From Escherichia phage DaisyDussoix: a stretch of DNA of 64,000 bases. Below, piece by piece: positions 1-64,000 of the stretch. The translations under genes were made by a program, and so were the position numbers. The notes beneath the pieces were generated by a model. The model worked only from the letters and a program-made list of their open reading frames with translations, was not told where the DNA came from and searched no databases. Position 1 is the first letter of the stretch, and each line of letters starts with the position of its first letter. Where the stretch lies: sequence record MZ501058, one strand, 5' to 3'.

Positions 1-198
1 CGAACAAAACTCTCTTTGTCGCGGTTAAAACGGAGACATTCGAAAGGAGCTACGCTACCCTCTTTATTAGTCAGCCAATAGACATAACGTGGAAGAACAC
101 CAGAAACGATACGAACACGAGTGATACCGTTGTTGAACTTCAGGAATTCGATTTTATCGTTAGAACCGCCAGTAGTTTCGCCCCAAGACTTAGCCATA
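1..198 (-). CDS. hypothetical protein, N-terminal part only (gene runs off window edge)
   Basis: ATG at 196-198 (rc) preceded by AGAGGAAA RBS; open frame MAKSWGETTGGSNDK... continues to position 1. Confidence 0.4.
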
Positions 199-474
199 TT
201 TTATTTCCTCTTTAAAGATTAATTTCGATTTGTTAATTGCGATTAGTGGGTTAGTGTCGATTACTAAACGTGGTATCCATACTGGAACATATTGTATGTC
301 CAAACTAGGATCGTTTGTAAACTTGTATTCGGCATAATTTCGTAGACTTAAAATTCCTAGATATTCTGCCAGTTGTCTATTAGACAATTTATTTGGATTA
401 TCAACTATTGTTGATTCATTCAAAATGAATGAGGAACCGACCAATAATTGGTGAGCATCAGGCTCTGTAAGCAT
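190..474 (-). CDS. hypothetical protein
   Basis: ORF track 94 aa; downstream of T5-type promoter; weak RBS. Confidence 0.35.
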   Translation of the reverse strand: MLTEPDAHQLLVGSSFILNESTIVDNPNKLSNRQLAEYLGILSLRNYAEYKFTNDPSLDIQYVPVWIPRLVIDTNPLIAINKSKLIFKEEIKYG

Positions 475-576
475 TCTTTTGAATAGCTTAATAATTAGGT
501 CGGAATTTCCTCTAGCTAGTAAGTATAGCTTTTCATAATCGAAGAATTTAATTTTTGTTTTCTCCTCGAATTTATG

Positions 577-621
577 TATATATTATACTAGATTTCGAGA
601 GAATTTAGCAACTAAAATTTT
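577..621 (-). promoter_or_regulatory. T5-type sigma70 promoter (-35 TTGCTA, -10 TATAAT)
   Basis: rc reads AAAAATTTTAGTTGCTA..N18..TATAAT with AT-rich upstream tract. Confidence 0.55.
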
Positions 622-677
622 TATTTTTCTGCTTCGGACTTTCTTATCAATCCGAAACTTTCTCTCTCAAATTTATG

Positions 678-716
678 TATATATTATACATCATTTATGA
701 GCTGTTGCCAAATGCA
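678..716 (-). promoter_or_regulatory. sigma70 promoter (-35 TTGGCA, 17 bp, -10 TATAAT) overlapping helicase 3' end
   Basis: rc reads TTGGCA-N17-TATAAT; tandem with the downstream promoter copy. Confidence 0.45.
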
Positions 717-2047
717 ATTTTAGCTAATTGAACTGCTTTCTCCGGAGTCATAGTAATAGTTTTCCACCCGTTGTTACGATATACTGCCATACGTCCAGAA
801 GCCTGTCTTAGTCCAGTGCCACCTTTCATAATTAGATCTACAACAATAGGGTCGAGTTTACCATCGACAATACGTTGAACACGGCCTGCAAGCTGTTCAA
901 TGAGAGATTCATTATTAATGAGGCTTCCCATTATTAAACAAGATAGCTCATTAAGGGAAATACCTTCAGAGAAGATACTTTGAGCTGCTGCAAGTACACA
1001 AGGCCCACCTTTTGCTATATCTTCCTGAATTTTTAATCGGTCATCTAAGTGGGTTGCGCCAATAATCTCATAGGTTGTGACTCCTCTCTGAGATAGTGCT
1101 TCTAGTACTGTTTGGATTAACTCTGTTCTATCACTTACAATGAGTACTTTATGCCCCATATTCACGTATAAATGTGCTAGATTTATAATAGTCTCTCGAT
1201 ATTCCGGATGGTTATATACATCATTAGCACGCAAAGCCCATGGAACATTCTGGTTTCCAGACAATTCAACTGGTACGGAGTACCTGTGGATTGTAGGAGC
1301 AACAGTATTATTAACCGGCGGGCTAAATATCTTATATCCAAAGAAATCTTTGAACATAACCTGCAAGCCATCCTTACGTTTTAGTGTACCGGATAGTCCA
1401 ATTTTATAGTGAGCACATGATATTTCTAGGAAGTTAGTGAAAGTTGTAGCTACACAATGGTGAACTTCATCAACTATAACAGTACCGAATACTTTAGAAA
1501 GATTATTCGCATGTTTATTCACTGTTTGAATATTACTGACTACAATTGGTGGATCAATATTGTACTTCCCAGAACCTATGATGCCTGGTTCAAACCCAAA
1601 CCATTTACGAACTTCTGCCGCCCACATTTCACGAATGGATGTATTCGTACAGATTACCAAAGTTTTCTGGCCAAATTTATACGCAAGTGCAAGGGCTAGG
1701 ATAGTTTTACCAAATCCAGGCTTACCATTAATAATACAAGTATCATCGCATTCTTCGTATATTGGAAGCTGATCTTCTTCACGCAATTTGAACTTAGGTT
1801 TTGGTATATCTACCGGAGCTAATGTGCGTTTATCGACTAATTCGTATTTTACTCCTTTAGCATCTAGTAAGTCCAGACGCGTAATAGGAATCCACTTAAT
1901 CTCTTTGGCAACAACACCACTATTCTTATACATAATAGGGTATTTACTAGTCATTGTCTCTATGTGATAAGTGGTTTGCTTACTACAATAATCCCAAAGT
2001 TCATCATCGGGCTTGAAATAGGCTTTATTAGATATAACAACCTTCAT
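695..2047 (-). CDS. SF2 DNA helicase (T5 D10-like)
   Basis: Walker A GKPGFGKT, DEVH box (VIVDEVHH), SGT and QLAGRVQR helicase motifs; 450 aa. Confidence 0.8.
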   Translation of the reverse strand: MKVVISNKAYFKPDDELWDYCSKQTTYHIETMTSKYPIMYKNSGVVAKEIKWIPITRLDLLDAKGVKYELVDKRTLAPVDIPKPKFKLREEDQLPIYEECDDTCIINGKPGFGKTILALALAYKFGQKTLVICTNTSIREMWAAEVRKWFGFEPGIIGSGKYNIDPPIVVSNIQTVNKHANNLSKVFGTVIVDEVHHCVATTFTNFLEISCAHYKIGLSGTLKRKDGLQVMFKDFFGYKIFSPPVNNTVAPTIHRYSVPVELSGNQNVPWALRANDVYNHPEYRETIINLAHLYVNMGHKVLIVSDRTELIQTVLEALSQRGVTTYEIIGATHLDDRLKIQEDIAKGGPCVLAAAQSIFSEGISLNELSCLIMGSLINNESLIEQLAGRVQRIVDGKLDPIVVDLIMKGGTGLRQASGRMAVYRNNGWKTITMTPEKAVQLAKIAFGNSS

Positions 2048-2541
2048 AATTTTATTCTAAGTCTAGGAATTTCAGGCTCCTCTTGATGGACTTGATAAAT
2101 AACGGGGCTATTATTTACCAGAATATAGCTTATATAAGCTGGAACATAGGATAATACAAATGGATAAGGGACTTTAGCCACATAGCATTGGTATTTTCCA
2201 TTATAAATTCTAGCTGAATGCAAAACTTTAGAGGTGACAACATCATAGAACGTAGTTTTCTTCCAATTAATAAGATTTCCATCAGAATCTATAAATTGGT
2301 TACGCTTTGACCCAACTAATTGAGACAACATTGATATTCTACCCCTAATAGGATAGAGCTTGTATGGTAATTCTTTCCGTTTCTCAAATAGGATAAGCCT
2401 ACGTTGAGAAAACGTGCCAGGCAACTTCCTGTTATCTAGCACATATTTATTATATCTTGTTGTAATTACGGAATAATCACCTTCTTGCTCAATTGATACA
2501 AACGCCCGTAACGCATAGACGGGCAATTTGAAATTAAGCAC
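2044..2541 (-). CDS. hypothetical protein
   Basis: ORF track 165 aa, overlaps polymerase stop by 8 nt (operon packing). Confidence 0.5.
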   Translation of the reverse strand: MLNFKLPVYALRAFVSIEQEGDYSVITTRYNKYVLDNRKLPGTFSQRRLILFEKRKELPYKLYPIRGRISMLSQLVGSKRNQFIDSDGNLINWKKTTFYDVVTSKVLHSARIYNGKYQCYVAKVPYPFVLSYVPAYISYILVNNSPVIYQVHQEEPEIPRLRIKL

Positions 2542-5101
2542 CGAGAATCCTTTTCACGTTATCCAGATCTTTACATACAGCAATAAACTTATCATCCTTG
2601 TACTTGCTGTGGTCTGGATGTTCTTTATCCATTGCAGCTAGTTTCTTATACTCGAACTCTGCATCAAGTAATACACCCTTGACATAACGAGTATATTCGT
2701 CATCATCAATACAAGCGATTGATGGGTGCTGTTTCTTCATCTTACCACAAGAATAGTCACGAGAACCTCCAGCTTCAGAATCTGAATCAATACCAATAGG
2801 ACAGCCAGGAATACTGATACCACGGTCTTTCTGAATATTACGAATCAGAATTTCATTGTATTGGTCGATCAAATCCTCACGAACAATAGCAACTACGGAG
2901 TCATGAACCAGCATAACAATCTTCATCTCTTGTTCTACGCCAAGAGAAATGATCTCATTATCTGCATCTACAGCACCTAAAAGTAGGCTATCAGAAGAAG
3001 CAGACTGAATGATTGCGTTAAATCCAGAACGGATTTCTTCACCCTGAACACCACGGTCTTCGGAATGGATATTATGCAGACGACGTTTACGACCAAAGTG
3101 ACTATAGATAAATCCATGATTCTTGATCTGATCGTGGCACTTATCAATCCAACGCTTAAGCTGTGGGAACTGACCGAAGTAAGTTTCAATGTACTCTTTA
3201 GCATCTGCAACAGTACATTCAACAAACGGTTCACCAGTTTTGGCTGCTTGTTCTAGCAATGCTTCGTTAACAGAATGTGCTACTTTAGCCGGGCCAGAAC
3301 CGTATAGAATACCGAAGGTAATTGCTTTAGCTGCTTGACGCAGAGCCGGGAATAACTTTTTAACATCACGAGGTTCGCATTGGAGCTTAAATACCATGTG
3401 TGCGATGTTAGAGTGGAAGTCAGGGTATTTATCAGGTTCATTTCTCATGTTGATAAATACTTGTTGCATATTTCTATCCCCAGATAGAACAGCAGCATAA
3501 TAAACTTCCGCAGTTGTTAAGTCCCATGCGATTACACGATACCCAAGAGGAGCTACTACACAACCCTTGATAATAGATTCATCACGGGGTAACTGTTGCA
3601 GGTTCAGTTTACCAGAAGAACTCAGACGACCAGAAGTAGTCATATGTTCATGGAAACCAGTACGAATGCAACCATCTGCATCAATACTCAGAAGAATCTT
3701 CTCAACATAAGTAGAGATTAGCTTAGTCAGCTTACGAATCTCTAGTAGAGTTTTAGCAATTGGATGCTGCGTAGCCAGTTCATTCAGAGCTTCTGCGTTT
3801 GTAGAATCTGCACCAGTATCTGTTAACTTACCAGTTGGAGTCAAACCAACATAATCGAACAGAAGAACACGAAGTTGTTTAACAGAGTTCGGGTTAAATG
3901 CTTCATTCTGATCTTGTTCTAGCTGTTTAACTTCTGGATAAGTGTACAGTTTCTCACGGGCTTTATTCAAATTATGAGTCAATTGATACTGAGCTTCTTT
4001 CAAACGATCAATAGAGATAGGTACTCCACGATCCTCAACACGTTGCAAGAATACGCAACCAGGCATCAAAACATCATAATACAGACTGCAAAGTTTTTCA
4101 TTCTTCTCAATTTTCGGTAAGAAGAAGTTGTGCAAACGTAGGGTGGCATCTGTATCTTTCGCAGCGTAAGGCCACATAATATCAAACGGAATTAAATCAT
4201 AGGTGAAATCTTCTTTCTTGATTTTATGTGCTTTGCAGTAATCATCTTTGAACTTATCTAGTTCGAAGTCATAGTCACCCATATCGGTATACTTCATTGC
4301 TAGAGATTTCAAGCCATGAGTACCACGACGTTCATCTAGAACATAATGCTGCAACATGGTATCATGGAGCCTGCGTTCTTTATGTGCTTTATCAAAAGTA
4401 AGTCCCAGATGGTACTTATAAAAGTGCATATCAAACTTCAAGTTGTGAAAAACAATAGTGTGGTTTTCACTATCCAGAATTTTCTGGAGATAATATACTG
4501 CAACCTCTGTGAGACAATCAGAATCGATATATACACCCTGATACTCTTGGTGAGACATAGAAACACCGAGCAGATAACCATCTCGACAGTATAGTGCTGA
4601 GGTTTCGGAGTCGAATGCGACAGGTCCGATAACCATATTATACACCATCTTGATATATTCTTCTGCCTCGTCAGGGTCAGTAATAGGACGGTAATCACCA
4701 GCTTTTGCAATCTTCTCACGACCATTGATAATATCGTGGATATTCTCTACTGTTGCATCAAAAACTGGTTTCATTTCAGGTTTAAAGTGTAACTGGGCTG
4801 GGCTGATACTCGCAATCCAGTTAGCATATCCATTATACTCTACACGTTTACCGGTATAATCACCAATACCTTTCTTACCTGCAAAGTACAGAAAAGGTTC
4901 GGCACCTACCAATATAACAAAATCATAATCATTCGGGTCAAATGGGTTTTCCGGAGTCCCGATAGTAATATGCTTTTTGAGCAAACGACCGGACAACTTC
5001 TCGTTACACATATGGAATACATCAACTTCCTCGCCGTATAGCTGGAAATGTTTATCATAACGAGTGTTGTTTAGAGCTTTATCAACTACTGCGATTTTCA
5101 A
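2534..5101 (-). CDS. DNA polymerase, family A, with 3'-5' exonuclease domain
   Basis: 855 aa; exo motifs (FDSET), pol motifs (DYSQIELR-like, KAITFGILYG, VHDS); length matches T5 DNA polymerase. Confidence 0.9.
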   Translation of the reverse strand: MKIAVVDKALNNTRYDKHFQLYGEEVDVFHMCNEKLSGRLLKKHITIGTPENPFDPNDYDFVILVGAEPFLYFAGKKGIGDYTGKRVEYNGYANWIASISPAQLHFKPEMKPVFDATVENIHDIINGREKIAKAGDYRPITDPDEAEEYIKMVYNMVIGPVAFDSETSALYCRDGYLLGVSMSHQEYQGVYIDSDCLTEVAVYYLQKILDSENHTIVFHNLKFDMHFYKYHLGLTFDKAHKERRLHDTMLQHYVLDERRGTHGLKSLAMKYTDMGDYDFELDKFKDDYCKAHKIKKEDFTYDLIPFDIMWPYAAKDTDATLRLHNFFLPKIEKNEKLCSLYYDVLMPGCVFLQRVEDRGVPISIDRLKEAQYQLTHNLNKAREKLYTYPEVKQLEQDQNEAFNPNSVKQLRVLLFDYVGLTPTGKLTDTGADSTNAEALNELATQHPIAKTLLEIRKLTKLISTYVEKILLSIDADGCIRTGFHEHMTTSGRLSSSGKLNLQQLPRDESIIKGCVVAPLGYRVIAWDLTTAEVYYAAVLSGDRNMQQVFINMRNEPDKYPDFHSNIAHMVFKLQCEPRDVKKLFPALRQAAKAITFGILYGSGPAKVAHSVNEALLEQAAKTGEPFVECTVADAKEYIETYFGQFPQLKRWIDKCHDQIKNHGFIYSHFGRKRRLHNIHSEDRGVQGEEIRSGFNAIIQSASSDSLLLGAVDADNEIISLGVEQEMKIVMLVHDSVVAIVREDLIDQYNEILIRNIQKDRGISIPGCPIGIDSDSEAGGSRDYSCGKMKKQHPSIACIDDDEYTRYVKGVLLDAEFEYKKLAAMDKEHPDHSKYKDDKFIAVCKDLDNVKRILGA

Positions 5102-5194
5102 ATTTAATCTCCTCTTGGTAAGTAAGTATAACTTCAGTGTTTCTTCTCTAACTTACCAATATATTATATCAAAATATTGGGATAATAGCAAATA

Positions 5195-5524
5195 CTATTT
5201 ATAGGTATGGAGTAATTTACGCATTTCATTGCGCTGCTTTTCTAGTACCCGAAATTCTTCGTCTATACGCAGAAAAGCATCTAGTGCTTTCATAGATTGC
5301 TCAGTATTTTCTACAACAGCCCAATCATATGTTAGGTATACTTCTTGACCTGTATCTTTTACTTTAAAGTAAATATAAGATGCAGGTAATTTAGGATCAC
5401 CAAATAAATGGAAATTCTTTCGTTTATTAAGGGACTCCAGTGTTGTGAATCGCTCTAGTTTAACCTCTTTGTGTGTTATACTATCATACACTGGAACATC
5501 CGCATAAATATATATGTATTCCAT
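5195..5524 (-). CDS. hypothetical protein
   Basis: ORF track 109 aa between primase and polymerase. Confidence 0.5.
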   Translation of the reverse strand: MEYIYIYADVPVYDSITHKEVKLERFTTLESLNKRKNFHLFGDPKLPASYIYFKVKDTGQEVYLTYDWAVVENTEQSMKALDAFLRIDEEFRVLEKQRNEMRKLLHTYK

Positions 5525-5550
5525 AGTAGCTCCTCAGTTATTTAGGATTA

Positions 5551-6441
5551 TTATACCAAATCTTTAAGTGATTCAGCAACTAAAATTTCAATACGTTTTG
5601 CTAACATATCAATTTCTTCTTTATTTAAGTCACCTGGGTCTTTACCTTCAGGCAGAAGAAAGTTAGCCACTACAGGTGTTAAACGCGTTTTTGTACGAAT
5701 TAGCTTGGCCAATGCTTGTGCAGCCTTATTACCAGAAGCATCATTATCTAGTAAGATAACAACAACTTTTACACCAGCAATAATATAGGGGCTGAACTTA
5801 TCTGCAATGTTATCCGAAGTAAACTGATGTGTACCGAAGCAACAAGAAGCATAGTCTATACCATTATCCTCTAGATTCAGCATATCAAAGATACCTTCAA
5901 CTAGAATAAGAACTGGAGTATTATATCGTACAGGGAAAATCGGTGGTGAAACTTGTTTTGGTTTTACTAAGTATTTAGGAGGGGCAGAACTGTTTATAGA
6001 ACGACCCAAAAATAGGATATTGCGTCCAACAGCATCTGTGATTGGGAATACAATTCTGCCTTCCCAGTTCTCTTGATGTTGGAAAGCAAAATATTTCTTC
6101 AAGGTCTTAGAACTGATACCTCGGAAATCACCTTCAAAAAGAAAGGCAGATTCTGGGATTGCAAGATTCGTAGATCCATTTCTAATCTCAGAAATTTTTT
6201 TACGTACTTGGGATAGTCTTGGAGATTGTCTATATTGAGTCTCATTAAAATAATGATAAATACTAGGTATACCTTTGCCAAAACCGCAACTCAAGCAGTG
6301 CATAATCCCGGTTTCAGGATCAATACGCAAACTTGGGTGTTTATCATCATGATCTGGGTTTAAGCAACAGATTAAAATATCTCCACCAGTATCTTTATAC
6401 TCAATTCCCTTAAGATCAAGTAATTCTGTTATTCTACTCAT
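5551..6441 (-). CDS. DNA primase (DnaG-like zinc finger + TOPRIM)
   Basis: Zn-binding CxxH...CLSC near N-terminus; TOPRIM-like EGIFDMLNLE ... VVILLDNDASGNKAA. Confidence 0.75.
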   Translation of the reverse strand: MSRITELLDLKGIEYKDTGGDILICCLNPDHDDKHPSLRIDPETGIMHCLSCGFGKGIPSIYHYFNETQYRQSPRLSQVRKKISEIRNGSTNLAIPESAFLFEGDFRGISSKTLKKYFAFQHQENWEGRIVFPITDAVGRNILFLGRSINSSAPPKYLVKPKQVSPPIFPVRYNTPVLILVEGIFDMLNLEDNGIDYASCCFGTHQFTSDNIADKFSPYIIAGVKVVVILLDNDASGNKAAQALAKLIRTKTRLTPVVANFLLPEGKDPGDLNKEEIDMLAKRIEILVAESLKDLV

Positions 6442-6971
6442 GAATTTATCTCCTCTAATGCAGGATAATTAGACGGGTCGAATATTTCTTGAATAGCATT
6501 TTCCCCATGAAATTGTAATCGTAGCTTATTAATCTTATCTACTGCTGATTCTAAATTCTGGTACTCAAAATATCCACCGAATATTTTCTTTTTATTGGTA
6601 TCTCTTAGTTGAACTTGCCATTTTTGCCGTTGTTTATTCCAACTAACTCCTATATACCCTGATTTACTTTTAGCTGCTTTATTCCTACTATTCTCTTGGT
6701 GAGAAGAATCTTTAAGATTAACCCAACGATTATCCCTTCGTATACGGTTTATATGGTCTACTTCTTCAGGTAAATAACCTTCCATATAGAGAAAAGCTAG
6801 TTGATGCGCATAGTAAGGCTTTCCATCTACCCATATACATATATAATCATCTTTTCTTAAAGAGCCAGCTATACTACCAGCTTTCTGATTACCTCTAGAT
6901 ACTTTTCTAGTAAACTCCCCAGTTTCTGGGGAGTAATCAAATAACTCTTTTAGCCTTTCCTGTGTTATCAT
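6438..6971 (-). CDS. HNH homing endonuclease (AP2-domain type)
   Basis: 177 aa; YxAHxLAFLYMEG...VDHINRIRRDNRWxNL; 5 paralogs in window. Confidence 0.8.
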   Translation of the reverse strand: MITQERLKELFDYSPETGEFTRKVSRGNQKAGSIAGSLRKDDYICIWVDGKPYYAHQLAFLYMEGYLPEEVDHINRIRRDNRWVNLKDSSHQENSRNKAAKSKSGYIGVSWNKQRQKWQVQLRDTNKKKIFGGYFEYQNLESAVDKINKLRLQFHGENAIQEIFDPSNYPALEEINS

Positions 6972-8491
6972 ATATCGCTGGCCTGTTCACCTGTTGAATT
7001 TTCAGCTTTGTCTTTCTTAGCACGTTTAGATTGAGCCAGCTTATCCTTCTCAATAGGGATAACGAACTCAGCTTCCATTTGAGATATATCTTCCATTGCG
7101 AGATTGGTAGTGTTATCCATCCGCAGGGTTTCCCAGTTCATTTTAGGCATAAACTTCACGCTATCAGAAGAACGAGTCTTAACGAAGTCAAACATAATAG
7201 CACCTTGACCATTATCCGCTTTTGCAGCATTAAGATTAGCAGCCATGTCTGCGGAATCAAGAATCCCCTTTGACATACGTGTTCTACCATCTTGATCAAT
7301 CTGGTAAGGAGCTACACCAGCCACGTTATGTTTCTGGCAGATAGATTTGAAAGACGAGCTAACAACCATCTGTTCTTTCCAGTCATACATATCAATGGTT
7401 TTAGAGTCTGGAAGTCGGGTTTGGTTAATATAGTCTAGTAAAGCTACTGTAACTTTATCCCCATATCTAGCAACTAATTTATTTAATTCTACGTCAACTG
7501 TTGTAATAGACAGCTCAGGATCATAAACAATAATCATAGGAGTATGTAGCTCATACCCTTCTATTAGCTTACTTTCCATATCGTAGAAATCACTCATCTT
7601 AGCCATTGTGTACTGTTTAACGAAGTTATCGAAAAGCTCTTCACCACCGTTAAACATCCTAGCTCTAGTTCTGGCTAATCTCAACAGAGCTGCACCTTCT
7701 AGAGTATTATTACGCATTGCTAGTGCTGATACACCAGCTAACATAGCTAGATTACGTCTAAATACTTCATGTTCTTTCATCTCAATTGAGAAGTATGGAG
7801 CAATATCTCCATTCAAATATTGCTGAACCTGTATGTTTGAACAGATAATGGATTTACCAGTACCACGCCAACCACCAAGCAGTAACGTTTCTGTGCGAGC
7901 TAAACCAATTTGAGCGTCGAACTCATTACAAATACCAAGAGCGATTAAGTTCAGTTTGGTATCTTCTTCTCTCTGGAAAATACGCATGTTATCTGCGTTG
8001 AATACTTTTCCAGTATTCGTTACTTTCTCTTCTAATTTTAAGTGAAGGGAGGCAACTCGGTTAAGAATTTCTCCCTGATCCAGCATTGTTAAGTCTTGAA
8101 GCACGTCTGTTTCTAGGAGCTTCAGGAATAAATCCTGTGTATATTCAGCCTCTAGGACTTCAAGTGCCTGTTCCATGCTCACTTCTGGAATTTGAGTGTT
8201 AGCTAAGACGACTAGAGCTTGAGAAAGGCGGGCGTTCCTATTAGCTTCAAGCATAAGTGCGTCAATGGACGGCATTGTGTTATATTTTTTATAATAATTC
8301 TGGACGGCTTGGTAAATTGAGGAGAAAGCGTCATTAAAATGATCTTTATGCAGTTTTGAGAATGTTTCCAATGCTATTTGCTTCTGTTCGGAAGCTAGAA
8401 GCATCTTCAACACTACAGCTTGCACGTTAAACAAGGTCATTCTCCTTTGCACGCTTTCGTGCCTTCTAAATGCAAAAAGGGGAAGGAGCAT
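6968..8491 (-). CDS. DnaB-like replicative helicase (true start probably ATG at 8440)
   Basis: Walker A GGWRGTGKS, FSIEMK and LLDYINQ DnaB C-domain motifs; annotated start lies inside a terminator-like hairpin. Confidence 0.7.
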   Translation of the reverse strand: MLLPLFAFRRHESVQRRMTLFNVQAVVLKMLLASEQKQIALETFSKLHKDHFNDAFSSIYQAVQNYYKKYNTMPSIDALMLEANRNARLSQALVVLANTQIPEVSMEQALEVLEAEYTQDLFLKLLETDVLQDLTMLDQGEILNRVASLHLKLEEKVTNTGKVFNADNMRIFQREEDTKLNLIALGICNEFDAQIGLARTETLLLGGWRGTGKSIICSNIQVQQYLNGDIAPYFSIEMKEHEVFRRNLAMLAGVSALAMRNNTLEGAALLRLARTRARMFNGGEELFDNFVKQYTMAKMSDFYDMESKLIEGYELHTPMIIVYDPELSITTVDVELNKLVARYGDKVTVALLDYINQTRLPDSKTIDMYDWKEQMVVSSSFKSICQKHNVAGVAPYQIDQDGRTRMSKGILDSADMAANLNAAKADNGQGAIMFDFVKTRSSDSVKFMPKMNWETLRMDNTTNLAMEDISQMEAEFVIPIEKDKLAQSKRAKKDKAENSTGEQASDI

Positions 8492-8512
8492 AGCCCCCTC
8501 CCCTTAGGTTTA
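8468..8512 (-). terminator. intrinsic terminator-like hairpin + U-tract between D5-like gene and helicase
   Basis: minus strand AAGGGGAGGGGGCUAUGCUCCUUCCCCUUUUUGCAUUU. Confidence 0.45.
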
Positions 8513-8522
8513 ATTTACCAGA

Positions 8523-9290
8523 TTATTCAGCAGCCGCAGCTTTTGCATCCAGTTTAGCACGCTTAGCGGCACCATCATAGTCCTTAGCAACCAGACCACG
8601 ACGAGACAGCATAGATTTAACACCGCGCTCAGACTTACCAGTTTTCTCAGCGATCTCAGCAACAGTCATGTTAACCAGATCCAGCCCTTCTAACAGATCT
8701 TCACGAGTTTTAGCACTTGAAGTTTCCTGTACCGGCATAGCGGCGATACGACCTTCACGAAGCAGGCTCAGAGCTTTACCACGGATCTGCTTGATATTAC
8801 GACCGAAGTGAGCAGCGATAGCTTCAATAGTAGCCCCAGCAACAACCTGATTAACAAAATCAGTTTCTTCATCAGGAGTGAAGGAACGAACAGCGGCAGT
8901 TTTTTCAGTTGGTTTAACAGAAGCGGTCATTTCCAGACTCAGGATCTTACCCTGTACCTGTTTAGCACCGAACTGACCACCAGCCACAGCAGCAGCGATT
9001 TCAGCATAGGTATACTGACCAGCATGAGCGTTCAGGAAATCAACCAGTTCAGCTTCCTGCTCAGGAGTCCACGGGGATTTCTGTACTTCGTTAGCTTTCT
9101 GTACTTCAAAACCTTCTTTACGCAGTTTAGAGCCAACAGAGCGAGCAGTAACATCTTTGCCAGTTTCAGCAGCCAGTTCAGTAGCAATAGCAGCTACTTG
9201 TTCTTGAGAGATTACAGCAACACCCAGAGCAGTGGCTTTTGCTTTCAGAGACTCGGTTACACCTTCTACGTTCCAGTTCAGTTTAGACAT
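8523..9290 (-). CDS. Ala-rich DNA-binding-like protein with four HTH-like repeats (possible T5 D5 homolog)
   Basis: 255 aa; repeated xxEIAxxxGKxxxxVxxKLxxxG units; about 28 kDa. Confidence 0.5.
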   Translation of the reverse strand: MSKLNWNVEGVTESLKAKATALGVAVISQEQVAAIATELAAETGKDVTARSVGSKLRKEGFEVQKANEVQKSPWTPEQEAELVDFLNAHAGQYTYAEIAAAVAGGQFGAKQVQGKILSLEMTASVKPTEKTAAVRSFTPDEETDFVNQVVAGATIEAIAAHFGRNIKQIRGKALSLLREGRIAAMPVQETSSAKTREDLLEGLDLVNMTVAEIAEKTGKSERGVKSMLSRRGLVAKDYDGAAKRAKLDAKAAAAE

Positions 9291-10056
9291 TATTATTTTT
9301 CTCCAATAGTTCTTTAATCGACAGGATTTCTATCCCATTCGTTTCGGCTTTCTTATAAGATGAGGAAGAACGTTTTGATTCATCCTCACAGATCAGGTAT
9401 TTGACGTCTTTGGTAACGGATTTCTTAACCGTATATCCTAGACCTTCTAAATAGTTTGTTGCATCCGTTCTATTTGCAAAATCTTGCAAAGATCCGGTAA
9501 TACATACCGCGATTTTATTTGGCTGGGCAACTAAATCATCAGTAACGACGGTTTTAGCTTTCGCACCTTTTGAAAATTTCCACGGTAATTCGATAACATC
9601 CTTGCCTTGTGGGGAATTTAGCCAGGCTTTATAATTTTCTCCAGCCTTGCCGTCAGCCTTCACATCATGGAAGCTAGTGCAATTTTGGGATAATTTCTTT
9701 GCTGCAACCTCTCCGATTAGAGGGATTCCTAAAGAACCGAGAACTGAACCAAAGTCAATGTCTCCGCGAACTTTAGTATTTAATTCGCTAATTAACTTAG
9801 CGGCAACCTTGCTACCCACGGCTCTAACCAAATCTTCTTCGGTTAGGTAAAATAGTTCTGAAATCTTCGTCAGCTCCAGCTTCTCAATAGTTTTTGGGCC
9901 AAAGCCCTTTAACTTCATTTTTGTACAGAAGTTCTCAATTAACTTACTTGATTGCGCTGGACAGTTGGACTTATTCCGACAGAATAATTGTCCGTTGACA
10001 AGATCTAGCTTAGAACCACAAGAGGGACATTGTGTTGGAATTTCGATTTTCATCAA
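9283..10056 (-). CDS. lig: NAD-dependent DNA ligase, C-terminal subunit (Zn finger, HhH, BRCT)
   Basis: CPSCGSKL...CRNKSNC zinc finger, HhH region, BRCT-like C-terminus. Confidence 0.8.
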   Translation of the reverse strand: MMKIEIPTQCPSCGSKLDLVNGQLFCRNKSNCPAQSSKLIENFCTKMKLKGFGPKTIEKLELTKISELFYLTEEDLVRAVGSKVAAKLISELNTKVRGDIDFGSVLGSLGIPLIGEVAAKKLSQNCTSFHDVKADGKAGENYKAWLNSPQGKDVIELPWKFSKGAKAKTVVTDDLVAQPNKIAVCITGSLQDFANRTDATNYLEGLGYTVKKSVTKDVKYLICEDESKRSSSSYKKAETNGIEILSIKELLEKNNNV

Positions 10057-10077
10057 ATTTCTTCCTTATCAATTTAT

Positions 10078-10120
10078 ATAAATATTATAGCAAGTATTTA
10101 AGCATTTAGCAACTACAATT
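10078..10120 (-). promoter_or_regulatory. T5-type promoter inside the ligase split
   Basis: rc AAAATTGTAGTTGCTA-N17-TATAAT. Confidence 0.55.
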
Positions 10121-10171
10121 TTAACTAACTTTGCTTACCCTCGCCATAACTTTCTATCCCTCAACTGAATG

Positions 10172-10212
10172 ATAATAGTATATACCTAAGCGGCGAAAAT
10201 GTCAATAACCAC
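10172..10212 (-). promoter_or_regulatory. consensus-like sigma70 promoter (TTGACA-N17-TATACT) inside the ligase split
   Basis: rc GGTTATTGACATTTTCGCCGCTTAGGTATATACT. Confidence 0.5.
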
Positions 10213-10257
10213 TTTATAATTCCGATATGGTAGATGGGTAGCAAAGGGTTACATATA

Positions 10258-11229
10258 TTAATCGTATACTCGCTCTACTATGCACGGGATTACACCACCA
10301 GCACGAATTACTCGAATCTGGCAACCGATCTCTAGATCAAGAGAGTTAATATAATCAACGTTATTAAGAGTCGCCTTAACAATTGTAGCATCATCAATAA
10401 TTACCGGTTCGAAATAACCAACTGGAGTTACTTTACCAGAAGCCCCTACCTGCCATTCAACTTTAGTAAGAGTTGTAATTTCGCCTTCTTCATCCTCTTT
10501 AATAGCGAATGCTCCACGAGGAAATTTATTAGTCCAGCCTTCACGGAAGAATTTGTTGTTGTCATTAATACGAACAACTTTACCGTCCGTCGGAATCCAT
10601 TTAAAGAAGGAACACACATTAACAACTGTTAAGAAGTTCTCATTCTCTAGCCAAAGCATATCTTTTAAATACGTTTCTGTAATACCTACAGATTCAGCAG
10701 AACACTGGACACCATATGCAACGAAGATTAAACCACCTTCCCCGATACGTTGTACGAAATCATCGCTATCTTTGAGGTTAATAGCACCAGAGGCAAAGTT
10801 ACGTTTATTTTCTACTTCTTTTGTAATTAGAACTTCGCCAGTGATTTGAGTAGGTACTTTTTGGGAAATCTTTTTAGGAATGTTCAGCAATCTTACGTTG
10901 CTTGTGACATCATTCCCTAGAATACCATTACCACGAGTTAGTGCTTGAACAAATTCGCCATTAATATATAACAGAGAAATCGCACAACCATCTAACTTAT
11001 CAGTTTCTACCTGACCTAATGGGTTAAACGGAGGTTTATCTCCACGATTATAATAAACTTTCTGTAAAGAATACATACGATACAGATGTGGAATATCACC
11101 CTTAGGCCCGATCTCTTCTTCTAATGGAAATCTTTTAATCAGACGATCATATTCTTCGTCAGAGATTAAAGACATTCCCTGGTAATATGCCTCTTGACAA
11201 CGTTTAATAAAGTCTTTTACATTATTCAT
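10258..11229 (-). CDS. lig: NAD-dependent DNA ligase, N-terminal adenylation/OB subunit
   Basis: KxDG adenylation motif (ETDKLDGCAISL), TRGNG motif; 323 aa. Confidence 0.8.
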   Translation of the reverse strand: MNNVKDFIKRCQEAYYQGMSLISDEEYDRLIKRFPLEEEIGPKGDIPHLYRMYSLQKVYYNRGDKPPFNPLGQVETDKLDGCAISLLYINGEFVQALTRGNGILGNDVTSNVRLLNIPKKISQKVPTQITGEVLITKEVENKRNFASGAINLKDSDDFVQRIGEGGLIFVAYGVQCSAESVGITETYLKDMLWLENENFLTVVNVCSFFKWIPTDGKVVRINDNNKFFREGWTNKFPRGAFAIKEDEEGEITTLTKVEWQVGASGKVTPVGYFEPVIIDDATIVKATLNNVDYINSLDLEIGCQIRVIRAGGVIPCIVERVYD

Positions 11230-11434
11230 CGTCTGCGATTTCCATTTTGAGTTCTTTATTATACTGAGCAGCCATACCAGCTAAATCAGCAGCTTCTTTC
11301 AACCACGCATCTTTGTACGCTTTCTGGTTTGGAGTGCCGATACTATCCTGGTAATTGATTCTTGCTATGGAGAGCAAATTAAGTTTTGCTTGAATTTTTG
11401 GAAGTGTTACTTTCATAATTGATCCTCCTATCAA
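11222..11434 (-). CDS. hypothetical small protein (likely start at 11416)
   Basis: AGGAGG RBS 7 nt before internal ATG (MKVTLPK...). Confidence 0.45.
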   Translation of the reverse strand: MIGGSIMKVTLPKIQAKLNLLSIARINYQDSIGTPNQKAYKDAWLKEAADLAGMAAQYNKELKMEIADDE

Positions 11435-11440
11435 TTTATA

Positions 11441-11484
11441 TAAATATTATATAACAAAACTGAGTTGAAAGCAAATACATTTAT
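11441..11484 (-). promoter_or_regulatory. T5-type sigma70 promoter
   Basis: rc TTGCTT-N17-TATAAT. Confidence 0.55.
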
Positions 11485-11501
11485 AAAGAAAAAGCCAAGA
11501 A

Positions 11502-11810
11502 CTAGGCATTCTTGGCTTTGAGTTCTTCAGCTCGTTTCTGTACTTCATGTAAAACCTCAGATTCGCTAAGAATCTGTGTAAACGCATAGAAAAGCTGTGA
11601 TGTTGTTTCTAGGGTGTAAGGAAAAGAGAAGCCAGATTTCGTTGGAAACCATTCATCATTAATATCAAGAAGCCAGTAACGAATACCCATGTATAGATTC
11701 CCACGAAATTCAGATACTGTTAATCTTACTTGTTCTCCCTCCTTCTCCCAAAGTATGATGGACTGGTCATCAACGTGTCCTTCATAGTTTTGATTTACCT
11801 GTTCGCTCAT
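11502..11810 (-). CDS. PC4/YdbC-like ssDNA-binding fold protein (tentative)
   Basis: 102 aa; VRLTVSEFRGNLYMGIRYWL...DEWFPTKSGFSF resembles PC4-like core. Confidence 0.45.
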   Translation of the reverse strand: MSEQVNQNYEGHVDDQSIILWEKEGEQVRLTVSEFRGNLYMGIRYWLLDINDEWFPTKSGFSFPYTLETTSQLFYAFTQILSESEVLHEVQKRAEELKAKNA

Positions 11811-11821
11811 TTACATATCCC

Positions 11822-11850
11822 AAATACACAAAAAGCCCCATATAGGGGCT
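11822..11850 (-). terminator. intrinsic terminator
   Basis: minus strand AGCCCC-UAUAU-GGGGCU followed by UUUUUGUGUAUUU. Confidence 0.6.
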
Positions 11851-11860
11851 AATTGGTTTC

Positions 11861-12157
11861 TTATCGGCCTACTGGAGAAGCACGATCTAACTCTGATTGG
11901 AGGCTAGTCACACGACGGACTTTCTCGACAGGAATAAAACGGAAGCTATCATTAGTACGAGAGAAGACAAGGATCTCATCATCTTTCGCTTTACGAATAC
12001 GTTCACGTTTAATACGCTCAGCCAGATATTTATCTTGGGCTGGATCAAATTCCATCGTACCCTGAAGGTACGTGGTTCCTTTCTGACGAAGTTTCTCGTA
12101 ATGAAGATAAAACTCACCAAATTTTTCACATTGTGCGATAATTTCAGCTTTGGTCAT
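11861..12157 (-). CDS. hypothetical protein
   Basis: ORF track 98 aa; chosen over overlapping alternative-frame ORFs because flanking genes are minus-strand. Confidence 0.4.
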   Translation of the reverse strand: MTKAEIIAQCEKFGEFYLHYEKLRQKGTTYLQGTMEFDPAQDKYLAERIKRERIRKAKDDEILVFSRTNDSFRFIPVEKVRRVTSLQSELDRASPVGR

Positions 12158-12193
12158 AACTGTGTTCCTTTTGTTGGTGGATTTATCTAAAAA

Positions 12194-12604
12194 TTACTTA
12201 GTGATAGCTCGGATTGCTTCTGCTAGATGAGCAGCCGCTTTACCGGTCAGTTTGTCGATAATTGCATCATCCAGAAAATCTGGTGCTAGGCCAGCATCAG
12301 AGAATGCTGAACGAAGATCGGCATGAGCTTGGGCTTTGGAAGTACGAGAACCACCAGAAGCTTTTTCTCCAGTAGATGCGCTAGATTTAGAAGCAGAGCC
12401 AGCAGCTTTCTTGATATACACACCTGCTTTAGTTAGCTTCATACGAAAACCGTTCGGAGTTACACCATTTTCCTGAGCAATCTCGCTAACAATTTCCATG
12501 CTAACACCCGGACGTTCATCCTCTGGGAATTGCTCCATACGAGCAACGTATTCGGAAGACATTTTTTCGAACAGTTCATCAGTCCACTGAGTTGGAGTAG
12601 TCAT
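12194..12604 (-). CDS. hypothetical protein with HTH-like repeat related to 8523..9290 product
   Basis: 136 aa; MEIVSEIAQENGVTPNGFRMKLTKAG unit. Confidence 0.5.
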   Translation of the reverse strand: MTTPTQWTDELFEKMSSEYVARMEQFPEDERPGVSMEIVSEIAQENGVTPNGFRMKLTKAGVYIKKAAGSASKSSASTGEKASGGSRTSKAQAHADLRSAFSDAGLAPDFLDDAIIDKLTGKAAAHLAEAIRAITK

Positions 12605-12656
12605 ATTTTATATTTCCTTAATTAAGAATTAAACAGAATAGTTCTTTCAAACTATG

Positions 12657-12700
12657 AGAATATTATATCAAGAATTATAGGATTAAGCAACTGAAATTTT
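12657..12700 (-). promoter_or_regulatory. T5-type sigma70 promoter
   Basis: rc AAAAATTTCAGTTGCTT-N17-TATAAT. Confidence 0.55.
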
Positions 12701-12710
12701 TCGGTAATTG

Positions 12711-12971
12711 CTACACATCTAGCTCAACAATCTCCCAATCATCCGCTAGAGCTTCATCTAGAGTTAATTCAACCTCTTCATCACTAGGCAGCAGTGTAGT
12801 GTCTGGAGGCATCCACACGTATTGGCGTACAGTATTGCTGTCTACGTCAAACTTCAATAGTACAGTATACTCTTTATTATTTTCCCAGCTATCCCGTTGG
12901 AGATATTTTACATCTCCATCTTTAAGTAAATCAGTTAGCTTACTCACGGCGTTTTCCTTTTTCTTTATCAA
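12711..12971 (-). CDS. hypothetical protein
   Basis: ORF track 86 aa. Confidence 0.45.
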   Translation of the reverse strand: MIKKKENAVSKLTDLLKDGDVKYLQRDSWENNKEYTVLLKFDVDSNTVRQYVWMPPDTTLLPSDEEVELTLDEALADDWEIVELDV

Positions 12972-13644
12972 GTTTTAGAGCAGCCTTAACAGCTTCGTTA
13001 ATCAACGTAATAATTTCTTCACGAGTCCATTTATATCCCAGAGATTTTACATCAACCCCTAGCTTTTCCAGATGTTTAACAGAAGCCAGCTCGTAATTCA
13101 TATAGTGGACGTTCTGTTGTTTGCCTTCTGATAGAAGCCATACACGGTAACAACCAACAGGATTATCCATTGCTTTTTTGATTTCACCAATACACTGGTA
13201 TCCAGGAACCCAAACAAGCTCACCAACTGCAAATTCTTCTGCTACAGCATCATCAGGAATAATCGGAGGATTCAATGGGTCTACAATATCATTCAAACGA
13301 AGTAGAGCACCATATCGTTCCAGAACAGATTTAACCATTGCTACAGAACGGTAATTACGATCGGCAATTTCTTCAAAAGAATCACCAGATAAATACTGCT
13401 CAATAACGTTAGCTAACTCAATGCCTTCAATGAGTGTGCCACGTTTCTTTTTCTTCATCTCGGCAACTTGAATTTGGCGATCTTGCCACTCTTCTATCAT
13501 CCTTTCCATAGTTGGGTTGGATGATACGCCAAGCATTTCACATGCTGCTTTCTTAGTACCACCGTTCTCCAGATGCTCTATAACCTTTTTAAAGACTTCA
13601 TCAGGGATTTCATGGATATGTTTCTTTCTACGAGAACCGGCCAT
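12940..13644 (-). CDS. HTH-domain protein (putative regulator)
   Basis: 234 aa; N-terminal GGTKKAACEMLGVS helix-turn-helix-like segment. Confidence 0.5.
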   Translation of the reverse strand: MAGSRRKKHIHEIPDEVFKKVIEHLENGGTKKAACEMLGVSSNPTMERMIEEWQDRQIQVAEMKKKKRGTLIEGIELANVIEQYLSGDSFEEIADRNYRSVAMVKSVLERYGALLRLNDIVDPLNPPIIPDDAVAEEFAVGELVWVPGYQCIGEIKKAMDNPVGCYRVWLLSEGKQQNVHYMNYELASVKHLEKLGVDVKSLGYKWTREEIITLINEAVKAALKLDKEKGKRRE

Positions 13645-13670
13645 ATTTAAACTCCTCTCTCAAATTTATG

Positions 13671-13714
13671 AATCTATTATACAGAAAACTTTTCCTGAAA
13701 GCAAATAAATTTAT
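13671..13714 (-). promoter_or_regulatory. T5 early promoter closely resembling PN25
   Basis: rc AAATTTATTTGCTTTCAGGAAAAGTTTTCTGTATAATAGATTCATAAATTTGAGAGAGGAG. Confidence 0.7.
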
Positions 13715-14291
13715 AAATAAGCTGCTTTCAGCTTGTTATATCTATAAAGAATAGCTGGGGCGCTTTTAAATCCAAGCACTCTAGCAGTTTTTCTCCAAGA
13801 ATTGGTTTTCTGGTATGTAGATTCTATTAATTCTAAGGTTAGGGTATCGCTGGAGGGAACAGCCACAATGTATTTAAGCATAGCCTTACGCCTATAGAAT
13901 GCAGCTGCTTTAGTTATGCCCATACTTTCTAATTTCTTAATTTCTTAATTTCTACTAGGAAATCTGGATGTTCTCTCCAATTTTTATTATGAAATTTTAT
14001 TGCATTAGCTCTGTAGGTTAATACCTGCAAGTTAGATAGTCTAGGATCTAACTTATCATCATTTATATGGTCTACTACCAATTCTGATTCTAACCCAGGA
14101 AGTAGCCCAAAACAATAAGCTACTAACCTATGCACCCTCACATTTATAGGGAGGCCGTCCTTCATTAAATTAACTTGTAAGTACCCAGCAGTATTTTGAC
14201 CTGGAGTAAGAAACTTGTAGGAGAGAAAAGAGTACACCTCTCCATTTTCATTCACTGCATAGTCAGGAAATTCGGGAATTCTTATAAACAT
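13711..14291 (-). pseudogene. HNH homing endonuclease (NUMOD4/HNH + C-terminal HTH) disrupted by frameshift; two ORFs 13929..14291 and 13711..13923
   Basis: 120-aa HNH part and 70-aa HTH part align to intact 191-194 aa paralogs; junction is an 8-bp tandem repeat. Confidence 0.6.
13931..13953. repeat. 8-bp tandem repeat AATTTCTT x2.9 at HNH frameshift site
   Basis: AATTTCTTAATTTCTTAATTTCT read directly; removing one unit restores the reading frame. Confidence 0.7.
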
Positions 14292-14632
14292 TATTGTTCC
14301 TTGAGCGAAGAAGAAAGTTCAGCATATACTTTATCTAACTCAAACCCTATGCGAAGGGATACGTTAGTCCTCCGTTGTTTAAGTAACCACTCGGATATGT
14401 TAGGGATGCCAGCTAATCTGTGCGGTACCACCCTACACAGCTTTTCCGAAGTATCATAAACAGGAACTTTACGTTCTTTTACTGGAAACTTCCTTGTTTC
14501 CCATTTTTTATTCTTCACTGTCATATCTCTCCGAGGGATTAAATTCACCAAACAGCTCTTTAACTCCCCTAAGGTATAGCTGATGGGCTTCTTCCGGGGT
14601 ATCTCGTCTACCAAAAATATGCTGCTTCCCAT
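14291..14632 (-). CDS. hypothetical protein (overlaps HNH gene; true start likely internal)
   Basis: ORF track 113 aa. Confidence 0.3.
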   Translation of the reverse strand: MGSSIFLVDEIPRKKPISYTLGELKSCLVNLIPRRDMTVKNKKWETRKFPVKERKVPVYDTSEKLCRVVPHRLAGIPNISEWLLKQRRTNVSLRIGFELDKVYAELSSSLKEQ

Positions 14633-15038
14633 CGCAGTAAGCGTAGGCCATATACCTATTACCTCGTTTTACAACTCCAGTGAATCCGGTAGAATTAGTA
14701 GAACACTTCTTATTCTTTCCATTTTCGGAATAGGTAGCCTTACGTAAATTATCCCACAAGTTGTTTAAACTATCACCGTCTTTATGGTCGATAGTTTTAT
14801 CTCCAGGATCTTCGCCTGTCTTTATAAACCAGATTATTCTATGGGCTAAGTAAGCTGTCCGCTCCCCATTTATCGTAAACTCTAGCTGTCTCCCAGTTTT
14901 CATTTTGGAGCCCGCTACCTTTCCCTTCCTTGGGCCAGATAACCAAATTAAGTCCCCAGTACTTTCGTCATACCTAAGCTTTTCTAGGATAAATGCCATA
15001 GGAGGCATTGGTTTATGCGTCTTCATTAGTTGCTCCAA
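14508..15038 (-). CDS. HNH homing endonuclease (AP2-domain type)
   Basis: 176 aa; AYLAHRIIW...IDHKDGDSLNNLWDNL. Confidence 0.75.
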   Translation of the reverse strand: MEQLMKTHKPMPPMAFILEKLRYDESTGDLIWLSGPRKGKVAGSKMKTGRQLEFTINGERTAYLAHRIIWFIKTGEDPGDKTIDHKDGDSLNNLWDNLRKATYSENGKNKKCSTNSTGFTGVVKRGNRYMAYAYCDGKQHIFGRRDTPEEAHQLYLRGVKELFGEFNPSERYDSEE

Positions 15039-17919
15039 GTTCGGACAGTACTTCTTCTGCCATAGCCTTCTCTTCCTCTGTCATGAATTTGAAAGGAATT
15101 GGCATACACTCGATTTTACAATAGGTTCTGTACCAGTCTACGATATTTTCAGTGTTCATATCCTTACCAATACCCATCATACCAAGATACATTCTAGCAT
15201 ATTTTGGGTTAGCACTCTGACCTGTTTTAAGGAAGAAGTCTTTCTTCTTACCCTTCAGAGCTTCTATGAATGGTTTAATAGTTACATTTGAACACTTCTT
15301 AATATCTTCCCAGAACATCTCGTGCATCTTATGGAAGAATGCAGCTCGATCATTCGGTTTATCTTTGATATATTGTTCAACATGCTCAACTGTTACATCT
15401 TTAAAAGACTCAAGATGATAATAGCGAACAAGAAGTAGTTTAGCTTCATATGCATCTGCATGACGTGGAGCACAATAATCTGGAGTTGAATGCAGAATAG
15501 CTTTGATTCGCTCTTCCGTATATTCTTTTCCTGCACCTTCGATAGTTCCCCAGCTTTCACTGAAAATATCAATAGTTGCACCCTGATCAAGCAAATAATA
15601 ACGTAAAGTACTAGTATAGTTCCTAGATTCCAGCTCCCTACGACGTGCGTATAATTGCTGTGCTAACTCCAGCCAACCTTCATCAATGTTATATTGCTCA
15701 GAACCTGCGGAGAATCCACTCGTAGATTTATCAATAAAATAATAAATGTTCTGAGCGCCACGGTCGCGCCTGATTGCTTGGAAACGCATGTTTGGCGCTT
15801 GGTTGCTGGTTCTAGTAATAACGAATACGTTATCAAAGTAGTTGAAGTCAACGCCACTTGTTACTGATGGACTACATAATAAGCAATCAATTTGTTGGTC
15901 AATTAGCTCATTAGTTGTGTAATCCAGAATACGTCGAATATCTACATCAGACGTAGAGTTTGAGTGGATTTCCTTAACTAATGCACCAGTATTACGACGC
16001 AGTGCCATACCCTTCTCATTCAGTTCATCCGGGCCACAGTCAGATACTAGGATAGATTTCTCCCCCATCTCTAGCGAAGTCTGAAGTGCAACCCAAATAC
16101 TGGATTCATCCGGGAACTCATAAGCATGAGCTTTTGACAGCATCTTACGGTGGTGATTATAAAATGCAACCGGTTTATCAAACTCAATCAAGGAACCATA
16201 TGCTTCAATTGTTTCTGCACTAATATCACCATCTGATAATATAATGATTTTTGCAGTTGCAAGAATATCCCGAAGAACCTGAATACATTCACGACGCTGT
16301 TTAACAACCGGGGCGAATAATAGGTCATTCATTACAGCATCACATTCATCGATAAAGATTGCATCGATTTGACCAATAAAACTCTTGAACTTATGCAAAG
16401 AGTGAATAGTTGTGGACATACGGTCAATAGCGCCACGCTTAAAATTAAGCATATCTACAGACTTATCATATTGTCCTGCACTAAATTTCTTAGCATTTGA
16501 AGATACCAGTGCTCGAGTATTGGTAATTGCTAAGAAATTACCTTTAATAACTCCTGAATCTAACCAACGCACAACCGCCGTAGTTTTACCTGTACCTAGA
16601 CTTGCTTTTACAAAAGTCATATAACCTTCTGGTGGTACAGTATTTAATTTCAAGAAGTTATCAGTTTCTAGGGAATTAGTTTCTAGCTTTTTAAGTGGAA
16701 TACCTTTTAAAACATCCGGTATATCACGTTTAGAATTATTAACAAACGCTTTCAGAGCCTGTTTACGACCGTTATTAAAGTAATCTTGAATATTACGACT
16801 ATTATCTTTAGTTGCAATGTATTCTGATAAGGCTGGACGGATTTCTTTTTCTAGCCATGCGAAGTCAACACCATCCTCTAAAGCTCTGTGATAAAGTTTA
16901 GGTATGATACGTAGGTACACCCCATCCTCAGCTTCTTCTAGTTCGCTGATAGTTTCCTCTACTTTATCGGAGGCAGCTTTTTTACCTTTAATTTGATCGA
17001 GTAGAGAGTAGAATTCCTCTTTAAACTCTCCTCTAGTTGTTTCATAGTCAACCAGGTTATTAGGTAAATTTACCTTTGAGCCTTTAACAAATACCAGACG
17101 TGAAGCACCCTCCGCTTTAAACGGATCAACTATACCATCAGTAAATAAAGGATCTGCAAAATAGTGGAGCTGTACGGAAGAGTAATAAGCTAAGTCGGCA
17201 ATATCAAAGCCATACTTTTGTCTACTACTTTCGTTGATAGATGTAAATAAGAACTTGATCTGACCCTGCGTAACTTTAACATTAGATTCTAGTATTAAGT
17301 GCATTCGGATACCTGGTTTTAGGCCAGCCGAAGACGATGCATGAGCGATAAACCCTGCATCAAGAGGAAACATATCCTCGCTAATACTATTTAACATCCT
17401 AATAATATGTCGAGCCATGCCAACAAGATCAAACTTGTTACAACCTCCTGTATCTACAATACCATCCACGTCCATTGCAATTATATGACTTGGATTAGAT
17501 ACATTAAAGTTGCCCTTCTTACGTCGCACATTATTTTTGGGTGCAAGACATCGACCTCGTACCGCAACGATATGAGGGTCAGACGTTAAACGTCTCATAA
17601 GAGGGAGCATTTCTACTAGGGTTTGAGGATCAACTTCATCAATTACATCAAACTTGAAGGGCATTGAAGCTGGTTTACCTTCAGGATGCTTTGAGGAAAA
17701 TCTTTTAGCAAAAAGATAGTCTTCTGCTTTAACTTCTCGCCAATTGCCTGTGGCTAAATCGCGATGAAATCCTGCATGACCTTGTAGGATTGAGAACACA
17801 ACAATACTCCTGTATTGGAAATGAAATAAGTTTTCTTTAGGACTATTCAGAAAGAATAGAACAACTGTTACTGTCAATTTCTCAACAATTAATCGCAAAT
17901 ACTGAAGGGGGGGTGGCAA
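15013..17919 (-). CDS. large SF2-type ATPase/helicase, putative replication origin-binding protein (likely true start ATG at 17664)
   Basis: Walker A SLGTGKTT, Walker B IFIDECD; track start is TTG with odd 85-aa N-terminal extension. Confidence 0.65.
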   Translation of the reverse strand: MPPPLQYLRLIVEKLTVTVVLFFLNSPKENLFHFQYRSIVVFSILQGHAGFHRDLATGNWREVKAEDYLFAKRFSSKHPEGKPASMPFKFDVIDEVDPQTLVEMLPLMRRLTSDPHIVAVRGRCLAPKNNVRRKKGNFNVSNPSHIIAMDVDGIVDTGGCNKFDLVGMARHIIRMLNSISEDMFPLDAGFIAHASSSAGLKPGIRMHLILESNVKVTQGQIKFLFTSINESSRQKYGFDIADLAYYSSVQLHYFADPLFTDGIVDPFKAEGASRLVFVKGSKVNLPNNLVDYETTRGEFKEEFYSLLDQIKGKKAASDKVEETISELEEAEDGVYLRIIPKLYHRALEDGVDFAWLEKEIRPALSEYIATKDNSRNIQDYFNNGRKQALKAFVNNSKRDIPDVLKGIPLKKLETNSLETDNFLKLNTVPPEGYMTFVKASLGTGKTTAVVRWLDSGVIKGNFLAITNTRALVSSNAKKFSAGQYDKSVDMLNFKRGAIDRMSTTIHSLHKFKSFIGQIDAIFIDECDAVMNDLLFAPVVKQRRECIQVLRDILATAKIIILSDGDISAETIEAYGSLIEFDKPVAFYNHHRKMLSKAHAYEFPDESSIWVALQTSLEMGEKSILVSDCGPDELNEKGMALRRNTGALVKEIHSNSTSDVDIRRILDYTTNELIDQQIDCLLCSPSVTSGVDFNYFDNVFVITRTSNQAPNMRFQAIRRDRGAQNIYYFIDKSTSGFSAGSEQYNIDEGWLELAQQLYARRRELESRNYTSTLRYYLLDQGATIDIFSESWGTIEGAGKEYTEERIKAILHSTPDYCAPRHADAYEAKLLLVRYYHLESFKDVTVEHVEQYIKDKPNDRAAFFHKMHEMFWEDIKKCSNVTIKPFIEALKGKKKDFFLKTGQSANPKYARMYLGMMGIGKDMNTENIVDWYRTYCKIECMPIPFKFMTEEEKAMAEEVLSELGATNEDA

Positions 17920-18293
17920 CTTCCCCTTTCACGCTACACTGCCGCTTCACTATACCGCACAAATCCTTGAGGATGGCCGCTAAGCCAGATTTGCTCACCT
18001 AATGCTTCATGTACTAGCTCATACTAGATGCAGTATACCTTACGTCATCACTTCTCAGAGTTTTTCACTCTTCCCGTCTCACTTCACAACCACCTCACAC
18101 TAGGTTGCTTCGAGGCCTTACCAGGGTTCCTACGGGGTGTAGATCGCTAAGTATTCTATTAACTATTTGTTTAAAAACTAACACGTAACAGTTAAAACAA
18201 CCCTTAATGGGGCAGCCTAACTGTTCCGTATCGCGGATTGTAAACAAGAAAAATTAGCAAAATCAGTTTTTACTAATGTCTCTCAATTCAATA

Positions 18294-18335
18294 TAAATAT
18301 TATAGCAAGATTTTGAGCATCGTGCAAGTAAATTT
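18294..18335 (-). promoter_or_regulatory. T5-type sigma70 promoter (-35 TTGCAC)
   Basis: rc AAAAATTTACTTGCAC-N18-TATAAT. Confidence 0.5.
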
Positions 18336-18418
18336 TTAAAGAGAATGCTATCATTGGTCTTGAGTACGGATAAAACCGAGCCAAAATGACTCGGTAATCA
18401 GGATTGAGCTAATGAAAA

Positions 18419-18814
18419 TCAATCATCATTTAGGCCTGGGACATAGATTCCAATGCGATTTAATTGACCTTTAGCTTCTTCGAGAATATCTTCGGTGTAC
18501 TCCCAAATATCATCTTCTACTTGCAAAAGATAAGGGGATTCACCAGTTTCGGGGTCACGTGTAATGGCTAAGCCACATGGATGGAATATAGAGAAGTTGA
18601 GGGCAACAATCAAGCCCATGCTGGACAATTCATTCCAGTCAGCTTCCCAACCATCATCTTCATTTTCGTCCACAAAGACACCTACACTAGGGTCTGTTAC
18701 AGAAGTAAACGGAAATGTTACACTAACCTTGTCAACCCCCAACCAACGTGCAAGGAGCCCCTCAGCACGCTCTACCAAACTAGGATCTATCTGACGCCAA
18801 AATACTTGTTCCAT
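18419..18814 (-). CDS. hypothetical protein, paralog A of tandem pair
   Basis: 131 aa; shares W.EL..MGL..ALN...F.P...R..TGE.P...IPGL pattern with 18824..19252. Confidence 0.5.
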   Translation of the reverse strand: MEQVFWRQIDPSLVERAEGLLARWLGVDKVSVTFPFTSVTDPSVGVFVDENEDDGWEADWNELSSMGLIVALNFSIFHPCGLAITRDPETGESPYLLQVEDDIWEYTEDILEEAKGQLNRIGIYVPGLNDD

Positions 18815-18823
18815 TCTGCCTCC

Positions 18824-19252
18824 TTAAGCAGTTAAACCTGGGATCATATACCCGAAACGACGAAGTTTCTGAATCCCCTCATTTACTTCCTCGGGCGAAT
18901 ATGACCAGCCCTCACGTTCATTTACCTGGAAAGCAGGAGCTTCACCAGTGCGATAATTTACAATAAGACGGTGATTTGCAGGCATAAACAGCTTATGATT
19001 CAAGGCAAAAACCAGACCCATTTCATCGAGTTCTTTCCAGTCTACAATCTCTTCTACTCCCTCCCCTAAATCCACGCTAACTCCAATACACGGAGCTTCC
19101 TCTAGCGGGCCTTTAAAGGATAAGAAGATATCGTTATTCTCACACCAAATCTTGAGCAGATTGATGGTTTCATTATACATACCATTAGGGAGAGAGCGCC
19201 AGAAGTTGAGAAGCATAGGATTTACCTCTTTCATGAAAATATTATTGAACAT
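18824..19252 (-). CDS. hypothetical protein, paralog B of tandem pair
   Basis: 142 aa; same conserved pattern as 18419..18814. Confidence 0.5.
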   Translation of the reverse strand: MFNNIFMKEVNPMLLNFWRSLPNGMYNETINLLKIWCENNDIFLSFKGPLEEAPCIGVSVDLGEGVEEIVDWKELDEMGLVFALNHKLFMPANHRLIVNYRTGEAPAFQVNEREGWSYSPEEVNEGIQKLRRFGYMIPGLTA

Positions 19253-19254
19253 GC

Positions 19255-19794
19255 TTATACCTTAAGTTTCTGAAGAGCCTTACACATTTCAAGATCTGGA
19301 CTAAACTCCAGCATATAGCTGATAGCGTTTAAATCTTGAAGGTTTATTCCAGTCCTGCCGTTTACAATAACAGTAGGAAATTGATACATCATAGCACCAG
19401 CATCATCTAGGACACACCAATGCTTGAGCTTATATTTTTCGACAAAACGTAAAACAGAATTACCCCGAGATAAACCACCTCCAGTAAAATCTGTTGTACC
19501 AAGAAAACGATCGATCAAACCGAGTCCGGTCATAATCTGAACGTTCTCCATTTCATTTCGTACAGAAAACCATGAAGATACCCCAACAATCATTATTGGG
19601 GATGGCTTAAGAAAGTTCTGAAAAGCCTGGAGTAATGGCTTGTAAACCCAATCACCACCAAAGAATAGCTTCTCACTATCTGGAGCATGATGGTGAGAGA
19701 TGCTCGAATTGAGCACCCCATCAATATCCAGGAAAATCACAGGAGTATTACTTATTTCCACCAGTAGCATCCCACGTCCAGACTTTAACTTCAT
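19255..19794 (-). CDS. HAD-superfamily hydrolase-like protein
   Basis: motif I VIFLDIDGVLN. Confidence 0.5.
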   Translation of the reverse strand: MKLKSGRGMLLVEISNTPVIFLDIDGVLNSSISHHHAPDSEKLFFGGDWVYKPLLQAFQNFLKPSPIMIVGVSSWFSVRNEMENVQIMTGLGLIDRFLGTTDFTGGGLSRGNSVLRFVEKYKLKHWCVLDDAGAMMYQFPTVIVNGRTGINLQDLNAISYMLEFSPDLEMCKALQKLKV

Positions 19795-20029
19795 CAGTAA
19801 AAGGAACTGGAACCTTCAATTCACCTTTACCCCACATAACAGATAGGAACAGAGAATAAATGGTAATCATACCGATTAGGTTGACAAACCATACTAGACC
19901 TTTCCAGATACCCTTAAAAATCTTCTTCACCATATTCTCCCTCCTTAATAAGGAACTCTTTCCACTCTGCTGTATCCTCATAGATAACGCAGAAATCATC
20001 ACTCTTCCATGAGAAGTCATCAGTAGCAA
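19748..20029 (-). CDS. small membrane protein (likely start 19933, about 61 aa)
   Basis: AAGGAGGG RBS before internal ATG; hydrophobic segment LVWFVNLIGMITIYSLFL. Confidence 0.35.
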   Translation of the reverse strand: MLLMTSHGRVMISALSMRIQQSGKSSLLRRENMVKKIFKGIWKGLVWFVNLIGMITIYSLFLSVMWGKGELKVPVPFTDEVKVWTWDATGGNK

Positions 20030-20237
20030 ATTCGAAACGGTAGCACCAACTACCGTCTGGCCATACTAAAAGATCACACATGCTTTTCTGGGACATAAAT
20101 ATTTCCCTCCATAAAAGCTTCAACTTGATCAATAAAGTGTTTATTACCAAAAACTTCGGCAGCTCCAGCACGCCATACAGTAACACCACGTTTCTCATAC
20201 TCAAGCTGTTCGTCATAACGAACTTGTGGGTTAACAA
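19914..20237 (-). CDS. hypothetical small protein (likely start 20096, about 60 aa)
   Basis: GGAGGG RBS before internal ATG. Confidence 0.3.
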   Translation of the reverse strand: MLTHKFVMTNSLSMRNVVLLYGVLELPKFLVINTLLIKLKLLWREIFMSQKSMCDLLVWPDGSWCYRFEFATDDFSWKSDDFCVIYEDTAEWKEFLIKEGEYGEEDF

Positions 20238-20925
20238 CCATCATCTTAGTTCCACGACATACAGCAGGAAATAGCTCCCAGTTGAAGTCGATTACTTGGT
20301 TGCTACAACCTACTACAATAACCATATCATTGCTAGTAAGTGTATCAAACAGGTTAATCTGACCCATATACCACGGAGCCGTCTCACCAAAGAATGTTAC
20401 GTTTGGTTTTACCCATTCGTAATCCTCAGGGGCAATAGCAGTATACCCAACATCTTCGATGATTTGGTTGCGACCCTGACGATAGATCACCTCTTTCAAG
20501 TACCCGTGAGCGTGAATGATTTCATCACGAGGGATACCAGCACGTTCCAGAAGGTCATCAACGTTAGTAGTGAAGTTCTTCACGCTATCCGCACCATAAC
20601 GCTGGAACCATTCTGCAATTCGCAGATGGGCAATGTTAGGCTCAACAGTCTGTAATTCCTGACGACGCATGTTGTAGAACTCATGAGTCTTGAGATACAG
20701 ATCGTTACCATCTTTATCAATGCCAGGGAAACGAGCACTGAAGTAGTTAGGATCATCTTCACCACAGAAGCGACGGAAGCCAGCTTCAAAGTTAGGCAAG
20801 CTACATACTTCCTCTAGATCGTACTCATCCCACAAGGATTTCCCACTAGCAGTATCAGTACGGAAAGCACGAACACCACTATCTACACTCAAACCTGCAC
20901 CACTAACAACGATTAGTCTACGCAT
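20074..20925 (-). CDS. Sir2-like (sirtuin family) NAD-binding protein
   Basis: GAGLSVDSGVRAFR, TTNVDDLLERAG, FFGE, VVGCS sirtuin signatures. Confidence 0.7.
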   Translation of the reverse strand: MRRLIVVSGAGLSVDSGVRAFRTDTASGKSLWDEYDLEEVCSLPNFEAGFRRFCGEDDPNYFSARFPGIDKDGNDLYLKTHEFYNMRRQELQTVEPNIAHLRIAEWFQRYGADSVKNFTTNVDDLLERAGIPRDEIIHAHGYLKEVIYRQGRNQIIEDVGYTAIAPEDYEWVKPNVTFFGETAPWYMGQINLFDTLTSNDMVIVVGCSNQVIDFNWELFPAVCRGTKMMVVNPQVRYDEQLEYEKRGVTVWRAGAAEVFGNKHFIDQVEAFMEGNIYVPEKHV

Positions 20926-21203
20926 TATACGATTCCTTGCTTGAATCCTTCGATGATATTTTGGAGCAGAATTGCTTCTTCTGGGCGAACCTTCTCTTGC
21001 TTAATAAGCATATCCAAACCAGCAATACAGGTAGCTACTCCAGCATTATACCCAGCATTCCACTGCTCCATAAGCATATTTTCTAAATTACTTTTTAGAT
21101 TCTGATTCAAGAAGTCCATAAAGTTTTTCCTCCAATTCCATAATACGATTTTCGTAAGAAGCACGCAGCTTCTCGATGGACAAAGCACGAACTGTAACTT
21201 CAT
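20925..21203 (-). CDS. hypothetical small protein (likely start 21119)
   Basis: GGAGGA RBS before internal ATG. Confidence 0.4.
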   Translation of the reverse strand: MKLQFVLCPSRSCVLLTKIVLWNWRKNFMDFLNQNLKSNLENMLMEQWNAGYNAGVATCIAGLDMLIKQEKVRPEEAILLQNIIEGFKQGIV

Positions 21204-21291
21204 CTGAATTGATCGCTAGCTGAGCTAGATCTTCTGTTTCCATACGTCCGTTGTAAATTAAGCGATATTTAAGATGTTTTACGTTTTTCAT
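21088..21291 (-). CDS. hypothetical small protein
   Basis: AAGGAA RBS; 67 aa. Confidence 0.4.
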   Translation of the reverse strand: MKNVKHLKYRLIYNGRMETEDLAQLAINSDEVTVRALSIEKLRASYENRIMELEEKLYGLLESESKK

Positions 21292-21300
21292 TCTTGTTCC

Positions 21301-21582
21301 TTAGTTCTGTACTGTAAATTCATTCTTATCACAGTGAGCATAATAATACCCATACATACGATAAATTTTCACAGCCTTAGTAGACCCCTTCGATTCTTCA
21401 TAATCAATCCAGAGCCACTTGTCTTTACCTACATAATGTACCCGAAACTTCTTAACTTTCTTATCATTCCATGTTGCAACAACACGACGATAATCAAATC
21501 CGCCCAACCAATCTAGAGCCTTACGTTCTTCACTAGGCTCTCCAAGATGGGAAACATCTACTTTCGGAAGCAATTCGCTCAT
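21301..21582 (-). CDS. hypothetical protein
   Basis: ORF track 93 aa; downstream of promoter at 21606-21649. Confidence 0.45.
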   Translation of the reverse strand: MSELLPKVDVSHLGEPSEERKALDWLGGFDYRRVVATWNDKKVKKFRVHYVGKDKWLWIDYEESKGSTKAVKIYRMYGYYYAHCDKNEFTVQN

Positions 21583-21605
21583 AGCTTTCTCCTCTCAAAT
21601 TTATA

Positions 21606-21649
21606 AATCAATTATACATAAGTTTTAGCTCGAAAGCAAATAAAATAAA
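21606..21649 (-). promoter_or_regulatory. T5-type sigma70 promoter
   Basis: rc ATTTTATTTGCTT-N17-TGTATAATT. Confidence 0.55.
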
Positions 21650-21676
21650 AGCCAGGTCGACTAGCAACCTGGCTGA
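21640..21676 (-). terminator. intrinsic terminator after nrdD
   Basis: minus strand AGCCAGGU-UGCUAGUCG-ACCUGGCU + UUUAUUUUAUUUG. Confidence 0.6.
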
Positions 21677-21680
21677 TTCA

Positions 21681-23555
21681 TTATTTAGCGCGAATGTCTT
21701 GATGTTTCACTCGACCCATAACCTCATGTTGTTTACCTGGGTTAAACGGACGAGCACCTGGATTTCCAAGATATCCACAAACTCGACGAGTTACCTCAAG
21801 AGTCTCAGGATCATGATTGCCACAAATTGGGCATTTGAAACCATCCTCAGAAGCTATAGTTTCACCCAAGAACCCACATTCCCCACAAGAGTCTACTGGA
21901 GTATTAATACCGAAGTAATGAACTTTACTTGCAGCATAGTTAATAACCCATTCCAGTGCATCAGGGAATCGTTTCATATCCGGTAATTCCACATAGGAAA
22001 TGCACCCACCAGAAGCAATAGGAGTAAAGTTAGACTCATAATCAAACTTCACATTTGGAGCAACCTTACGTTCTACATCAAGGTGATGGGAATTAGTGTA
22101 ATATCCTTTAGCCAGAATATCTTCATGCTCTGGGAAATACTCACGGTCTAGGCGACAGAAGCGATCACATAGAGATTCAGATGGTGTAGCATACAGACTA
22201 TACCCTAATTGAGTCTCTTCCTTCTTCTGATCAGCACGATCACGCATGTATTGTAGCACACGTTGAACGAACTTGATACAAGACTCAGACATTGTATCTA
22301 CATCTTTACCAAACATGAGCTGCAACATTTCGTGGCAACCAATATATCCTAGAGATACAGAAGCACGCTTGTAGAAATGATCAAATACATATTCATCTGG
22401 CCCCAGACGTAATCCAAAGGCTCCTGACATATAGAGGATGGGCGCAGCTTTAGCTTGAATGTATTTTAAGCGATCAACCCTCCACTCCAATGCTTTTAAC
22501 GCGGTATCCACACGCAGCTCAAGCAGATCGAAGAATAGATCAATATTTCCTTCCGCTTCGATAGCGATTCGAGGAAGGTTTACGGAAACAACGCCTAAGT
22601 TGTTACGACCAGAAGTTTCACCATCTTCCGCAGCAGCCAGGAACGAACGACAGCCCATAGAGACTTTGTAGTCCCCCGTAACTTCTACAACCTTATCATA
22701 ACTGATGTAGTCAGGATACATACGTTCAGCAGTACATTTCATAGCTAACTTCTTGATATCATAGTTAACATCACCAGGTTTCATGTTTACGCCCTCACGC
22801 AAAACAAATACCAGTTTAGGGAAGATAGCTGTACGTTTATTGATACCCAAACCATCCATACGTACTTCTAGTATTGCTTTCTGTACAAGACGTGCTTCCC
22901 AAGAAGTTCCTAGACCAAAACCAAAGGTAATAAACGGACTTTGACCATTAGAGTTGAACATCGTATTGATTTCATACTCCAGGCCCTGACAGGCATCGTA
23001 AACTTCTTTCTCAGTCATTTCCGTAGCCATTACAGATGCTTTAGCTTCATCCTTAGTCCAACGCTTTGCAAACGCATGATTCTTATCATAAGACTTACGA
23101 ACATAAGGAGCCAATACTTCATCTAATCGGTCTACAGAAGTACCCCCATATTGATGTGAACTAACCTGAGTGATAATCTGAGCTGTGATAGCAGCCGCAG
23201 TAGTAATAGAGTTTGGTGTACTGATTTCAGCATTACCAACCTTCATACCATTCTTCAACATATCTTCCAAAGCAACCAGGCAACAGTTAGTCATACCTAA
23301 CGCAGCGTAATCAGCATCATGGAAGTGAATATCACCAATCATGTGAGCATTTCGAATCTGGATGGGCATTTCTTCCAGAATCAGATATTTACTCAATTCC
23401 CCTGCAAGCATATCCCTTTGTGTAGGGAAACGTTCTGAGGGCTTATTGGCATTATTAAACAGCAGCTCTTCATCTGCTGAACCTTCGATAATTTCTTTGC
23501 AGTTTCGAATCAAGGACTGCATTCCTTTATACTTTAGTTCTTCATTGCGATTCAT
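21681..23555 (-). CDS. nrdD: anaerobic ribonucleoside-triphosphate reductase
   Basis: 624 aa; C-terminal glycyl-radical motif RRVCGYLG; Zn-ribbon cysteines. Confidence 0.9.
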   Translation of the reverse strand: MNRNEELKYKGMQSLIRNCKEIIEGSADEELLFNNANKPSERFPTQRDMLAGELSKYLILEEMPIQIRNAHMIGDIHFHDADYAALGMTNCCLVALEDMLKNGMKVGNAEISTPNSITTAAAITAQIITQVSSHQYGGTSVDRLDEVLAPYVRKSYDKNHAFAKRWTKDEAKASVMATEMTEKEVYDACQGLEYEINTMFNSNGQSPFITFGFGLGTSWEARLVQKAILEVRMDGLGINKRTAIFPKLVFVLREGVNMKPGDVNYDIKKLAMKCTAERMYPDYISYDKVVEVTGDYKVSMGCRSFLAAAEDGETSGRNNLGVVSVNLPRIAIEAEGNIDLFFDLLELRVDTALKALEWRVDRLKYIQAKAAPILYMSGAFGLRLGPDEYVFDHFYKRASVSLGYIGCHEMLQLMFGKDVDTMSESCIKFVQRVLQYMRDRADQKKEETQLGYSLYATPSESLCDRFCRLDREYFPEHEDILAKGYYTNSHHLDVERKVAPNVKFDYESNFTPIASGGCISYVELPDMKRFPDALEWVINYAASKVHYFGINTPVDSCGECGFLGETIASEDGFKCPICGNHDPETLEVTRRVCGYLGNPGARPFNPGKQHEVMGRVKHQDIRAK

Positions 23556-23579
23556 TATACCCTCCTTCTCTAACTAAGA

Positions 23580-23618
23580 CTACTATTATAACTCATTCGA
23601 AGGCGGATGTCAACAATA
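23580..23618 (-). promoter_or_regulatory. consensus sigma70 promoter for nrdD (TTGACA-N17-TATAAT)
   Basis: rc TTGTTGACATCCGCCTTCGAATGAGTTATAATAG. Confidence 0.6.
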
Positions 23619-23653
23619 TTTTACTATAACATTCTGTAAATTGATCTGAGTCA

Positions 23654-23695
23654 AAAAATTTTATTTGCCAACCTCTATTAAAAATAGTATAATCA
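23654..23695 (+). promoter_or_regulatory. T5-type sigma70 promoter (-35 TTGCCA)
   Basis: AAAAAATTTTATTTGCCA-N17-TATAAT. Confidence 0.55.
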
Positions 23696-23793
23696 CGCGC
23701 CCGTGTACGCGATATAAAATGATTATCTAGTACCATACATCTCCCAATAAAAGCAAGCAAATTTTTTATTTAAATGCAATATCATAGGCTTAT

Positions 23794-23836
23794 TTAAAAT
23801 TGTAGTTGCTTTCTCCCGTATATATTGGTATAATAT
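23794..23836 (+). promoter_or_regulatory. T5-type sigma70 promoter
   Basis: AAAATTGTAGTTGCTT-N17-TATAAT. Confidence 0.55.
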
Positions 23837-23898
23837 ATTTGTAAGTTGATAAACAAGATCTTTTTGTTGATCCTCTGTTAGCGAAGTACACTATAGGA

Positions 23899-24660
23899 GT
23901 GTTATTTATGGGAAAAGCACGTCAAAAAAGAGAGAACCGCAATGGTTCAAGAAAGCGTGGCAACAAGTACGAGAGTAACGTAATTCAAGCAGATTTCTCT
24001 GGTGATTACGCCAATCCAGTTGCTAAATCCCTAGTTGGTAAAAACCGTGAGCAAAAATCATATATCAATATGATCAAGAACAACACAGTGACTGTGGGTA
24101 TCGGTGAACCAGGTACTGGTAAAACCTTTATCCCGTCTGTTCTTGCAGCTCAGGAACTCGTAGACATTCACTCAGATATTGAGCAAGTGATCCTCGTACG
24201 TCCTAATGAACCTCTAGGTAAGTCTCTTGGTATGCTTCCTGGTGATCTAGCGGAAAAGCTAGAGCCTTGGTTAGAGCCAATAGCTGATGGTATGAAATGG
24301 GCCATCGGCGACCATGCCTATAAGGGATATGTCGAACGTCAGAAAATTAAATTTTTGGCTGTAGAACATGCTCGTGGCAGAACTTTCAACAACTCCTATG
24401 TAATTGTCGATGAAGCTCAGAATATTTCCGTTGAGGCAATGATTTGTCTCCTAACTCGTGTAGGGCAAGACTGCCGTTTAATTATCTGCGGAGATATAGC
24501 TCAGAAAGACATTAAAGGTGACTCAGGTCTAGCACTCCTTATGGAAGTCTATGAGAAATATGAAAATGCCCCATTCTCAATGATCGAATTGATTGATAAC
24601 GTTCGTTCTATTGAGTCTAAAGCATTCTATGATATTTTTAAAGACATGGGGAAGGTGTAA
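23899..24660 (+). CDS. phoH: PhoH-like ATPase (likely start ATG 23908)
   Basis: Walker A GEPGTGKTF, Walker B VIVDEAQN. Confidence 0.8.
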   Translation: MLFMGKARQKRENRNGSRKRGNKYESNVIQADFSGDYANPVAKSLVGKNREQKSYINMIKNNTVTVGIGEPGTGKTFIPSVLAAQELVDIHSDIEQVILVRPNEPLGKSLGMLPGDLAEKLEPWLEPIADGMKWAIGDHAYKGYVERQKIKFLAVEHARGRTFNNSYVIVDEAQNISVEAMICLLTRVGQDCRLIICGDIAQKDIKGDSGLALLMEVYEKYENAPFSMIELIDNVRSIESKAFYDIFKDMGKV

Positions 24661-24661
24661 T

Positions 24662-24883
24662 ATGGGAAACGTCGTTCATCTGAGCCGTAAAACTAAAATA
24701 CATCGTACTTCACTGAGTGCTGCTAATATGATTACACGTAAGGAAGGGGAAGAAAGTCCTAAGACAACCCTAGCGTGGAAAATTGTAACCTCAAATCCAA
24801 ATAAACCATTCAATTATAACGAGCTGAGCACTTCCATAGATATTCTATTAAAAGAAGTAGCTAGAGCTAAAGTAATTGAATAA
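24662..24883 (+). CDS. hypothetical small protein
   Basis: GGAAGG RBS then ATG; ORF track frame 24593..24883. Confidence 0.4.
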   Translation: MGNVVHLSRKTKIHRTSLSAANMITRKEGEESPKTTLAWKIVTSNPNKPFNYNELSTSIDILLKEVARAKVIE

Positions 24884-24920
24884 GCTAAAAAGCTAGACTG
24901 GTAATATACGAGGCCTGGGT

Positions 24921-27356
24921 ATGAAAATACTCGGGCCTTTTCTATCAGAAAATTTTATTTGCCTAATGACCGATAATAAAGTAGAATATTCCTTAAATCC
25001 TGATAACTATAAAAAGGAAAGCCAAATGAGCCATCGCATTGAAAAAGTAATTAAACGTGACGGTACTGTAGAAGACTTTGCTCCTGAAAAACTCAATGGT
25101 TGGGCAGAGTATGGTTGCAAAACAGTTGATGTAAGCTGGTCAGCCATTACTATGGCTGCTCAAAAAACTCTACCTAAAGGGGTTGTAGATTCCGACACTC
25201 TGATGGATGCATTAATTAAGGCTGCTGAAAGTCTTATCAAAGATAATCCAGCATACGATGTGCCAGCAAAGGAATTACGTCTTGCGCAAATGCGTAAACG
25301 CCTTTATGATTCTTTCGAACCACCTTCTCTACGCTTCTTCCATGATCACATGGTTAGCGTAGGTGCATGGGAAGACATGAGTGCATGGATTACCGATGAG
25401 CAATTTGAAGCTCTGAATCAGGTTATCGACCATGATCGTGACCGTCTTTTTACTAGTGGTGGGCTGAAGCAGTTCTTTGATAAGTATTCCCGTCGTAATA
25501 TAGCCACTGGTGAAATTTACGAAACTCCGCAATTCGCCTACATGGGTATGGCAATGGCGATGTTATCTCAACCTAACTGGACAATTCTAGATGCAATCGA
25601 CCTCTACAACGCAATGTCGCTCCACAAAATCAACGTTCCTACGCCGCCACTGGTTGGCCTGCGCTCTAGTGACCGTGGATTTGCTAGTTGCTGCCTCGTG
25701 GATTCCACTGACACGTTGGATTCAATCGACACCGCCGAGCACATCGTCTTCAAAATGGTCGCAGCCAGAGCGGGAATCGGGTATCATCTTGAAAGCCGAT
25801 CAATTGCTGATCCGGTGCGAAATGGGGCATTCCCGCATTCCGGAAAACTGCCATATTATCGACACATTGACCGCTCAGTAAAGGCCAATACTCAGCAAAC
25901 TCGTGGTGGTTCTGCTACAGTGTCTTATCCATATTTCGATCCTGAAATCATTCAATTGATGCAGGTTAAGCAACAACGTGCTACAGATGAGAATAAAATC
26001 GATAAGATGGATTATTCTCTGAGCTTCAACAATCTTTTGTTAAAACGTTATCTGAAAAACGAAGATATTACGCTAATGTCATACTTCTATGCTCCAGAAG
26101 TTCATGAGGCGTTTTATAGTGATGACGAGGCTAAATTTGAAGAAATCTATGTGGCAGCGGAGAAACGTGTGGCATCTCTTACAAAGATCGACCACGAAGG
26201 AAAGACAGTTCCAGCAGCTCCTAAGGTCTCTGCAAAAGAAATCCTAGATACTTGGCTACGTATCCGAATGGAAACAGGACGTATGTATGCTCATCACATC
26301 GGGGAATCTAATCGTCACGGTAACTTCCTTGATCCGATCCGTATGACAAACCTTTGTGTTGAAATTACTCAGCCTACACGCCCGTTCCATCATATTACAG
26401 AGCTGTATAAGACAAAAGAGCAGCTTGATCAAATGAAGCCGGAGGATATTGGTGAAGTATCCCTGTGTAACTTAGGTGGTGTTGTACTTGGACGCATGGA
26501 ATCTCTGGCTGAGTGGGAAAAAACTTGCTACATCCTTCTGAAATTCGTTGATACAATTATTGAAATTCAGGATTATCCGTTCCCAACTATGGAATATACG
26601 GCTAAGAAACGTCGTAACGTTGGTATTGGCCTGATGAATGCAGCAGGTGCAATGGCAGCAGAAGGTCTGGCTTACGAAGGTATTGAAGCCCGTAACTGGA
26701 TTCACCGTGAGGCTGAAAAACTGTCTTACTTCCTGCATAAAGCCTCTGTACGCCTGGCTAAAGAACAGGGCGCATGTGAGTGGTTTGATCGTACTAAACC
26801 ATCTAAAGGAATTCTAGTAATCGATACGTACAAGAAAACTGTTGATGAACTGGTATCCGTAGGTCTAGAAATGGATTGGGAGTCTCTGCGTGCAGATATT
26901 CTGAAATACGGCATGCGTAACTCTGTTCTGACTGCTCAGATGCCAGGAGAAAGTTCTTCTGTTCTGTTAGGTGTTACTAACTCTATTGAACCGCCTCGTA
27001 AGATTGTATCTATCAAGGGTAGTGCAGTAAATAAAGTAATTGCAATTGCTCCAGGTGCAACCGATTGGGAAACGTTAATGAGCTATAAATTGGCTTATGA
27101 TGTAGATCGTATCGAGTGGATCAAATGGGTAGCAACTATGCAGAAATTCTTCAGTCAGTCTATCAGTACGAATATGTACTATGACTACACCAAGTTTGAG
27201 AATGAGATCATTCCTGGTCCAGTAGTAGTTCGTGATTTCATGACTGCTGTTAAGTATGGGTGGAAAACTTGGTATTACGCTAACTTCAATACTGCAAATG
27301 GTGGAGGTGCTGGAGAAGAAGCAGCCGGTTGTGCATCAGGCGGTTGTACTATTTAA
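24921..27356 (+). CDS. nrdA: ribonucleotide reductase class Ia large subunit (likely start ATG 25026)
   Basis: ATP-cone at N-terminus, NLCVEI active-site motif, C-terminal CASGGC. Confidence 0.9.
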   Translation: MKILGPFLSENFICLMTDNKVEYSLNPDNYKKESQMSHRIEKVIKRDGTVEDFAPEKLNGWAEYGCKTVDVSWSAITMAAQKTLPKGVVDSDTLMDALIKAAESLIKDNPAYDVPAKELRLAQMRKRLYDSFEPPSLRFFHDHMVSVGAWEDMSAWITDEQFEALNQVIDHDRDRLFTSGGLKQFFDKYSRRNIATGEIYETPQFAYMGMAMAMLSQPNWTILDAIDLYNAMSLHKINVPTPPLVGLRSSDRGFASCCLVDSTDTLDSIDTAEHIVFKMVAARAGIGYHLESRSIADPVRNGAFPHSGKLPYYRHIDRSVKANTQQTRGGSATVSYPYFDPEIIQLMQVKQQRATDENKIDKMDYSLSFNNLLLKRYLKNEDITLMSYFYAPEVHEAFYSDDEAKFEEIYVAAEKRVASLTKIDHEGKTVPAAPKVSAKEILDTWLRIRMETGRMYAHHIGESNRHGNFLDPIRMTNLCVEITQPTRPFHHITELYKTKEQLDQMKPEDIGEVSLCNLGGVVLGRMESLAEWEKTCYILLKFVDTIIEIQDYPFPTMEYTAKKRRNVGIGLMNAAGAMAAEGLAYEGIEARNWIHREAEKLSYFLHKASVRLAKEQGACEWFDRTKPSKGILVIDTYKKTVDELVSVGLEMDWESLRADILKYGMRNSVLTAQMPGESSSVLLGVTNSIEPPRKIVSIKGSAVNKVIAIAPGATDWETLMSYKLAYDVDRIEWIKWVATMQKFFSQSISTNMYYDYTKFENEIIPGPVVVRDFMTAVKYGWKTWYYANFNTANGGGAGEEAAGCASGGCTI

Positions 27357-27364
27357 TAAAAACA

Positions 27365-27392
27365 AGGAGATCTTCGGGTCTCCTTTTTCTTT
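27365..27392 (+). terminator. intrinsic terminator (UUCG tetraloop hairpin)
   Basis: AGGAGAUC-UUCG-GGUCUCCU + UUUUCUUUG. Confidence 0.65.
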
Positions 27393-27435
27393 GAAATTTT
27401 ACTTGCTAATCGCTACCAGATTTGCTATAATATTC
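27393..27435 (+). promoter_or_regulatory. T5-type sigma70 promoter
   Basis: TTTTACTTGCTA-N17-TATAAT. Confidence 0.55.
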
Positions 27436-27462
27436 CTGAAATAGTGAGAAAGAGGAAAATCA

Positions 27463-28608
27463 ATGACTACTTTACTAAACCTGAACTGGGATCATACTAA
27501 TGCTGACCTTTTCCTGGGAGATTCTCTCGGTATCGCAGATTATGTACGTGTAGCACATCCAGAACTAGAACGTCTGGCACTACTGCAACGCTCTCAATTT
27601 TGGACTGAAACTGAAATCAGTCTGGAAGCAGATAAGAAACAATGGCCTAATCTCCCACGTGAAATTCAGGAAATTACACTCCTGAACTTAGCATGGCAAA
27701 CCCAAACCGACTCCTTTATCAGTCGTGCCCCTGAAGCAGCTATTATGCCGCTTGTAAGTCGTCCAGAATTGGAAGGTATGCTCAAGCAGTGGAGCTACTT
27801 CGAAGATCTGCATAGTCGTGCTTATAGTAATATTATTCGTAATGTGCTGACTGACCCAGCAGAATTTATTGATTCTGTAACCAAAAACCAAGAAGCATTT
27901 GCACGCATCGCTGATTCTGTTGAACTGTTCGATGAACTGTACCAGTTAGGTCAGTATTTCATCGCAGTACGTGATCATCGTGGTGACAATACGTATCCAG
28001 AAACTGAGTTCCCTGAAGTTAAGCGTGAAACTCAGGCTAAACTATTAGACGCTTACTTTGCGATCTATGGCCTGGAAGCAATGCAGTTTTACGCATCCTT
28101 TGCATGTACCTTTGCATTAGCAGAGAACGATATTCTGCAAGGTATTGCTAAAAATCTGCAATTAATCGCTAAAGATGAAGCTCTGCACACTCAGATGTCC
28201 AAAGCAATCATCCATATTATGTTTCAGCAATTTGACAAAGATCTGGTAGATGAAGCAGTGGCTAAAGCACCAGCACAGCTCCTGAAAACTCTGAAAACTG
28301 AAATTGAATGGGGTCATTTCATTTTCAAAGGTCGTAGTCTGATTGGCTTGAATGCAGAACTTCTAGAAGAATATCTGTATTTTGTGGGACGTAATGCATT
28401 TATGCACATCGGTGTAGAATGGCCTAGTCATTTACCAGTAATCACCAAAAACCCTATTCCGTGGATTATGAACTGGTTGGATACTACTTCTCTACAGCCT
28501 GCTCCACAAGAAATCCAGATTGGTGCAGCCTACCGTGTAGGTCAGGTAACTGAGACCTCTACTGATACTCTGAAAGATCTGGGCAATGAATTTGGAGATT
28601 TCCTATGA
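27463..28608 (+). CDS. nrdB: ribonucleotide reductase class Ia small subunit
   Basis: ferritin-like di-iron ligand pattern (EALHT etc.); 381 aa. Confidence 0.9.
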   Translation: MTTLLNLNWDHTNADLFLGDSLGIADYVRVAHPELERLALLQRSQFWTETEISLEADKKQWPNLPREIQEITLLNLAWQTQTDSFISRAPEAAIMPLVSRPELEGMLKQWSYFEDLHSRAYSNIIRNVLTDPAEFIDSVTKNQEAFARIADSVELFDELYQLGQYFIAVRDHRGDNTYPETEFPEVKRETQAKLLDAYFAIYGLEAMQFYASFACTFALAENDILQGIAKNLQLIAKDEALHTQMSKAIIHIMFQQFDKDLVDEAVAKAPAQLLKTLKTEIEWGHFIFKGRSLIGLNAELLEEYLYFVGRNAFMHIGVEWPSHLPVITKNPIPWIMNWLDTTSLQPAPQEIQIGAAYRVGQVTETSTDTLKDLGNEFGDFL

Positions 28609-29138
28609 TTACAGCAATATATGCAGTTGGGCCGAGTGGGGAGTTCGGCCTCCGAGGTAAGCTTCCCTGGGGTTCTTTTAAAGAAGAACTAGATGCTTTT
28701 TATTCACAATTAGATGTACTAAATCCCGATAATATTATTATGGGGGCAGGTACTTATTTAGCTCTTCCATATGCCGTTAGGGAACGTATGATTGGAGCTT
28801 CTGACCTATTTATTCGTGCTGATCGTCCACTGCCAGACGATATTACACATGATATTTACACTCCCATATCAATGATAGGTGATACATTACCTACTTTTCT
28901 AAAAGATCAGCAAACAGTAGTTCTAGGTGGAGCTAATCTTCTTCTAGAAATGTACCAACATGGGCATATAGAGAGTGCTTTTGTATCTACAATCTTTAGC
29001 GAACAGAAGCTAGAGGCAGATATATATCTAGATAGTATGATACTAGATTATAACTATGAATCCACTCGATTAGTCTATGCAGTTGGCGCAAACAGTGATA
29101 ACAGCCTGCGATTTGTACAGGAATTGGTTACTTATTAA
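28605..29138 (+). CDS. frd: dihydrofolate reductase
   Basis: N-terminal MITAIYAVGPSGEFGLRGKLPW DHFR signature; overlaps nrdB stop and thyA start. Confidence 0.75.
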   Translation: MITAIYAVGPSGEFGLRGKLPWGSFKEELDAFYSQLDVLNPDNIIMGAGTYLALPYAVRERMIGASDLFIRADRPLPDDITHDIYTPISMIGDTLPTFLKDQQTVVLGGANLLLEMYQHGHIESAFVSTIFSEQKLEADIYLDSMILDYNYESTRLVYAVGANSDNSLRFVQELVTY

Positions 29139-29977
29139 TGCAACAATACTTAAAAATTTTGACAGATGTAATTTTACTAGGTGAACCCCGTAATGACCGT
29201 ACAGGAACAGGCACAGTTTCAATTTTTGATTCCTATGCTAAGTTCGACCTACGTGAAGGATTCCCGGCTGTAACTACTAAACGCCTGGCCTGGAAATCAG
29301 TAGTAGGAGAACTTTTGTGGTTCTTGTCTGGTTCCACAAATCTTCATGATCTACGTGTATTCACATTTGGTCGTGACGAAGGACAGTGGACCATCTGGAC
29401 TCCAAATTATGAAGACCAAGCTATAAGTATGGGGTATGATAAGGGTAATCTAGGACCAGTATATGGTAAACAGTGGCGTAACTTTGGTGGGCGAGATCAG
29501 ATCCTAGAACTTATTGAAGGAATCAAGAATAATCCTCATGGCCGCAGACATCTAGTTTCTGCGTGGAACGTAGCTGAACTTGATAAAATGGCATTACCAC
29601 CCTGTCATTATGGTTTTCAGTGTTACGTAAGTAATGATGGATACCTAGATCTTAAATGGACACAACGCTCTGTGGATTGTTTCCTCGGTTTACCTTTCAA
29701 TATTGCTAGTTATGCTTTATTAACGCATATATTAGCAAAACTGACAGGATTAAAACCTCGTTATCTTATCTTTAGTGGTGGTGATACTCATATCTATAAT
29801 GACCACATGGAACAGGTAGAAGAACAGGTAAAACGCAAGCCACGCCCTCTGCCAACTCTAGTAATGCCAGAGTTTGTAGATCTTTACGATTTATTAGAAA
29901 ATAATACAGCAGCTTGGTCGTTCCATTTAGAGGGGTACGATCCTCATCCAGCTCTTAAAGCTAAAATGTCCTCTTAA
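29138..29977 (+). CDS. thyA: thymidylate synthase
   Basis: PPCHYGFQCYV active-site motif. Confidence 0.9.
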   Translation: MQQYLKILTDVILLGEPRNDRTGTGTVSIFDSYAKFDLREGFPAVTTKRLAWKSVVGELLWFLSGSTNLHDLRVFTFGRDEGQWTIWTPNYEDQAISMGYDKGNLGPVYGKQWRNFGGRDQILELIEGIKNNPHGRRHLVSAWNVAELDKMALPPCHYGFQCYVSNDGYLDLKWTQRSVDCFLGLPFNIASYALLTHILAKLTGLKPRYLIFSGGDTHIYNDHMEQVEEQVKRKPRPLPTLVMPEFVDLYDLLENNTAAWSFHLEGYDPHPALKAKMSS

Positions 29978-29982
29978 CTTAA

Positions 29983-30008
29983 ATAGCCCTTCGGGGCTAT
30001 TATATTTA
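29983..30008 (+). terminator. intrinsic terminator (UUCG tetraloop)
   Basis: UAGCCC-UUCG-GGGCUA + UUAUAUUU. Confidence 0.55.
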
Positions 30009-30050
30009 AAATTTCATTTGCTTATTTAGTGAAATTTTAAATATAATATA
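30008..30050 (+). promoter_or_regulatory. T5-type sigma70 promoter
   Basis: AAAATTTCATTTGCTT-N18-TATAAT. Confidence 0.5.
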
Positions 30051-30078
30051 CTAAATCAACCAATATGGACAAACAAGA

Positions 30079-30465
30079 ATGAGCAAAGATATAGAATTAG
30101 AACACGCCCTGCATAATTATACCTCTTACTTGGAGGGTAATGAAGTAAAAGAATTAACTAAGGAACAAATCCTACTAATTCTAGATTCTCTAGTTTTAAA
30201 GTTTAAAAAACTAGAGGAATACTACTCCGTAGGTAATGGGGATGAAAGAGTAGAACTATCTCTAAGTCTTCTAGAAGACATGGGGTGGGATGAAGATGAC
30301 CAAGTAGGGTACTTGGGGATTTCTGTAGAAATCTTAGAAAACACAGAACATGAAGATATTTTAGAAGTGAAAAGTAGAACAGCTATTCGTTATGGTACTT
30401 ATGGAAGTGGAATAACTGGATTAAAAGCGCTTCTTAGTATGGATCTAGGGTGGTTGGATGAGTAA
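30079..30465 (+). CDS. hypothetical acidic protein
   Basis: ORF track 128 aa. Confidence 0.45.
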   Translation: MSKDIELEHALHNYTSYLEGNEVKELTKEQILLILDSLVLKFKKLEEYYSVGNGDERVELSLSLLEDMGWDEDDQVGYLGISVEILENTEHEDILEVKSRTAIRYGTYGSGITGLKALLSMDLGWLDE

Positions 30466-31003
30466 ACAACCGACACTAGAGAGATTAAAAGAACTTCTAA
30501 ATTATGATCCTGATACCGGAATATTTACTAATAAAATAAGTAGAGGTAAGGGAGGTAAAGCCGGAGCAGTTGCTGGTTATTTAAGAAAAGATGGTTATAT
30601 AACTATAAAAATAGATAAAGTAGATTATCTAGCCCATAGACTGGCATTCCTGTATATGACAGGGAGTATTCCTGACTTAGTAGATCATATAAATCGTATA
30701 CGGTCAGATAATAGATGGAAAAATTTAAGAGAATCTACTAGTCAAATTAATAATAGAAACTGCACTGCCTCTAGCAAATCAGGGTACTTAGGGGTACATT
30801 GGAATAAGCAACTACAAAAGTGGCAAGTACAGATAATAAACTGTGAGGGTAAGAATATTTATGGTGGAATATTCGAATATCTAGACTTAGAGAACGCCGT
30901 ATTAAAAGCAAATATCTTGAGACACGAGTTACATGGTAAAGATGCTGTAGAAGAAATATTTTATAATAACTATTATCCCACATTAGAGGAACTTAATAGA
31001 TGA
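30458..31003 (+). CDS. HNH homing endonuclease (AP2-domain type)
   Basis: 181 aa; YLAHRLAFLYMTG...VDHINRIRSDNRWKNL. Confidence 0.8.
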   Translation: MSKQPTLERLKELLNYDPDTGIFTNKISRGKGGKAGAVAGYLRKDGYITIKIDKVDYLAHRLAFLYMTGSIPDLVDHINRIRSDNRWKNLRESTSQINNRNCTASSKSGYLGVHWNKQLQKWQVQIINCEGKNIYGGIFEYLDLENAVLKANILRHELHGKDAVEEIFYNNYYPTLEELNR

Positions 31004-31476
31004 GTACATTTCATATATACACAGATGGTGCTTGTAAGTCTAATCCAGGTCCAGGTGCTTGGGGTTTTATTGTCTATGATGATAACAACGATCGTTTAGG
31101 TTCTAAATCTGGTTATAATCCTAAAACCACAAATAACGAGATGGAACTCACAGCTATTGTAGAAGCTCTACGTTGGTCCGTTAAAAAAGATAATAGACCA
31201 ATTGCTATCTATACTGACTCTGCTTATTGCAAAAATGGCATGGAAAGTTGGATGTTTTCTTGGCAAAGGAAAGGCTGGAAGAAAGCAGATGGTGAAGTTC
31301 CTCTTAATCTAGAACTTTGGCAGGAAGCATTTAAATTAACACAGCAGTATATCAACTTTCATAATACTAACCCTACCTTTATTAAGGTTAAAGGACATTC
31401 TGGTATTAGTGGTAATGAAGCTGTAGATGCACTATGTAATACAGTTATTACTGAGCAAGAACTTGCTGAGATGTGA
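31000..31476 (+). CDS. rnh: ribonuclease H
   Basis: YTDGACKSNPGPGAWG, ELTAIVEAL, YTDSAY, VKGHSGISGNEAVDALC motifs. Confidence 0.8.
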   Translation: MSTFHIYTDGACKSNPGPGAWGFIVYDDNNDRLGSKSGYNPKTTNNEMELTAIVEALRWSVKKDNRPIAIYTDSAYCKNGMESWMFSWQRKGWKKADGEVPLNLELWQEAFKLTQQYINFHNTNPTFIKVKGHSGISGNEAVDALCNTVITEQELAEM

Positions 31477-31486
31477 TAAATAAATT

Positions 31487-31530
31487 AAAAATTTTCTTGC
31501 TTAAAGCCCCCTAATTTAGTATAATATTCG
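31487..31530 (+). promoter_or_regulatory. T5-type sigma70 promoter
   Basis: AAAAATTTTCTTGCTT-N17-TATAAT. Confidence 0.55.
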
Positions 31531-31552
31531 TATTGAAAGTGAGGAGGGCTTT

Positions 31553-31831
31553 ATGCGAATTTACAACTCAAATTCATTAGGATTTAAACCTTTGAGAAAA
31601 CTCGCACAACCTCCGCGTCAGATCAGAAAGGCAAATATTGGTGAGCCAGAAACTAGGCTTCCACCACCTCCGGAGCAACGTCTAGTTTACCTAGACGAAG
31701 AATTAGCCGAAAGGGAACGCAAAGCTCAAGAAGAAATTGAGCGCAAGAAACTGTGTACTGCTCCAGCGTATAATAAAGGAGCGTATCAATATGTCTCAGA
31801 TGCCGAACAAGCTAAGATGGTTGGTAGATAA
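31553..31831 (+). CDS. hypothetical protein
   Basis: GAGGAGGG RBS; 92 aa. Confidence 0.45.
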   Translation: MRIYNSNSLGFKPLRKLAQPPRQIRKANIGEPETRLPPPPEQRLVYLDEELAERERKAQEEIERKKLCTAPAYNKGAYQYVSDAEQAKMVGR

Positions 31832-31837
31832 TTTTTA

Positions 31838-31880
31838 AAAAATTCATTTGCTAAACGCTTCAAATTCTCGTATAATATAC
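31838..31880 (+). promoter_or_regulatory. T5-type sigma70 promoter
   Basis: AAAAATTCATTTGCTA-N17-TATAAT. Confidence 0.6.
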
Positions 31881-31914
31881 TTCATAAATTGATAAACAAA
31901 AAGGAAAACAAATA

Positions 31915-32430
31915 ATGGCTAAGCAGAAAAACGCAAAAACTCAAGCAGCTCCGGCAGTTAAAACTTTCCCGCAGACCGAGGCTAATCGCAAAGCTCGTCT
32001 GGAACGCCACCTGCGTAAGCATCCTACCGATGCTCAGGCTGCGCAAGCACTGAATAATCCGGCTCCGATTCGTAAGAAGCCTAAAGCTAAAAATGCCACC
32101 CGTAAATCCTACAAAATGGTTATGTATGTAGAAAATTACGGCCACAAATCTGTCCCAGTTTCCATGAGCTTCAACGCTGGGGCTGAATTATTCTCTCGTA
32201 ATGGTATGTCTATGAAAGACTATGAGAAGGCAGTTAACCAGAAGCGTAAACCAACAGCAGATGTATTGCGTGATACTCGTGGACAGTTTGGTTCTGTTAA
32301 GCCAAATATCTTTGGCGTAGAGTATAGTAAAGATAATGTTCGTGCTCTGTGTTACGGTGTAGGCATTAAGTTCACGGGTGATTCTGCTCGTAAATCTGCT
32401 AAACCAGCTCGCAAGCGTAAAGCGAAGTAA
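31915..32430 (+). CDS. hypothetical basic protein
   Basis: 171 aa, Lys/Arg-rich termini. Confidence 0.5.
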   Translation: MAKQKNAKTQAAPAVKTFPQTEANRKARLERHLRKHPTDAQAAQALNNPAPIRKKPKAKNATRKSYKMVMYVENYGHKSVPVSMSFNAGAELFSRNGMSMKDYEKAVNQKRKPTADVLRDTRGQFGSVKPNIFGVEYSKDNVRALCYGVGIKFTGDSARKSAKPARKRKAK

Positions 32431-32437
32431 TAGATAA

Positions 32438-32456
32438 ATAGGGGCAGAAGCCCCTA
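32438..32456 (+). other. stable GC hairpin (GGGGC-AGAA-GCCCC), weak terminator or processing site
   Basis: hairpin without clear U-tract. Confidence 0.35.
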
Positions 32457-32493
32457 CAATCTACTAATTCTCTAACTAATCAAGGATATTTTT

Positions 32494-32709
32494 ATGTTCT
32501 CTAAGAAACCACGTTCCGTTACTGAAATCGTTGCTTCCTTTACCACTATCACTGATGAGCTTCAAGCTCGTATTGAGGCTGATCAAAAAATTGCTGCGGA
32601 TATTCAGAAACAGCAGGAAGAACTCGCTTTAAAGTTGGCTGAAACCAACAAGAGCGAAAAATCTGCCCAAACTATTATGGAAAATATCCTTAAACTGCTG
32701 GGCAAGTGA
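32494..32709 (+). CDS. hypothetical small protein
   Basis: ORF track 71 aa. Confidence 0.45.
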   Translation: MFSKKPRSVTEIVASFTTITDELQARIEADQKIAADIQKQQEELALKLAETNKSEKSAQTIMENILKLLGK

Positions 32710-32717
32710 TTTAAATC

Positions 32718-32742
32718 AGGGGGCGAAAGCCCCTCTTATTTG
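32718..32742 (+). terminator. intrinsic terminator-like hairpin (GNRA loop)
   Basis: GGGGC-GAAA-GCCCC + UCUUAUUU. Confidence 0.45.
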
Positions 32743-32750
32743 GAGAAACT

Positions 32751-32987
32751 ATGCGTAATTTTGTAGCAAAGAATGATTTTAACCGTGCTAGCACCCATAA
32801 GTCAGCTAGGGATTATACACGACTTTCTAGTCATGAAGTAATGGATACCTGTTATGAAGAGCTGGAAGGTAGCTGGAATGACTGGCCCGACTTCTCTATG
32901 GAAGAGAACTGGGATGTCAGTGAGGATATGCTTCCTGGTTTTAAAGACCCCAAGAAGTGGGAGTCTATTAAAGAGACAGCTCTTTAA
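32751..32987 (+). CDS. hypothetical small protein
   Basis: ORF track 78 aa. Confidence 0.45.
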   Translation: MRNFVAKNDFNRASTHKSARDYTRLSSHEVMDTCYEELEGSWNDWPDFSMEENWDVSEDMLPGFKDPKKWESIKETAL

Positions 32988-33015
32988 TAGTTTTCTACAC
33001 AATAAAGGATAAGTT

Positions 33016-33717
33016 ATGAAAGTAAAACCATTTGGTATGCTAGATATTGAATCTCTAGGAACTCCAGGAGATTGTGGTACTACTCATATCGCAATGCCTT
33101 CTTTCGCTTTTGTGGCTATGCATGGGATTGATAAAGACCCTGACTTAGTATTTGCTACTTTGGATGTGCAGGATCAGCTTAATTCTGGTGCCAAAGTTAC
33201 AGCATCTACTCTAGCATTCTGGATGGATCAAGCTAAAAATAGCCCGTCTGCTATCCACATTATGGAAGCCATGAAGGAACGTAATCCAAAACTGATTGCC
33301 TTCCAAAATGGTAAACATCATTGCACTAATAAATTAGGCTCAAACTATGCTGCCTTCTCTATGTCTCAAAATATTATGGAGTTGGCTCTAGGTGAAAATG
33401 CTTTGTATTATGGCAATGGCCCAGAGTTTGATATGACTATCTACTCTGCAAACACGTTCCATGCTGGAACCAATGAAGAGGTAGTTCCGTGGAAATTCTG
33501 GAATTTGGGCAATGTTCGATCTCTTCGTAATCTCTGGATGCAAGCTGGATACAGTTATAAGGCTCTAGAGACCGAAGGTATTAGCTGGGCAATAGCTAAA
33601 ATGGAGAAGATGGACACTATTCGTTATGGGATCTATCCGGTTAAGCATGATCCTGCATTTGATGCCTTAGTTGAAAGCTATTGTGTTGCAGCTATGATCG
33701 AAAAAATGAAAATTTGA
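33016..33717 (+). CDS. DEDD-type 3'-5' exonuclease-like protein (T4 DexA-like, tentative)
   Basis: N-terminal LDIESLG (DxE) and C-terminal KHDPAFDA (H..D) signatures. Confidence 0.45.
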   Translation: MKVKPFGMLDIESLGTPGDCGTTHIAMPSFAFVAMHGIDKDPDLVFATLDVQDQLNSGAKVTASTLAFWMDQAKNSPSAIHIMEAMKERNPKLIAFQNGKHHCTNKLGSNYAAFSMSQNIMELALGENALYYGNGPEFDMTIYSANTFHAGTNEEVVPWKFWNLGNVRSLRNLWMQAGYSYKALETEGISWAIAKMEKMDTIRYGIYPVKHDPAFDALVESYCVAAMIEKMKI

Positions 33718-33752
33718 TTTGCTTCCGGCCCCAAAATTCTGTATAATATATT
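33709..33752 (+). promoter_or_regulatory. T5-type sigma70 promoter
   Basis: AAAATTTGATTTGCTT-N17-TATAAT. Confidence 0.55.
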
Positions 33753-33787
33753 CATAAATTTGAGAAAACAATAAAAGGAAAACATAT

Positions 33788-33970
33788 ATGCCAGTATCTA
33801 AAAATGTTCGTAAAAATGGTAAGAAAGCTACTCGTAATCTGGGTATCCGTCGTATGGCTGAACGTCAATCAGGTATCCAGAAAATCTTTGATCTGCTAAA
33901 TCGTGCTAATCCTAAAATTGATAACAGTAATGATACTGTTCTACGCACTCTGCTGGCAATTGGTCTGTAA
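33788..33970 (+). CDS. hypothetical small basic protein
   Basis: AAAAGGAAAA RBS; 60 aa. Confidence 0.4.
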   Translation: MPVSKNVRKNGKKATRNLGIRRMAERQSGIQKIFDLLNRANPKIDNSNDTVLRTLLAIGL

Positions 33971-34023
33971 TAGACCAACTTTAAACAAATTCAAATCTCA
34001 AACTTCATATAAGGAAGCAAATA

Positions 34024-34662
34024 ATGACTACTCGTATTTCTAAAACTCGCGCTCTGGCAACTATCAAATCTCTGGAAGCTAAAATCCGTAAAGCTACTGA
34101 ACAGCAGCTTCTGATCGCTGTTGGTGAAGGTAAGGATAAAAACCAAGTTGTAGTTGGCGCTGCAATCGAAGTAGCTGATCTGTCTACTCGTATTAAGACT
34201 GATTTCCAGTCTCTGCTGGATATGATGTCCCAGCGTGATCGTATCAAAGCTGCTCTGATTAAAAGCAATGCGGAAACAATCGTTGAGATTGGCTCTCGTA
34301 AGATGACTGTTGCGGAAGCAATTGAAGCTAAGCGTTCTATGGAACTTAAAGCCCAACTACTGGCTAACATGCGTAAGCAGTTCCATGCCGCTACGGTTAA
34401 GTTTAATACGCAGAAAGCACAGTTTGATGCTAAATATGAGCGTTTGCAGGATAGCATGGCTACCCGCGATAAGAAAACTTCCGAAGATGAAGTTAAAATG
34501 CAGCTCAACCTGCTGGAACTCAAGAATACTCCATTCTTGATTGATCCGCTGGAACTGGAAAAGCTGATTAAGCAGCATGACGAGGAATATCAGGACTTTG
34601 CAACAAATGTTGACTTTGTTCTGTCCGAGTCTAACGCTTCTACCTTCATTGAAGTAGAGTAA
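34024..34662 (+). CDS. hypothetical coiled-coil protein
   Basis: 212 aa; AAGGAAG RBS; overlapping minus-strand ORFs judged spurious. Confidence 0.5.
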   Translation: MTTRISKTRALATIKSLEAKIRKATEQQLLIAVGEGKDKNQVVVGAAIEVADLSTRIKTDFQSLLDMMSQRDRIKAALIKSNAETIVEIGSRKMTVAEAIEAKRSMELKAQLLANMRKQFHAATVKFNTQKAQFDAKYERLQDSMATRDKKTSEDEVKMQLNLLELKNTPFLIDPLELEKLIKQHDEEYQDFATNVDFVLSESNASTFIEVE

Positions 34663-35035
34663 TAATTTAAAAGCTAGTAAATCGGTAGACGAAAGCCCAA
34701 GCATCTTACCTCGCAGCAGCGGTTGAAATACGAGGTTAAATAAGACCGCTGACCATACTATAAAGTATAATCTATTGGAGATTATGTTTATTACATCAGA
34801 CATTTAATCTGACACGTAAAAACAAAAGGTCGTTGGTAGTACCAACACAACTTCAAAGATCAACGCTCAAGTATGAAAGCTGAAAAGTTAAAAGCACTCA
34901 AACTTCTAACCTTCTAAAGCTAAAAGATGCAAAGTATTCGTTGATGATTCAAACCCTAGATCAAAGGTACATGGCTCATAAGATATGGCCTGTGGCGCCT
35001 CTAGGCTGTTTATCGGTTTACTAGTCTCTCAATTT

Positions 35036-35078
35036 AAAAATGTATTTGCTAATTAGTTTAGTTTTCTATATAATATAT
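35036..35078 (+). promoter_or_regulatory. T5-type sigma70 promoter
   Basis: AAAAATGTATTTGCTA-N17-TATAAT. Confidence 0.55.
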
Positions 35079-35104
35079 TTTTAAATTGATGAGACGAGGC
35101 TATT

Positions 35105-35422
35105 ATGATTTTTCATATTCTTATTGATGATGTTCGTGTCCTGCATGGGATGGATATTATCATTCGAACCCCCGAAGCCGCTATTGAGTTTCTGAATACA
35201 ACCGATACCACCGGACATTTCGTTTATATGGATAACGATCTGGCTGTAGATGGTATGGAAGGTTATCAAATTCTTCGATTACTCCTAGAATTTGGTCAGA
35301 GACCCAAGAAAGTGGTACTAGTAACCTCGAACCCAGTAGCTAAAGAGACCATGCGTAATGATCTCCTAGACGAAGGGTATCAAGAAAGCCCTAATCGTAT
35401 TGAGTACGATTGGCCGGAGTAA
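35105..35422 (+). CDS. receiver (REC)-like domain protein (tentative)
   Basis: HILIDDV ... MDNDL ... VVLVTSNP pattern reminiscent of CheY-like fold. Confidence 0.35.
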   Translation: MIFHILIDDVRVLHGMDIIIRTPEAAIEFLNTTDTTGHFVYMDNDLAVDGMEGYQILRLLLEFGQRPKKVVLVTSNPVAKETMRNDLLDEGYQESPNRIEYDWPE

Positions 35423-35877
35423 ATAAAATGAAGGCAGCTTTGCTTTTAATAGCTGCCCTAACCTATAGCTTCAATAGTCATGCGACCTACGACTCAAAGC
35501 AGATTGATTGCATTGCAAAAAATATCTACTTCGAAGCACGAGGTGAGGGCACTAAAGGAATGATCGCAGTTGCACAGGTTACTAAAAACCGTGTTAACTC
35601 TGGTACTTTTCCTGATTCTTACTGTAAAGTAGTATATCAGTCTAACCAGTTCTCTTGGGTGGCCAAGAGACCAAAAGTTGATAAAACCGATGAGGCTTGG
35701 CAAGTTGCTAAGAATTTAGCTAGAGTGATATACTACGTTGATTTACCACAAGATCCAACACATGGAGCGTTATACTTCCATAGTGGTAAAGATAAACCTT
35801 ACTGGACAAAGAAGTTTAAGAAAACAACGAAGATTCAAGGCCATACGTTCTACAAGCCTGTGGTTAAGAAAACTTAA
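35410..35877 (+). CDS. secreted SleB-like cell-wall hydrolase
   Basis: signal peptide MKAALLLIAALTYSFNSHA; NIYFEARGE...AVAQVTKNR SleB-family motifs. Confidence 0.55.
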   Translation: MAGVNKMKAALLLIAALTYSFNSHATYDSKQIDCIAKNIYFEARGEGTKGMIAVAQVTKNRVNSGTFPDSYCKVVYQSNQFSWVAKRPKVDKTDEAWQVAKNLARVIYYVDLPQDPTHGALYFHSGKDKPYWTKKFKKTTKIQGHTFYKPVVKKT

Positions 35878-35918
35878 AAATTCGATTGCTTAAAGCCTTA
35901 AATTTCTGTATAATACTT
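35876..35918 (+). promoter_or_regulatory. T5-type sigma70 promoter
   Basis: AAAAATTCGATTGCTT-N17-TATAAT. Confidence 0.55.
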
Positions 35919-35945
35919 TCATAAATTAATGAGAGGAAGCGAAAT

Positions 35946-36116
35946 ATGAAATCAGTTGTAATTATTGGTGTTAATACTCGTGGTATCCGTACTACGAAAA
36001 CAGTTAAAACTACTAACGTTGCTGAAATTACTACAAACCCTAAGAAGTTTGATTTCGCCAAAGTCTCAGCAGTTATGACAGAGCAATCTTTTAACCAAGC
36101 ACTGGGGATGAAATAA
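35946..36116 (+). CDS. hypothetical small protein (56 aa; below ORF-track cutoff)
   Basis: GAGAGGAAG RBS, ATG 35946, stop overlaps next start (TAATG). Confidence 0.35.
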   Translation: MKSVVIIGVNTRGIRTTKTVKTTNVAEITTNPKKFDFAKVSAVMTEQSFNQALGMK

Positions 36117-36565
36117 TGGAAGAGAATATTCTAGATGTTTTGCGTAGGGCTTTGCAGGAATCTAAGGTTGATGGTTCTGATAAAGAAGTAGCTAAAAGCT
36201 ACCAGACCATAATCGGAGATCTTCAGCGTGTTGATAAAGACTTCATTACTTCTGAACAGTTTGTATCTTATCTAAAAGCTCAACTGAAAAGCATTAATCA
36301 GACGAAAGCTAAACTTCACGGTCAAGACATTGATAATTATAGCTTGCAGTCTGCTCAGTATGAATATATACTGAACAAATGGTTACAACAGTATCTGCCG
36401 CCTCAGCTTTCTGATTCTGAGATTCGCAAATACTTTGCAGAATTAGTTAAGTTGAACCCTGGGATTACGAAAGGTATGCTGATGAAAGCGATTAAGGAAG
36501 AATTCCCTGGTCGTTATGATGGTGGTATTGCTGCTCAAGTTGCTGGCGAATTCAATAAAAATTGA
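36116..36565 (+). CDS. GatB/YqeY-like domain protein
   Basis: C-terminal WLQQYLPPQLSDSEIRKYFAELVKLNPGITKGMLMKAIKEEFPGRYDG matches YqeY/GatB pattern. Confidence 0.5.
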   Translation: MEENILDVLRRALQESKVDGSDKEVAKSYQTIIGDLQRVDKDFITSEQFVSYLKAQLKSINQTKAKLHGQDIDNYSLQSAQYEYILNKWLQQYLPPQLSDSEIRKYFAELVKLNPGITKGMLMKAIKEEFPGRYDGGIAAQVAGEFNKN

Positions 36566-36600
36566 TTTGCTAAACGCTTCAAAATTCTGTATAATAGATT
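36557..36600 (+). promoter_or_regulatory. T5-type sigma70 promoter driving ORF-free RNA region
   Basis: AAAAATTGATTTGCTA-N17-TATAAT. Confidence 0.55.
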
Positions 36601-37454
36601 CATAAATTAGAGAACAGCGAGCCGATTACGCTGAGTGAGTTTAGTGATTCCTAATAGGATAGCTATCCCACTGAATAGAGTCGGTGAGTTGGAGACTAGT
36701 AAGTACTCTTAGAGAGGCTACGAGCTAACGCTTATTGCTATTGATAGGGAACTGAAAATCTGCGGAAAACTCGGGAGCTGTCCCGAAATCTCGTAAACTC
36801 TTCTCTAGTTTATGTTAGTGGGGTGTCGAACTGACTTATGTGATAACACTGCCGTCCTAGTATAAACGGTAATATCAAACCGTAACTGGTGGAAGATGCA
36901 GGTTCGAATCCTGCGGTCGGAAAGAATCAGATAACTCGGGCTTATACCGGATAAGCATTCGCTGCTGTAGTACATACTATGACGGTTCAGGAGGTACGCC
37001 GCCTGATCAGTATTAGGTTAGAATCGAAACAGCTAAACCACGAGGAAACCTGACGGCCTCAATCAAACTCGGAACTCGGGATCACTGCCTAGTGTGTGCC
37101 CCGTTTAACCTGAGACTAGGCATCCAGCTTCGCATCGAAAATCGGAGGTGCGATTCTAACAGACCGCGTGAATATGAGAGTGGGAAATGCTGACATGAGA
37201 GATGTCACTAATGGTGCCCAATAGTACAGGTAATTCGCGATAATTCCTGTTGAGCGGCAGCAGTAGGCTGGGAGTCATGACCTAAGCCTAACCGAGTTCT
37301 TCACATACGGAGAACATAACCACAAAGTCACCCTGACTTAAACTGGAGGATATTATCTGACGGAAGGGCTGCAGAGCTTAATCTGAGGGGGCTGACCCTA
37401 CCTACCGTCGGGTATCTTTAAGAGCTTTTATAAGAGTTCTTAAAAATACCTAAA
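36601..37454 (+). ncRNA. candidate structured ncRNA / degenerate tRNA region (no ORF of 60 aa or more on either strand)
   Basis: 850 bp ORF-free directly after a strong promoter; tRNA T-arm copy at 36898-36914 without matching acceptor stem. Confidence 0.3.
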
Positions 37455-37529
37455 CGGGGTGTAGTCTAAGGGATAGGCAGGAGTCTTCTAAATTCCTTTA
37501 TGCAGGTTCGAATCCTGTCACCTCGGCCA
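37455..37529 (+). tRNA. tRNA-Arg (anticodon UCU)
   Basis: manual cloverleaf: acceptor CGGGGUG/CACCUCG, anticodon loop CUUCUAA, T-loop UUCGAAU, CCA encoded. Confidence 0.6.
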
Positions 37530-37555
37530 ATTTTATTAACTGCTAGGAAAATAAA

Positions 37556-37756
37556 GTGAAAACACGATATATAGTAAAAGTAGTAGGTGAACATTCACAA
37601 GTAAATACCACCGATGTTACAGCGCTAGCATTTGAAGTAGTCTCCGGTATAGTCATATTTCATAACGGAGATATCAAAGCTCCTGAATTTGCTGTGGATG
37701 CTAGCCTGTTTATTTCTGCAACTAAAGTAACTGTAGTAGCTAACTCTTCTAAATAA
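37556..37756 (+). CDS. hypothetical beta-rich small protein (possible NfeD-like partner of SPFH protein)
   Basis: GTG start with AGGAAA RBS; 66 aa immediately upstream of SPFH gene. Confidence 0.4.
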   Translation: MKTRYIVKVVGEHSQVNTTDVTALAFEVVSGIVIFHNGDIKAPEFAVDASLFISATKVTVVANSSK

Positions 37757-37767
37757 TAAGGAAATAT

Positions 37768-38712
37768 ATGTTTACTAAAAATATGAAAGAACTGACTTCT
37801 GAGCAAAAAGTAATTCGCACTATTAAACGTTGGGGTATTGGTGCTGTAGTTGGTTTAGCAGGTTTAATCCTAGCTTTTAATTCATATACTATTGTTTCTG
37901 ATGGTACGGTTAAAACCCAAACATTTCTTGGTAAAGTAGATCCTAATCCAGTATTACCTGGTTTCCATCTTGTAAACCCATTTGCATCTTTCGATACTTT
38001 TAGTACAAAAGATATTGCTGTAAAATTAGATAAACTTCAGGTTCCTAGCCAGGATAAGTTTAAATCCACTGTTGACCTGACTGTTATGTTGCAGTTTGAC
38101 GGTTCTAAGGCACCGATCAACCGTATTAATGCAGGTACTCAGGATCAGGCTCTAGATAAGTACGTAACTGAAAAATTACTGTCTACTATTCGTGAGTTTG
38201 GTAAGTCTGTACCTAAAGCACAAGATTTATTTGATGCTAAAATTCAGGCTCAATTGCAAACTGCAATTCAACAGGAAGTTGAAGAGTATGCACGCCCTTA
38301 TGGTTACACAGTTAAGCAAGTGTTCCTTCAGGATATTACGTTGCCACCGGTAATCATGGAACAGGTACAAAATACCAAAGTTCGTGAAGAACAGGTTAAT
38401 GCTGCGAAAGCTGAGTTGGCTCGTGTTGAACAAGAAGCACAGCAGAAGGTTAAACAAGCAGAAGCAGATCGTGAAGCTCGTAACAACCAAGCTATTGCAA
38501 ACGAACGTGATGCAGATGCTAAACTGTACGCAGCTAAGAAAGAAGCCGAAGCTAACGCCGCGCTGCAACGTACTATTACTCCTGAGATGATTCGCTGGAA
38601 ACAACTAGAAGTTGAAATGATTCGTGCTCAGAAATATCAAGGTGGTGTACCGCAAACAGTGGTTGGCACTGGTTATGATGGCCAGATGATTATGGATATG
38701 CGTAACAAGTAA
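37768..38712 (+). CDS. SPFH/band-7 (stomatin/prohibitin-like) membrane protein
   Basis: N-terminal TM (WGIGAVVGLAGLILAF), band-7 core, long Ala/Glu/Gln coiled-coil tail. Confidence 0.6.
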   Translation: MFTKNMKELTSEQKVIRTIKRWGIGAVVGLAGLILAFNSYTIVSDGTVKTQTFLGKVDPNPVLPGFHLVNPFASFDTFSTKDIAVKLDKLQVPSQDKFKSTVDLTVMLQFDGSKAPINRINAGTQDQALDKYVTEKLLSTIREFGKSVPKAQDLFDAKIQAQLQTAIQQEVEEYARPYGYTVKQVFLQDITLPPVIMEQVQNTKVREEQVNAAKAELARVEQEAQQKVKQAEADREARNNQAIANERDADAKLYAAKKEAEANAALQRTITPEMIRWKQLEVEMIRAQKYQGGVPQTVVGTGYDGQMIMDMRNK

Positions 38713-38735
38713 TATCCGCATGTAATCTCTGAAGT

Positions 38736-38770
38736 AAACCCTGTGTTCCCTGGAGAGCGCAGGGTTTTTC
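38736..38770 (+). terminator. intrinsic terminator
   Basis: AACCCUG...CAGGGUU + UUUUCUGU. Confidence 0.55.
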
Positions 38771-39327
38771 TGTATAACGTATTTATAAAATCAACTAGGA
38801 GATCAAATATGAGTGTTGATGAGTTGACCCGGCACCTTCTATCTAGAGGGTTTGATACAGATAAATATCATTGCTGGTTAAGTCCGGAAGGATGGCTAAC
38901 AGTCCCGTTGTATGATTTCTCTGGGATGTTGAGGGGCTATCAGACGTATAATCCTTCTGCTCCAAAAGGTCATGGTAAGTGTCCCTTTGAGGCTAAATAT
39001 TTTACCTACTCTACTACCCAGTGTGTATGGGGACTAGAAACTCTCAATGGAGATGAAAAAGTAGTATTGATTGCTGAATCTGTATTTAAGGCAGTTGCAT
39101 TACATAATGCTGGTTATCCAGCCCTAGCAATGTTGGGTTCTACCCCAGGAAAAGCGTTATTAAAGCAACTGAAATTACTACCTTTTAAATTGGTAGCTGT
39201 CGGGGATAATGATCCTGCGGGTGAAAAATTTGCTAGAAAATTAAACGGCTTTGTTTCTCCTGTAGATGTGGATGAGATGTCTACCGAAAACTTGAAAAAT
39301 TTTCTTGCTATGAAGCTAAATTTCTAA
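38743..39327 (+). CDS. TOPRIM-domain protein (likely start ATG about 38809)
   Basis: VVLIAESVFKAVAL ... LVAVGDNDPAGEKFARKL TOPRIM-like E/DxD pattern. Confidence 0.45.
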   Translation: MFPGERRVFLYNVFIKSTRRSNMSVDELTRHLLSRGFDTDKYHCWLSPEGWLTVPLYDFSGMLRGYQTYNPSAPKGHGKCPFEAKYFTYSTTQCVWGLETLNGDEKVVLIAESVFKAVALHNAGYPALAMLGSTPGKALLKQLKLLPFKLVAVGDNDPAGEKFARKLNGFVSPVDVDEMSTENLKNFLAMKLNF

Positions 39328-39338
39328 TATAATATATC
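39295..39338 (+). promoter_or_regulatory. T5-type sigma70 promoter for tRNA transcription
   Basis: TTTCTTGCTA-N17-TATAAT inside 3' end of preceding ORF. Confidence 0.55.
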
Positions 39339-39348
39339 TTATAAATTC

Positions 39349-39437
39349 GGAAGAATAGCATAACGGTATTGCAGCAGATTGCTAATCTGTCGGTTTGAAA
39401 TATAGCCTTGTGGGTTCGATTCCCACTTCTTCCGCCA
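39349..39437 (+). tRNA. tRNA-Ser (anticodon GCU), type II
   Basis: acceptor GGAAGAA/UUCUUCC, anticodon loop UUGCUAA, long variable arm, T-loop UUCGAUU, CCA. Confidence 0.65.
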
Positions 39438-39444
39438 AATTCTG

Positions 39445-39521
39445 GTTCTCAAGCTCATATGGTATGAGCACCCAGCTCATAACTGGAAGGTACGTAGGTT
39501 CGAATCCTCGGGGAGCCACCA
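39445..39521 (+). tRNA. tRNA with CAU anticodon (Met or Ile-lysidine)
   Basis: acceptor GGUUCUC/GGGAGCC, anticodon loop CUCAUAA; T-stem imperfect. Confidence 0.5.
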
Positions 39522-39540
39522 ACTTAATTAGGGGATTACA

Positions 39541-39730
39541 AGTGGAATTATACATAGTTTATGTTGTGTTTATTCAAGATAGAGAATACCCTGATGAATA
39601 TAAAAAAGGATATAGGTTAGCCAGAGCTACCTCTGAAGCCCAAGCTATGGATAAAGTGGCAGATTATATGATTACGGTAGAAAACGTACACTATATCGAC
39701 TACCTTGAGGCCTCAAAAGTAATTGACTAA
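39541..39730 (+). CDS. hypothetical small protein (GTG start after tRNA)
   Basis: AGGGGA RBS; 5' part of track ORF 39395..39730 overlaps tRNAs and is rejected. Confidence 0.3.
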
Positions 39731-39739
39731 GGAGACTAT

Positions 39740-39925
39740 ATGTCCAAGTTTCAAGAACTCAAGCAAGAGCTAGAAGAATGTGCCTGCCCTGAGTGTAGGG
39801 GAATTGGTGAAAGTTCTGATGCAGAAGCAGGAGATACTTTTTGCAATATCTGGGTTTGCCCAAATTGCAATGGTACAGGTATTAATCCTAACTGTGGTAT
39901 TTCTCTAGATATTGAAAGAGGGTAA
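39740..39925 (+). CDS. Cys-rich zinc-ribbon-like mini-protein
   Basis: CACPECRG ... CPNCNGTG. Confidence 0.4.
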   Translation: MSKFQELKQELEECACPECRGIGESSDAEAGDTFCNIWVCPNCNGTGINPNCGISLDIERG

Positions 39926-40026
39926 TATCTGTGAAACTAAAAGATTATTATATTGGTTGGTTTGTGGGACTAGTAGTAGGATTTTCACTAGGCTATAATA
40001 TGTATCAACTAATAAACTGATTACAC

Positions 40027-40103
40027 GGGGGTGTAATCGAATTGGCATAGGTACTGGACTTAAAATTCAGGTTTTGTGGGTTCGAATCCCACCACCCCTA
40101 CCA
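40027..40103 (+). tRNA. tRNA, apparent anticodon UAA (Leu-like) with short variable arm (atypical)
   Basis: acceptor GGGGGUG/CACCCCU, anticodon loop CUUAAAA, T-loop UUCGAAU, CCA; D-arm unclear. Confidence 0.45.
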
Positions 40104-40278
40104 AATTAAGGAAATAAGATGTATAGACCTCCACCTCCGCCAACACGTCGTTCTAGAGAAGTTATCCTCATGGAATTGACTAAAAACTTCAAGGCAACTC
40201 TTGAAGATAGAGATTTAGGCACGGATGAAGACATTGATTTTATTTGTAGACTATTAAAGATGAAACTGGAGAAACAAC

Positions 40279-40485
40279 ATGGCTAATCCTGAAATTACCG
40301 CACAACGTTTCATGCTTAAAGGCATGATTGCTGAAGCAGGTATGACTCAAGAGGTTGCAGACTTTCATAAGCAAATTCTTGATATTATAACCCTAGCTAA
40401 AGAGACTGGAGAAAAAGAGCACGCAGCAGCAATTATGGCTATATCTCTTATTAGTCTAGACTTGGCTGAAGAATCTGGAGTTTAG
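40279..40485 (+). CDS. hypothetical small protein
   Basis: ORF track 68 aa. Confidence 0.4.
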   Translation: MANPEITAQRFMLKGMIAEAGMTQEVADFHKQILDIITLAKETGEKEHAAAIMAISLISLDLAEESGV

Positions 40486-40505
40486 CTCCTCCAAATAGAA
40501 TTTTT

Positions 40506-40550
40506 AAAAATGTACTTGCCTTTTGCTTTAAATTTCTGATATAATAGTTA
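40506..40550 (+). promoter_or_regulatory. T5-type sigma70 promoter
   Basis: AAAAATGTACTTGCCT-N18-TATAAT. Confidence 0.5.
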
Positions 40551-40575
40551 TATAAATTGATGAAGGAGTTAACTA

Positions 40576-40851
40576 ATGCAAAATCGTGTTATAGCAACTG
40601 GTATTGAAAGTGCAATCTGTAAATCCTGGGAAGGCTGGGAAGGTGAGATTGAATGGCTTTATTTCTACGATGTAGAACTTCTGCCGGAAGTTAAAGCTAA
40701 ATGTGTTGAAGCTGGAATGGCTCCAGATGCAAAAGCTGATATTGATATTTCAATGTCTGAACTTAAAGGCCGTGTAATTACTGTTAGTGATGAGGGTGAA
40801 GAAGTTTTCGAACTTCCATTCTCCTTAACTGTCACTCCTAAGTTCGACTAA
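40576..40851 (+). CDS. hypothetical acidic protein
   Basis: AAGGAG RBS; 91 aa. Confidence 0.45.
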   Translation: MQNRVIATGIESAICKSWEGWEGEIEWLYFYDVELLPEVKAKCVEAGMAPDAKADIDISMSELKGRVITVSDEGEEVFELPFSLTVTPKFD

Positions 40852-40877
40852 CTAATACAGCACTGAGCAAGTTCTTT

Positions 40878-40920
40878 AAAATTTGACTTGCTCAGTGCCT
40901 TAAAACTTGGTATAATAGTT
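40878..40920 (+). promoter_or_regulatory. T5-type sigma70 promoter for tRNA operon
   Basis: TTGACTTGCTC-N17-TATAAT. Confidence 0.5.
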
Positions 40921-40932
40921 ATCTAATTTGGA

Positions 40933-40982
40933 AACATATTTAAAAGTGTTTAAACTAGTATTTTAGTACTTTTAAATATGTT
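40933..40982 (+). repeat. 15-bp perfect inverted repeat with 20-nt spacer between promoter and tRNA-Tyr
   Basis: AACATATTTAAAAGT ... ACTTTTAAATATGTT. Confidence 0.6.
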
Positions 40983-41059
40983 GGATTAGTATCGTAGAGG
41001 TAGCGAAGCAGACTGTAAATCTGCCGACTCGGGTGGTTCGACTCCATCATCCAACACCA
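40980..41059 (+). tRNA. tRNA-Tyr (anticodon GUA)
   Basis: acceptor GUUGGAU/AUCCAAC, anticodon stem GCAGA/UCUGC loop CUGUAAA, CCA. Confidence 0.55.
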
Positions 41060-41066
41060 AATTTAA

Positions 41067-41143
41067 GTCCTGTTAGACAAACTGGTAAAGTCACTACCCT
41101 TTCAAGGTAGGATTTGCGGGTTCGATCCCCGCACAGGACGCCA
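41067..41143 (+). tRNA. tRNA-Glu (anticodon UUC)
   Basis: acceptor GUCCUGU/ACAGGAC, anticodon stem CUACC/GGUAG loop CUUUCAA, T-loop UUCGAUC, CCA. Confidence 0.65.
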
Positions 41144-41152
41144 ATTTCTGCA

Positions 41153-41228
41153 TTCCTAGAGTGTTACTGGACAGCATGTCGGTCTCCAAAACCGTACGGT
41201 CTAGGTTCGAGTCCTAGTAGGTTTGCCA
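41153..41228 (+). tRNA. tRNA-like gene, possible Trp (anticodon CCA); acceptor pairing poor
   Basis: T-arm CUAGG-UUCGAGU-CCUAG, anticodon loop CUCCAAA, CCA end; 5' acceptor strand not resolved. Confidence 0.35.
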
Positions 41229-41234
41229 AAATTT

Positions 41235-41309
41235 GCACCTTTAGCTGAGATGGATTAGCGCTTGCCTGAAGAGCTTGAGAGGTTCGTTCGATACGAACAG
41301 GGTGCACCA
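41235..41309 (+). tRNA. tRNA, probable Phe (anticodon GAA)
   Basis: acceptor GCACCUU/AGGGUGC, T-arm GUUCG-UUCGAUA-CGAAC, loop CUGAAGA, CCA. Confidence 0.45.
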
Positions 41310-41311
41310 AA

Positions 41312-41599
41312 TTGAAGGAGCTGCTGATGCATCCTGAAAACTTCTTTATTTACTGCGCGGATAAGTCGCTGAAACGTAGAATTAACAAAGTCTATCATTA
41401 TCGTGCTAGTCAACAGCCTTATGTATACGCTTTTGACGGTAATCACATTCCATTAGAACAATTATCCTGTGATTACATGATATTGAAGAACTTTGACGAG
41501 ACAAAGATCTCAAGCGTTCACAATCGACAGAATCCATTAACGTGGAAACATAAGAAGAAAAAGAAAGGTATCAAATTCTTAAAAAATGTAGTTGCTTAG
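41312..41599 (+). CDS. hypothetical protein (likely start ATG 41327)
   Basis: AAGGAG RBS before MHPENFF; 3' end carries next promoter. Confidence 0.4.
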   Translation: MKELLMHPENFFIYCADKSLKRRINKVYHYRASQQPYVYAFDGNHIPLEQLSCDYMILKNFDETKISSVHNRQNPLTWKHKKKKKGIKFLKNVVA

Positions 41600-41625
41600 T
41601 TTCCAAAAGTTCTGTATAATAATTA
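41582..41625 (+). promoter_or_regulatory. T5-type sigma70 promoter
   Basis: AAAAATGTAGTTGCTT-N17-TATAAT. Confidence 0.55.
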
Positions 41626-41667
41626 CATAAATTGAACTGGAGAAGCAACATGACAGAACAAGATAAA

Positions 41668-41743
41668 CCGACCGTTGGCTGAATGGCTTAGGCGAAGGAT
41701 TGCAAATCCTTTTTATGTGAGTTCAAATCTCATGCGGTCGTCC
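41668..41743 (+). tRNA. tRNA-Cys (anticodon GCA)
   Basis: acceptor CGACCGU/GCGGUCG, anticodon stem AAGGA/UCCUU loop UUGCAAA, T-loop UUCAAAU, CCA. Confidence 0.6.
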
Positions 41744-41765
41744 AAATTACTAAAGGAAAGAAGTA

Positions 41766-42284
41766 GTGCATACAAAAGTTTTTGATAGTTTGGTAAAGAA
41801 AGGCGTTGTTACTAATGAGCCCTTCTGTATAACCGCAGAACTAATCCAAAGATTTATGGAAGAATATATAAATCTTTCAGGAACCAATGGTAACACCAAA
41901 AAGAATACAAATACTATGTATTCGAGAAAACTTGCTGCACTTTCCTTTATAAAGTTTAAGCAGGAAAATAAACTTCCTATTTCTGAAGGTTTTGTATACT
42001 GTATTAGTAATCCTGCATGGAAAAATCAGTATAAAATAGGTATGAGTCAAAATCCGAAGGAGAGATTAGCTCAATATCAGACTTATTCCCCTTATAGGGA
42101 TTATAAGTTAGAGCATTGGTCTTTTTGGTTTGACAAACGAAAAGGTGAAAAACTAATTCACCAGTATTTCAAAGATTTAAAAGAACATGAGTGGTTTAGT
42201 ATAAATTCTAGGGATCTTAGTAAATATCTAGGACGTATTAACTCTAGTTCTGACTTATATGGTTCCTTAGCTCTAATTGGTTAG
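41766..42284 (+). CDS. T5orf172-domain protein (GIY-YIG-like nuclease superfamily)
   Basis: 172 aa; GFVYCISNPAWKNQYKIGMSQNPKERLAQY core; 3' end overlaps tRNA-Asn start. Confidence 0.65.
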   Translation: MHTKVFDSLVKKGVVTNEPFCITAELIQRFMEEYINLSGTNGNTKKNTNTMYSRKLAALSFIKFKQENKLPISEGFVYCISNPAWKNQYKIGMSQNPKERLAQYQTYSPYRDYKLEHWSFWFDKRKGEKLIHQYFKDLKEHEWFSINSRDLSKYLGRINSSSDLYGSLALIG

Positions 42285-42338
42285 AGCGGCATCTTGTTAA
42301 GTTGAGGGTTGCTGGTTCGAATCCAGCAGGAACCGCCA
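42261..42338 (+). tRNA. tRNA-Asn (anticodon GUU)
   Basis: acceptor GGUUCCU/AGGAACC perfect, D-stem GCUC/GAGC, loop UUGUUAA, T-loop UUCGAAU, CCA. Confidence 0.55.
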
Positions 42339-42440
42339 AATTCTGTGTAGAGTTAAGTAAACCGGTAGCCAACCAGCTATCATTGCTGACATCGAATTCA
42401 GCCACAGATACCATTTTCATTAATAACTGAGGAAACAAGC

Positions 42441-42626
42441 ATGTCCAAGAATGTGATTGCGCAGCTAGAAGTTCATCGTGATAGCACTATCAACAACATT
42501 GAAGTTGAAAAGAAATACATCGAAGAACTTAAACATGATATACTAGTAAGTCTCAACCGTCTTAATGTACGAAAAGAGTTTCTTAAAGAACTTAATGCAG
42601 CTATTGAAAAACTCAAAGCTGAGTAA
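42441..42626 (+). CDS. hypothetical coiled-coil mini-protein
   Basis: ORF track 61 aa; GAGGAAA RBS. Confidence 0.4.
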   Translation: MSKNVIAQLEVHRDSTINNIEVEKKYIEELKHDILVSLNRLNVRKEFLKELNAAIEKLKAE

Positions 42627-42635
42627 ATAAATTAT

Positions 42636-42712
42636 GCGACCGGGGCTGGCTTGGTAATGGTACTCCCCTGTCACGGGAGGGAATGTGGGTTCAAATCCCA
42701 TCGGTCGCGCCA
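42636..42712 (+). tRNA. tRNA-Asp (anticodon GUC)
   Basis: acceptor GCGACCG/CGGUCGC perfect, anticodon stem CUCCC/GGGAG loop CUGUCAC, T-loop UUCAAAU, CCA. Confidence 0.7.
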
Positions 42713-42737
42713 AATTAATTTAGTATGAGAATATACT

Positions 42738-43085
42738 ATGCGTAATGCAAAAGAAGAGCTGTTACTTGCCTTAAAAAATACTAATTCTGAAGTTAAATGT
42801 ATTAAAATAGAATTCGGGTATTATGGGGATAAAAAAGTTTGGGTATTGCCTTTAGGTTACACAGAAGAAGATATTGAGGATTTTCTTAATAACCTAGACT
42901 TTAAATATGACTCTGGATATGGTGGACAATTACTTTATGGTAATGTATGGTTTGCCGATGGAACTTGGTTAGAACGTGGTGAATATGATGGTTCTGAATG
43001 GTGGGAATATAAGGCTACACCAGCAATCCCAGAAGAATGCCGAACAATTAATGGTGAAGTAGATAATACTTTACGGTTAAACTAA
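42738..43085 (+). CDS. hypothetical protein
   Basis: ORF track 115 aa. Confidence 0.45.
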   Translation: MRNAKEELLLALKNTNSEVKCIKIEFGYYGDKKVWVLPLGYTEEDIEDFLNNLDFKYDSGYGGQLLYGNVWFADGTWLERGEYDGSEWWEYKATPAIPEECRTINGEVDNTLRLN

Positions 43086-43089
43086 TAAA

Positions 43090-43460
43090 ATTTCAGTGCA
43101 GAACACGGAGCTAGCAATTAGGAAGTGCTGACTCATGATAAGCTGCCTATGTACTTGCAAAGCGGTCGTGTCCAAGACTCGGACTCTTGCACTGAAAACA
43201 ATCAAACATTCTAGCGTGGTTGATGGGGAAACCAGCTTGGCTAGGGCAGAAGCTCGTTCGATTCGAGTGAAAGAATGGTTCTCGTAAGTCCGCACAAGTG
43301 ATAATAGGTTCGAGTCCTGTCTAGAATGACACTATAAAGTTTACTTATTATGTAGGTTCCGATAGATCGGAGGGTCTATTCTGGCATTTAAGAGAGGTCT
43401 CGCAAACGTCTTTGTCAGCCGTGGGGTTGGTAGCCTCCAGGTGGCCTACACAATAAGTAA
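43090..43460 (+). ncRNA. candidate structured stable RNAs (ORF-free), including a 121-nt tRNA-like element 43208..43328
   Basis: long-range stems UUCAGUGCA/UGCACUGAA (43092-43100 / 43188-43196) and AUUCUAG/CUAGAAU closing a T-arm (AUAGG-UUCGAGU-CCUGU). Confidence 0.35.
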
Positions 43461-43467
43461 ATTTATT

Positions 43468-43510
43468 AAAAATTCATTTGCTATTCTGCTTTATTATCTG
43501 TATAATATAT
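43468..43510 (+). promoter_or_regulatory. T5-type sigma70 promoter
   Basis: AAAAATTCATTTGCTA-N17-TATAAT. Confidence 0.6.
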
Positions 43511-43538
43511 TTTATAAAGTGAAGAGAAGGAAAGCTAA

Positions 43539-44114
43539 ATGGAAGGATTTAAGCCAATACCCGAGTATCCAGAATACTTAGTATCTGAGAAGGGAGAAAT
43601 ATACTCTACTATCAGTAATAAATATCTAAAACCTACTATAAACGGAAAAGGCTATTACCACTTTGCAGTACGTGAAGATACTAATAAGTATAAATGGCTC
43701 CAGCTGCACAGAGTCATATGCAGAGTTTATGGCAATCTCCCCTCTTTAGATAGTGAAATGGAAGTAGATCATAATGATCGTAATAAGCTTAATATACTCC
43801 CTAGTAATTTAGTTGCCAGAGAGAAGAAAGATCATTATGATAAAACTACACTGGAGAGAGGAAAAACTATAGGGGGCACTAGATGTATAGTCTGTAATAA
43901 GAGGATACACTCTGGTCGAGAATACTGTATAAATTGCAGCCCAGTTAAACAGACTAAATCTCCAGAGATTACCGCAGAACAGATAGAATATTGGGTATCA
44001 AAGTATTCCTGGACTAGAGCTGCAAAAGAGTTAAATTTATCTGATAATGGTCTACGAAAACGGTATACTAAATTAACAGGTAAATCCCCAAAAGAAATTA
44101 AAAAATCAGGGTAA
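43539..44114 (+). CDS. HNH homing endonuclease (NUMOD4/HNH + C-terminal HTH type)
   Basis: 191 aa; HRVICRVYG...EVDHNDRNKLNILPSNL; C-terminal RAAKELNLSDNGLRKRY HTH. Confidence 0.75.
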   Translation: MEGFKPIPEYPEYLVSEKGEIYSTISNKYLKPTINGKGYYHFAVREDTNKYKWLQLHRVICRVYGNLPSLDSEMEVDHNDRNKLNILPSNLVAREKKDHYDKTTLERGKTIGGTRCIVCNKRIHSGREYCINCSPVKQTKSPEITAEQIEYWVSKYSWTRAAKELNLSDNGLRKRYTKLTGKSPKEIKKSG

Positions 44115-44184
44115 GGGCGATAAGGTACGCCACCTCGTTTGGGGTGAGGAAATCTTTAGAGTTCGAGTCCTGCCGCACTGACCA
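44107..44184 (+). tRNA. tRNA-like gene, possible Pro (anticodon UGG); acceptor/T-stem imperfect
   Basis: anticodon stem CCUCG/UGAGG loop UUUGGGG, D-stem GGCG/CGCC, T-loop UUCGAGU, CCA; several mismatches. Confidence 0.35.
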
Positions 44185-44190
44185 AACAAC

Positions 44191-44268
44191 TGCGGGTTAG
44201 ATCTCTGGTAGAGATCGCTAGTCTCATAAGCTAGAAAGAGGTAGGTTCGATTCCTGCACCCGCTTCCA
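44191..44268 (+). tRNA. tRNA with CAU anticodon (Met or Ile-lysidine)
   Basis: D-stem GAUC/GAUC, anticodon stem CUAGU/GCUAG loop CUCAUAA, T-loop UUCGAUU, CCA. Confidence 0.55.
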
Positions 44269-44288
44269 CTTTAATAGAGGATTTCGAA

Positions 44289-44456
44289 ATGAAAGTATTT
44301 CGATTAGTAGTAAGTGACAAACGTTTAGGTAATAATACATCAAAATCCTTACTCGCTCATTACGGTAAAAATTGGGATGAAGTAATGGCAGAGTTTAGTA
44401 CTAATCACCCTTACTTGAAAGTTCACTCTATTAAAGAAGTGTACAATGGTTACTAA
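44289..44456 (+). CDS. hypothetical small protein (55 aa; below track cutoff)
   Basis: AGAGGA RBS then ATG; MKVFRLVVSDKRLGNN... Confidence 0.3.
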   Translation: MKVFRLVVSDKRLGNNTSKSLLAHYGKNWDEVMAEFSTNHPYLKVHSIKEVYNGY

Positions 44457-44457
44457 T

Positions 44458-44536
44458 AGATCGCTAGCTCAATAGGTTTAGTAGCATCCGACTTTTAATC
44501 GGAAGGTTCTGGGTTCGAGTCCCAGGCGATCTACCA
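44458..44536 (+). tRNA. tRNA-Lys (anticodon UUU)
   Basis: acceptor AGAUCGC/GCGAUCU perfect, anticodon stem UCCGA/UCGGA loop CUUUUAA, T-arm CUGGG-UUCGAGU-CCCAG, CCA. Confidence 0.65.
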
Positions 44537-44540
44537 AATT

Positions 44541-44614
44541 GCTCGGTTAGTTTAATGGGAGAACCCCGTCTTTACACGGCGGTTGAGATAGTTCAATTCT
44601 ATCACCGAGTACCA
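44541..44614 (+). tRNA. tRNA-Val (anticodon UAC)
   Basis: acceptor GCUCGGU/ACCGAGU, anticodon stem CCGUC/GGCGG loop UUUACAC, T-arm GAUAG-UUCAAUU-CUAUC, CCA. Confidence 0.6.
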
Positions 44615-44633
44615 ATTAACTCAAAATAAGGAA

Positions 44634-44993
44634 TTGCAAATGCAATTATCAAGCAAGATTCAAGGTTATTTCGGTCATGTAACAATGGAGTTCGCTATCT
44701 CTAAAGGTTGGGACTTCGAACAAGATTTAGCTGAGTTCTACAAAGATATTGATCTGAACGTACCATACATGGGACTTTCTACTGGTCAGGAGATCACAGA
44801 AGCCGATGTATTCAAGGCAAGTCAAGGTGAGGTAACACCTAGTTTTGCCGAGTTCTGGTTAGGCATTACGTTAAAAGAAGATGCACCAGATAGTGGTGTA
44901 CTAATGTCTAGTATGCACTCTGGAAGTTCCGATTACCTTTTCATTAGCGATGTTAAGGAAATACAAGAAGTCTGCAAAAATGTACTTGCTTGA
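44634..44993 (+). CDS. hypothetical protein
   Basis: ORF track 119 aa; next promoter sits in its 3' end. Confidence 0.45.
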   Translation: MQMQLSSKIQGYFGHVTMEFAISKGWDFEQDLAEFYKDIDLNVPYMGLSTGQEITEADVFKASQGEVTPSFAEFWLGITLKEDAPDSGVLMSSMHSGSSDYLFISDVKEIQEVCKNVLA

Positions 44994-45018
44994 TGCTTAA
45001 TTTCTTGTTATAATATTT
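44976..45018 (+). promoter_or_regulatory. T5-type sigma70 promoter
   Basis: AAAAATGTACTTGCTT-N17-TATAAT. Confidence 0.55.
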
Positions 45019-45029
45019 ATATAAATTGA

Positions 45030-45252
45030 TGGGGAGAAATCCTCATCATAGTTCACTAAGGTATTAGCTCGACCTAGGACTGGCTGCCAAAAAGCACGAT
45101 CCCTACAATTCGGGAGAAGTTCTAGATTAGTCCACTAGATTCAGCGGCAACTGAATAGTGTATCGGGTTTGCGAGATGACGCAGTTCCTTCCGCTCGAAG
45201 CGAAGGTGCTGTAGTTACGCCGAGCTAATAGCCTTAGTAAACTAAATAATTT
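45030..45252 (+). ncRNA. candidate structured leader / small RNA (ORF-free, hairpin-rich) ahead of tRNA-Ala
   Basis: hairpins GAUGGGG..CCUCAUC, UUCAG..CUGAA, CCUUCCGCUCGAAGCGAAGG. Confidence 0.25.
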
Positions 45253-45327
45253 GGGCGAATAGTGTCAGCGGGAGCACACCAGACTTGCAATCTGGTAGGG
45301 AGGGTTCGAGTCCCTCTTTGTCCACCA
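45253..45327 (+). tRNA. tRNA-Ala (anticodon UGC)
   Basis: acceptor GGGCGAA/UUUGUCC (G-U pairs), anticodon stem CCAGA/UCUGG loop CUUGCAA, T-arm GAGGG-UUCGAGU-CCCUC, CCA. Confidence 0.65.
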
Positions 45328-45332
45328 AATTC

Positions 45333-45417
45333 GGGGCTATGCTGGAACTGGTAGACAATACGGCCTTAGATTCCGTAGCTTAAATGCGTGGGAGTTCGAG
45401 TCTCCCTAGCCCCACCA
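45333..45417 (+). tRNA. tRNA-Leu (anticodon UAG), type II
   Basis: acceptor GGGGCUA/UAGCCCC perfect, loop CUUAGAU, long variable arm, T-arm GGGAG-UUCGAGU-CUCCC, CCA. Confidence 0.6.
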
Positions 45418-45434
45418 ACTCATAGGATTTATGT

Positions 45435-46019
45435 ATGCAGTTTGTACCAATAAAAGATGCACCAGGGTATTTAGTAAATGAGGCGGGGGATGTGTTCTCT
45501 ACATTTACTAATAAAGTTTTATCAAGATATATAGTTGATGGATACCCTGCTGTAAAATTACAGATAAATGGTAAACAAACCTCTGTACTTATACACCGAA
45601 TTATTTCTCATGTATTTGGGGACTTATATAATCTATTTGACCCTGAACTAGAGGTAGATCATAAGGATAGAGATAGACTGAATCTATCTAAAGATAATCT
45701 TCAAGTCCTATCAAAAATAGAACATCAGAGGAAAACTAATAAAGATAATGGGTGGTCTGACAGTAGAGTACCTTGCCCCCTATGTGGGAGTCTAATGCTT
45801 CAGAGATCTGTAACATGTACAAATTGTAAGCCAAAACCTACAGGAAGGTTGATAAAACCAGAATTGTCTTTAGACGACATAACTGAAAAGGTTTTATTAA
45901 TGGGGTGGGTTAAGGCAGCTAAAGAGTTAGAAGTATCAGAGTCCACTTTGCGCAGGAGGTATACTAAACTAACTGGATTAAGCCCAAAAGTATTAACAGA
46001 ACAATGGAAAAGCAAGTAG
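45435..46019 (+). CDS. HNH homing endonuclease (NUMOD4/HNH + HTH type)
   Basis: 194 aa; HRIISHVFG...EVDHKDRDRLNLSKDNL; C-terminal HTH. Confidence 0.75.
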   Translation: MQFVPIKDAPGYLVNEAGDVFSTFTNKVLSRYIVDGYPAVKLQINGKQTSVLIHRIISHVFGDLYNLFDPELEVDHKDRDRLNLSKDNLQVLSKIEHQRKTNKDNGWSDSRVPCPLCGSLMLQRSVTCTNCKPKPTGRLIKPELSLDDITEKVLLMGWVKAAKELEVSESTLRRRYTKLTGLSPKVLTEQWKSK

Positions 46020-46097
46020 ACTGGCGACTAAACCCGATTGGAAAGTGGCTGACTTGTGAAAGCAGGCTTGAGAGTTCGAATCTCTCTTCTTCCGCCA
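46006..46097 (+). tRNA. tRNA-like gene, probably type II (anticodon unresolved)
   Basis: T-arm GAGAG-UUCGAAU-CUCUC, 3' UUCUUCC-G-CCA; 5' strand GGAAAAG pairs 6/7. Confidence 0.35.
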
Positions 46098-46120
46098 AAC
46101 AATAGAAGATAGGACGTAGT

Positions 46121-46195
46121 GGTACGTAACCGGTCTTGAAAACCGGCCCGCTGTAGTGATACGGTGTAAGGGTTCGATCCCCTTACCTACCTCCA
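46121..46195 (+). tRNA. tRNA (anticodon unresolved)
   Basis: acceptor GGUACGU/ACCUACC (6/7), D-stem CCGG/CCGG, T-arm AAGGG-UUCGAUC-CCCUU, CCA. Confidence 0.45.
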
Positions 46196-46561
46196 AATCT
46201 TGAAGTATGCCGAAATCGGTAGACGGGGCTGCCTAAAAGGTTTATAGGGAACATCCACTCCCTACAACATACCTCATAAAGCGGCTGAGATAAATGGTCT
46301 ATCTCGTGAAGGTTCAAGTCCTTCTGCTTCTTGATACATCTATGGCTCAAAGTGTAACGGTGCTATTTGATGCTCTTGGTAAGACTTCCCCGACATGCGT
46401 TCGGGAGTAAGCTGCTAAGACTAGAGTAGAAGAGTTTCTGAGAGCCGCCACAATTGAAAATTCGTACTCGTCTTGAGCTGCGCGCAATAGGAGATAACTT
46501 GATTAGTATTCTAGAACATGCTAATTGAGGAAGGTTTCGCTAACCCTGCGAGTTTTCAATT
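46196..46561 (+). ncRNA. candidate structured RNA region (ORF-free) with 18-bp imperfect inverted repeat
   Basis: IR arms 46447-46464 (GCCACAATTGAAAATTCG) and 46549-46566 (CGAGTTTTCAATTGTGGC); T-arm-like hairpins without acceptor stems. Confidence 0.3.
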
Positions 46562-46638
46562 GTGGCTATATCATAATTGGTTAATGATCCTGATTGTGAA
46601 TCAGGCCTATGTGGATTCGAATTCCACTAGCCACCCCA
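46562..46638 (+). tRNA. tRNA-His (anticodon GUG)
   Basis: acceptor GUGGCUA/UAGCCAC perfect, anticodon stem CCUGA/UCAGG loop UUGUGAA, T-arm GUGGA-UUCGAAU-UCCAC, CCA. Confidence 0.65.
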
Positions 46639-46668
46639 AATTAACTTAACTTAAATAGGAAATAAAAT

Positions 46669-46863
46669 ATGGCTGATTTCTGCAAACAATGCTCCATTGA
46701 TATGTGGGGCAGAGATACTGGTGATCTTTCTGGTTTGATTACAGAAGCTGAGGTCAAAGAAGGTTATGGTGCAGTTGTGATTTGCGAAGGATGCGGAGTT
46801 ATTCGAGTAGATCATGAAGGCAAACGTTTAGAAGAATCTGAGCCAACAACAATTTTTCCGTAG
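46669..46863 (+). CDS. Cys-rich zinc-ribbon-like mini-protein
   Basis: CKQC ... CEGCG; 64 aa. Confidence 0.4.
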   Translation: MADFCKQCSIDMWGRDTGDLSGLITEAEVKEGYGAVVICEGCGVIRVDHEGKRLEESEPTTIFP

Positions 46864-46869
46864 AATAAG

Positions 46870-47451
46870 ATGAAATTAGAGAATTTCAAAGTAATTCCTG
46901 AGTATCCAGAATACTTAATCTCTCCATACGGAGAGGTTTACTCTACCAAGAGTAATAAATTACTTACACATCATTTAGGCAGTGCGGGATACCTGTTTGT
47001 AACGTTCTATGAACAGGGTAAAAATGTTTCTGTTGTACTGCATAGATTATTGGCTAGAGTATTTAAAGATTTACCTTCGCTAGAATCTGAACTAGAGGTG
47101 GATCACAAAGATAGGAATAAATTGAACTTTGCCCTGGATAATCTAGTTGTCATGACCAAGGAAGATCACAGAGTAAAAACTACACTTGAAAGAGGACATA
47201 TAATAGGTGGTAACAAGTGCCCTTATTGTAGTAAACAAATAAATTCTTCAGCTAAAACTTGTTTTGATTGTAAACCTAAGAGTAACCCTGCTATTACAGC
47301 AGAGCAAATAGAATATTGGGTAATAAATTATTCGTGGGTTAAAGCATCAAAAGAGCTGGGACTATCTGATAATGGTCTACGTAAACGTTATAAATCCTTA
47401 ACAGGTAAAGATCCAAAAAGTATTAAGAAGAAGGTTAGCCAAGTCGGTTAA
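46870..47451 (+). CDS. HNH homing endonuclease (NUMOD4/HNH + HTH type)
   Basis: 193 aa; HRLLARVF...EVDHKDRNKLNFALDNL; 3' end overlaps tRNA-Gln start. Confidence 0.75.
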   Translation: MKLENFKVIPEYPEYLISPYGEVYSTKSNKLLTHHLGSAGYLFVTFYEQGKNVSVVLHRLLARVFKDLPSLESELEVDHKDRNKLNFALDNLVVMTKEDHRVKTTLERGHIIGGNKCPYCSKQINSSAKTCFDCKPKSNPAITAEQIEYWVINYSWVKASKELGLSDNGLRKRYKSLTGKDPKSIKKKVSQVG

Positions 47452-47504
47452 GGCTGGGGTCTCTGAAATCCTGATCAGTGGTTCAAATCCACTACTTTCT
47501 GCCA
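47429..47504 (+). tRNA. tRNA-Gln (anticodon CUG)
   Basis: acceptor AGAAGGU/ACUUUCU, loop CUCUGAA, T-arm AGUGG-UUCAAAU-CCACU, CCA. Confidence 0.55.
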
Positions 47505-47510
47505 AACAAT

Positions 47511-47588
47511 TGGGGATTAGCTTAGCTTGGCCTAAAGCTTCGGCCTTTGAAGTCGAGATCATTGGTTCAAATCCAATATCCCCTGCCA
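47511..47588 (+). tRNA. tRNA-Gln (anticodon UUG)
   Basis: anticodon stem UCGGC/GUCGA loop CUUUGAA, T-arm AUUGG-UUCAAAU-CCAAU, CCA. Confidence 0.5.
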
Positions 47589-47599
47589 GCCAAATTAAT

Positions 47600-47674
47600 G
47601 CGTGATTAGTTCAGTGGCTAGAATAACTGGCTTCCAACCAGTAGACACGAGTTCGACTCTCGTATCCCGCACCA
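47600..47674 (+). tRNA. tRNA-Gly (anticodon UCC)
   Basis: anticodon stem ACUGG/CCAGU loop CUUCCAA, T-arm ACGAG-UUCGACU-CUCGU, CCA. Confidence 0.65.
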
Positions 47675-47688
47675 AATAAGGAAACACT

Positions 47689-47940
47689 ATGCACGTTTTT
47701 GAGTTTCGTAATAAAAGTACCGATAAGCGAGTTATCATTATTGGAGAAACATATCGAGCATATGAACAAACTGACGGCTCTGTTATCTTGAATGATGAGA
47801 AAGGAGGTTTTAGCTTTTATCCAGAAGAACCTTATGAAGAGTTTCGAAAACAATTTAACCTAGACTGGAGAAAGCATTTAAACACTGTTGCTTCATCTGT
47901 AATATTGCCAACTACCAGTACTGTACTCTCTAATGGCTGA
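47689..47940 (+). CDS. hypothetical protein
   Basis: AAGGAAA RBS; 83 aa. Confidence 0.4.
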   Translation: MHVFEFRNKSTDKRVIIIGETYRAYEQTDGSVILNDEKGGFSFYPEEPYEEFRKQFNLDWRKHLNTVASSVILPTTSTVLSNG

Positions 47941-48107
47941 CAACCTAAAAGTAAAGATTGATAAACAAAAGAAACGTGTAGAAGTAGAGATTGGTGAAGA
48001 ACGTGTTGCCTTTACTTTTGAATTTCTACAGCAAATGGCAATGACAGTTATGACTGATAAGTCCCCTGTTATTGAAAAAGAAATCCCGTTGAAATAACGG
48101 GATCATA

Positions 48108-48182
48108 GCTCCTAAAGCATTGCTGGCGATGCAGTTGCCTTGTAAGCATCTGAACCGGGTTCGATTCCTGGTGGGAGCACCA
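48108..48182 (+). tRNA. tRNA-Thr (anticodon UGU)
   Basis: acceptor GCUCCUA/UGGGAGC, D-stem GCAU/AUGC, loop CUUGUAA, T-loop UUCGAUU, CCA. Confidence 0.65.
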
Positions 48183-48187
48183 AATTT

Positions 48188-48230
48188 AAAAATTCATTTG
48201 CTTTCTCTCTTATTTATTGTTATAATAATT
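48188..48230 (+). promoter_or_regulatory. T5-type sigma70 promoter
   Basis: AAAAATTCATTTGCTT-N17-TATAAT. Confidence 0.6.
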
Positions 48231-48256
48231 ATATAAATTAATGAGAGGGAAACCAA

Positions 48257-48547
48257 ATGAAACGTTATCTTTCTGTAGTATTCCAAACTGGCGGCCAAAG
48301 ATACACCTATGAATTTCCACCCTCTTGGAAAATCAAAGAGGGTGATCAAGTAGTAGTGTTAACACCGCGTGAAGGATATAAAGTAGTAACGGTTAAACAA
48401 GTATTTCTAAAAGATCATGAACCAGCTAAAGGCATCTGCTATAAGATGATTCATGGTGTGGTTCGTCAAGTACCACGAACTGAGGTAGAAGTAGATAAGA
48501 CTGGAGAAACTAAATTCCATTATACTTCTTACTTAGACAGTGTGTGA
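48257..48547 (+). CDS. hypothetical protein
   Basis: GAGAGGGAAA RBS; 96 aa. Confidence 0.45.
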   Translation: MKRYLSVVFQTGGQRYTYEFPPSWKIKEGDQVVVLTPREGYKVVTVKQVFLKDHEPAKGICYKMIHGVVRQVPRTEVEVDKTGETKFHYTSYLDSV

Positions 48548-48562
48548 TGTAAATATTTTAAT

Positions 48563-48639
48563 GCTTCGGTAGCTTAGCGATCTAAAGCACTCGGCTGATA
48601 ACCGAGAGATCGGGGGTTTAAATCCCTCCCGGAGTACCA
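48563..48639 (+). tRNA. tRNA-Ile (anticodon GAU)
   Basis: acceptor GCUUCGG/CCGGAGU, anticodon stem CUCGG/CCGAG loop CUGAUAA, unusual T-loop UUUAAAU, CCA. Confidence 0.6.
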
Positions 48640-48736
48640 AATTTAGGAATTAAGACTATGCGTCCAGGAAAGTTTAAAAAAGCTAATTGGACTAAAGAGT
48701 ATAAAGAATACTTACTTAGTCTAGTAAAACATAATA

Positions 48737-48811
48737 GTTAGTTGGCAGAGTGGTTATGCACCTCCTTCATACGGAGTGACTACAGTGGTTCAAATCCACT
48801 ACTAACTACCA
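48737..48811 (+). tRNA. tRNA with CAU anticodon (Met or Ile-lysidine)
   Basis: acceptor AGUUAGU/ACUAACU perfect, loop UUCAUAC, T-arm AGUGG-UUCAAAU-CCACU, CCA. Confidence 0.55.
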
Positions 48812-48848
48812 TTAAAAGAGCTAGAGATAGCTAAATTTAGGAGCAGCT

Positions 48849-49043
48849 ATGTTAACAATTAAAATAATGTCAGCCAAGAATGGGGAGCAGATTCATACAG
48901 GAAAAAGTGTAAGCTTTAATCCTAGAAATAAAAGATTGGCTATAGTTGGAGTAGACCAAGCCATCTTTTTAAAAGAAGATGAAGTAGCATATGTCATGAA
49001 CCAAACTGGTAAGACAGTTTCCGTATACTATGGAAAAGTATAA
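48849..49043 (+). CDS. hypothetical small protein
   Basis: TAGGAG RBS; 64 aa. Confidence 0.4.
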   Translation: MLTIKIMSAKNGEQIHTGKSVSFNPRNKRLAIVGVDQAIFLKEDEVAYVMNQTGKTVSVYYGKV

Positions 49044-49085
49044 AGAATAAAGAGCTGAGCCAAATTCTAATATCGTGGAGATCTA

Positions 49086-49454
49086 ATGAAAGCATATCAA
49101 AATCTTAAATCCGGCGTAATCAACCTCGTTCATGAAAATCAGATTATTCAGCTATACTCCGACAACGGTGAACTTAAACAGAAAGTTCTAGTTGAAGATC
49201 TAGAAGGTATCACACCACAATTCGATCCTGAAGCCTTCCGTGAAGTTAAGGTGGAAGTCGCCCCTCAAATCGAAGGTGGTCAGCACCTAAATGTCAATGT
49301 GTTAAGCCGTGATCAGCTTTTGGATGCGCAGAAACATCTTGAAAAATATCCTCAGTTGACCATCCGTGTCTCTGGCTACGCTGTTCGATTTAATGCACTG
49401 ACTCGTGAACAACAGAACGACGTTATTAGTCGTACATTTACTCAGGCGATGTAA
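49086..49454 (+). CDS. hypothetical protein
   Basis: ORF track 122 aa. Confidence 0.45.
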
Positions 49455-49535
49455 TGGGGTTTGGATACGATTTCTCCCAGCTACGCAAGGTAGTCGAGCA
49501 AACTCCATTTATCTCCCAAGTTTTAGGAGAAATGT

Positions 49536-49850
49536 GTGGATCGAGCATTAAGACGTCATCACCGGCAACGTGTGAAGAACAACCGCAAGAAGTATTGGAC
49601 AGTCTTCCCACATGAAGAAAGCCCTAAGCGGTTAGGTATTATCACTACTACTCCTTGCATCTGTTCTTGTTGGATGTGTGGGAACCCTCGCAAATATTAT
49701 AAGAATAGTAAAGCAGGTATGAAAACCTCGGAGATCAGGAAAATGGAAGCAATGATTATGGGCATTTCAAATGATGAATTTGATGGCTTTGTAGGATTCG
49801 GAGAAGGAATCAGCTCAGGCTGTTTCGAAGATGAACGCCCCTATCTGTAA
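49536..49850 (+). CDS. hypothetical Cys-rich basic protein
   Basis: TAGGAGAAA RBS, GTG start; CICSCWMC motif. Confidence 0.45.
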   Translation: MDRALRRHHRQRVKNNRKKYWTVFPHEESPKRLGIITTTPCICSCWMCGNPRKYYKNSKAGMKTSEIRKMEAMIMGISNDEFDGFVGFGEGISSGCFEDERPYL

Positions 49851-49859
49851 TTAATAACA

Positions 49860-49896
49860 AACCCCAGCTATTGAATAAGTAGTCTGGGGTTTTTCT
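49860..49896 (+). terminator. intrinsic terminator
   Basis: ACCCCAG...CUGGGGU + UUUUCUGU. Confidence 0.6.
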
Positions 49897-49971
49897 GTAT
49901 AAAGGTACATAATATATGTATAACAAAATTCATCCACATTAGGTTAATTTAAAAGACTTAATGGAGGTAAT

Positions 49972-50319
49972 ATGAGCCGTACTTATCGTAAACAATCTGG
50001 TGATCAGTGGTGGAAGTCTAAAGCTAATTACACCCAGGGATATACTTTCCTCAAAGCAAGTGGCTACTACATTCGTGTTACTTATGCTAAATCCTGGGAT
50101 GAGGTAGAACAGGAAATGGAAGAAGCAACCATTCGTAATGAGAAAAAGGATGGTTATAACTGGAATTCCATTAGTAAGAATGTTAAGTGGCACTCTAATA
50201 AAATGGTTCGTCAAGGGAATCGTCAAGAACTTCACCGCGTGATGAAAGATCCAGAAAATTACGACTATAATCGTGATCATGACATGCGTAAGCGTGGGTT
50301 ATGGTGGTGCTATGACTAA
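49972..50319 (+). CDS. hypothetical protein
   Basis: GGAGG RBS; 115 aa. Confidence 0.45.
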   Translation: MSRTYRKQSGDQWWKSKANYTQGYTFLKASGYYIRVTYAKSWDEVEQEMEEATIRNEKKDGYNWNSISKNVKWHSNKMVRQGNRQELHRVMKDPENYDYNRDHDMRKRGLWWCYD

Positions 50320-50326
50320 ATTCTGA

Positions 50327-50370
50327 AATAATTCATTTGCTAAACCTCTCTTTTCTTGCTATAATATGTT
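50327..50370 (+). promoter_or_regulatory. T5-type sigma70 promoter
   Basis: AATTCATTTGCTA-N17-TATAAT. Confidence 0.6.
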
Positions 50371-50395
50371 TATAAATTGATGAGAGAGGTTTGAA

Positions 50396-50677
50396 ATGAA
50401 AACTCGTCTAGACTGTGCTGTTCATGTTCTTGAGCATGATGTTGCTGGAACCTGTATGTCTTACCACGAAGCAGGTCGTTTGATTAAAGAACGTGTGGCA
50501 GATGTGTGTGGATTGAAGATTACTGCTGAGGAAGCTGATGATCTTTTAGGTCAAGCACTGGAGAAAACCGAAATGTTCCTCTGCGATTCTTGTTCTTGGT
50601 GGTGTGAAGCTCACGAACGTTCTTTCAATGATTATGATGTATGTCGTGATTGTAGTGGGGAGGATGAAGATGAATAA
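50396..50677 (+). CDS. Cys-rich hypothetical protein
   Basis: CDSCSWWC ... CRDC; 93 aa. Confidence 0.45.
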   Translation: MKTRLDCAVHVLEHDVAGTCMSYHEAGRLIKERVADVCGLKITAEEADDLLGQALEKTEMFLCDSCSWWCEAHERSFNDYDVCRDCSGEDEDE

Positions 50678-50969
50678 GTTTATTATTGCACTGATGATCT
50701 CCGCAGTTAGTTTCGGTTCTCTGGCATCTACCAAAGTTTCTATGAAAAATGGTAATGTTAAAGTCCAACAGAACGGTATTATTACCGAGTATGGTAAAGT
50801 TCGTGATGTTAAAGAACGTAATGGTAAAGTAGAAATCTATACTAATAAAAACTTCTCTACTCCAGCCGTTACTATTGGCAAACGTGGTGAAATAACCACT
50901 CAACGTACTAATAGTTCCAGCTCTTTTACTTGTCGTTATGATTGCGACTTTGAAGGTGAAGATGAATAA
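50604..50969 (+). CDS. secreted small protein with signal peptide (likely start ATG 50673)
   Basis: GGAGGA RBS before MNKFIIALMISAVSFGSLAS signal-like N-terminus. Confidence 0.4.
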   Translation: MKLTNVLSMIMMYVVIVVGRMKMNKFIIALMISAVSFGSLASTKVSMKNGNVKVQQNGIITEYGKVRDVKERNGKVEIYTNKNFSTPAVTIGKRGEITTQRTNSSSSFTCRYDCDFEGEDE

Positions 50970-51357
50970 TTTAGACCCTAGAATTAAATTTGCAATTACG
51001 GAAATCCAAGATCAAATTGATGAGGACTTCACTGTTTGGTCAAGGTCTGGTAATGGAGAATATTGCCAGCTTTATAGCATGAAAATGGGTATCTCAATTG
51101 AGCTTAATATCAACTCTGAAGGCAGAGTAGAAGCCCAACCCATGTTTAGCGTTCCAGGCTTCTCTGGATTTGTTGCAGGTATAAAATTGTGTCTACCAAA
51201 TAACCATCTTCATCGAGTTATTTGTCAGCTAGAGACTATTAAGCATTTCTTGCCAGAAGATAACATTAATGACTACTACCACGAAGTTGTAGCAGCTCAT
51301 ATGATGAAAGAATCTAAACGTCGGAGAGAAGAACGTGAAAAGACTAAACATCAATAG
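50938..51357 (+). CDS. hypothetical protein (likely start ATG 50962)
   Basis: GAAGGTGAAG RBS; 139-aa track ORF. Confidence 0.45.
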   Translation: MIATLKVKMNNLDPRIKFAITEIQDQIDEDFTVWSRSGNGEYCQLYSMKMGISIELNINSEGRVEAQPMFSVPGFSGFVAGIKLCLPNNHLHRVICQLETIKHFLPEDNINDYYHEVVAAHMMKESKRRREEREKTKHQ

Positions 51358-51631
51358 CACAGTGCAGATTCCAGCAACTAAGGATGTTTTAACATTCCTA
51401 CGAAGTGAAAACGCTCAGTTTTGGCATGATCATGTTGTAAAGAACGGTAGTATTCCAGATGTAGTTGCCTTTGCCAAAAAACGTATTGAAGAATATAAAG
51501 ATCCAGAGATTAAAGATGGGATGATCACTATGCAATTGTGGGTAGCCATGAATACGTTTGGACCTACTATGAGTCTAGGAGTTACTCCACTGTTTACTAA
51601 TATTCTAATTAAGGAAAAGGATCTGAAATGA
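51335..51631 (+). CDS. hypothetical protein
   Basis: ORF track 98 aa. Confidence 0.45.
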   Translation: MKRLNINSTVQIPATKDVLTFLRSENAQFWHDHVVKNGSIPDVVAFAKKRIEEYKDPEIKDGMITMQLWVAMNTFGPTMSLGVTPLFTNILIKEKDLK

Positions 51632-51912
51632 TTATCTCTCCATTTGCTCTTTGGTTCGTCATTGGATCTATAGTAGCTATTTACAGCTTGGTTGATGATC
51701 TGTATATTTCTAAGAATAAAGATGTAATATTATACGTTATACATAAAACTCGACCGTTAGATCTGCCTCCTCTTGATGATAAAACATTACTCAGATGTGC
51801 TAGATCTATGATATTTGTTGTGGATATTCTTCTAGGCCCAACATCTGTGTTTTTCTTTTATAGAAAGACTCGTAATATGAAAAAATTTAAAGCTGAAATG
51901 CAGAATACCTAA
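51628..51912 (+). CDS. small membrane protein
   Basis: two hydrophobic segments; 94 aa. Confidence 0.4.
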   Translation: MIISPFALWFVIGSIVAIYSLVDDLYISKNKDVILYVIHKTRPLDLPPLDDKTLLRCARSMIFVVDILLGPTSVFFFYRKTRNMKKFKAEMQNT

Positions 51913-51986
51913 AGAACTCGCGTAGGACCGAGTTGCGTCACCTGCAACTGTTACGGATAAGGGAGTCGTGCCCCTTAGTGCGGTAA

Positions 51987-52367
51987 GTGGTGAGGTGGCT
52001 GCTAGCCATAACTGGAGATAATATGACTATATTACTAATTCTTGTTACAACTTGGTTTTTAATCGGTGCTGTATATGCGATAGCTATTATTAGACATTTG
52101 GATGAACATTCTGCTGAATGGTTTGTTAAGTATCTACGTATTGATGATCAAGAACAGAAGTTTAAAGATGAAAAGCAGAAAAAAGCAGTAAATAATATGA
52201 CAGCCAAAGAATGCTTGTTCTACATGCGTATTGTAGGGTTCTTTGGACTATTAGTTGCTGGCCCAATTGGTTCTACCATTGCTCCATATAAAGAAACAGT
52301 TGCTGACATCAAATTGTGGAGAAATGCAGGGGTACTACGCAAAGCTAGAGAAACTAATATTACATAA
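51987..52367 (+). CDS. membrane protein
   Basis: N-terminal TM LLILVTTWFLIGAVYAIAII and second TM. Confidence 0.45.
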   Translation: MVRWLLAITGDNMTILLILVTTWFLIGAVYAIAIIRHLDEHSAEWFVKYLRIDDQEQKFKDEKQKKAVNNMTAKECLFYMRIVGFFGLLVAGPIGSTIAPYKETVADIKLWRNAGVLRKARETNIT

Positions 52368-52411
52368 GATTGATACTAAATCAACTTACTAGCAAAAGCA
52401 AATAATGACAA

Positions 52412-52448
52412 AGCCCAGCCTGCACTTTTGCGACTGGGCTATTTTTAT
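52412..52448 (+). terminator. intrinsic terminator
   Basis: AGCCCAG...CUGGGCU + AUUUUUAU. Confidence 0.6.
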
Positions 52449-52451
52449 AAT

Positions 52452-52495
52452 AAAATTTTAGTTGCTTAGATGCCCAAACTTTTGTATAATATGTT
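52452..52495 (+). promoter_or_regulatory. T5-type sigma70 promoter
   Basis: AAAATTTTAGTTGCTT-N17-TATAAT. Confidence 0.55.
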
Positions 52496-52521
52496 TATAG
52501 ATTGAGGCAAGAGGATTAAAT

Positions 52522-53220
52522 ATGAGGATTATTTCTAAGTTCGCCGATGTGTATGATTTGCAGAACAGTTTGTTCGACCCAGATCGTGTTTGGGAGCGTA
52601 AAACTGAAGAGTTGCTGGTTAAAGTAACCGATGATGCAGAAAAGAACATTGTGCATACTCGCCAGGTATTTCGTGATGGCTCGCTATCTTTTCGTGGTGA
52701 TTTCGAATATTTTGTAAACCCACTATTTGTTGCAGGTGAAGTTTACTGGTTACACGAGCTGTACTGCTGGCATCCAGAGTTTAGCTTCAAAACGTTCGAC
52801 CTCGACACTATGTTCGATAAAATGGAAGAGATGGGATTGCATGCTCGCTCTTATTTAATGGATAAGAGTCGTGGAGATGTTCGTGAAACAATGCGTGATT
52901 TGCTAGTTGAAGCAAAACCTAAAGCAGAACGTATCTTATCCGAACTGCGTGTACCGATTGCATATGTGAAAGGTATTAAAAAGAACGATAACGATGATGT
53001 TCGTAACTTCGTGATTCAGACTAACATTCGTTTCCATCAATCAGGTATTCCGTGGCAGGAAATTGAAAGTAACTTATACCGTTTACACCAAGTTCTCGAA
53101 CAGTATATCTTTGGGGTACTAGGAACTGGTGAGCCTGATATGATTAAAGTATCAGATAAAGACAGGTTAGCAGCGCATGGATTTGATACAAAAACTTCTT
53201 TCAGGAATATGGCACGGTAA
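52522..53220 (+). CDS. hypothetical protein
   Basis: ORF track 232 aa. Confidence 0.5.
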   Translation: MRIISKFADVYDLQNSLFDPDRVWERKTEELLVKVTDDAEKNIVHTRQVFRDGSLSFRGDFEYFVNPLFVAGEVYWLHELYCWHPEFSFKTFDLDTMFDKMEEMGLHARSYLMDKSRGDVRETMRDLLVEAKPKAERILSELRVPIAYVKGIKKNDNDDVRNFVIQTNIRFHQSGIPWQEIESNLYRLHQVLEQYIFGVLGTGEPDMIKVSDKDRLAAHGFDTKTSFRNMAR

Positions 53221-53626
53221 GTGGTATATCCTGGGAGCAGGTCTAGCGATAGGCATCGGGTTTGGTGCTTATCACTTAGTAGATAAAGTGGAGACTCTAG
53301 CAGGTGATCTTGCAGTAGCTACTAAAAAGATCTCTTCTCTAGAGACTTCGCTTAATAAGGTGAAAGCTGAAAGTGAACTTCGTGAGACTAGAATGAATCA
53401 GTATTTCACGATGAATAATATTTCTCAAGCAGATCTAGACAAAAAGATTAAGCAGTTAGATAAAGCACTTAGTCGCCAAGATATTATAGCTGCAAAGCCT
53501 GGATTGGTAACATTAATTGCTAAAAAGCAGAGTAAAGAGTTCGAGGAAAGATTAGCGTGTTTAACTGGAAACTTGGAATACTGCTCGCAGCCGCAATCAC
53601 AATCACAGGCTGTGCAGAAGAAATAA
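53177..53626 (+). CDS. i-spanin-like protein (N-terminal TM + coiled coil), tentative
   Basis: TM WYILGAGLAIGIGFGAY then coiled coil; next ORF overlaps out of frame. Confidence 0.4.
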   Translation: MDLIQKLLSGIWHGKWYILGAGLAIGIGFGAYHLVDKVETLAGDLAVATKKISSLETSLNKVKAESELRETRMNQYFTMNNISQADLDKKIKQLDKALSRQDIIAAKPGLVTLIAKKQSKEFEERLACLTGNLEYCSQPQSQSQAVQKK

Positions 53627-53910
53627 AACCAGAGCCATCTCATGAGTTAAAGCAAGCTCACGTAGACTGGCCTAAAGGACTTCAACCTTGTAGCTTTGAC
53701 TTTAAGTTTGAAAAGAAATTAGCTACAAATGGAGAAGATGGCGTAGTAGTTGTTGTACCATATAAAGATTGGAATATGTTGGCAAAATGCCGTGAGGCAG
53801 AATACTCATATATTTCACGACTGACAAGTATGGTTTGCTTCTATCGTCAAGATTTACAAGAAAAACGTTGTTTAGTATATTATCCACCAATTAACAATAG
53901 GAAAGATTAA
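53557..53910 (+). CDS. lipoprotein, o-spanin-like, tentative
   Basis: lipobox LAAAITITGC with signal-like N-terminus; starts inside 53177..53626 in another frame. Confidence 0.4.
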   Translation: MFNWKLGILLAAAITITGCAEEIKPEPSHELKQAHVDWPKGLQPCSFDFKFEKKLATNGEDGVVVVVPYKDWNMLAKCREAEYSYISRLTSMVCFYRQDLQEKRCLVYYPPINNRKD

Positions 53911-54662
53911 TGTCAGTATTAGTCGGTTTACATGGTGAAGCTGGTTCGGGAAAAGATACCGTTGCAAAATTAATTATCGATTGGTGTAATGACACGTATC
54001 CAACGTATTTATATCGTCGTTATAGTTTTGCTAAGCCCGTTTATGAACTTGCATCCGTAATCCTCGGTGTAACTCCAGAGTTTCTAGGAGAGCGCAGGGG
54101 AAAAGAGATTGACCAATGGTTTACGGTCACACAATCTCAGTTGGAGCGAGCCAGGGATGTATGGTTTAAGTACGGTATCGATAAGTTCGAAGACTTCTCG
54201 TACGTTTGGCCTATTTTTGAGGAAAAATATCTTAATCCTCAACAACTTATATCAGAGAATAAAGAAGACGGTCTTTATAGCTTATTTATTTCTCCGAGAA
54301 AAATGTTACAGCTCATAGGAACAGAGCTAGGAAGGCAGCTGGTGCATGAACGCATTTGGCTCATAATTCTGGAGCAATCCATCGCTAAAGACGACCCAGA
54401 TGTCGCCGTAATAACAGATGTTAGATTCCCCAATGAAGGAGAGCTACTCAGAGAAACAAACCATTTAGATATGGATTCTTTGATAGTAAATGTAGTACCA
54501 GCTGAGCAGAAGTTCACTATTAAATCAGATCATCCATCTGAAAGTGGTATTCCTGCAAAATATATTACTCACGAATTAGTTAATAAATTCGATGGTATCA
54601 ATAACCTTAAACTAGAAGTTTATAACTTCTGTGACTTAGAGCTAGAACCACTAGTTGGATAA
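53910..54662 (+). CDS. dnk: deoxynucleoside monophosphate kinase
   Basis: P-loop GLHGEAGSGKDT at N-terminus; 250 aa. Confidence 0.7.
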   Translation: MSVLVGLHGEAGSGKDTVAKLIIDWCNDTYPTYLYRRYSFAKPVYELASVILGVTPEFLGERRGKEIDQWFTVTQSQLERARDVWFKYGIDKFEDFSYVWPIFEEKYLNPQQLISENKEDGLYSLFISPRKMLQLIGTELGRQLVHERIWLIILEQSIAKDDPDVAVITDVRFPNEGELLRETNHLDMDSLIVNVVPAEQKFTIKSDHPSESGIPAKYITHELVNKFDGINNLKLEVYNFCDLELEPLVG

Positions 54663-54674
54663 TCAAGGATCGCT

Positions 54675-55274
54675 ATGACTAATAAAAAAGAAGAAAAGAC
54701 TAACCTGTTTCACTCCATTCGCCAATCTAATGAGTATACCTTTTTCTTTGATGAAGAATTAGGCCCGCCGGATGAATACCGTGATTTATCAATGGTACTT
54801 ATGCAAGCAAATGAGGACGACGAAATTAATCTGATGATTAATGGCCCTGGTGGTTATGTTGATACTGCTGCACAGTTATCTAACTTAATTGCTAATTGCC
54901 GTGGAACAGTTATAGGACATCTGGTTGGTCCTAGTGCTTCTGCTTACTGCACAATTTTTCTATCCTGTCATGGATGGGTAGTATATCCACATGCTACGCT
55001 AATAGGCCACACGTTCTCTGGTGGGTTCTGTGAGAAAGGTCAGGAAATCAAGAAAGCCTATGAATCTTACAACAAGTTTGTAGAAGATATGATGCTAGAT
55101 GTCTACTATCCATTTTTCTCAATAGATGAAATCGACGAGATGGTAAAAGACAACAAAAATATCTATCTAGATAGCAAGGAAATCCATAAGCGTATTGAAA
55201 TCTTGGCGAAATATCGATCTGAGCAATATAATAAAGCCCAGTTACCTCAATCCGAGGAGCACAACGAAGAGTAA
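54675..55274 (+). CDS. ClpP-like serine protease
   Basis: INGPGGYV ... SASAYC ... H pattern of ClpP-family. Confidence 0.6.
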   Translation: MTNKKEEKTNLFHSIRQSNEYTFFFDEELGPPDEYRDLSMVLMQANEDDEINLMINGPGGYVDTAAQLSNLIANCRGTVIGHLVGPSASAYCTIFLSCHGWVVYPHATLIGHTFSGGFCEKGQEIKKAYESYNKFVEDMMLDVYYPFFSIDEIDEMVKDNKNIYLDSKEIHKRIEILAKYRSEQYNKAQLPQSEEHNEE

Positions 55275-55283
55275 GTAATTTTA

Positions 55284-55315
55284 AGCCAGGGTTTAACGAC
55301 CCTGGCTTTTCTTTT
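55284..55315 (+). terminator. intrinsic terminator
   Basis: AGCCAGGG-UUUAACGA-CCCUGGCU + UUUCUUUU. Confidence 0.65.
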
Positions 55316-55367
55316 ATCTAAAATTCTTCTTGACAACGACAAAATTTTGTGCTCCAAAGAAAATCTT

Positions 55368-55410
55368 TAAAAACACATTGTAATTTTCCTCCAAAATTAG
55401 TATAATGGTA
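55368..55410 (+). promoter_or_regulatory. sigma70 promoter (-35 TTGTAA, 17 bp, -10 TATAAT) for lysis cassette
   Basis: read directly; followed by GAGGAGG RBS and TTG start. Confidence 0.45.
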
Positions 55411-55430
55411 CTGGTTAGAGGAGGTTACAA

Positions 55431-56087
55431 TTGGAAAAGTTCTTACAATTATTAACGGTACTGCTCCAAGAAGCGAAAGATCCAGCATCGCTTCTTAAAC
55501 GTCTGCTAACTATCTTAGTTGCTGTCATTATTTTCTTATTTGTTAGTAATACTAGCGAGGTGATGTCATTCTTAAAGACTTTCTCCACGTCTGCGGTTCT
55601 ACAGGATGTTCAAACTCAAAGGATAGATAACTTTCCTAATGTAGCTAGAGAAAAGAGCATGGTACTCTTTTCTCAAACGGGTGCGGATGCTGTTTTTGTA
55701 GTCAAGTATAAACCCGATGCCATTAATGATTATTCTAACATTATTGCATGGGAAAGCAATGCGCAATTAGATAGGGCTGACTTGGCCGATAAAGCAGTAA
55801 ATAAAACGTCTGAGCTATACAGACGTCACTTAGAGGGCTTTAACTACGCATCGGATTTAAGTGTAAGAGTAAATAAATATACGGGGTTAAATATACCTGC
55901 GTTTAAGAACGTTACTTTTAATTACATATACACTTGTCCATATTTCAATCTAAACAATATCTATGCTGGATATATTGGTATTGCTTGGAAAGATAATCCT
56001 GTAGATGCAGCCGATTCTGAGAAATTTAAGGAATATTTAACAAAGCTCTGTTCCCCACAACAGAGATCTTTAGGTAGATCAATATGA
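55431..56087 (+). CDS. hol: holin-like membrane protein (TTG start)
   Basis: TM LLTILVAVIIFLFV; immediately upstream of and overlapping endolysin gene. Confidence 0.55.
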   Translation: MEKFLQLLTVLLQEAKDPASLLKRLLTILVAVIIFLFVSNTSEVMSFLKTFSTSAVLQDVQTQRIDNFPNVAREKSMVLFSQTGADAVFVVKYKPDAINDYSNIIAWESNAQLDRADLADKAVNKTSELYRRHLEGFNYASDLSVRVNKYTGLNIPAFKNVTFNYIYTCPYFNLNNIYAGYIGIAWKDNPVDAADSEKFKEYLTKLCSPQQRSLGRSI

Positions 56088-56497
56088 GTTTTAAATTTGG
56101 TAAAAATAGCGAAAAACAATTAGCTACCGTTAAGCCAGAGCTACAAAAAGTAGCTCGTAGGGCTTTAGAATTATCTCCATATGATTTCACGATCGTACAG
56201 GGTATTCGTACAGTAGCACAAAGTGCCCAGAATATTGCTAATGGTACTTCATTTTTAAAAGATCCTAGTAAAAGCAAGCATATTACTGGGGATGCTCTTG
56301 ATTTTGCTCCATACATTAATGGCAAGATTGATTGGAATGACTTAGAAGCATTTTGGGCAGTTAAAAAGGCTTTTGAACAAGCGGGTAAAGAACTAGGCAT
56401 TAAACTTCGTTTTGGTGCTGATTGGAATGCTTCGGGAGACTATCACGATGAAATAAAACGTGGTACCTATGATGGCGGTCATGTCGAACTAGTTTAA
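56084..56497 (+). CDS. lys: endolysin, L-alanyl-D-glutamate peptidase (M15-like)
   Basis: 137 aa; H..GDALDF...DGGHVEL zinc-peptidase pattern; matches recalled T5 Lys N-terminus MSFKFGKNSEKQ. Confidence 0.8.
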   Translation: MSFKFGKNSEKQLATVKPELQKVARRALELSPYDFTIVQGIRTVAQSAQNIANGTSFLKDPSKSKHITGDALDFAPYINGKIDWNDLEAFWAVKKAFEQAGKELGIKLRFGADWNASGDYHDEIKRGTYDGGHVELV

Positions 56498-56506
56498 TTA
56501 ATAACT

Positions 56507-56532
56507 GAGGCGGGAATATTCCCGCCTTTTTA
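56507..56532 (+). terminator. intrinsic terminator
   Basis: GGCGGGA-AUAUU-CCCGCC + UUUUU. Confidence 0.7.
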
Positions 56533-56574
56533 GGCAAAGGGGGCTTTAATAATTTTTGAAGATAGGAGAAAGCC

Positions 56575-56991
56575 ATGTTTGCAGAACTATTCACTATGAT
56601 GCTGCTAGGTATCTGGAAAATAAGTCTAGTAGTATTCGTTTTAATGATAGTCTTTACTATCATTGCATTAACTACCCGAAATAGCTTATTAATAAAGGTT
56701 ATTCACGGACTAGAGTATATAATTATGGGTTCATTCGGCGTTTGTAAATGCAATTGCCCTAGAGATACGAAATATTGTTGGTTATGGATGGAACTAGAGA
56801 ATCCTATATCCATAGCTTTGGCTGTTTCATTCGGTATGATTCTTATGGCCCTTACTCTAGCATTAATACCTTTGATGTTAGCTGGGGGAGTTACAGCGTA
56901 TTTCACCCTTTTCTCCCCGATACTTATGTACTCAATTTACCCAATAACTATGTATCTAGTTAGGAAAAAATTTATACATGCAGTAGATTAA
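56575..56991 (+). CDS. multi-pass membrane protein
   Basis: four hydrophobic segments; 138 aa. Confidence 0.45.
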   Translation: MFAELFTMMLLGIWKISLVVFVLMIVFTIIALTTRNSLLIKVIHGLEYIIMGSFGVCKCNCPRDTKYCWLWMELENPISIALAVSFGMILMALTLALIPLMLAGGVTAYFTLFSPILMYSIYPITMYLVRKKFIHAVD

Positions 56992-56994
56992 GAT

Positions 56995-57038
56995 AAAAAA
57001 GTAGTTGACTTTTAGCCCTAGTTATTATATAATATATA
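56995..57038 (+). promoter_or_regulatory. sigma70 promoter (-35 TTGACT, -10 TATAAT)
   Basis: AAAAAGTAGTTGACT-N17-TATAAT. Confidence 0.55.
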
Positions 57039-57066
57039 CATAAATTAGTTAAGAGAGGTATATATT

Positions 57067-57495
57067 ATGTCTGATCGTTTCTATACTCAAATGGCGGAAC
57101 ATTTTCGTATACCACATTACGAGCTAAACATTGCACTCCGTGATCATGACTCTCCTGAGTACAAAAAGCTCGAAAAGAAAGCGGAAAAATCTATTGATAC
57201 AAAGGTAGGTGCATCTATGTCTAAGGGCAAAAAGTTAACTCGTCTTGATCTTAATAAAATTTTAACTGAACTTTTGGGTACTGATATTGAAGGTGCTAAA
57301 TTACCGCTTCTTGTACTAGAGACTATGATTAAAAAGGTCAAAAATAAAGAGTATAAGAAGGTAGAAGTCCCAGAAGGCAGATTAAAGGCTCCCTATCAGG
57401 AAGCATTAACCGAGTGTTTGGGTGTAAATCTTGATCTGAGCACCGCAACCGTTAAGTGCATGAAAAACTTCTTAGAAGCTATTAATAAACTATGA
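57067..57495 (+). CDS. hypothetical protein
   Basis: AGAGAGG RBS; 142 aa. Confidence 0.45.
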   Translation: MSDRFYTQMAEHFRIPHYELNIALRDHDSPEYKKLEKKAEKSIDTKVGASMSKGKKLTRLDLNKILTELLGTDIEGAKLPLLVLETMIKKVKNKEYKKVEVPEGRLKAPYQEALTECLGVNLDLSTATVKCMKNFLEAINKL

Positions 57496-58019
57496 TTACA
57501 CAGGATACTCTTAAACAGATGTTCAATTACGACCCTGAAACGGGAATCTTTACATGGAAAGTAAGTAGAGGACCGAAAAAGAAGGGTGATATAGCAGGAA
57601 CACTCACTAAAGATGGGTACATTAGGATAACCATTAATAAACGCCCTTATTATGCGCAGCAATTAGCATGCCTATACATGACTGGAGAATGGCCAGAGCA
57701 TGAGATGGACCATGAAAATCGCATAACCTATGATAATAGGTGGTGTAATATTCGTAATGCTACTAAACAGGAAAATCTAAGAAATAGGAAAGCATGGAGT
57801 AAATCCGGCTATTTAGGAGTTTCATGGAATCGAGGTAAGTGGCAAGTCTACGTCGTGAACTCAAATGGAGAAAGTATATCCGGCGGGCGTTTTGAACATA
57901 AAGATTTAGAATTGGCAGTTAAATCAGCCAATACTTTAAGAGCAAAATTGCACGGGGAACGTGCTATTTTTGAAGAATTTACAGGATATATACCTAATAT
58001 TGGAGAGTTAAATAAATGA
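57492..58019 (+). CDS. HNH homing endonuclease (AP2-domain type)
   Basis: 175 aa; YYAQQLACLYMTGEWPEHEMDHENRITYDNRWCNI. Confidence 0.8.
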   Translation: MITQDTLKQMFNYDPETGIFTWKVSRGPKKKGDIAGTLTKDGYIRITINKRPYYAQQLACLYMTGEWPEHEMDHENRITYDNRWCNIRNATKQENLRNRKAWSKSGYLGVSWNRGKWQVYVVNSNGESISGGRFEHKDLELAVKSANTLRAKLHGERAIFEEFTGYIPNIGELNK

Positions 58020-58306
58020 GTAAATTAGTTTTTTTATTGAAAGGTTCTACTTGCAATCCTTGCAAAATGTTTGAGCCAGTATTTGATAAAGTAGTCAATG
58101 AATATAATTTGGAAGTCCATAAAGAGACTGATAATACAGAATTAATGCAGAAATTTGGTGTGCGCCAAGTACCTGTAGTAGTTCTGGCGGATCGCTTACC
58201 TAATGGTCGAGTAGAAGCTAATCATATTTTGATTGGACGTCAGCTTCGTAAAGAAACTATGCACGAAGCTATTAAAAATTTCCTGGACGATAATCCAGAG
58301 GATTAA
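58016..58306 (+). CDS. thioredoxin-fold redoxin (CxxC)
   Basis: CNPC active-site-like motif near N-terminus; 96 aa. Confidence 0.5.
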   Translation: MSKLVFLLKGSTCNPCKMFEPVFDKVVNEYNLEVHKETDNTELMQKFGVRQVPVVVLADRLPNGRVEANHILIGRQLRKETMHEAIKNFLDDNPED

Positions 58307-58312
58307 TAAACC

Positions 58313-58345
58313 AAGCCTGATCTTAGCGGATCAGGCTTTTATTTT
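58313..58345 (+). terminator. intrinsic terminator
   Basis: AGCCUGAUC-UUAGCG-GAUCAGGCU + UUUAUUUU. Confidence 0.7.
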
Positions 58346-58380
58346 ACTTGCTTTTTGCTAAAAATTTTGGTATAATATTT
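58338..58380 (+). promoter_or_regulatory. T5-type sigma70 promoter
   Basis: ATTTTACTTGCTT-N17-TATAAT. Confidence 0.55.
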
Positions 58381-58403
58381 ATATAGATTGATAGGAGGAT
58401 TAA

Positions 58404-58649
58404 ATGTTAGCAGAGCAAGCAAAACATTTAGCTAGAGTTAATAGAGCCGCATCCCTTAAGAGCCGAAAGAAAACGTATAGATGGGTTAAGCGGAGGATAG
58501 TATCTTCTGTCGAGATTGGAGGTTCTTTTGTACAGCTTAATCGTGACGAAATTAGTTATGAAGCTATAAAAGCTCTCAATAAAGAGGGTTATACTCTCCA
58601 ACTATCTAATGATTATGGCACAACTATTTTAACTGTTATTTGGGAATAA
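58404..58649 (+). CDS. hypothetical protein
   Basis: TAGGAGGA RBS; 81 aa. Confidence 0.4.
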   Translation: MLAEQAKHLARVNRAASLKSRKKTYRWVKRRIVSSVEIGGSFVQLNRDEISYEAIKALNKEGYTLQLSNDYGTTILTVIWE

Positions 58650-59515
58650 TTATGAAAAAAGAATTTAATGTACATAAAACTCTAGTAGTGCCGGATGATG
58701 CCAACTTGTTTTTCGTTGGTGATATTCATGGATGCAATGATTTGCTAGAAGATGCGTTGATGTTAGCTGGGTATAATAGCAAAAAAGATTGCCTAGTATG
58801 TGTTGGTGACTTAATTGACCGGGGCACACAAAACTTACAAGTTTTAGCCAAATTCCTGTATAACCCACGTTTTATCAGTGTCCGTGGCAATCATGATCAA
58901 TTTATGATTGTGGGAGATTGGGCTAATTGGATGTATAATGGTGGTATGTGGGCCATGAATGAACTAGATGCAGACACCATTAAAAATATTGCCGAAGATA
59001 TGGCTGAAAAAATGCCAGTATTCCTAACTGTTAGACATCGTGGTAAGAAGTTTGGTGTTGTTCATGGTGGTGTACCTTTTACATACAAAGAATGTGGTAA
59101 TGAAGTAGAAACCCCAGTATGGGATAATCTTATTGCACAAGTAGAAGCAGCTAAGGAAGACCCACATGATCATCCTGGATACCATGTTGAGCCATATTTA
59201 TGGGATCGAGATGTAATCCAAGAAATAGGCTTCTACTTGTCCAAAAATGGCGAGGAACACCCGTATTTCCAGCGTTATGCAGGATTTAAGGAAAAATACA
59301 TGGTAGAAGTGCCAGAAGTTAAAGGGGTAGATTTCGTGTTTCACGGACATACTGGGGTTCCTTACCCAATACTCCATAAAAACCGTGTTTATCTTGATAC
59401 TGGCGGTGTTTTCAACGGGCAGTTGACGGTTGCGCAAGTTAACGATGAAACAGGTAAAATCACCACATTTACCACAGACAAAAATAATAGCTGCGGTGTA
59501 CAGAGGACTCTATAA
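58640..59515 (+). CDS. Ser/Thr protein phosphatase (calcineurin-like metallophosphoesterase)
   Basis: GDIHGC, GDLIDRG, GNHD motifs. Confidence 0.7.
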   Translation: MGIIMKKEFNVHKTLVVPDDANLFFVGDIHGCNDLLEDALMLAGYNSKKDCLVCVGDLIDRGTQNLQVLAKFLYNPRFISVRGNHDQFMIVGDWANWMYNGGMWAMNELDADTIKNIAEDMAEKMPVFLTVRHRGKKFGVVHGGVPFTYKECGNEVETPVWDNLIAQVEAAKEDPHDHPGYHVEPYLWDRDVIQEIGFYLSKNGEEHPYFQRYAGFKEKYMVEVPEVKGVDFVFHGHTGVPYPILHKNRVYLDTGGVFNGQLTVAQVNDETGKITTFTTDKNNSCGVQRTL

Positions 59516-59883
59516 TGGAACGTGAAGAACGTTATGTAGTTATAAAGCTGTCTGATATTGAGAAAGCCCTAGAATTAGGGCATATCACTCAAAGCAACTT
59601 TACCACTTTGGAACATATCCTATCTAAACTACGGTATAGTCGAGCACAACGTGGTAAGGAGGATCTCAAAACCGTCGTAGTAGAGCATGATTGGCCAGAG
59701 TACGAAGAAGTCTGGAAGATGCTAGAGAATCGTGTTGAATTTGAACAAGCACGACAGGAAGAGATTGACAAAGGCTACCAAGAAGCGAAAGAGCACTATG
59801 AGGTTTATGATGAAATATTCAAACTTCGTGGTATTAGTAGTTATTGTCAGGGTTGGAATAAATATGCGGAGGAAGTTCTGTAA
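59515..59883 (+). CDS. hypothetical protein
   Basis: ORF track 122 aa; start overlaps previous stop. Confidence 0.45.
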   Translation: MEREERYVVIKLSDIEKALELGHITQSNFTTLEHILSKLRYSRAQRGKEDLKTVVVEHDWPEYEEVWKMLENRVEFEQARQEEIDKGYQEAKEHYEVYDEIFKLRGISSYCQGWNKYAEEVL

Positions 59884-59990
59884 TGAGAAGGACACGCCAA
59901 GAAATTGATGCCGAAGTTCTTCATGGCATTGCAGTTTGTGTTAGGCTAGCTTTGTTGATGGCCTTACCGTTTATTTTATAAGGATTAAAC

Positions 59991-60581
59991 ATGAAAGTTA
60001 AATTCTGGTCAGACTTGCACCTAGACCACCCTGGAGCGTTACGTTTCCGTCCGTGGTTTAAGAACATGAAAGAGCACGATGAGTATATTCTAGATACTTT
60101 GTCCAAGCATATTGGTAAACGAACAAAACTTATTTTGCTAGGAGATATTGCAGTAGGTCGTGAAGGTCTAGCTAAATTAAAGTCGGTTATCCACAATGTT
60201 CCTAATCAACTGATTATGGGTAATCATGATGCAGAACGTCAGGGACTGAGTATTAGGGACTTGGCGGAAGTTTATGACGATATTCAGGCTCTAGGTAAAC
60301 AGACTGGAGGCGGCAAAAAGTTTTGGCTATCTCACTGTCCTTTGCACCCTAATGAACTTCGTGGCAAACTAAATATTCATGGACACGTACATACTACTTC
60401 TCTACGTGATCCACGTTATATCAATGTTTCATTTGAAATGAGTAAAACTCCAATTTCATTAGAGGATATTGTGTCTGGTAAGTTTACTAGTTACGATAGA
60501 GTAGTTAACTGTACTACCGGCGAGGTATTACAAATAGGGGAAGACGTAGCTGCTGTATTGCGTGGTGATATAAATGTATAA
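59991..60581 (+). CDS. metallophosphoesterase
   Basis: SDLHLD ... GDIA ... GNHD ... GHVH motifs. Confidence 0.6.
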   Translation: MKVKFWSDLHLDHPGALRFRPWFKNMKEHDEYILDTLSKHIGKRTKLILLGDIAVGREGLAKLKSVIHNVPNQLIMGNHDAERQGLSIRDLAEVYDDIQALGKQTGGGKKFWLSHCPLHPNELRGKLNIHGHVHTTSLRDPRYINVSFEMSKTPISLEDIVSGKFTSYDRVVNCTTGEVLQIGEDVAAVLRGDINV

Positions 60582-60697
60582 GTATATAGCTGAGGCTATT
60601 ATTAAACGAATCATACAAGCGATAGCAATACTTATAATCATTTGTATTGCTATTGGCACAGGACTAGGCATTTTAATTAAAAGTTTTATTTGCTAAA
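60575..60697 (+). CDS. possible 40-aa hydrophobic peptide (below track cutoff)
   Basis: ATG 60575; MYKYIAEAIIKRIIQAIAILIIICIAIGTGLGILIKSFIC. Confidence 0.2.
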
Positions 60698-60722
60698 ATG
60701 CTTAAGTTTCTGTATAATTACT
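60680..60722 (+). promoter_or_regulatory. T5-type sigma70 promoter
   Basis: AAAAGTTTTATTTGCTA-N17-TATAAT. Confidence 0.55.
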
Positions 60723-60748
60723 TTATAAATTGATGAGAAGGAATCAAA

Positions 60749-61180
60749 ATGAACAAAGTTGATAAAGCTCTAGTTTTCGCAGCAGCAGATAAGTTTGAAC
60801 AAGTTAAGGCAACTTTCCGAACCTTGTTCCAGTCTTACGTTCAGGATAAGTCTAATCCTATCTCTGAACGTTTGATGGTCTGGGAATGTCATGCTTGCAA
60901 TGCCCTATTAATTGCGGATTATCGTAGCGATATAGATAAAGATCTGTGCGAAATTCTTATCGCTGAGGAGGCAGAACGTTATCAGTTAATCTCTTTCCAA
61001 GATTTGGCGGAGCATATCATTCCTGATGATCTTTGGGATAAATACTACGGTGATCCTGAAGATGAGGGAATGACTCCAGAAGCCTGTATTGAGCTGATCT
61101 GCAAAGATCATCCTGAAATTGCAGAGAAATTTGAAAAAGTTTTTGCTTCTGAGTTCTCCGGCGTTGTTAACGATTGGTAA
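60749..61180 (+). CDS. hypothetical acidic protein
   Basis: AAGGAA RBS; 143 aa. Confidence 0.45.
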   Translation: MNKVDKALVFAAADKFEQVKATFRTLFQSYVQDKSNPISERLMVWECHACNALLIADYRSDIDKDLCEILIAEEAERYQLISFQDLAEHIIPDDLWDKYYGDPEDEGMTPEACIELICKDHPEIAEKFEKVFASEFSGVVNDW

Positions 61181-61186
61181 GTAATT

Positions 61187-61230
61187 AAAAATTCAGTTGC
61201 TTTAAGCCTTAAAATTCTGTATAATAAGTT
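61187..61230 (+). promoter_or_regulatory. T5-type sigma70 promoter
   Basis: AAAAATTCAGTTGCTT-N17-TATAAT. Confidence 0.6.
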
Positions 61231-61239
61231 CATAAATTA

Positions 61240-61533
61240 ATGAGAGAGGAAATTCTAATGGAAAACATGACTAAAGACTTCGATGCCTCTAACCTTACCA
61301 AGACTGAAATGGCCAATGTATTAGCAATTCTCCTCGACATGCAAGGATTTGAGGGGCAACTGATGAAAATGTCCATCCCAGCAATGAAAAAGATGTACGA
61401 TTCTCTTAATAAGAACGCTATGGCCTTTAACTTAGCGAAACAAGAGGCACGATTTGCTAAGGAGCATCAAGCAGTGGCAGAACGCCGAGCAGCTAGCTTT
61501 GAGCGCGAAGTCAAGCAATTAAAGAAAAAATGA
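61240..61533 (+). CDS. hypothetical protein (likely start ATG 61258)
   Basis: track ATG 61240 is only about 15 nt after the -10 box; GAGAGAGG RBS precedes ATG 61258. Confidence 0.45.
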   Translation: MREEILMENMTKDFDASNLTKTEMANVLAILLDMQGFEGQLMKMSIPAMKKMYDSLNKNAMAFNLAKQEARFAKEHQAVAERRAASFEREVKQLKKK

Positions 61534-62066
61534 TAACACAAGAAAGATTAAAAGAATTATTTGAATACCGCCCGGAAACGGGCGAGTTTATAAGGAAAGT
61601 CAGTAGGGGGCGAGGTAAAGCAGGTAGTATTGCGGGCAGTCCTGATAAGGATGGTTATATATTTATTGGAATAAATAGAAAAAGATATGCAGCCCATAGA
61701 TTAGCCTTTTTGTACATGGAGGGGTATATTCCGAATCTAGTACACCACTTAAACAATATAAGAAAAGATAATAGATGGTGTAATTTAAAAGATTGTACGT
61801 CCCAAGAGAATAATCGTAGCAAAATCGCTCAATCTAATTCAGGGTACTTAGGAGTTACCTGGAAAAAAGATCGACAACAATGGAGAGTCCAGGTCAGAAG
61901 CGCCGAAAGTATTACAGTACACGGAGGCTACTTTAGGTATTTAGATTTAGAGTTAGCAGTTCAAAGAGCTAATGAACTACGTTTAGAACTACATGGGTCT
62001 AACGCTGTTATAGAAACTTTTGATCATACAAAACCCTTACCTACTTTAGAGGAATTAAATAAATGA
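61530..62066 (+). CDS. HNH homing endonuclease (AP2-domain type)
   Basis: 178 aa; N-terminus MITQERLKELFEY nearly identical to 6438..6971 product. Confidence 0.8.
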   Translation: MITQERLKELFEYRPETGEFIRKVSRGRGKAGSIAGSPDKDGYIFIGINRKRYAAHRLAFLYMEGYIPNLVHHLNNIRKDNRWCNLKDCTSQENNRSKIAQSNSGYLGVTWKKDRQQWRVQVRSAESITVHGGYFRYLDLELAVQRANELRLELHGSNAVIETFDHTKPLPTLEELNK

Positions 62067-62344
62067 TTACAGAAATTCTTATTGGATTACTAATTCTTAC
62101 TACGCTAGCAGCGATTGGTGGGGTTATTGGTATTGTAAGCATGCGAAAAAATATAGAGAGTATGCTTACTACTAATAGTGGACTTCACTGCCGCTTAATA
62201 GAACAAGAACAAGATATTGAACTAGCACAGAGACGCTCAGATATTCTAAAAGAAAAACTAAACAATATTGAAGCAATTGCTGGGAATACAAAACTACCTA
62301 ATAAAGTAATGCGTGCTCAGATAATTACGGAGATTAAAAAATGA
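62063..62344 (+). CDS. small membrane protein
   Basis: TM ILIGLLILTTLAAIGGVIGIV. Confidence 0.4.
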   Translation: MITEILIGLLILTTLAAIGGVIGIVSMRKNIESMLTTNSGLHCRLIEQEQDIELAQRRSDILKEKLNNIEAIAGNTKLPNKVMRAQIITEIKK

Positions 62345-62586
62345 TGATGTTTATTCTAGCGTTTTATCTAATTGTGGTTGGTGTACTGGTTACTAAGTAC
62401 CACACATGGACACCAAAGAATGTAGCTAAGGTAGCTTTATTTGTTATTCCAGTTCCACTTATTATCTTTTCTATGTTACTGGTGATGTTAATCGGTAAAA
62501 TAACAAAAACCGATATTAAACGTATTGCTGATGAATTGCAACAGTCTTGTGATATGGTAGAGGATATTCTTAAAGATGAAGCTTAA
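62341..62586 (+). CDS. small membrane protein
   Basis: two TM segments; 81 aa. Confidence 0.4.
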   Translation: MMMFILAFYLIVVGVLVTKYHTWTPKNVAKVALFVIPVPLIIFSMLLVMLIGKITKTDIKRIADELQQSCDMVEDILKDEA

Positions 62587-62902
62587 TTTTAATGAATTAA
62601 ATACCTTACATGAGATATTACAGTTTGTGAATAATAATATTAGTATTCCAGATGATACACTAGAAGTTCTCATGTTAATCGAGAAAAAGGTAGGAATTGA
62701 GATTGAGGACTCTTGGAAACCACTTTCTGTATTAACACCACTTAATATGAAAGTGATAGTTAAAAATATTGATACTGGTGAAGAGTGTGAAATGATTCGT
62801 AAAGAACTAGCTGATAGCTATTCACCAAAGTCTGTAGTAATGTACCATGATGATACTGCTAAGACTCTACAGACAGCTAATTACGTATGGCGTCTCCCAT
62901 GA
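62576..62902 (+). CDS. hypothetical protein
   Basis: ORF track 108 aa. Confidence 0.4.
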   Translation: MKLNFNELNTLHEILQFVNNNISIPDDTLEVLMLIEKKVGIEIEDSWKPLSVLTPLNMKVIVKNIDTGEECEMIRKELADSYSPKSVVMYHDDTAKTLQTANYVWRLP

Positions 62903-63001
62903 TTGATTTAGTACCAATTACTGCGGGGCTAATAGCACTATTAGTGCTTGCAGTTTTTATTATTGTGGAGCAGGCCAAAGTAATAAGGAGACTTAAAAAC
63001 A

Positions 63002-63202
63002 ATGGTAAAACGTCTTGTTTATCAGGCACCAAAGATTGTAACTGAGTATTTTGTATTACTGCCCCAGATTGTATTTCTAACAGCACTATTTAATATACTT
63101 TTTCGACATCTAGGAATAACGGAAAATATCTTCTACACTTCTGAACTACTTCCTTTTATGTACGAAGGCATCATCGTGGCAATTAACGGAGTTCGTAAAT
63201 GA
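63002..63202 (+). CDS. hypothetical small membrane protein
   Basis: AAGGAGA RBS about 11 nt upstream; 66 aa. Confidence 0.3.
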   Translation: MVKRLVYQAPKIVTEYFVLLPQIVFLTALFNILFRHLGITENIFYTSELLPFMYEGIIVAINGVRK

Positions 63203-63660
63203 CAGCACTACAACAACTACAGAATTACTGGTTTGATAACCAATTTAACGATCTCTTTATCCAGTTATTTGTCGAAACGAACGGACGCTTCAACTACCGA
63301 TTCTTTAATAAGTTTCACGAAACAAAATTCTCTCATACAGAAATTAATGCAGCAATTCAAGATCTAACGGGTTCTAAAGTAATTCAGTATCGTGAAGTAG
63401 ACTTTACACCGGATTGTTTTGGGTTTGAGTTGTTTAAGAAAGCGTATAAATTTGGTAAGTTTGAAGATGCTCGTCAATGGGTTCACGATTTCTGGTATAA
63501 TACCGATATTGTCCCTAGTCGTGTGCTGATTCTTAACTGGATTGCTAAACAACATCCACCTAAAGCTCAATCGTCCTTCTTACCGACTGACACAGGAAAC
63601 CTCTACCATGACAGAAAAGAAAAATCCATTATTGGAGCAGATGAAGGAGTGGGAGAGTAA
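63199..63660 (+). CDS. hypothetical protein
   Basis: ORF track 153 aa. Confidence 0.45.
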   Translation: MTALQQLQNYWFDNQFNDLFIQLFVETNGRFNYRFFNKFHETKFSHTEINAAIQDLTGSKVIQYREVDFTPDCFGFELFKKAYKFGKFEDARQWVHDFWYNTDIVPSRVLILNWIAKQHPPKAQSSFLPTDTGNLYHDRKEKSIIGADEGVGE

Positions 63661-63979
63661 TATTGAAACTGGTCTAATAGACGGTGAAGATATTGTTAAC
63701 TCCATGCTAGAAGTAACAGTAGATAATATTAATCCTATTTTGGCTGGAGAAACCTCAGATCTTATAGGACTCTATAGCACATTTGATTCTTTGGCTAAAT
63801 TAGCTTTAGACGATGAAGAGATAACCAAAGAAGATCTCGCTACAGCTATGAATATGGCTATTAATGCTTACATCAGTAAACGTACTGATGAACTTGGTAA
63901 ACAGATCAATAAGCGTGATGCTACGCTAGGTCTTATGGAAACGGCCACTATGTTAAGAAGTGGTAAACAACTTCATTAA
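63542..63979 (+). CDS. hypothetical protein (start likely internal, after 63660)
   Basis: track ORF overlaps previous gene by 119 nt. Confidence 0.35.
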   Translation: MLNNIHLKLNRPSYRLTQETSTMTEKKNPLLEQMKEWESNIETGLIDGEDIVNSMLEVTVDNINPILAGETSDLIGLYSTFDSLAKLALDDEEITKEDLATAMNMAINAYISKRTDELGKQINKRDATLGLMETATMLRSGKQLH

Positions 63980-64000
63980 TTTTAGGGGGCCAGGACTTAA

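What the first reader, a model, noticed from the sequence alone, without database searches (positions are those of the whole stretch)
20074..20925. Phage-encoded Sir2-family protein next to a HAD-like hydrolase and small membrane ORFs
The 283-aa product carries the Rossmann-fold sirtuin signatures (GAGLSVDSGVRAFR, TTNVDDLLERAG, FFGE, VVGCS). In phages, Sir2-like proteins could act as deacylases, ADP-ribosyltransferases or NAD-consuming enzymes. Its neighbourhood (HAD hydrolase 19255..19794, two about 60-aa ORFs, tandem paralogs 18419..19252) has no assigned function and sits between replication and nucleotide-metabolism genes, consistent with a host-takeover or counter-defence module.
Basis: partly seen in the sequence, partly recalled or inferred. 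Interest (0 to 1): 0.5.

Follow-up and report, generated by a model that had tools for sequence, protein, structure and literature searches.

The report
Zinc-less phage sirtuin beside HAD phosphatase
The ORF is a real, catalytically intact but zinc-less CobB-like sirtuin of a T5-like phage, already annotated in hundreds of phage genomes and already predicted in print, with its neighbouring HAD phosphatase, to repair cut RNA using NAD+, although nobody has tested what it does.

Summary
The ORF at 20074-20925 lies on the minus strand and encodes a 283-aa Sir2-family protein (Pfam SIR2 E=1.3e-21, PHROG 2162 E=2.5e-107). An AlphaFold model (pLDDT 87.8) is closest to E. coli CobB. The NAD motifs, the catalytic His (H140), N121/D123 and the class-III Y84-x-x-R87 anion motif are conserved across 60 homologues. 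The Zn(Cys)4 module is absent from the whole clade.

The window is a T5-like Epseptimavirus. The gene is the orthologue of T5.102, is 100% identical to an annotated Salmonella phage protein, and occurs in 977 phage records.

Its neighbour is a capless HAD_SAK_2 phosphatase with intact catalytic motifs. The Sir2+HAD pairing in T5-like phages was published by Iyer et al. 2022, who predicted a KptA/Tpt1-like, NAD-dependent RNA-end repair system. I reproduced their three gene contexts:
- HAD in 28 of 31 T5-like loci.
- Rnl1, cREC and a kinase in rV5/Mydo-like phages.
- 2H and Nudix-cREC in a jumbo phage.

I found no experiment on the clade. T5 knock-down data call Sir2 and HAD dispensable on a laboratory host.

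My best reading is NAD-dependent healing of phosphorylated RNA ends (about 0.4). The main rival is a CobB-like protein deacylase (about 0.3). The finding is already known and of modest interest.

The parts
20074..20925 (-). Sir2-family protein, 283 aa (orthologue of T5.102 and CPT_Stitch109). It is a zinc-less, CobB-like sirtuin with G9-A-G11, S16, F21-R22, Y84-x-x-R87-R88, T119-T-N121-V-D123, H138-A-H140-G141, F178-F-G-E181, G206-C-S208 and N232.
   Evidence: Its start codon overlaps the stop of the upstream ORF by 1 nt, and its 3' end overlaps the next ORF by 23 nt.
19255..19794 (-). Stand-alone HAD phosphatase of family HAD_SAK_2 (orthologue of T5.105). The catalytic motifs are D23-x-D25, S73/S74, R110 and D130-D131. 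An alternative start at 19770 is used in the Stitch annotation.
19914..20096 (-). 60-aa acidic small ORF (pI 4.05) with no membrane segment.
   Evidence: Present in many but not all T5-like loci.
19748..19933 (-). 61-aa small ORF with one hydrophobic, membrane-like segment (aa 14-32).
   Evidence: PHROG 11166.
18824..19252 (-). DUF7415 protein, 142 aa, acidic (orthologue of T5.106).
   Evidence: Pfam PF24187 E=9e-37; PHROG 2502.
18419..18814 (-). DUF7415 paralogue, 131 aa, acidic (orthologue of T5.107).
   Evidence: Pfam PF24187 E=1.9e-27; 31% identical to the previous ORF. The T5.107 orthologue is the only member of the cassette scored 'Fit' in T5 CRISPRi-ART.
20925..21119 (-). 64-aa small ORF of unknown function, directly upstream of Sir2 (start as in Stitch CPT_Stitch108).
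   Evidence: PHROG 5827.
21088..21291 (-). 67-aa small ORF of unknown function (orthologue of T5.101).
   Evidence: PHROG 5236.
21301..21582 (-). 93-aa ORF of unknown function, the first gene of the cassette.
   Evidence: PHROG 7953 E=8.8e-66.
21611..21639 (-). Promoter-like site TTGCTT-17 nt-TATAAT, followed by a GAGAGGAG ribosome-binding site before the ATG at 21582.
   Evidence: Read from the sequence. It falls below the scan's -35 threshold, so its role as a promoter is inferred only.
21650..21674 (-). Terminator-like hairpin (10-bp stem, 6 GC pairs, T-run) right after nrdD. It separates nrdD from the Sir2 cassette.
18375..18395 (-). Weak hairpin ACCGAG...CTCGGT followed by TTTTA after the last cassette gene. 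It is a possible 3' boundary; a further promoter-like site for the origin-binding gene follows.
   Evidence: Read from the sequence; not reported by the scan.

Best explanation
Shown: the gene encodes a genuine member of a phage-restricted clade of CobB-like sirtuins. The clade keeps every NAD+-binding and catalytic residue but has lost the zinc-binding cysteines. In T5-like phages the gene sits in a nine-gene early-region cassette with a catalytically intact, capless HAD_SAK_2 phosphatase. Inferred (this is the published prediction of Iyer et al. 2022, which I adopt as most likely): the sirtuin cleaves NAD+ and transfers ADP-ribose onto a phosphate group at a damaged RNA end, as KptA/Tpt1 does with a 2'-phosphate. 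That would release nicotinamide and an ADP-ribose (cyclic) phosphate and leave a clean hydroxyl. The HAD phosphatase would either remove the remaining terminal phosphate from the RNA or dephosphorylate the ADP-ribose phosphate by-product. Together they would heal tRNA or mRNA ends made by host metal-independent nucleases (anticodon nucleases, toxin RNases), so that a ligase can reseal them. That ligase would be the host's in T5-like phages and the phage's own Rnl1 in rV5-like phages. The conserved Tyr84-x-x-Arg87 pocket binds a carboxylate in SIRT5 and CobB, and would here hold the phosphate; this last point is my inference only.
For: Identity: Pfam SIR2 and PHROG 2162; AF2 model closest to CobB, target-normalised TM-score 0.83; H140, N121, Y84 and R88 invariant and D123 and R87 nearly so in 60 homologues. 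Context: orthologues at 35-55% identity sit next to RNA-end-processing genes in several independent arrangements. (a) HAD_SAK_2 lies within 460 nt downstream in 28 of 31 T5-like IMG/VR loci. In Pantoea phage AAS21 the order is inverted (HAD, a 118-aa ORF, then SIR2) but the linkage is kept. (b) Rnl1 RNA ligase, cREC, a P-loop kinase or Pnk, and a phosphoesterase occur in 12 rV5/Mydo-like loci. (c) A 2H enzyme and Nudix-cREC flank it in Serratia phage BF. (d) An Rnl1 ligase lies two genes upstream in a 607-kb phage contig. All the partners are phosphoesterases. None is a Macro domain, the usual partner for O-acyl-ADP-ribose or protein ADP-ribosylation. The HAD model resembles small or capless HADs that act on macromolecules (MDP-1, SCP1, UBLCP1). 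Another HAD_SAK_2 gene lies 3 kb from an RNA ligase. The phage carries 23 tRNA genes, so tRNA integrity matters to it. T5.102 and T5.105 are dispensable on a laboratory host, as expected for a conditional repair or counter-defence function. The prediction is published (PMC9503650).
Against: All evidence for the mechanism is guilt by association; no enzyme of this clade has been assayed. The clade is strongly acidic (pI 4.6-5.7), unlike what one expects of a protein that grips RNA. The hydrophobic FFGE acyl-lysine tunnel motif and the desuccinylase-type Y-x-x-R motif are intact, which fits an ordinary class-III deacylase equally well. T5-like phages have no RNA ligase or polynucleotide kinase in the window. 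Three T5-like loci keep Sir2 but lack HAD (L015, L016, L024). Sixteen loci, including the Stephanstirmvirinae-type loci, show no recognisable RNA-repair neighbour, apart from the Rnl1 found later in L067. A HAD that removes 2'- or 3'-phosphates directly would make a Tpt1-like step redundant. Some contexts point instead to NAD salvage: NadV and NMNAT beside Sir2 in BF, and Prs and NadV beside the HAD in ChuuTotoro.
Confidence: 0.4

Rival explanations
1. It is an ordinary NAD+-dependent protein lysine deacylase (deacetylase or desuccinylase like CobB and SIRT5). On this reading the phage makes it early to reset acylation of host or phage proteins, and the HAD neighbour is functionally unrelated or acts on another substrate.
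For: The closest sequence and fold relatives are CobB, Sir2-Af1 and SIRT5. All deacylase catalytic residues are invariant, including the FFGE tunnel motif and the class-III Tyr-x-x-Arg pair. These align with CobB Y92/R95; the numbering was derived from the I131C and Y92A variants listed, and the alignment is. The acidic pI suits a protein substrate better than RNA. Sir2 persists without HAD in some T5-like lineages and without any RNA-repair neighbour in the Stephanstirmvirinae-type loci.
Against: The protein scores far below every NCBIfam CobB equivalog cut-off (72-88 bits against 243-320). The whole clade lacks the zinc site that, to my knowledge, every characterised deacylase sirtuin has. 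The repeated, independently arranged linkage to phosphoesterases, RNA ligase and cREC is unexplained, and no Macro-type O-acyl-ADP-ribose hydrolase is nearby.
Confidence: 0.3
2. It acts on small molecules of the NAD+/ADP-ribose economy. It might make or destroy an ADP-ribose-derived nucleotide, or trim NAD+ derivatives used in host immune signalling. The HAD would dephosphorylate a phospho-ADP-ribose or a nucleotide, and the products would feed NAD+ salvage.
For: In Serratia phage BF the Sir2 gene lies between NMNAT and NadV (NAD salvage) on one side and Nudix-cREC on the other, and the adjacent 2H protein hits Pfam Acb1 (anti-CBASS) at E=3.6e-15. In Serratia phage ChuuTotoro a HAD_SAK_2 gene is immediately upstream of PRPP synthetase and NadV. 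Sister phages such as Stitch carry the NAD-rebuilding NARP3 pair (PMC13464706). A phage phosphatase that converts ADPR-1''-phosphate into ADPR is a proven counter-defence, though it is a Macro domain and not a HAD.
Against: This window lacks NARP3 yet keeps Sir2 and HAD. Capless HADs usually act on macromolecules. No sirtuin is known to act on a free small-molecule acceptor apart from the debated CobB/CobT-like activity. There is no PADLOC match.
Confidence: 0.15
3. It is a host-takeover ADP-ribosyltransferase or NADase. It would modify host proteins or DNA (as the T4 Alt and Mod enzymes or SirTM sirtuins do), or it would drain host NAD+.
For: Sirtuins can ADP-ribosylate. The gene lies in the early region of the phage genome, behind a promoter-like site with a perfect -10 TATAAT.
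Against: No Macro partner is present, and there is no similarity to defence NADase Sir2 models or, among the top 50 fold matches, to ThsA-, DSR2- or HerA-type Sir2. The phage's own split DNA ligase needs NAD+, so draining NAD+ would be self-harming. Knock-down has no fitness cost in T5.
Confidence: 0.1

Closest known systems
Phage 'RNA-repair' sirtuin clade of Iyer, Burroughs, Anantharaman & Aravind 2022 (Viruses 14:1977), neighbourhood type 3 (Escherichia phage SP15: sirtuin + Swiss-army-knife HAD)
   Same: Same clade (PHROG 2162). Same cassette in the same slot between nrdD and the origin-binding gene. Same HAD_SAK_2 partner. No Macro neighbour. SP15 is a Tequintavirus, and Tequintavirus orthologues are about 51% identical.
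   Different: This Epseptimavirus version has an insertion of about 27 aa (roughly aa 48-75) in the helical module, and two small ORFs lie between Sir2 and HAD. In four of the T5-like IMG/VR loci the two genes overlap by 19 nt, and in Tequintavirus phiP4 they likewise overlap. The published function is a prediction only.
E. coli CobB / human SIRT5 (class III sirtuin protein deacylases)
   Same: Best sequence and structure match (26-27% identity, target-normalised TM-score 0.83). Shares GAGxS, (T/S)xNxD, HG and FGE, and the Tyr-x-x-Arg acidic-acyl pocket.
   Different: No zinc-binding cysteines; CobB has C155, C174, C176 and C177 in the aligned stretch. Scores lie far below the CobB equivalog cut-offs. 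The motif after GxS is family-specific: N-Q-V-I-N-F-N-W replaces x-x-V-Y-P-A-A. The clade is acidic and restricted to phages.
KptA/Tpt1 RNA 2'-phosphotransferase
   Same: Proposed analogous chemistry: the NAD+ ribosyl C1'' is attacked by a phosphate oxygen, releasing nicotinamide. Comparable gene partners occur (RNA ligase, 2H, kinase-phosphatase).
   Different: Unrelated fold (ADP-ribosyltransferase superfamily versus Rossmann sirtuin). No sequence similarity. The activity has not been demonstrated for any sirtuin.
Defence-associated Sir2 NADases (ThsA, DSR1/2, Sir2-HerA, SPARSA)
   Same: Sir2 fold without a zinc module; NAD+ is the substrate.
   Different: No PADLOC model matches. There are no sensor or partner domains. 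The closest structures are deacylases, not these NADases. It is encoded by a lytic phage that depends on NAD+.
T4 Pnkp 3'-phosphatase domain and other capless HAD phosphatases (for the neighbour)
   Same: DxD acyl-phosphatase motifs, small size and no large cap; predicted to act on polynucleotide ends.

Membership tests
Sir2/sirtuin superfamily (Pfam PF02146) | Profile match above the curated threshold | tested here: met
   77.7 bits against a gathering score of 24, E=1.3e-21.
Sir2/sirtuin superfamily (Pfam PF02146) | Rossmann NAD+-binding motifs (GAGxS, T/S-x-N-x-D, GxS, distal Asn) | tested here: met
   G9-A-G11-L-S13, T120-N121-V-D123, G206-C-S208 and N232 are invariant or at least 90% conserved.
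Sir2/sirtuin superfamily (Pfam PF02146) | Catalytic histidine in the HG motif | tested here: met
   H140-G141 is invariant in 60 of 60 sequences and aligns with CobB H147.
Sir2/sirtuin superfamily (Pfam PF02146) | Sirtuin fold (large Rossmann domain plus small domain) | tested here: met
   AF2 pLDDT 87.8; Foldseek against CobB E=1.3e-15, target-normalised TM-score 0.83.
Canonical protein-deacylase sirtuins (CobB, SIRT1-7, Sir2Tm) | Structural Zn(Cys)4 module in the small domain | tested here: not met
   No Cys between H140 and E181 in the window protein or in 44 of 60 homologues; at most 2 in the others.
Canonical protein-deacylase sirtuins (CobB, SIRT1-7, Sir2Tm) | NCBIfam CobB/deacylase equivalog score cut-off | tested here: not met
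   Best 87.7 bits against cut-off 243; 71.9 against 318; 71.3 against 320.
Canonical protein-deacylase sirtuins (CobB, SIRT1-7, Sir2Tm) | Class III Tyr-x-x-Arg acidic-acyl pocket | tested here: met
   Y84-N-M-R87 aligns with CobB Y92/R95.
Canonical protein-deacylase sirtuins (CobB, SIRT1-7, Sir2Tm) | NAD+-dependent removal of acyl groups from lysine | not testable with these tools
   Needs an enzyme assay.
Phage RNA-repair sirtuin clade (Iyer et al. 2022) | Orthology with the sirtuins of SP15-type, rV5/Mydo-type and Serratia BF-type phages | tested here: met
   Full-length or near-full-length tblastn matches (51% Tequintavirus and 45-55% rV5/Mydovirus over 96-100% of the query; 35% Serratia BF over 83%). 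All share PHROG 2162-type motifs in alignment A1.
Phage RNA-repair sirtuin clade (Iyer et al. 2022) | Conserved linkage to RNA-end-processing genes (HAD_SAK, Rnl1, cREC, 2H, kinase, Nudix) and no Macro partner | tested here: met
   HAD in 28 of 31 T5-like loci; Rnl1, cREC or a kinase in 12 loci; BF has 2H and Nudix-cREC; no Macro hit among the neighbours scanned. Sixteen further loci show no such neighbour apart from an Rnl1 in L067, and three T5-like loci lack HAD.
Phage RNA-repair sirtuin clade (Iyer et al. 2022) | Tpt1-like ADP-ribosyl transfer to an RNA phosphate | not testable with these tools
   Never assayed. No experimental paper was found.
Defence-type Sir2 NADases (ThsA, DSR, Sir2-HerA, SPARSA) | Match to a defence-system Sir2 profile, or presence of partner or sensor domains | tested here: not met
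   No PADLOC hit at E<=0.1. Single-domain protein. None of these appear among the top 50 fold matches.
SirTM-type ADP-ribosylating sirtuins | Operon partner with a Macro domain | tested here: not met
   None of the eight cassette proteins has a Macro hit.
HAD_SAK_2 phosphatases (neighbour gene) | Pfam PF18143 match and the four HAD catalytic motifs | tested here: met

The most novel reading that the evidence does not exclude
The zinc-less phage sirtuin really does perform Tpt1-like chemistry. It would use NAD+ to ADP-ribosylate and thereby remove (or cap) a terminal phosphate on RNA, with the class-III Tyr-x-x-Arg pocket re-used as the phosphate site. That would be the first sirtuin shown to act on a nucleic-acid phosphate. 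With the capless HAD it would form a minimal two-enzyme RNA-healing module that lets T5-like phages survive host anticodon nucleases.
Probability: 0.35. Interest if true: 0.7.

Novelty: already known. Interest (0 to 1): 0.3.

Why it matters
As a discovery it adds little. The gene is annotated as Sir2-like in hundreds of T5-like genomes, and the Sir2+HAD pairing and its proposed role are in print.

It matters as an experimental target. T5 is a tractable model phage, and the cassette is small. The prediction, a sirtuin acting on RNA phosphates, would extend sirtuin chemistry beyond acyl-lysine and would add an RNA-repair layer to the known tRNA-replacement strategy of T5-like phages.

- The clade-wide loss of the zinc site.
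- The retained Tyr-x-x-Arg pocket.
- The acidic charge of the whole clade.

These features sharpen the choice between the RNA-repair and deacylase readings and suggest which mutants to make.

Tried and rejected
- **Defence-type NADase:** rejected. There is no PADLOC hit and no ThsA-, DSR2- or HerA-type Sir2 among the top fold matches. The phage also needs NAD+ for its own ligase.
- **Linkage to the NARP3 NAD-rebuilding pair (PnuC+NadR):** checked because sister phage Stitch has it. It is absent from this window at the syntenic site and by tblastn, so Sir2 and HAD do not depend on it.
- **Recent capture of host cobB:** rejected. Identity is only 26-27%, and the clade-specific motifs are almost absent from 185,579 bacterial species genomes (3 distant hits).
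- **Sir2-HAD fusion proteins as stronger evidence of coupling:** none found among 38 HAD homologues; all are single-domain.
- **Sequence-level link of the HAD to T4 Pnkp or any solved phosphatase:** none by phmmer or by profile search. Only generic HAD fold matches were found.
- **Experimental literature on T5 Sir2 or phage sirtuins:** several searches found only genome announcements, the Iyer et al. prediction and a knock-down table.
- **Pfam scans of Sir2 neighbours in the Stephanstirmvirinae-type loci and other unclassified loci:** uninformative. They returned only a C5 DNA methylase, an HNH endonuclease and an ATP-dependent DNA ligase.
- **DUF7415:** no literature.
Full report
**Observation**

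The ORF at 20074-20925 exists but lies on the minus strand. It starts with ATG and encodes 283 aa; the plus-strand reading is full of stops.
- It matches Pfam SIR2 at 77.7 bits against a gathering score of 24 (E=1.3e-21).
- It matches PHROG 2162 'Sir2' at E=2.5e-107.
- Its best solved relative is E. coli CobB (1s5p, E=1.7e-16).

The neighbours are as described:
- a HAD at 19255-19794 (Pfam HAD_SAK_2, E=8e-18);
- two DUF7415 paralogues at 18419-19252 (31% identical, E=8e-21);
- two small ORFs of 60 and 61 aa between Sir2 and HAD.

Only the 61-aa ORF has a membrane-like segment. The 60-aa ORF is acidic and soluble-looking.

**Origin of the window**

The region is 99% identical to Salmonella phages ZBSTP12, 3-29, fuchur and Stitch. 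These are T5-like siphoviruses of the Demerecviridae, genus Epseptimavirus. The gene is annotated 'Sir2-like protein' or 'NAD-dependent deacetylase' in most of these records. A 100% identical product is found in phage vB_SenS_SB10. In T5 itself the cassette is T5.102 (Sir2), T5.103 and T5.104 (small ORFs), T5.105 (HAD), and T5.106 and T5.107 (DUF7415).

A tblastn search finds the family in 977 phage records:
- T5-like phages: Epseptimavirus at 95% identity or more, Tequintavirus at about 51%.
- rV5-like, Mydovirus and Phapecoctavirus phages at 45-60%.
- Jumbo phages at about 35%.

Clade-specific peptide patterns give only three distant hits in 185,579 bacterial species genomes. The clade is therefore essentially confined to phages.

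**Anatomy of the protein**

In a 60-sequence alignment these residues are invariant: G9, A10, G11, S16, F21, R22, Y84, R88, N121, H140, G141, K173, P174, F179, E181 and N232. R87, T119, T120, D123 and D124 are at least 90% conserved.

I derived CobB numbering from the engineered variants that appear in the PDB hits. The I131C variant shows up as TQN[I to C]D, and the Y92A variant is named. On that numbering:
- H140 corresponds to the CobB catalytic His147.
- N121 and D123 fall in the TQNID motif.
- Y84-x-x-R87 corresponds to CobB Y92 and R95.

From established knowledge of class III sirtuins (SIRT5 Y102/R105), this last pair binds the distal carboxylate of succinyl- or malonyl-lysine.

The AlphaFold2 model is confident (pLDDT 87.8, pTM 0.87). 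Foldseek places it next to CobB (E=1.3e-15, target-normalised TM-score 0.83), then Sir2-Af1 and SIRT5. No ThsA-, DSR2- or HerA-type Sir2 appears in the top 50.

The zinc module is gone. CobB has Cys155, Cys174, Cys176 and Cys177 in the segment between the HG and FGE motifs. The phage protein has none there, and neither do 44 of 60 homologues; the rest have at most two. The model still shows the three small-domain strands.

The protein scores far below every NCBIfam CobB equivalog cut-off and matches no PADLOC defence model. The whole clade is acidic, with pI 4.6-5.7. The Epseptimavirus version carries an insertion of about 27 residues (roughly aa 48-75) that Tequintavirus and rV5-like versions lack.

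**Transcription unit**

All genes from nrdD to the second DUF7415 gene are on the minus strand.
- A perfect sigma-70 consensus promoter precedes nrdD (23613-23585).
- A strong terminator-like hairpin follows nrdD (21674-21650).
- Between that hairpin and the first cassette gene there is TTGCTT-17-TATAAT (21639-21611) and a good ribosome-binding site.
- The nine cassette genes (21582 to 18419) are tightly packed and partly overlapping. The stop of the upstream ORF overlaps the Sir2 start by 1 nt.
- A weak hairpin follows the last gene (18395-18375).

That the cassette is a separate early transcription unit is inferred, not shown.

**The neighbouring HAD**

The four HAD motifs are invariant or nearly so in 29 homologues: D23-x-D25, S73/S74, R110 and D130-D131. 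The model is very confident (pLDDT 93.8). It has no sequence relatives among solved structures. Its best fold matches are small or capless HADs:
- the CTD phosphatase SCP1;
- UBLCP1.

From established knowledge of the HAD superfamily, capless members tend to act on macromolecular substrates.

**What is already published**

1. Jumbo phages such as Serratia BF, with 2H, Nudix, cREC and PIN.
2. rV5 and Mydo phages, with a T4-like tRNA ligase, cREC, a nucleotide kinase, MazG and a calcineurin-like phosphoesterase.
3. [quoted passage not shown]

They propose that the sirtuin acts like KptA and removes 2'-phosphates from RNA cut by metal-independent nucleases. SP15 is a Tequintavirus, so type 3 is exactly this cassette. 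I found no experimental work on the clade.

In a T5 CRISPRi-ART screen, T5.102 to T5.106 are 'Not Fit' and only T5.107 is 'Fit' (PMC11879866 supplement). The same table also calls the origin-binding gene T5.108 'Not Fit', so the screen is not very sensitive for T5.

**Independent check of the contexts**

I examined annotated records and 59 IMG/VR loci using my own ORF calls and seed BLAST.
- **T5-like loci (31).** HAD_SAK_2 lies downstream of Sir2 in 28 of them, with a gap of -19 to 460 nt. Three loci lack it, with no remnant detectable (L015, L016, L024).
- **Pantoea phage AAS21.** The order is inverted (HAD, a 118-aa ORF, then SIR2) but the pair stays together. This is better evidence of coupling than frozen synteny.
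- **rV5/Mydo-like loci (12).** These show phosphoesterase, Rnl1, cREC, a P-loop kinase, a small ORF, SIR2, then DNA ligase and MazG.
- **Serratia BF.** The order is NMNAT, NadV, 2H, SIR2, then a Nudix-cREC fusion.
- **A 607-kb phage contig.** An Rnl1 ligase lies two genes upstream of Sir2.
- **Sixteen remaining loci.** These include the Stephanstirmvirinae-type loci. They show no recognisable partner, apart from the Rnl1 in the 607-kb contig (L067).

Two observations point towards NAD metabolism instead. A HAD_SAK_2 gene lies directly before PRPP synthetase and NadV in Serratia phage ChuuTotoro. The BF 2H protein matches Pfam Acb1.

**NAD+ economy of this phage**

The window encodes an NAD-dependent DNA ligase split into two ORFs (10258-11229 and 9283-10056). 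A wasteful NADase would therefore hurt the phage. Sister phage Stitch carries the PnuC+NadR pair, now called NARP3 (PMC13464706). This window lacks it: window 38775-40264 replaces about 5 kb of Stitch, and tblastn finds nothing. Sir2 and HAD thus occur with or without NARP3.

**Interpretation**

That the gene encodes a catalytically competent, NAD+-cleaving sirtuin is close to certain. What it acts on is not shown.

I favour the published RNA-end-healing model (about 0.4). Across several unrelated gene arrangements the constant partners are phosphoesterases and RNA ligases, never a Macro domain. That pattern suggests phosphate-ester rather than acyl-ester chemistry. In addition, the HAD looks like a macromolecule-directed phosphatase, and the phage carries 23 tRNA genes.

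The strongest rival is an ordinary CobB-like deacylase (about 0.3). It is supported by the intact FFGE and Tyr-x-x-Arg acyl-pocket motifs, by the acidic charge, and by lineages where Sir2 stands alone. A small-molecule NAD/ADPR role (about 0.15) and host-takeover ADP-ribosylation or NADase activity (about 0.1) remain possible.

**Verdict**

Both the feature and its context are already known, at the level of annotation and published prediction. Interest is modest (0.3) and lies mainly in the fact that a clear, untested biochemical prediction sits in a tractable model phage.

Noticed in passing
window 19255-19794 (-): PHROG 18062 is labelled 'Sir2 (NAD-dependent deacetylase)' but matches only the C-terminal half (aa 88-179) of the HAD_SAK_2 phosphatase. 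RefSeq records of Stitch, 3-29, fuchur, LVR16A and others therefore list two 'Sir2' genes. This looks like a propagated annotation error.
   Followed up: partly
window 18419-19252 (-): The two acidic DUF7415 paralogues are called 'tail tube protein' in ZBSTP12 and phiP4, without support. They stay in place even in T5-like phages that lost the HAD. The T5.107 orthologue is the only gene of the cassette scored 'Fit' in T5 CRISPRi-ART. Their function is unknown and there is no literature on them.
   Followed up: partly
window 38775-40264, compared with Stitch 36.6-41.7 kb: The NARP3 NAD+-rebuilding pair (PnuC-like transporter and NadR-like enzyme), present in sister phage Stitch, is absent here. 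About 1.5 kb containing a Toprim-like 194-aa ORF and a tRNA-Ser gene takes its place.
   Followed up: partly
window 9283-11229 (-): The NAD-dependent DNA ligase is split into two ORFs separated by about 200 nt. One carries the adenylation and OB domains (10258-11229) and the other the HhH and BRCT domains (9283-10056). Stitch has the same split.
   Followed up: partly
window 37455-48811 (+): There are 23 tRNA genes interspersed with ORFs of about 190 aa. At least one of these (43539-44114) is a NUMOD4/HNH homing endonuclease. Another HNH endonuclease lies at 30458-31003, inside a low-GC stretch (28694-31009) that has no megablast match to Stitch.
   Followed up: partly
window 23585-23693: Divergent promoters lie in the nrdD/phoH intergenic region: a perfect TTGACA-17-TATAAT on the minus strand (23613-23585) and TTGCCA-17-TATAAT on the plus strand (23665-23693).
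   Followed up: no
L007 (Serratia phage BF) 3281-3727: The 2H protein next to the jumbo-phage Sir2 matches Pfam 'Anti-CBASS protein Acb1' (E=3.6e-15) better than the generic 2'-5' RNA ligase family. NadV and an NMNAT-like gene lie just upstream. This raises an alternative reading of that neighbourhood as anti-signalling or NAD salvage.
   Followed up: no
L010 (Serratia phage ChuuTotoro) 6001-9217: A HAD_SAK_2 homologue (41% identical) lies immediately upstream of PRPP synthetase and a NadV/NAPRTase gene, with no Sir2 nearby. This hints that the phosphatase family may also serve NAD or ribose-phosphate metabolism.
   Followed up: no

What the first reader, a model, noticed from the sequence alone, without database searches (positions are those of the whole stretch)
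36116..36565. GatB/YqeY-like domain protein encoded at the entrance of the tRNA cluster
The C-terminal 60 residues fit the GatB/YqeY domain pattern (YLPPQLSDSEIR ... GMLMKAIKEEFPGRYDG). That domain is associated with tRNA-dependent amidotransferase and tRNA-related functions, so co-location with the phage tRNA genes suggests a role in tRNA maturation, charging fidelity or protection.
Basis: partly seen in the sequence, partly recalled or inferred. Interest (0 to 1): 0.45.

Follow-up and report, generated by a model that had tools for sequence, protein, structure and literature searches.

The report
Phage YqeY-family protein beside tRNA genes
This T5-like phage gene encodes a small non-enzymatic YqeY-family protein, related to the tRNA-docking end of tRNA amidotransferases, that is already catalogued in hundreds of phage genomes (often misnamed) and whose real job is still untested.

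The parts
35886..35914 (+). T5-type early promoter-like site (TTGCTT, 17 nt, TG-TATAAT) ahead of the DUF7616-YqeY gene pair
   Evidence: Read from the sequence. It is 38/50 identical to the promoter copy at 36567. T5 annotates 'putative early promoter T5P22' at the equivalent place. The generic scan did not list it, because its -35 hexamer matches only 3 of 6.
35946..36116 (+). 56-aa ORF, Pfam DUF7616 / phrog_5077, whose stop overlaps the YqeY start codon (TAATG)
   Evidence: Pfam E=1.7e-33 and PHROG E=8e-41. The overlap is read from the sequence. The same pairing occurs in T5, Spc35, Gostya9, GSW6 and AAS21. It is not bS21.
36116..36565 (+). YqeY-family protein gene (149 aa): N-terminal helical domain about residues 1-93, C-terminal tail domain about residues 94-149
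   Evidence: dN/dS 0.06-0.12. The C-terminal tail is the best conserved part (mean majority fraction 0.84, against 0.52-0.67 for the rest).
36567..36595 (+). Second copy of the T5-type promoter (TTGCTA, 17 nt, TG-TATAAT) directly after the stop codon; start of the non-coding RNA and tRNA region
   Evidence: Promoter scan, 10/12 match. The block is invariant across five T5-like phages. It corresponds to T5 'repeat c copy 3'.
36851..36922 (+). Degenerate tRNA-like element, the first element of the tRNA cluster
   Evidence: Rfam tRNA 29.3 bits (cut-off 29), E=7.8e-4 in a 1-kb search, with two acceptor-stem mismatches. ARAGORN does not call it here but calls the orthologous element tRNA-Ser(ACU) in T5 and Gostya9. 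The T-arm shows a compensatory change, GCAGG/CCTGC against GTAGG/CCTAC.
37180..37339 (+). Conserved structured non-coding RNA candidate: closing stem GUGG/CCAC around four hairpins, plus a 3' hairpin
   Evidence: RNAalifold on 10 phages. 42 pairs, 97.9% of cells paired against 31-47% in slid controls; 9 pairs with double changes against 0-1; 0/500 shuffles reach the observed values. No Rfam hit at E<=10. The block is found in 518 phage records.
37455..37529 (+). tRNA-Arg(TCT), the first canonical tRNA of the 23-tRNA cluster (to 48811)
   Evidence: ARAGORN; Rfam 49.3 bits.
35105..35422 (+). Context gene: 105-aa cREC_REC domain protein (predicted cyclic-phosphate processing, RNA-repair associated), two genes upstream
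   Evidence: Pfam PF20274 E=1.1e-14. The domain's predicted role is described in PMC9503650.

Best explanation
The gene encodes a standalone, non-catalytic YqeY-family protein made of two helical domains, equivalent to the helical and tail domains at the C-terminus of GatB. It is the orthologue of T5 ORF076. It is probably expressed early, from a T5-type promoter, together with the translationally coupled DUF7616 ORF. Those points are shown or follow directly from the sequence. The mechanism below is inferred. Like the YqeY module of GatB/GatE and of Deinococcus GlnRS, its conserved C-terminal tail (PxQL ... G..M...K....G.YDG) most likely docks on the elbow or D-loop region of a folded tRNA or tRNA-like RNA. 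In doing so it would act as a weak affinity-enhancing accessory for another translation component, such as an aminoacyl-tRNA synthetase or a processing enzyme, helping the phage's own tRNA set to be used in a host (E. coli) that has no yqeY. It is an accessory, not an essential part of the tRNA cluster. My confidence that it is a YqeY-family member with no amidotransferase or nuclease activity is about 0.95. My confidence in the tRNA-accessory mechanism is about 0.35-0.4.
Against: Free YqeY was a very weak tRNA binder and could not act in trans on truncated GlnRS (PMC1865053). The protein is slightly acidic (pI 5.9, net charge -1; only the tail is mildly basic, pI 8.3), which is not typical of an autonomous RNA binder. 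The GatB-specific Lys-rich KXGKXK motif and its extra helix are absent. Five phage lineages have YqeY with no canonical tRNA within 10 kb, so the adjacency is not statistically compelling (P about 0.08-0.23). A Klebsiella T5-like phage has 25 tRNAs in the 22-kb syntenic stretch with no YqeY there. Vibrio hosts have their own YqeY (structure 8xjg) yet Vibrio phages still encode one, so filling a host gap is not a general explanation. No experiment on any phage YqeY was found.
Confidence: 0.4

Rival explanations
1. Ribosome or initiation-linked factor. The phage YqeY acts with the small ribosomal subunit (the bS21 neighbourhood) to bias translation towards phage messages, and its position next to the tRNAs only reflects a shared early 'translation' region.
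For: In bacteria yqeY is most often in an operon with rpsU (bS21) and is co-regulated with it (PMC1865053; PMC13374519; PMC12054373). Most phage lineages with YqeY show no tRNA linkage.
Against: The coupled upstream ORF here is DUF7616, not bS21. No bS21-like gene was seen next to YqeY in the eight other phage loci examined. No direct YqeY-ribosome interaction has been published in the papers read.
Confidence: 0.2
2. Partner of a structured non-coding RNA. The protein binds the conserved structured RNA and/or the atypical tRNA-like element encoded immediately downstream (36851-36922, 37180-37339), forming a small phage ribonucleoprotein.
For: A covariation-supported RNA and a conserved tRNA-like element lie directly after the gene, under their own conserved promoter. 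There is preliminary published evidence that YqeY binds the large structured OLE RNA (PMC12054373).
Against: Klebsiella T5-like phages keep the 3' part of the non-coding block but mostly lack YqeY: 81 records against 3-11. Phage YqeYs elsewhere are not next to such an RNA. This rival rests on adjacency alone.
Confidence: 0.1
3. Protein-protein adaptor unrelated to RNA. The helical YqeY scaffold has been recruited to bind a host or phage protein, as Aim41 bridges two domains of yeast complex I.
Against: The most conserved part is the tail that corresponds to the tRNA-docking tail of GatB/GatE. The recurrent tRNA-cluster linkage in two unrelated phage families is not explained.
Confidence: 0.1
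4. A genuine tRNA-dependent amidotransferase subunit, as named in RefSeq and PHROGs ('tRNA amidotransferase', 'aspartyl-tRNA amidotransferase subunit B').
For: Only the database names and the real homology of the tail to GatE/GatB tails.
Against: The protein has 149 aa, all of it aligned to standalone YqeY. S. aureus GatB has 475 residues, with the catalytic cradle in residues 1-294 (PMC2811023), and that part is absent here. There is no Pfam GatB_Yqey or GatB_N hit. From established knowledge, E. coli and Salmonella charge tRNA-Gln and tRNA-Asn directly with GlnRS and AsnRS and have no GatCAB.
Confidence: 0.01
5. A recombination-related exonuclease, as named in many GenBank records including the closest one (ZBSTP12).
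For: Only the annotation strings.
Against: There is no nuclease domain in Pfam, NCBIfam or PHROGs. The fold is an all-helical YqeY. A separate gene annotated 'exonuclease' lies about 2.4 kb upstream in phage 1-19, so the label may have been transferred to the wrong gene.
Confidence: 0.01

Closest known systems
Standalone bacterial YqeY (Pfam PF09424; structures 1ng6 B. subtilis, 8xje C. jejuni, 8xjg V. parahaemolyticus)
   Different: Only 12-20% identity to the solved structures. The single sequence scores just under Pfam's cut-off. It is encoded by a lytic phage, next to DUF7616 and a tRNA cluster, instead of the usual rpsU-yqeY operon.
C-terminal helical and tail domains of GatB/GatE (tRNA-dependent amidotransferase)
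   Same: The tail domain is homologous: GatE 1zq1 residues 568-626 match query positions 92-143 at E=0.0015. In GatB this tail docks on the tRNA D-loop (PMC2811023).
   Different: No cradle (catalytic) domain. No Lys-rich KXGKXK motif or extra helix alpha-14. No Pfam GatB_Yqey hit. No global structural hit to GatB/GatE. It therefore cannot be an amidotransferase.
YqeY domain appended to Deinococcus radiodurans GlnRS
   Same: Same family. It is the only YqeY module with a measured function: it raises the affinity of the synthetase for tRNA-Gln (PMC1865053).
   Different: That domain works only in cis, fused to the enzyme. The phage protein is free-standing, and free YqeY bound tRNA very weakly.
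Phage orthologues: T5 ORF076 (AAX12013) and phrog_1460, present in about 450-590 phage records
   Same: 100% identical protein in Salmonella phage ZBSTP12 and 48% identity to T5 ORF076. The synteny is the same: cREC-like gene, SleB hydrolase, DUF7616, YqeY, tRNA-like element, tRNA-Arg.
   Different: Nothing of substance. This is the same gene, and only the names given to it differ between records.
Aim41 (mitochondrial GatB/YqeY-superfamily protein; bridging subunit of Pichia complex I)
   Different: Aim41 is seen as a protein-protein bridge in a respiratory complex (PMC12487887). No such partner is evident for the phage protein.

Membership tests
YqeY family (Pfam PF09424) | Sequence-profile match to the family model | tested here: inconclusive
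   The single sequence gives E=1.7e-5 but 25.4 bits against a curated cut-off of 27, and only residues 90-141 match. At family level the case is clear. 18 of 33 orthologues match. The orthologue profile finds proteins of which 54 of 60 are Pfam YqeY. The joint profile hits the three solved YqeYs at 1e-21 to 3e-15 over their full length.
YqeY family (Pfam PF09424) | Two-domain all-helical YqeY fold over the whole protein of about 145 aa | tested here: met
YqeY family (Pfam PF09424) | Conserved C-terminal motifs (P-x-Q-L; G..M...K....G-x-x-D-G) | tested here: met
   P95, Q97, G120, M123, K127, G132, Y134, D135 and G136 are the columns conserved at 83-97% across the phage and cellular members. 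The HMMER alignment to 1ng6 pairs 'fpgrydG' with 'VKGKADG'.
YqeY family (Pfam PF09424) | Typical (not defining) operon partner rpsU/bS21 | tested here: not met
   The coupled upstream ORF is DUF7616 (E=1.7e-33), not bS21.
YqeY family (Pfam PF09424) | Biochemical activity (RNA/tRNA binding) | not testable with these tools
   No activity defines the family; standalone YqeY is described as uncharacterised.
GatB/GatE tRNA-dependent amidotransferase subunit | Catalytic cradle domain (S. aureus GatB residues 1-294) | tested here: not met
   The protein has 149 aa in total, all of it accounted for by the YqeY fold. There is no Pfam hit to any GatB N-terminal family at E<=10. Domain boundaries are taken from PMC2811023.
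GatB/GatE tRNA-dependent amidotransferase subunit | Match to Pfam GatB_Yqey (PF02637), and the GatB Lys-rich KXGKXK motif with helix alpha-14 | tested here: not met
   No PF02637 hit. The loop between helices 100-113 and 119-129 is NPGIT, with no extra helix and no KXGKXK.
GatB/GatE tRNA-dependent amidotransferase subunit | Homologous tail domain | tested here: met
   GatE 1zq1_C residues 568-626 align with profile positions 92-143, E=0.0015.
GatB/GatE tRNA-dependent amidotransferase subunit | Partner subunits GatA/GatC (or GatD) encoded by the phage or host | not tested
   I did not scan the whole window for GatA, GatC or GatD. From established knowledge, enterobacterial hosts use GlnRS and AsnRS and lack GatCAB.
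phrog_1460 (phage protein family labelled 'tRNA amidotransferase') | Full-length profile match | tested here: met
   E=2.8e-46, residues 3-146 against profile positions 1-139 of 140. The family label is a misnomer.
Recombination-related exonuclease (GenBank label) | Any nuclease domain or fold | tested here: not met
   None found in Pfam, NCBIfam or PHROGs, and the structural neighbours are YqeY only.

The most novel reading that the evidence does not exclude
The phage YqeY is a dedicated chaperone or adaptor for the phage's own non-standard RNAs. These would be its nuclease-resistant tRNAs, the atypical tRNA-Ser(ACU)-like element, and/or the newly noticed structured RNA at 37180-37339. By gripping the tRNA elbow it would help these RNAs get charged, processed or shielded when host defences (PARIS, retron Eco7, PrrC-type anticodon nucleases) destroy host tRNAs. 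That would give the first defined function for any standalone YqeY protein.
Probability: 0.12. Interest if true: 0.65.

Novelty: already known. Interest (0 to 1): 0.2.

Why it matters
The gene itself is ordinary. An identical protein is already deposited, and the family has its own PHROG and is annotated in hundreds of T5-like genomes. The practical value lies in annotation. Two widely propagated names, 'tRNA amidotransferase' and 'recombination-related exonuclease', are unsupported and should read 'YqeY-family protein'. The scientific value is modest. Standalone YqeY has had no assigned function since the first structure was released in 2003. T5-like phages, growing in an E. coli host that is reported to lack yqeY, offer a clean genetic system for testing what it does, now that phage tRNAs are known to counter tRNA-cleaving defences. 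The structured non-coding RNA next to the gene may be the more novel object in this stretch.

Tried and rejected
1. The coupled upstream 56-aa ORF might be a phage bS21, mirroring the bacterial rpsU-yqeY operon. Rejected: it is DUF7616 / phrog_5077.
2. DUF7616 plus YqeY might be a general two-gene module. Rejected: DUF7616 accompanies YqeY only in Markadamsvirinae; the small neighbouring ORFs in RSP15, Aeromonas G2, River4, Cassandra, S13 and CcrSwift are unrelated.
3. The search for related loci with the broad alignment A2 failed because no block was conserved enough. I replaced it with tblastn of distant members against the phage collection.
4. T5 viable deletion mutants might show dispensability. 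Uninformative: the deletions 29191-32442 and 30661-38625 do not reach ORF076 at about 41.5 kb.
6. Literature searches for the phage protein's function and for a known T5 small RNA at this position found nothing relevant in the held library. Older subscription-journal T5 papers are not searchable here.
7. NCBIfam gave no meaningful hit.
8. Cluster names for the nearest non-T5 relatives were mostly empty; only Proteus phage Stubb ('tRNA amidotransferase') and a JGI 'uncharacterized protein YqeY' cluster carried names.
9. One fold of T5 coordinates taken from the record's pseudo-tRNA annotation (L002:3617-3689) was off-register and is disregarded. ARAGORN places the element at L002 3548-3621.

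Full report
**What the window is.** The stretch 35400-37600 is 99.8% identical to Salmonella phage ZBSTP12 and 98-99.5% identical to many other Epseptimavirus genomes (Demerecviridae, the T5-like phages). 516 phage records match it. ARAGORN finds 23 tRNA genes between 37455 and 48811, all on the + strand. Rfam adds one more at 39444-39518 and a borderline one at 36851-36922.

**Checking the observation.**
- Pfam YqeY (PF09424) matches residues 90-141 at E=1.7e-5, 25.4 bits, just below the curated cut-off of 27. Pfam GatB_Yqey gives no hit.
- PHROGs gives a full-length match to phrog_1460, E=2.8e-46. NCBIfam gives nothing meaningful.
- The gene is under strong purifying selection: dN/dS 0.06-0.09 against phages 1-19, Spc35 and Gostya9, and 0.12 between Spc35 and Gostya9.
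- tblastn finds it in 452 phage records. The ZBSTP12 protein is 100% identical and T5 ORF076 is 48% identical.

**The whole protein is a YqeY, not just its last 60 residues.**
- A profile of 33 T5-like orthologues (A1) has B. subtilis YqeY (1ng6) as its top PDB hit, aligned 8-138 against 6-141, although E is only 0.012.
- The same profile, searched exhaustively against 1.84 billion representatives, finds 807 proteins at E<=0.001. Almost all are 135-155 aa and aligned over their full length.
- Of 60 sampled hits, 54 are Pfam YqeY, best E=3.5e-27.
- A joint profile (A2) hits the three solved YqeYs at 1.1e-21, 1.5e-18 and 3.4e-15 over their full length. It also hits the tail of GatE (1zq1_C residues 568-626) at E=0.0015, against query positions 92-143.
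- An AlphaFold model built on A1 is confident (mean pLDDT 89.6) and all-helical.
- Foldseek's top seven hits are the same family (probability 0.99-1.00), and the eighth has probability 0.41.
- Within T5-like phages the C-terminal tail is the most conserved part (0.84 mean majority fraction, against 0.52-0.67 elsewhere).

**What it is not.** S. aureus GatB has 475 residues. Its catalytic cradle occupies residues 1-294, and only residues 295-475 (helical plus tail domains) belong to the YqeY family (PMC2811023). The phage protein is 149 aa and corresponds only to that non-catalytic part. It also lacks the GatB-specific Lys-rich KXGKXK motif and the extra helix. The RefSeq and PHROG label 'tRNA amidotransferase' is therefore a misnomer. 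The GenBank label 'recombination-related exonuclease', carried by ZBSTP12, STG2, several Bas-collection phages and others, has no support from any domain or fold search. A separate gene annotated 'exonuclease' lies about 2.4 kb upstream in phage 1-19, so the label may have been transferred to the wrong gene.

**Local anatomy.**
- A T5-type promoter-like site with an extended -10 (TTGCTT, 17 nt, TG-TATAAT; 35886-35914) precedes a 56-aa ORF (35946-36116). This ORF is Pfam DUF7616, E=1.7e-33, and its stop codon overlaps the YqeY start codon as TAATG.
- T5 annotates 'putative early promoter T5P22' at the equivalent position, so early expression is inferred.
- Directly after the YqeY stop codon lies a second copy of the same promoter (36567-36595; 38 of 50 positions identical to the first copy). 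It is invariant among five T5-like phages.
- No + strand terminator-like site was found between them, so read-through into the RNA region is possible. This is an inference.
- Two genes upstream (35105-35422) is a cREC_REC domain protein, E=1.1e-14. That domain is predicted, not shown, to process cyclic phosphates in phage RNA-repair contexts (PMC9503650).

**Is the position next to the tRNAs meaningful?** I used tblastn with distant family members to find YqeY genes in other large phages (589 records with P0064). I then scanned ±10 kb around them with ARAGORN.

Linked to a tRNA cluster:
- All Markadamsvirinae examined: this window, T5, Spc35, Gostya9 and AAS21.
- Vibrio phage River4 (Ermolyevavirinae), where the gene sits inside the cluster between tRNA-Val and tRNA-Trp.
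- The unrelated Ralstonia phage RSP15, where it lies about 670 nt after the last of 19 tRNAs.

Not linked:
- Pseudomonas phage Cassandra, Caulobacter phage CcrSwift, Aeromonas phage G2 and Cronobacter phage S13 have no tRNA within 10 kb.
- Sinorhizobium phage phiM12 has only a tRNA-Stop(tta) call (annotated tRNA-TERM) 8 kb away.

Counting Demerecviridae once, that is 2 of 7 independent lineages. If a random gene has a 7-13% chance of lying within 1 kb of the cluster, this outcome has P about 0.08-0.23. It is suggestive, not significant.

There is also a natural control. Klebsiella T5-like phage vB_Kpn13-P1 has 25 tRNAs in the syntenic region, but no YqeY is found in a six-frame HMM search of 22 kb, while the positive controls score 1e-30 to 4e-40. 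In line with this, 81 Klebsiella phage records carry the neighbouring non-coding block but only 3-11 carry YqeY. YqeY is thus an accessory of a T5-type tRNA cluster, not a requirement.

**What is known about YqeY.**
- The GatB/GatE tail docks on the tRNA D-loop, and deleting it abolishes tRNA binding (PMC2811023).
- The YqeY domain fused to Deinococcus GlnRS raises its affinity for tRNA-Gln, but only in cis, and free YqeY binds tRNA very weakly (PMC1865053).
- In bacteria yqeY usually follows rpsU (bS21) and is co-regulated with it. [quoted passage not shown]
- There is preliminary evidence that YqeY binds the structured OLE RNA (PMC12054373).
- A fungal family member is a bridging subunit of complex I (PMC12487887).
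- T5 tRNAs act as nuclease-resistant substitutes when PARIS or retron Eco7 cleave host tRNAs. The viable T5 deletions described there (29191-32442 and 30661-38625) do not reach ORF076 at about 41.5 kb, so its dispensability is unknown (PMC11464382).
- I found no experiment on any phage YqeY.

**Most likely mechanism (inferred).** I think the protein is a non-catalytic accessory. Its conserved tail would recognise the elbow or D-loop of folded tRNA or tRNA-like RNA, assisting another factor in handling the phage tRNA set. I put about 0.35-0.4 on this.

Points against it:
- the acidic overall charge (pI 5.9);
- the weak, cis-only behaviour of YqeY in the one biochemical study;
- the inconsistent tRNA linkage across phages;
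- the fact that Vibrio phages encode YqeY although a Vibrio host (V. parahaemolyticus) has its own (structure 8xjg).

Rivals: a ribosome- or bS21-linked role (0.2), binding of the adjacent structured RNA (0.1), and a protein-protein adaptor role (0.1). The amidotransferase and exonuclease readings are effectively excluded.

**Novelty and score.** This exact protein is already in GenBank, the family has its own PHROG, and several records already call it a 'YqeY domain-containing protein'. I rate it 'already known', interest 0.2. The useful outputs are a corrected name and a clearly stated, testable hypothesis.

**Noticed nearby.** The 889 nt between the gene and tRNA-Arg has no ORF longer than 56 aa and is conserved. 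It contains two elements.
- An atypical tRNA-like element at 36851-36922. Rfam scores it 29.3 bits. It is degenerate here, but ARAGORN calls the orthologue tRNA-Ser(ACU) in T5 and Gostya9.
- A structured RNA candidate of about 160 nt at 37180-37339. A closing stem GUGG/CCAC encloses four hairpins, followed by a 3' hairpin. In 10 phages, 97.9% of pair cells are standard pairs against 31-47% in slid controls. Nine pairs show double compensatory changes against 0-1 in the controls, and 0 of 500 shuffles reach the observed values. It has no Rfam match at E<=10 and is conserved in 518 phage records. I could not find it described in the searchable literature, but older T5 papers are not held, so I cannot claim it is new.

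Noticed in passing
window 37180-37339 (+): Conserved structured non-coding RNA candidate between the YqeY gene and tRNA-Arg. A closing stem GUGG/CCAC encloses four hairpins (37191-37207, 37212-37259, 37265-37289, 37296-37315), followed by a 3' hairpin (37325-37339). 9 of 42 pairs show compensatory double changes in 10 phages, 97.9% of cells are paired, and 0/500 shuffles reach the observed values. There is no Rfam family, and the block is present in 518 T5-like phage records. It may be more novel than the finding itself.
   Followed up: yes
window 36851-36922 (+): Degenerate tRNA-like element 285 nt after the YqeY stop codon (Rfam tRNA 29.3 bits; two acceptor-stem mismatches; not called by ARAGORN). 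The orthologous element is called tRNA-Ser(ACU) in T5 and Gostya9, annotated as a pseudo-tRNA in T5, and deleted in GSW6.
   Followed up: partly
window 35886-35914 and 36567-36595 (+); also 35046-35074: Repeated T5-type promoter cassettes (TTGCT., 17 nt, TATAAT; the first two have an extended -10 TG and a shared downstream TTCATAAATTA block, 38/50 identical). They bracket the DUF7616-YqeY pair and correspond to T5 'repeat c' and the putative early promoters.
   Followed up: partly
window 39444-39518 (+): An extra tRNA found by Rfam (38.2 bits, above the cut-off of 29) directly after tRNA-Ser(GCT) and missed by ARAGORN. The cluster therefore has at least 24 tRNAs.
   Followed up: no
window 35105-35422 (+): 105-aa protein with a cREC_REC domain (PF20274, E=1.1e-14). 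The domain is predicted to resolve cyclic phosphates in phage RNA-repair and NAD-ADPr systems. It is conserved two genes upstream of YqeY in T5-like phages.
   Followed up: partly
window 35946-36116 (+): 56-aa DUF7616 / phrog_5077 ORF, translationally coupled (TAATG) to the YqeY gene. It is conserved with YqeY across Markadamsvirinae, including AAS21, but not in other phage lineages. Its function is unknown.
   Followed up: partly
window 38743-39327 (+): 194-aa Toprim / primase-like ORF (phrog_849 E=1.4e-62, matching only part of the primase profile) lying between tRNA-Arg and tRNA-Ser inside the tRNA region. An SPFH/Band-7 protein gene lies at 37768-38712.
   Followed up: no
window 37412-37449 (+): AT-rich imperfect palindrome (GTATCTTTAAGAGCTTTTATAAGAGTTCTTAAAAATAC) immediately upstream of tRNA-Arg. 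It is conserved in T5-like and Klebsiella phages and could be a processing or termination hairpin.
   Followed up: no
public records of the same gene (e.g. PP213450 40342-40788; NC_048819 48059-48508): Conflicting names are propagated for this one gene: 'recombination-related exonuclease', 'tRNA amidotransferase', 'aspartyl-tRNA amidotransferase subunit B', 'carbon-nitrogen ligase', 'YqeY domain-containing protein' and 'hypothetical protein'. Only the YqeY name is supported.
   Followed up: partly
L009 9753-10177 (Sinorhizobium phage phiM12): The YqeY homologue is annotated as two adjacent CDS (gp304 'tRNA amidotransferase' and gp303 'YqeY-like protein domain'). This suggests a frameshift, a pseudogene or a sequencing error. 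A putative aminoacyl-tRNA hydrolase and an RNA ligase lie 4.6 and 10 kb downstream.
   Followed up: no
L022 (Klebsiella phage vB_Kpn13-P1, PP848836 62000-84000): A T5-like phage with 25 tRNAs and the same endolysin, ORF-free stretch and tRNA-Arg synteny, but with no YqeY gene in 22 kb. It is a natural 'deletion' that could be used for comparison.
   Followed up: yes
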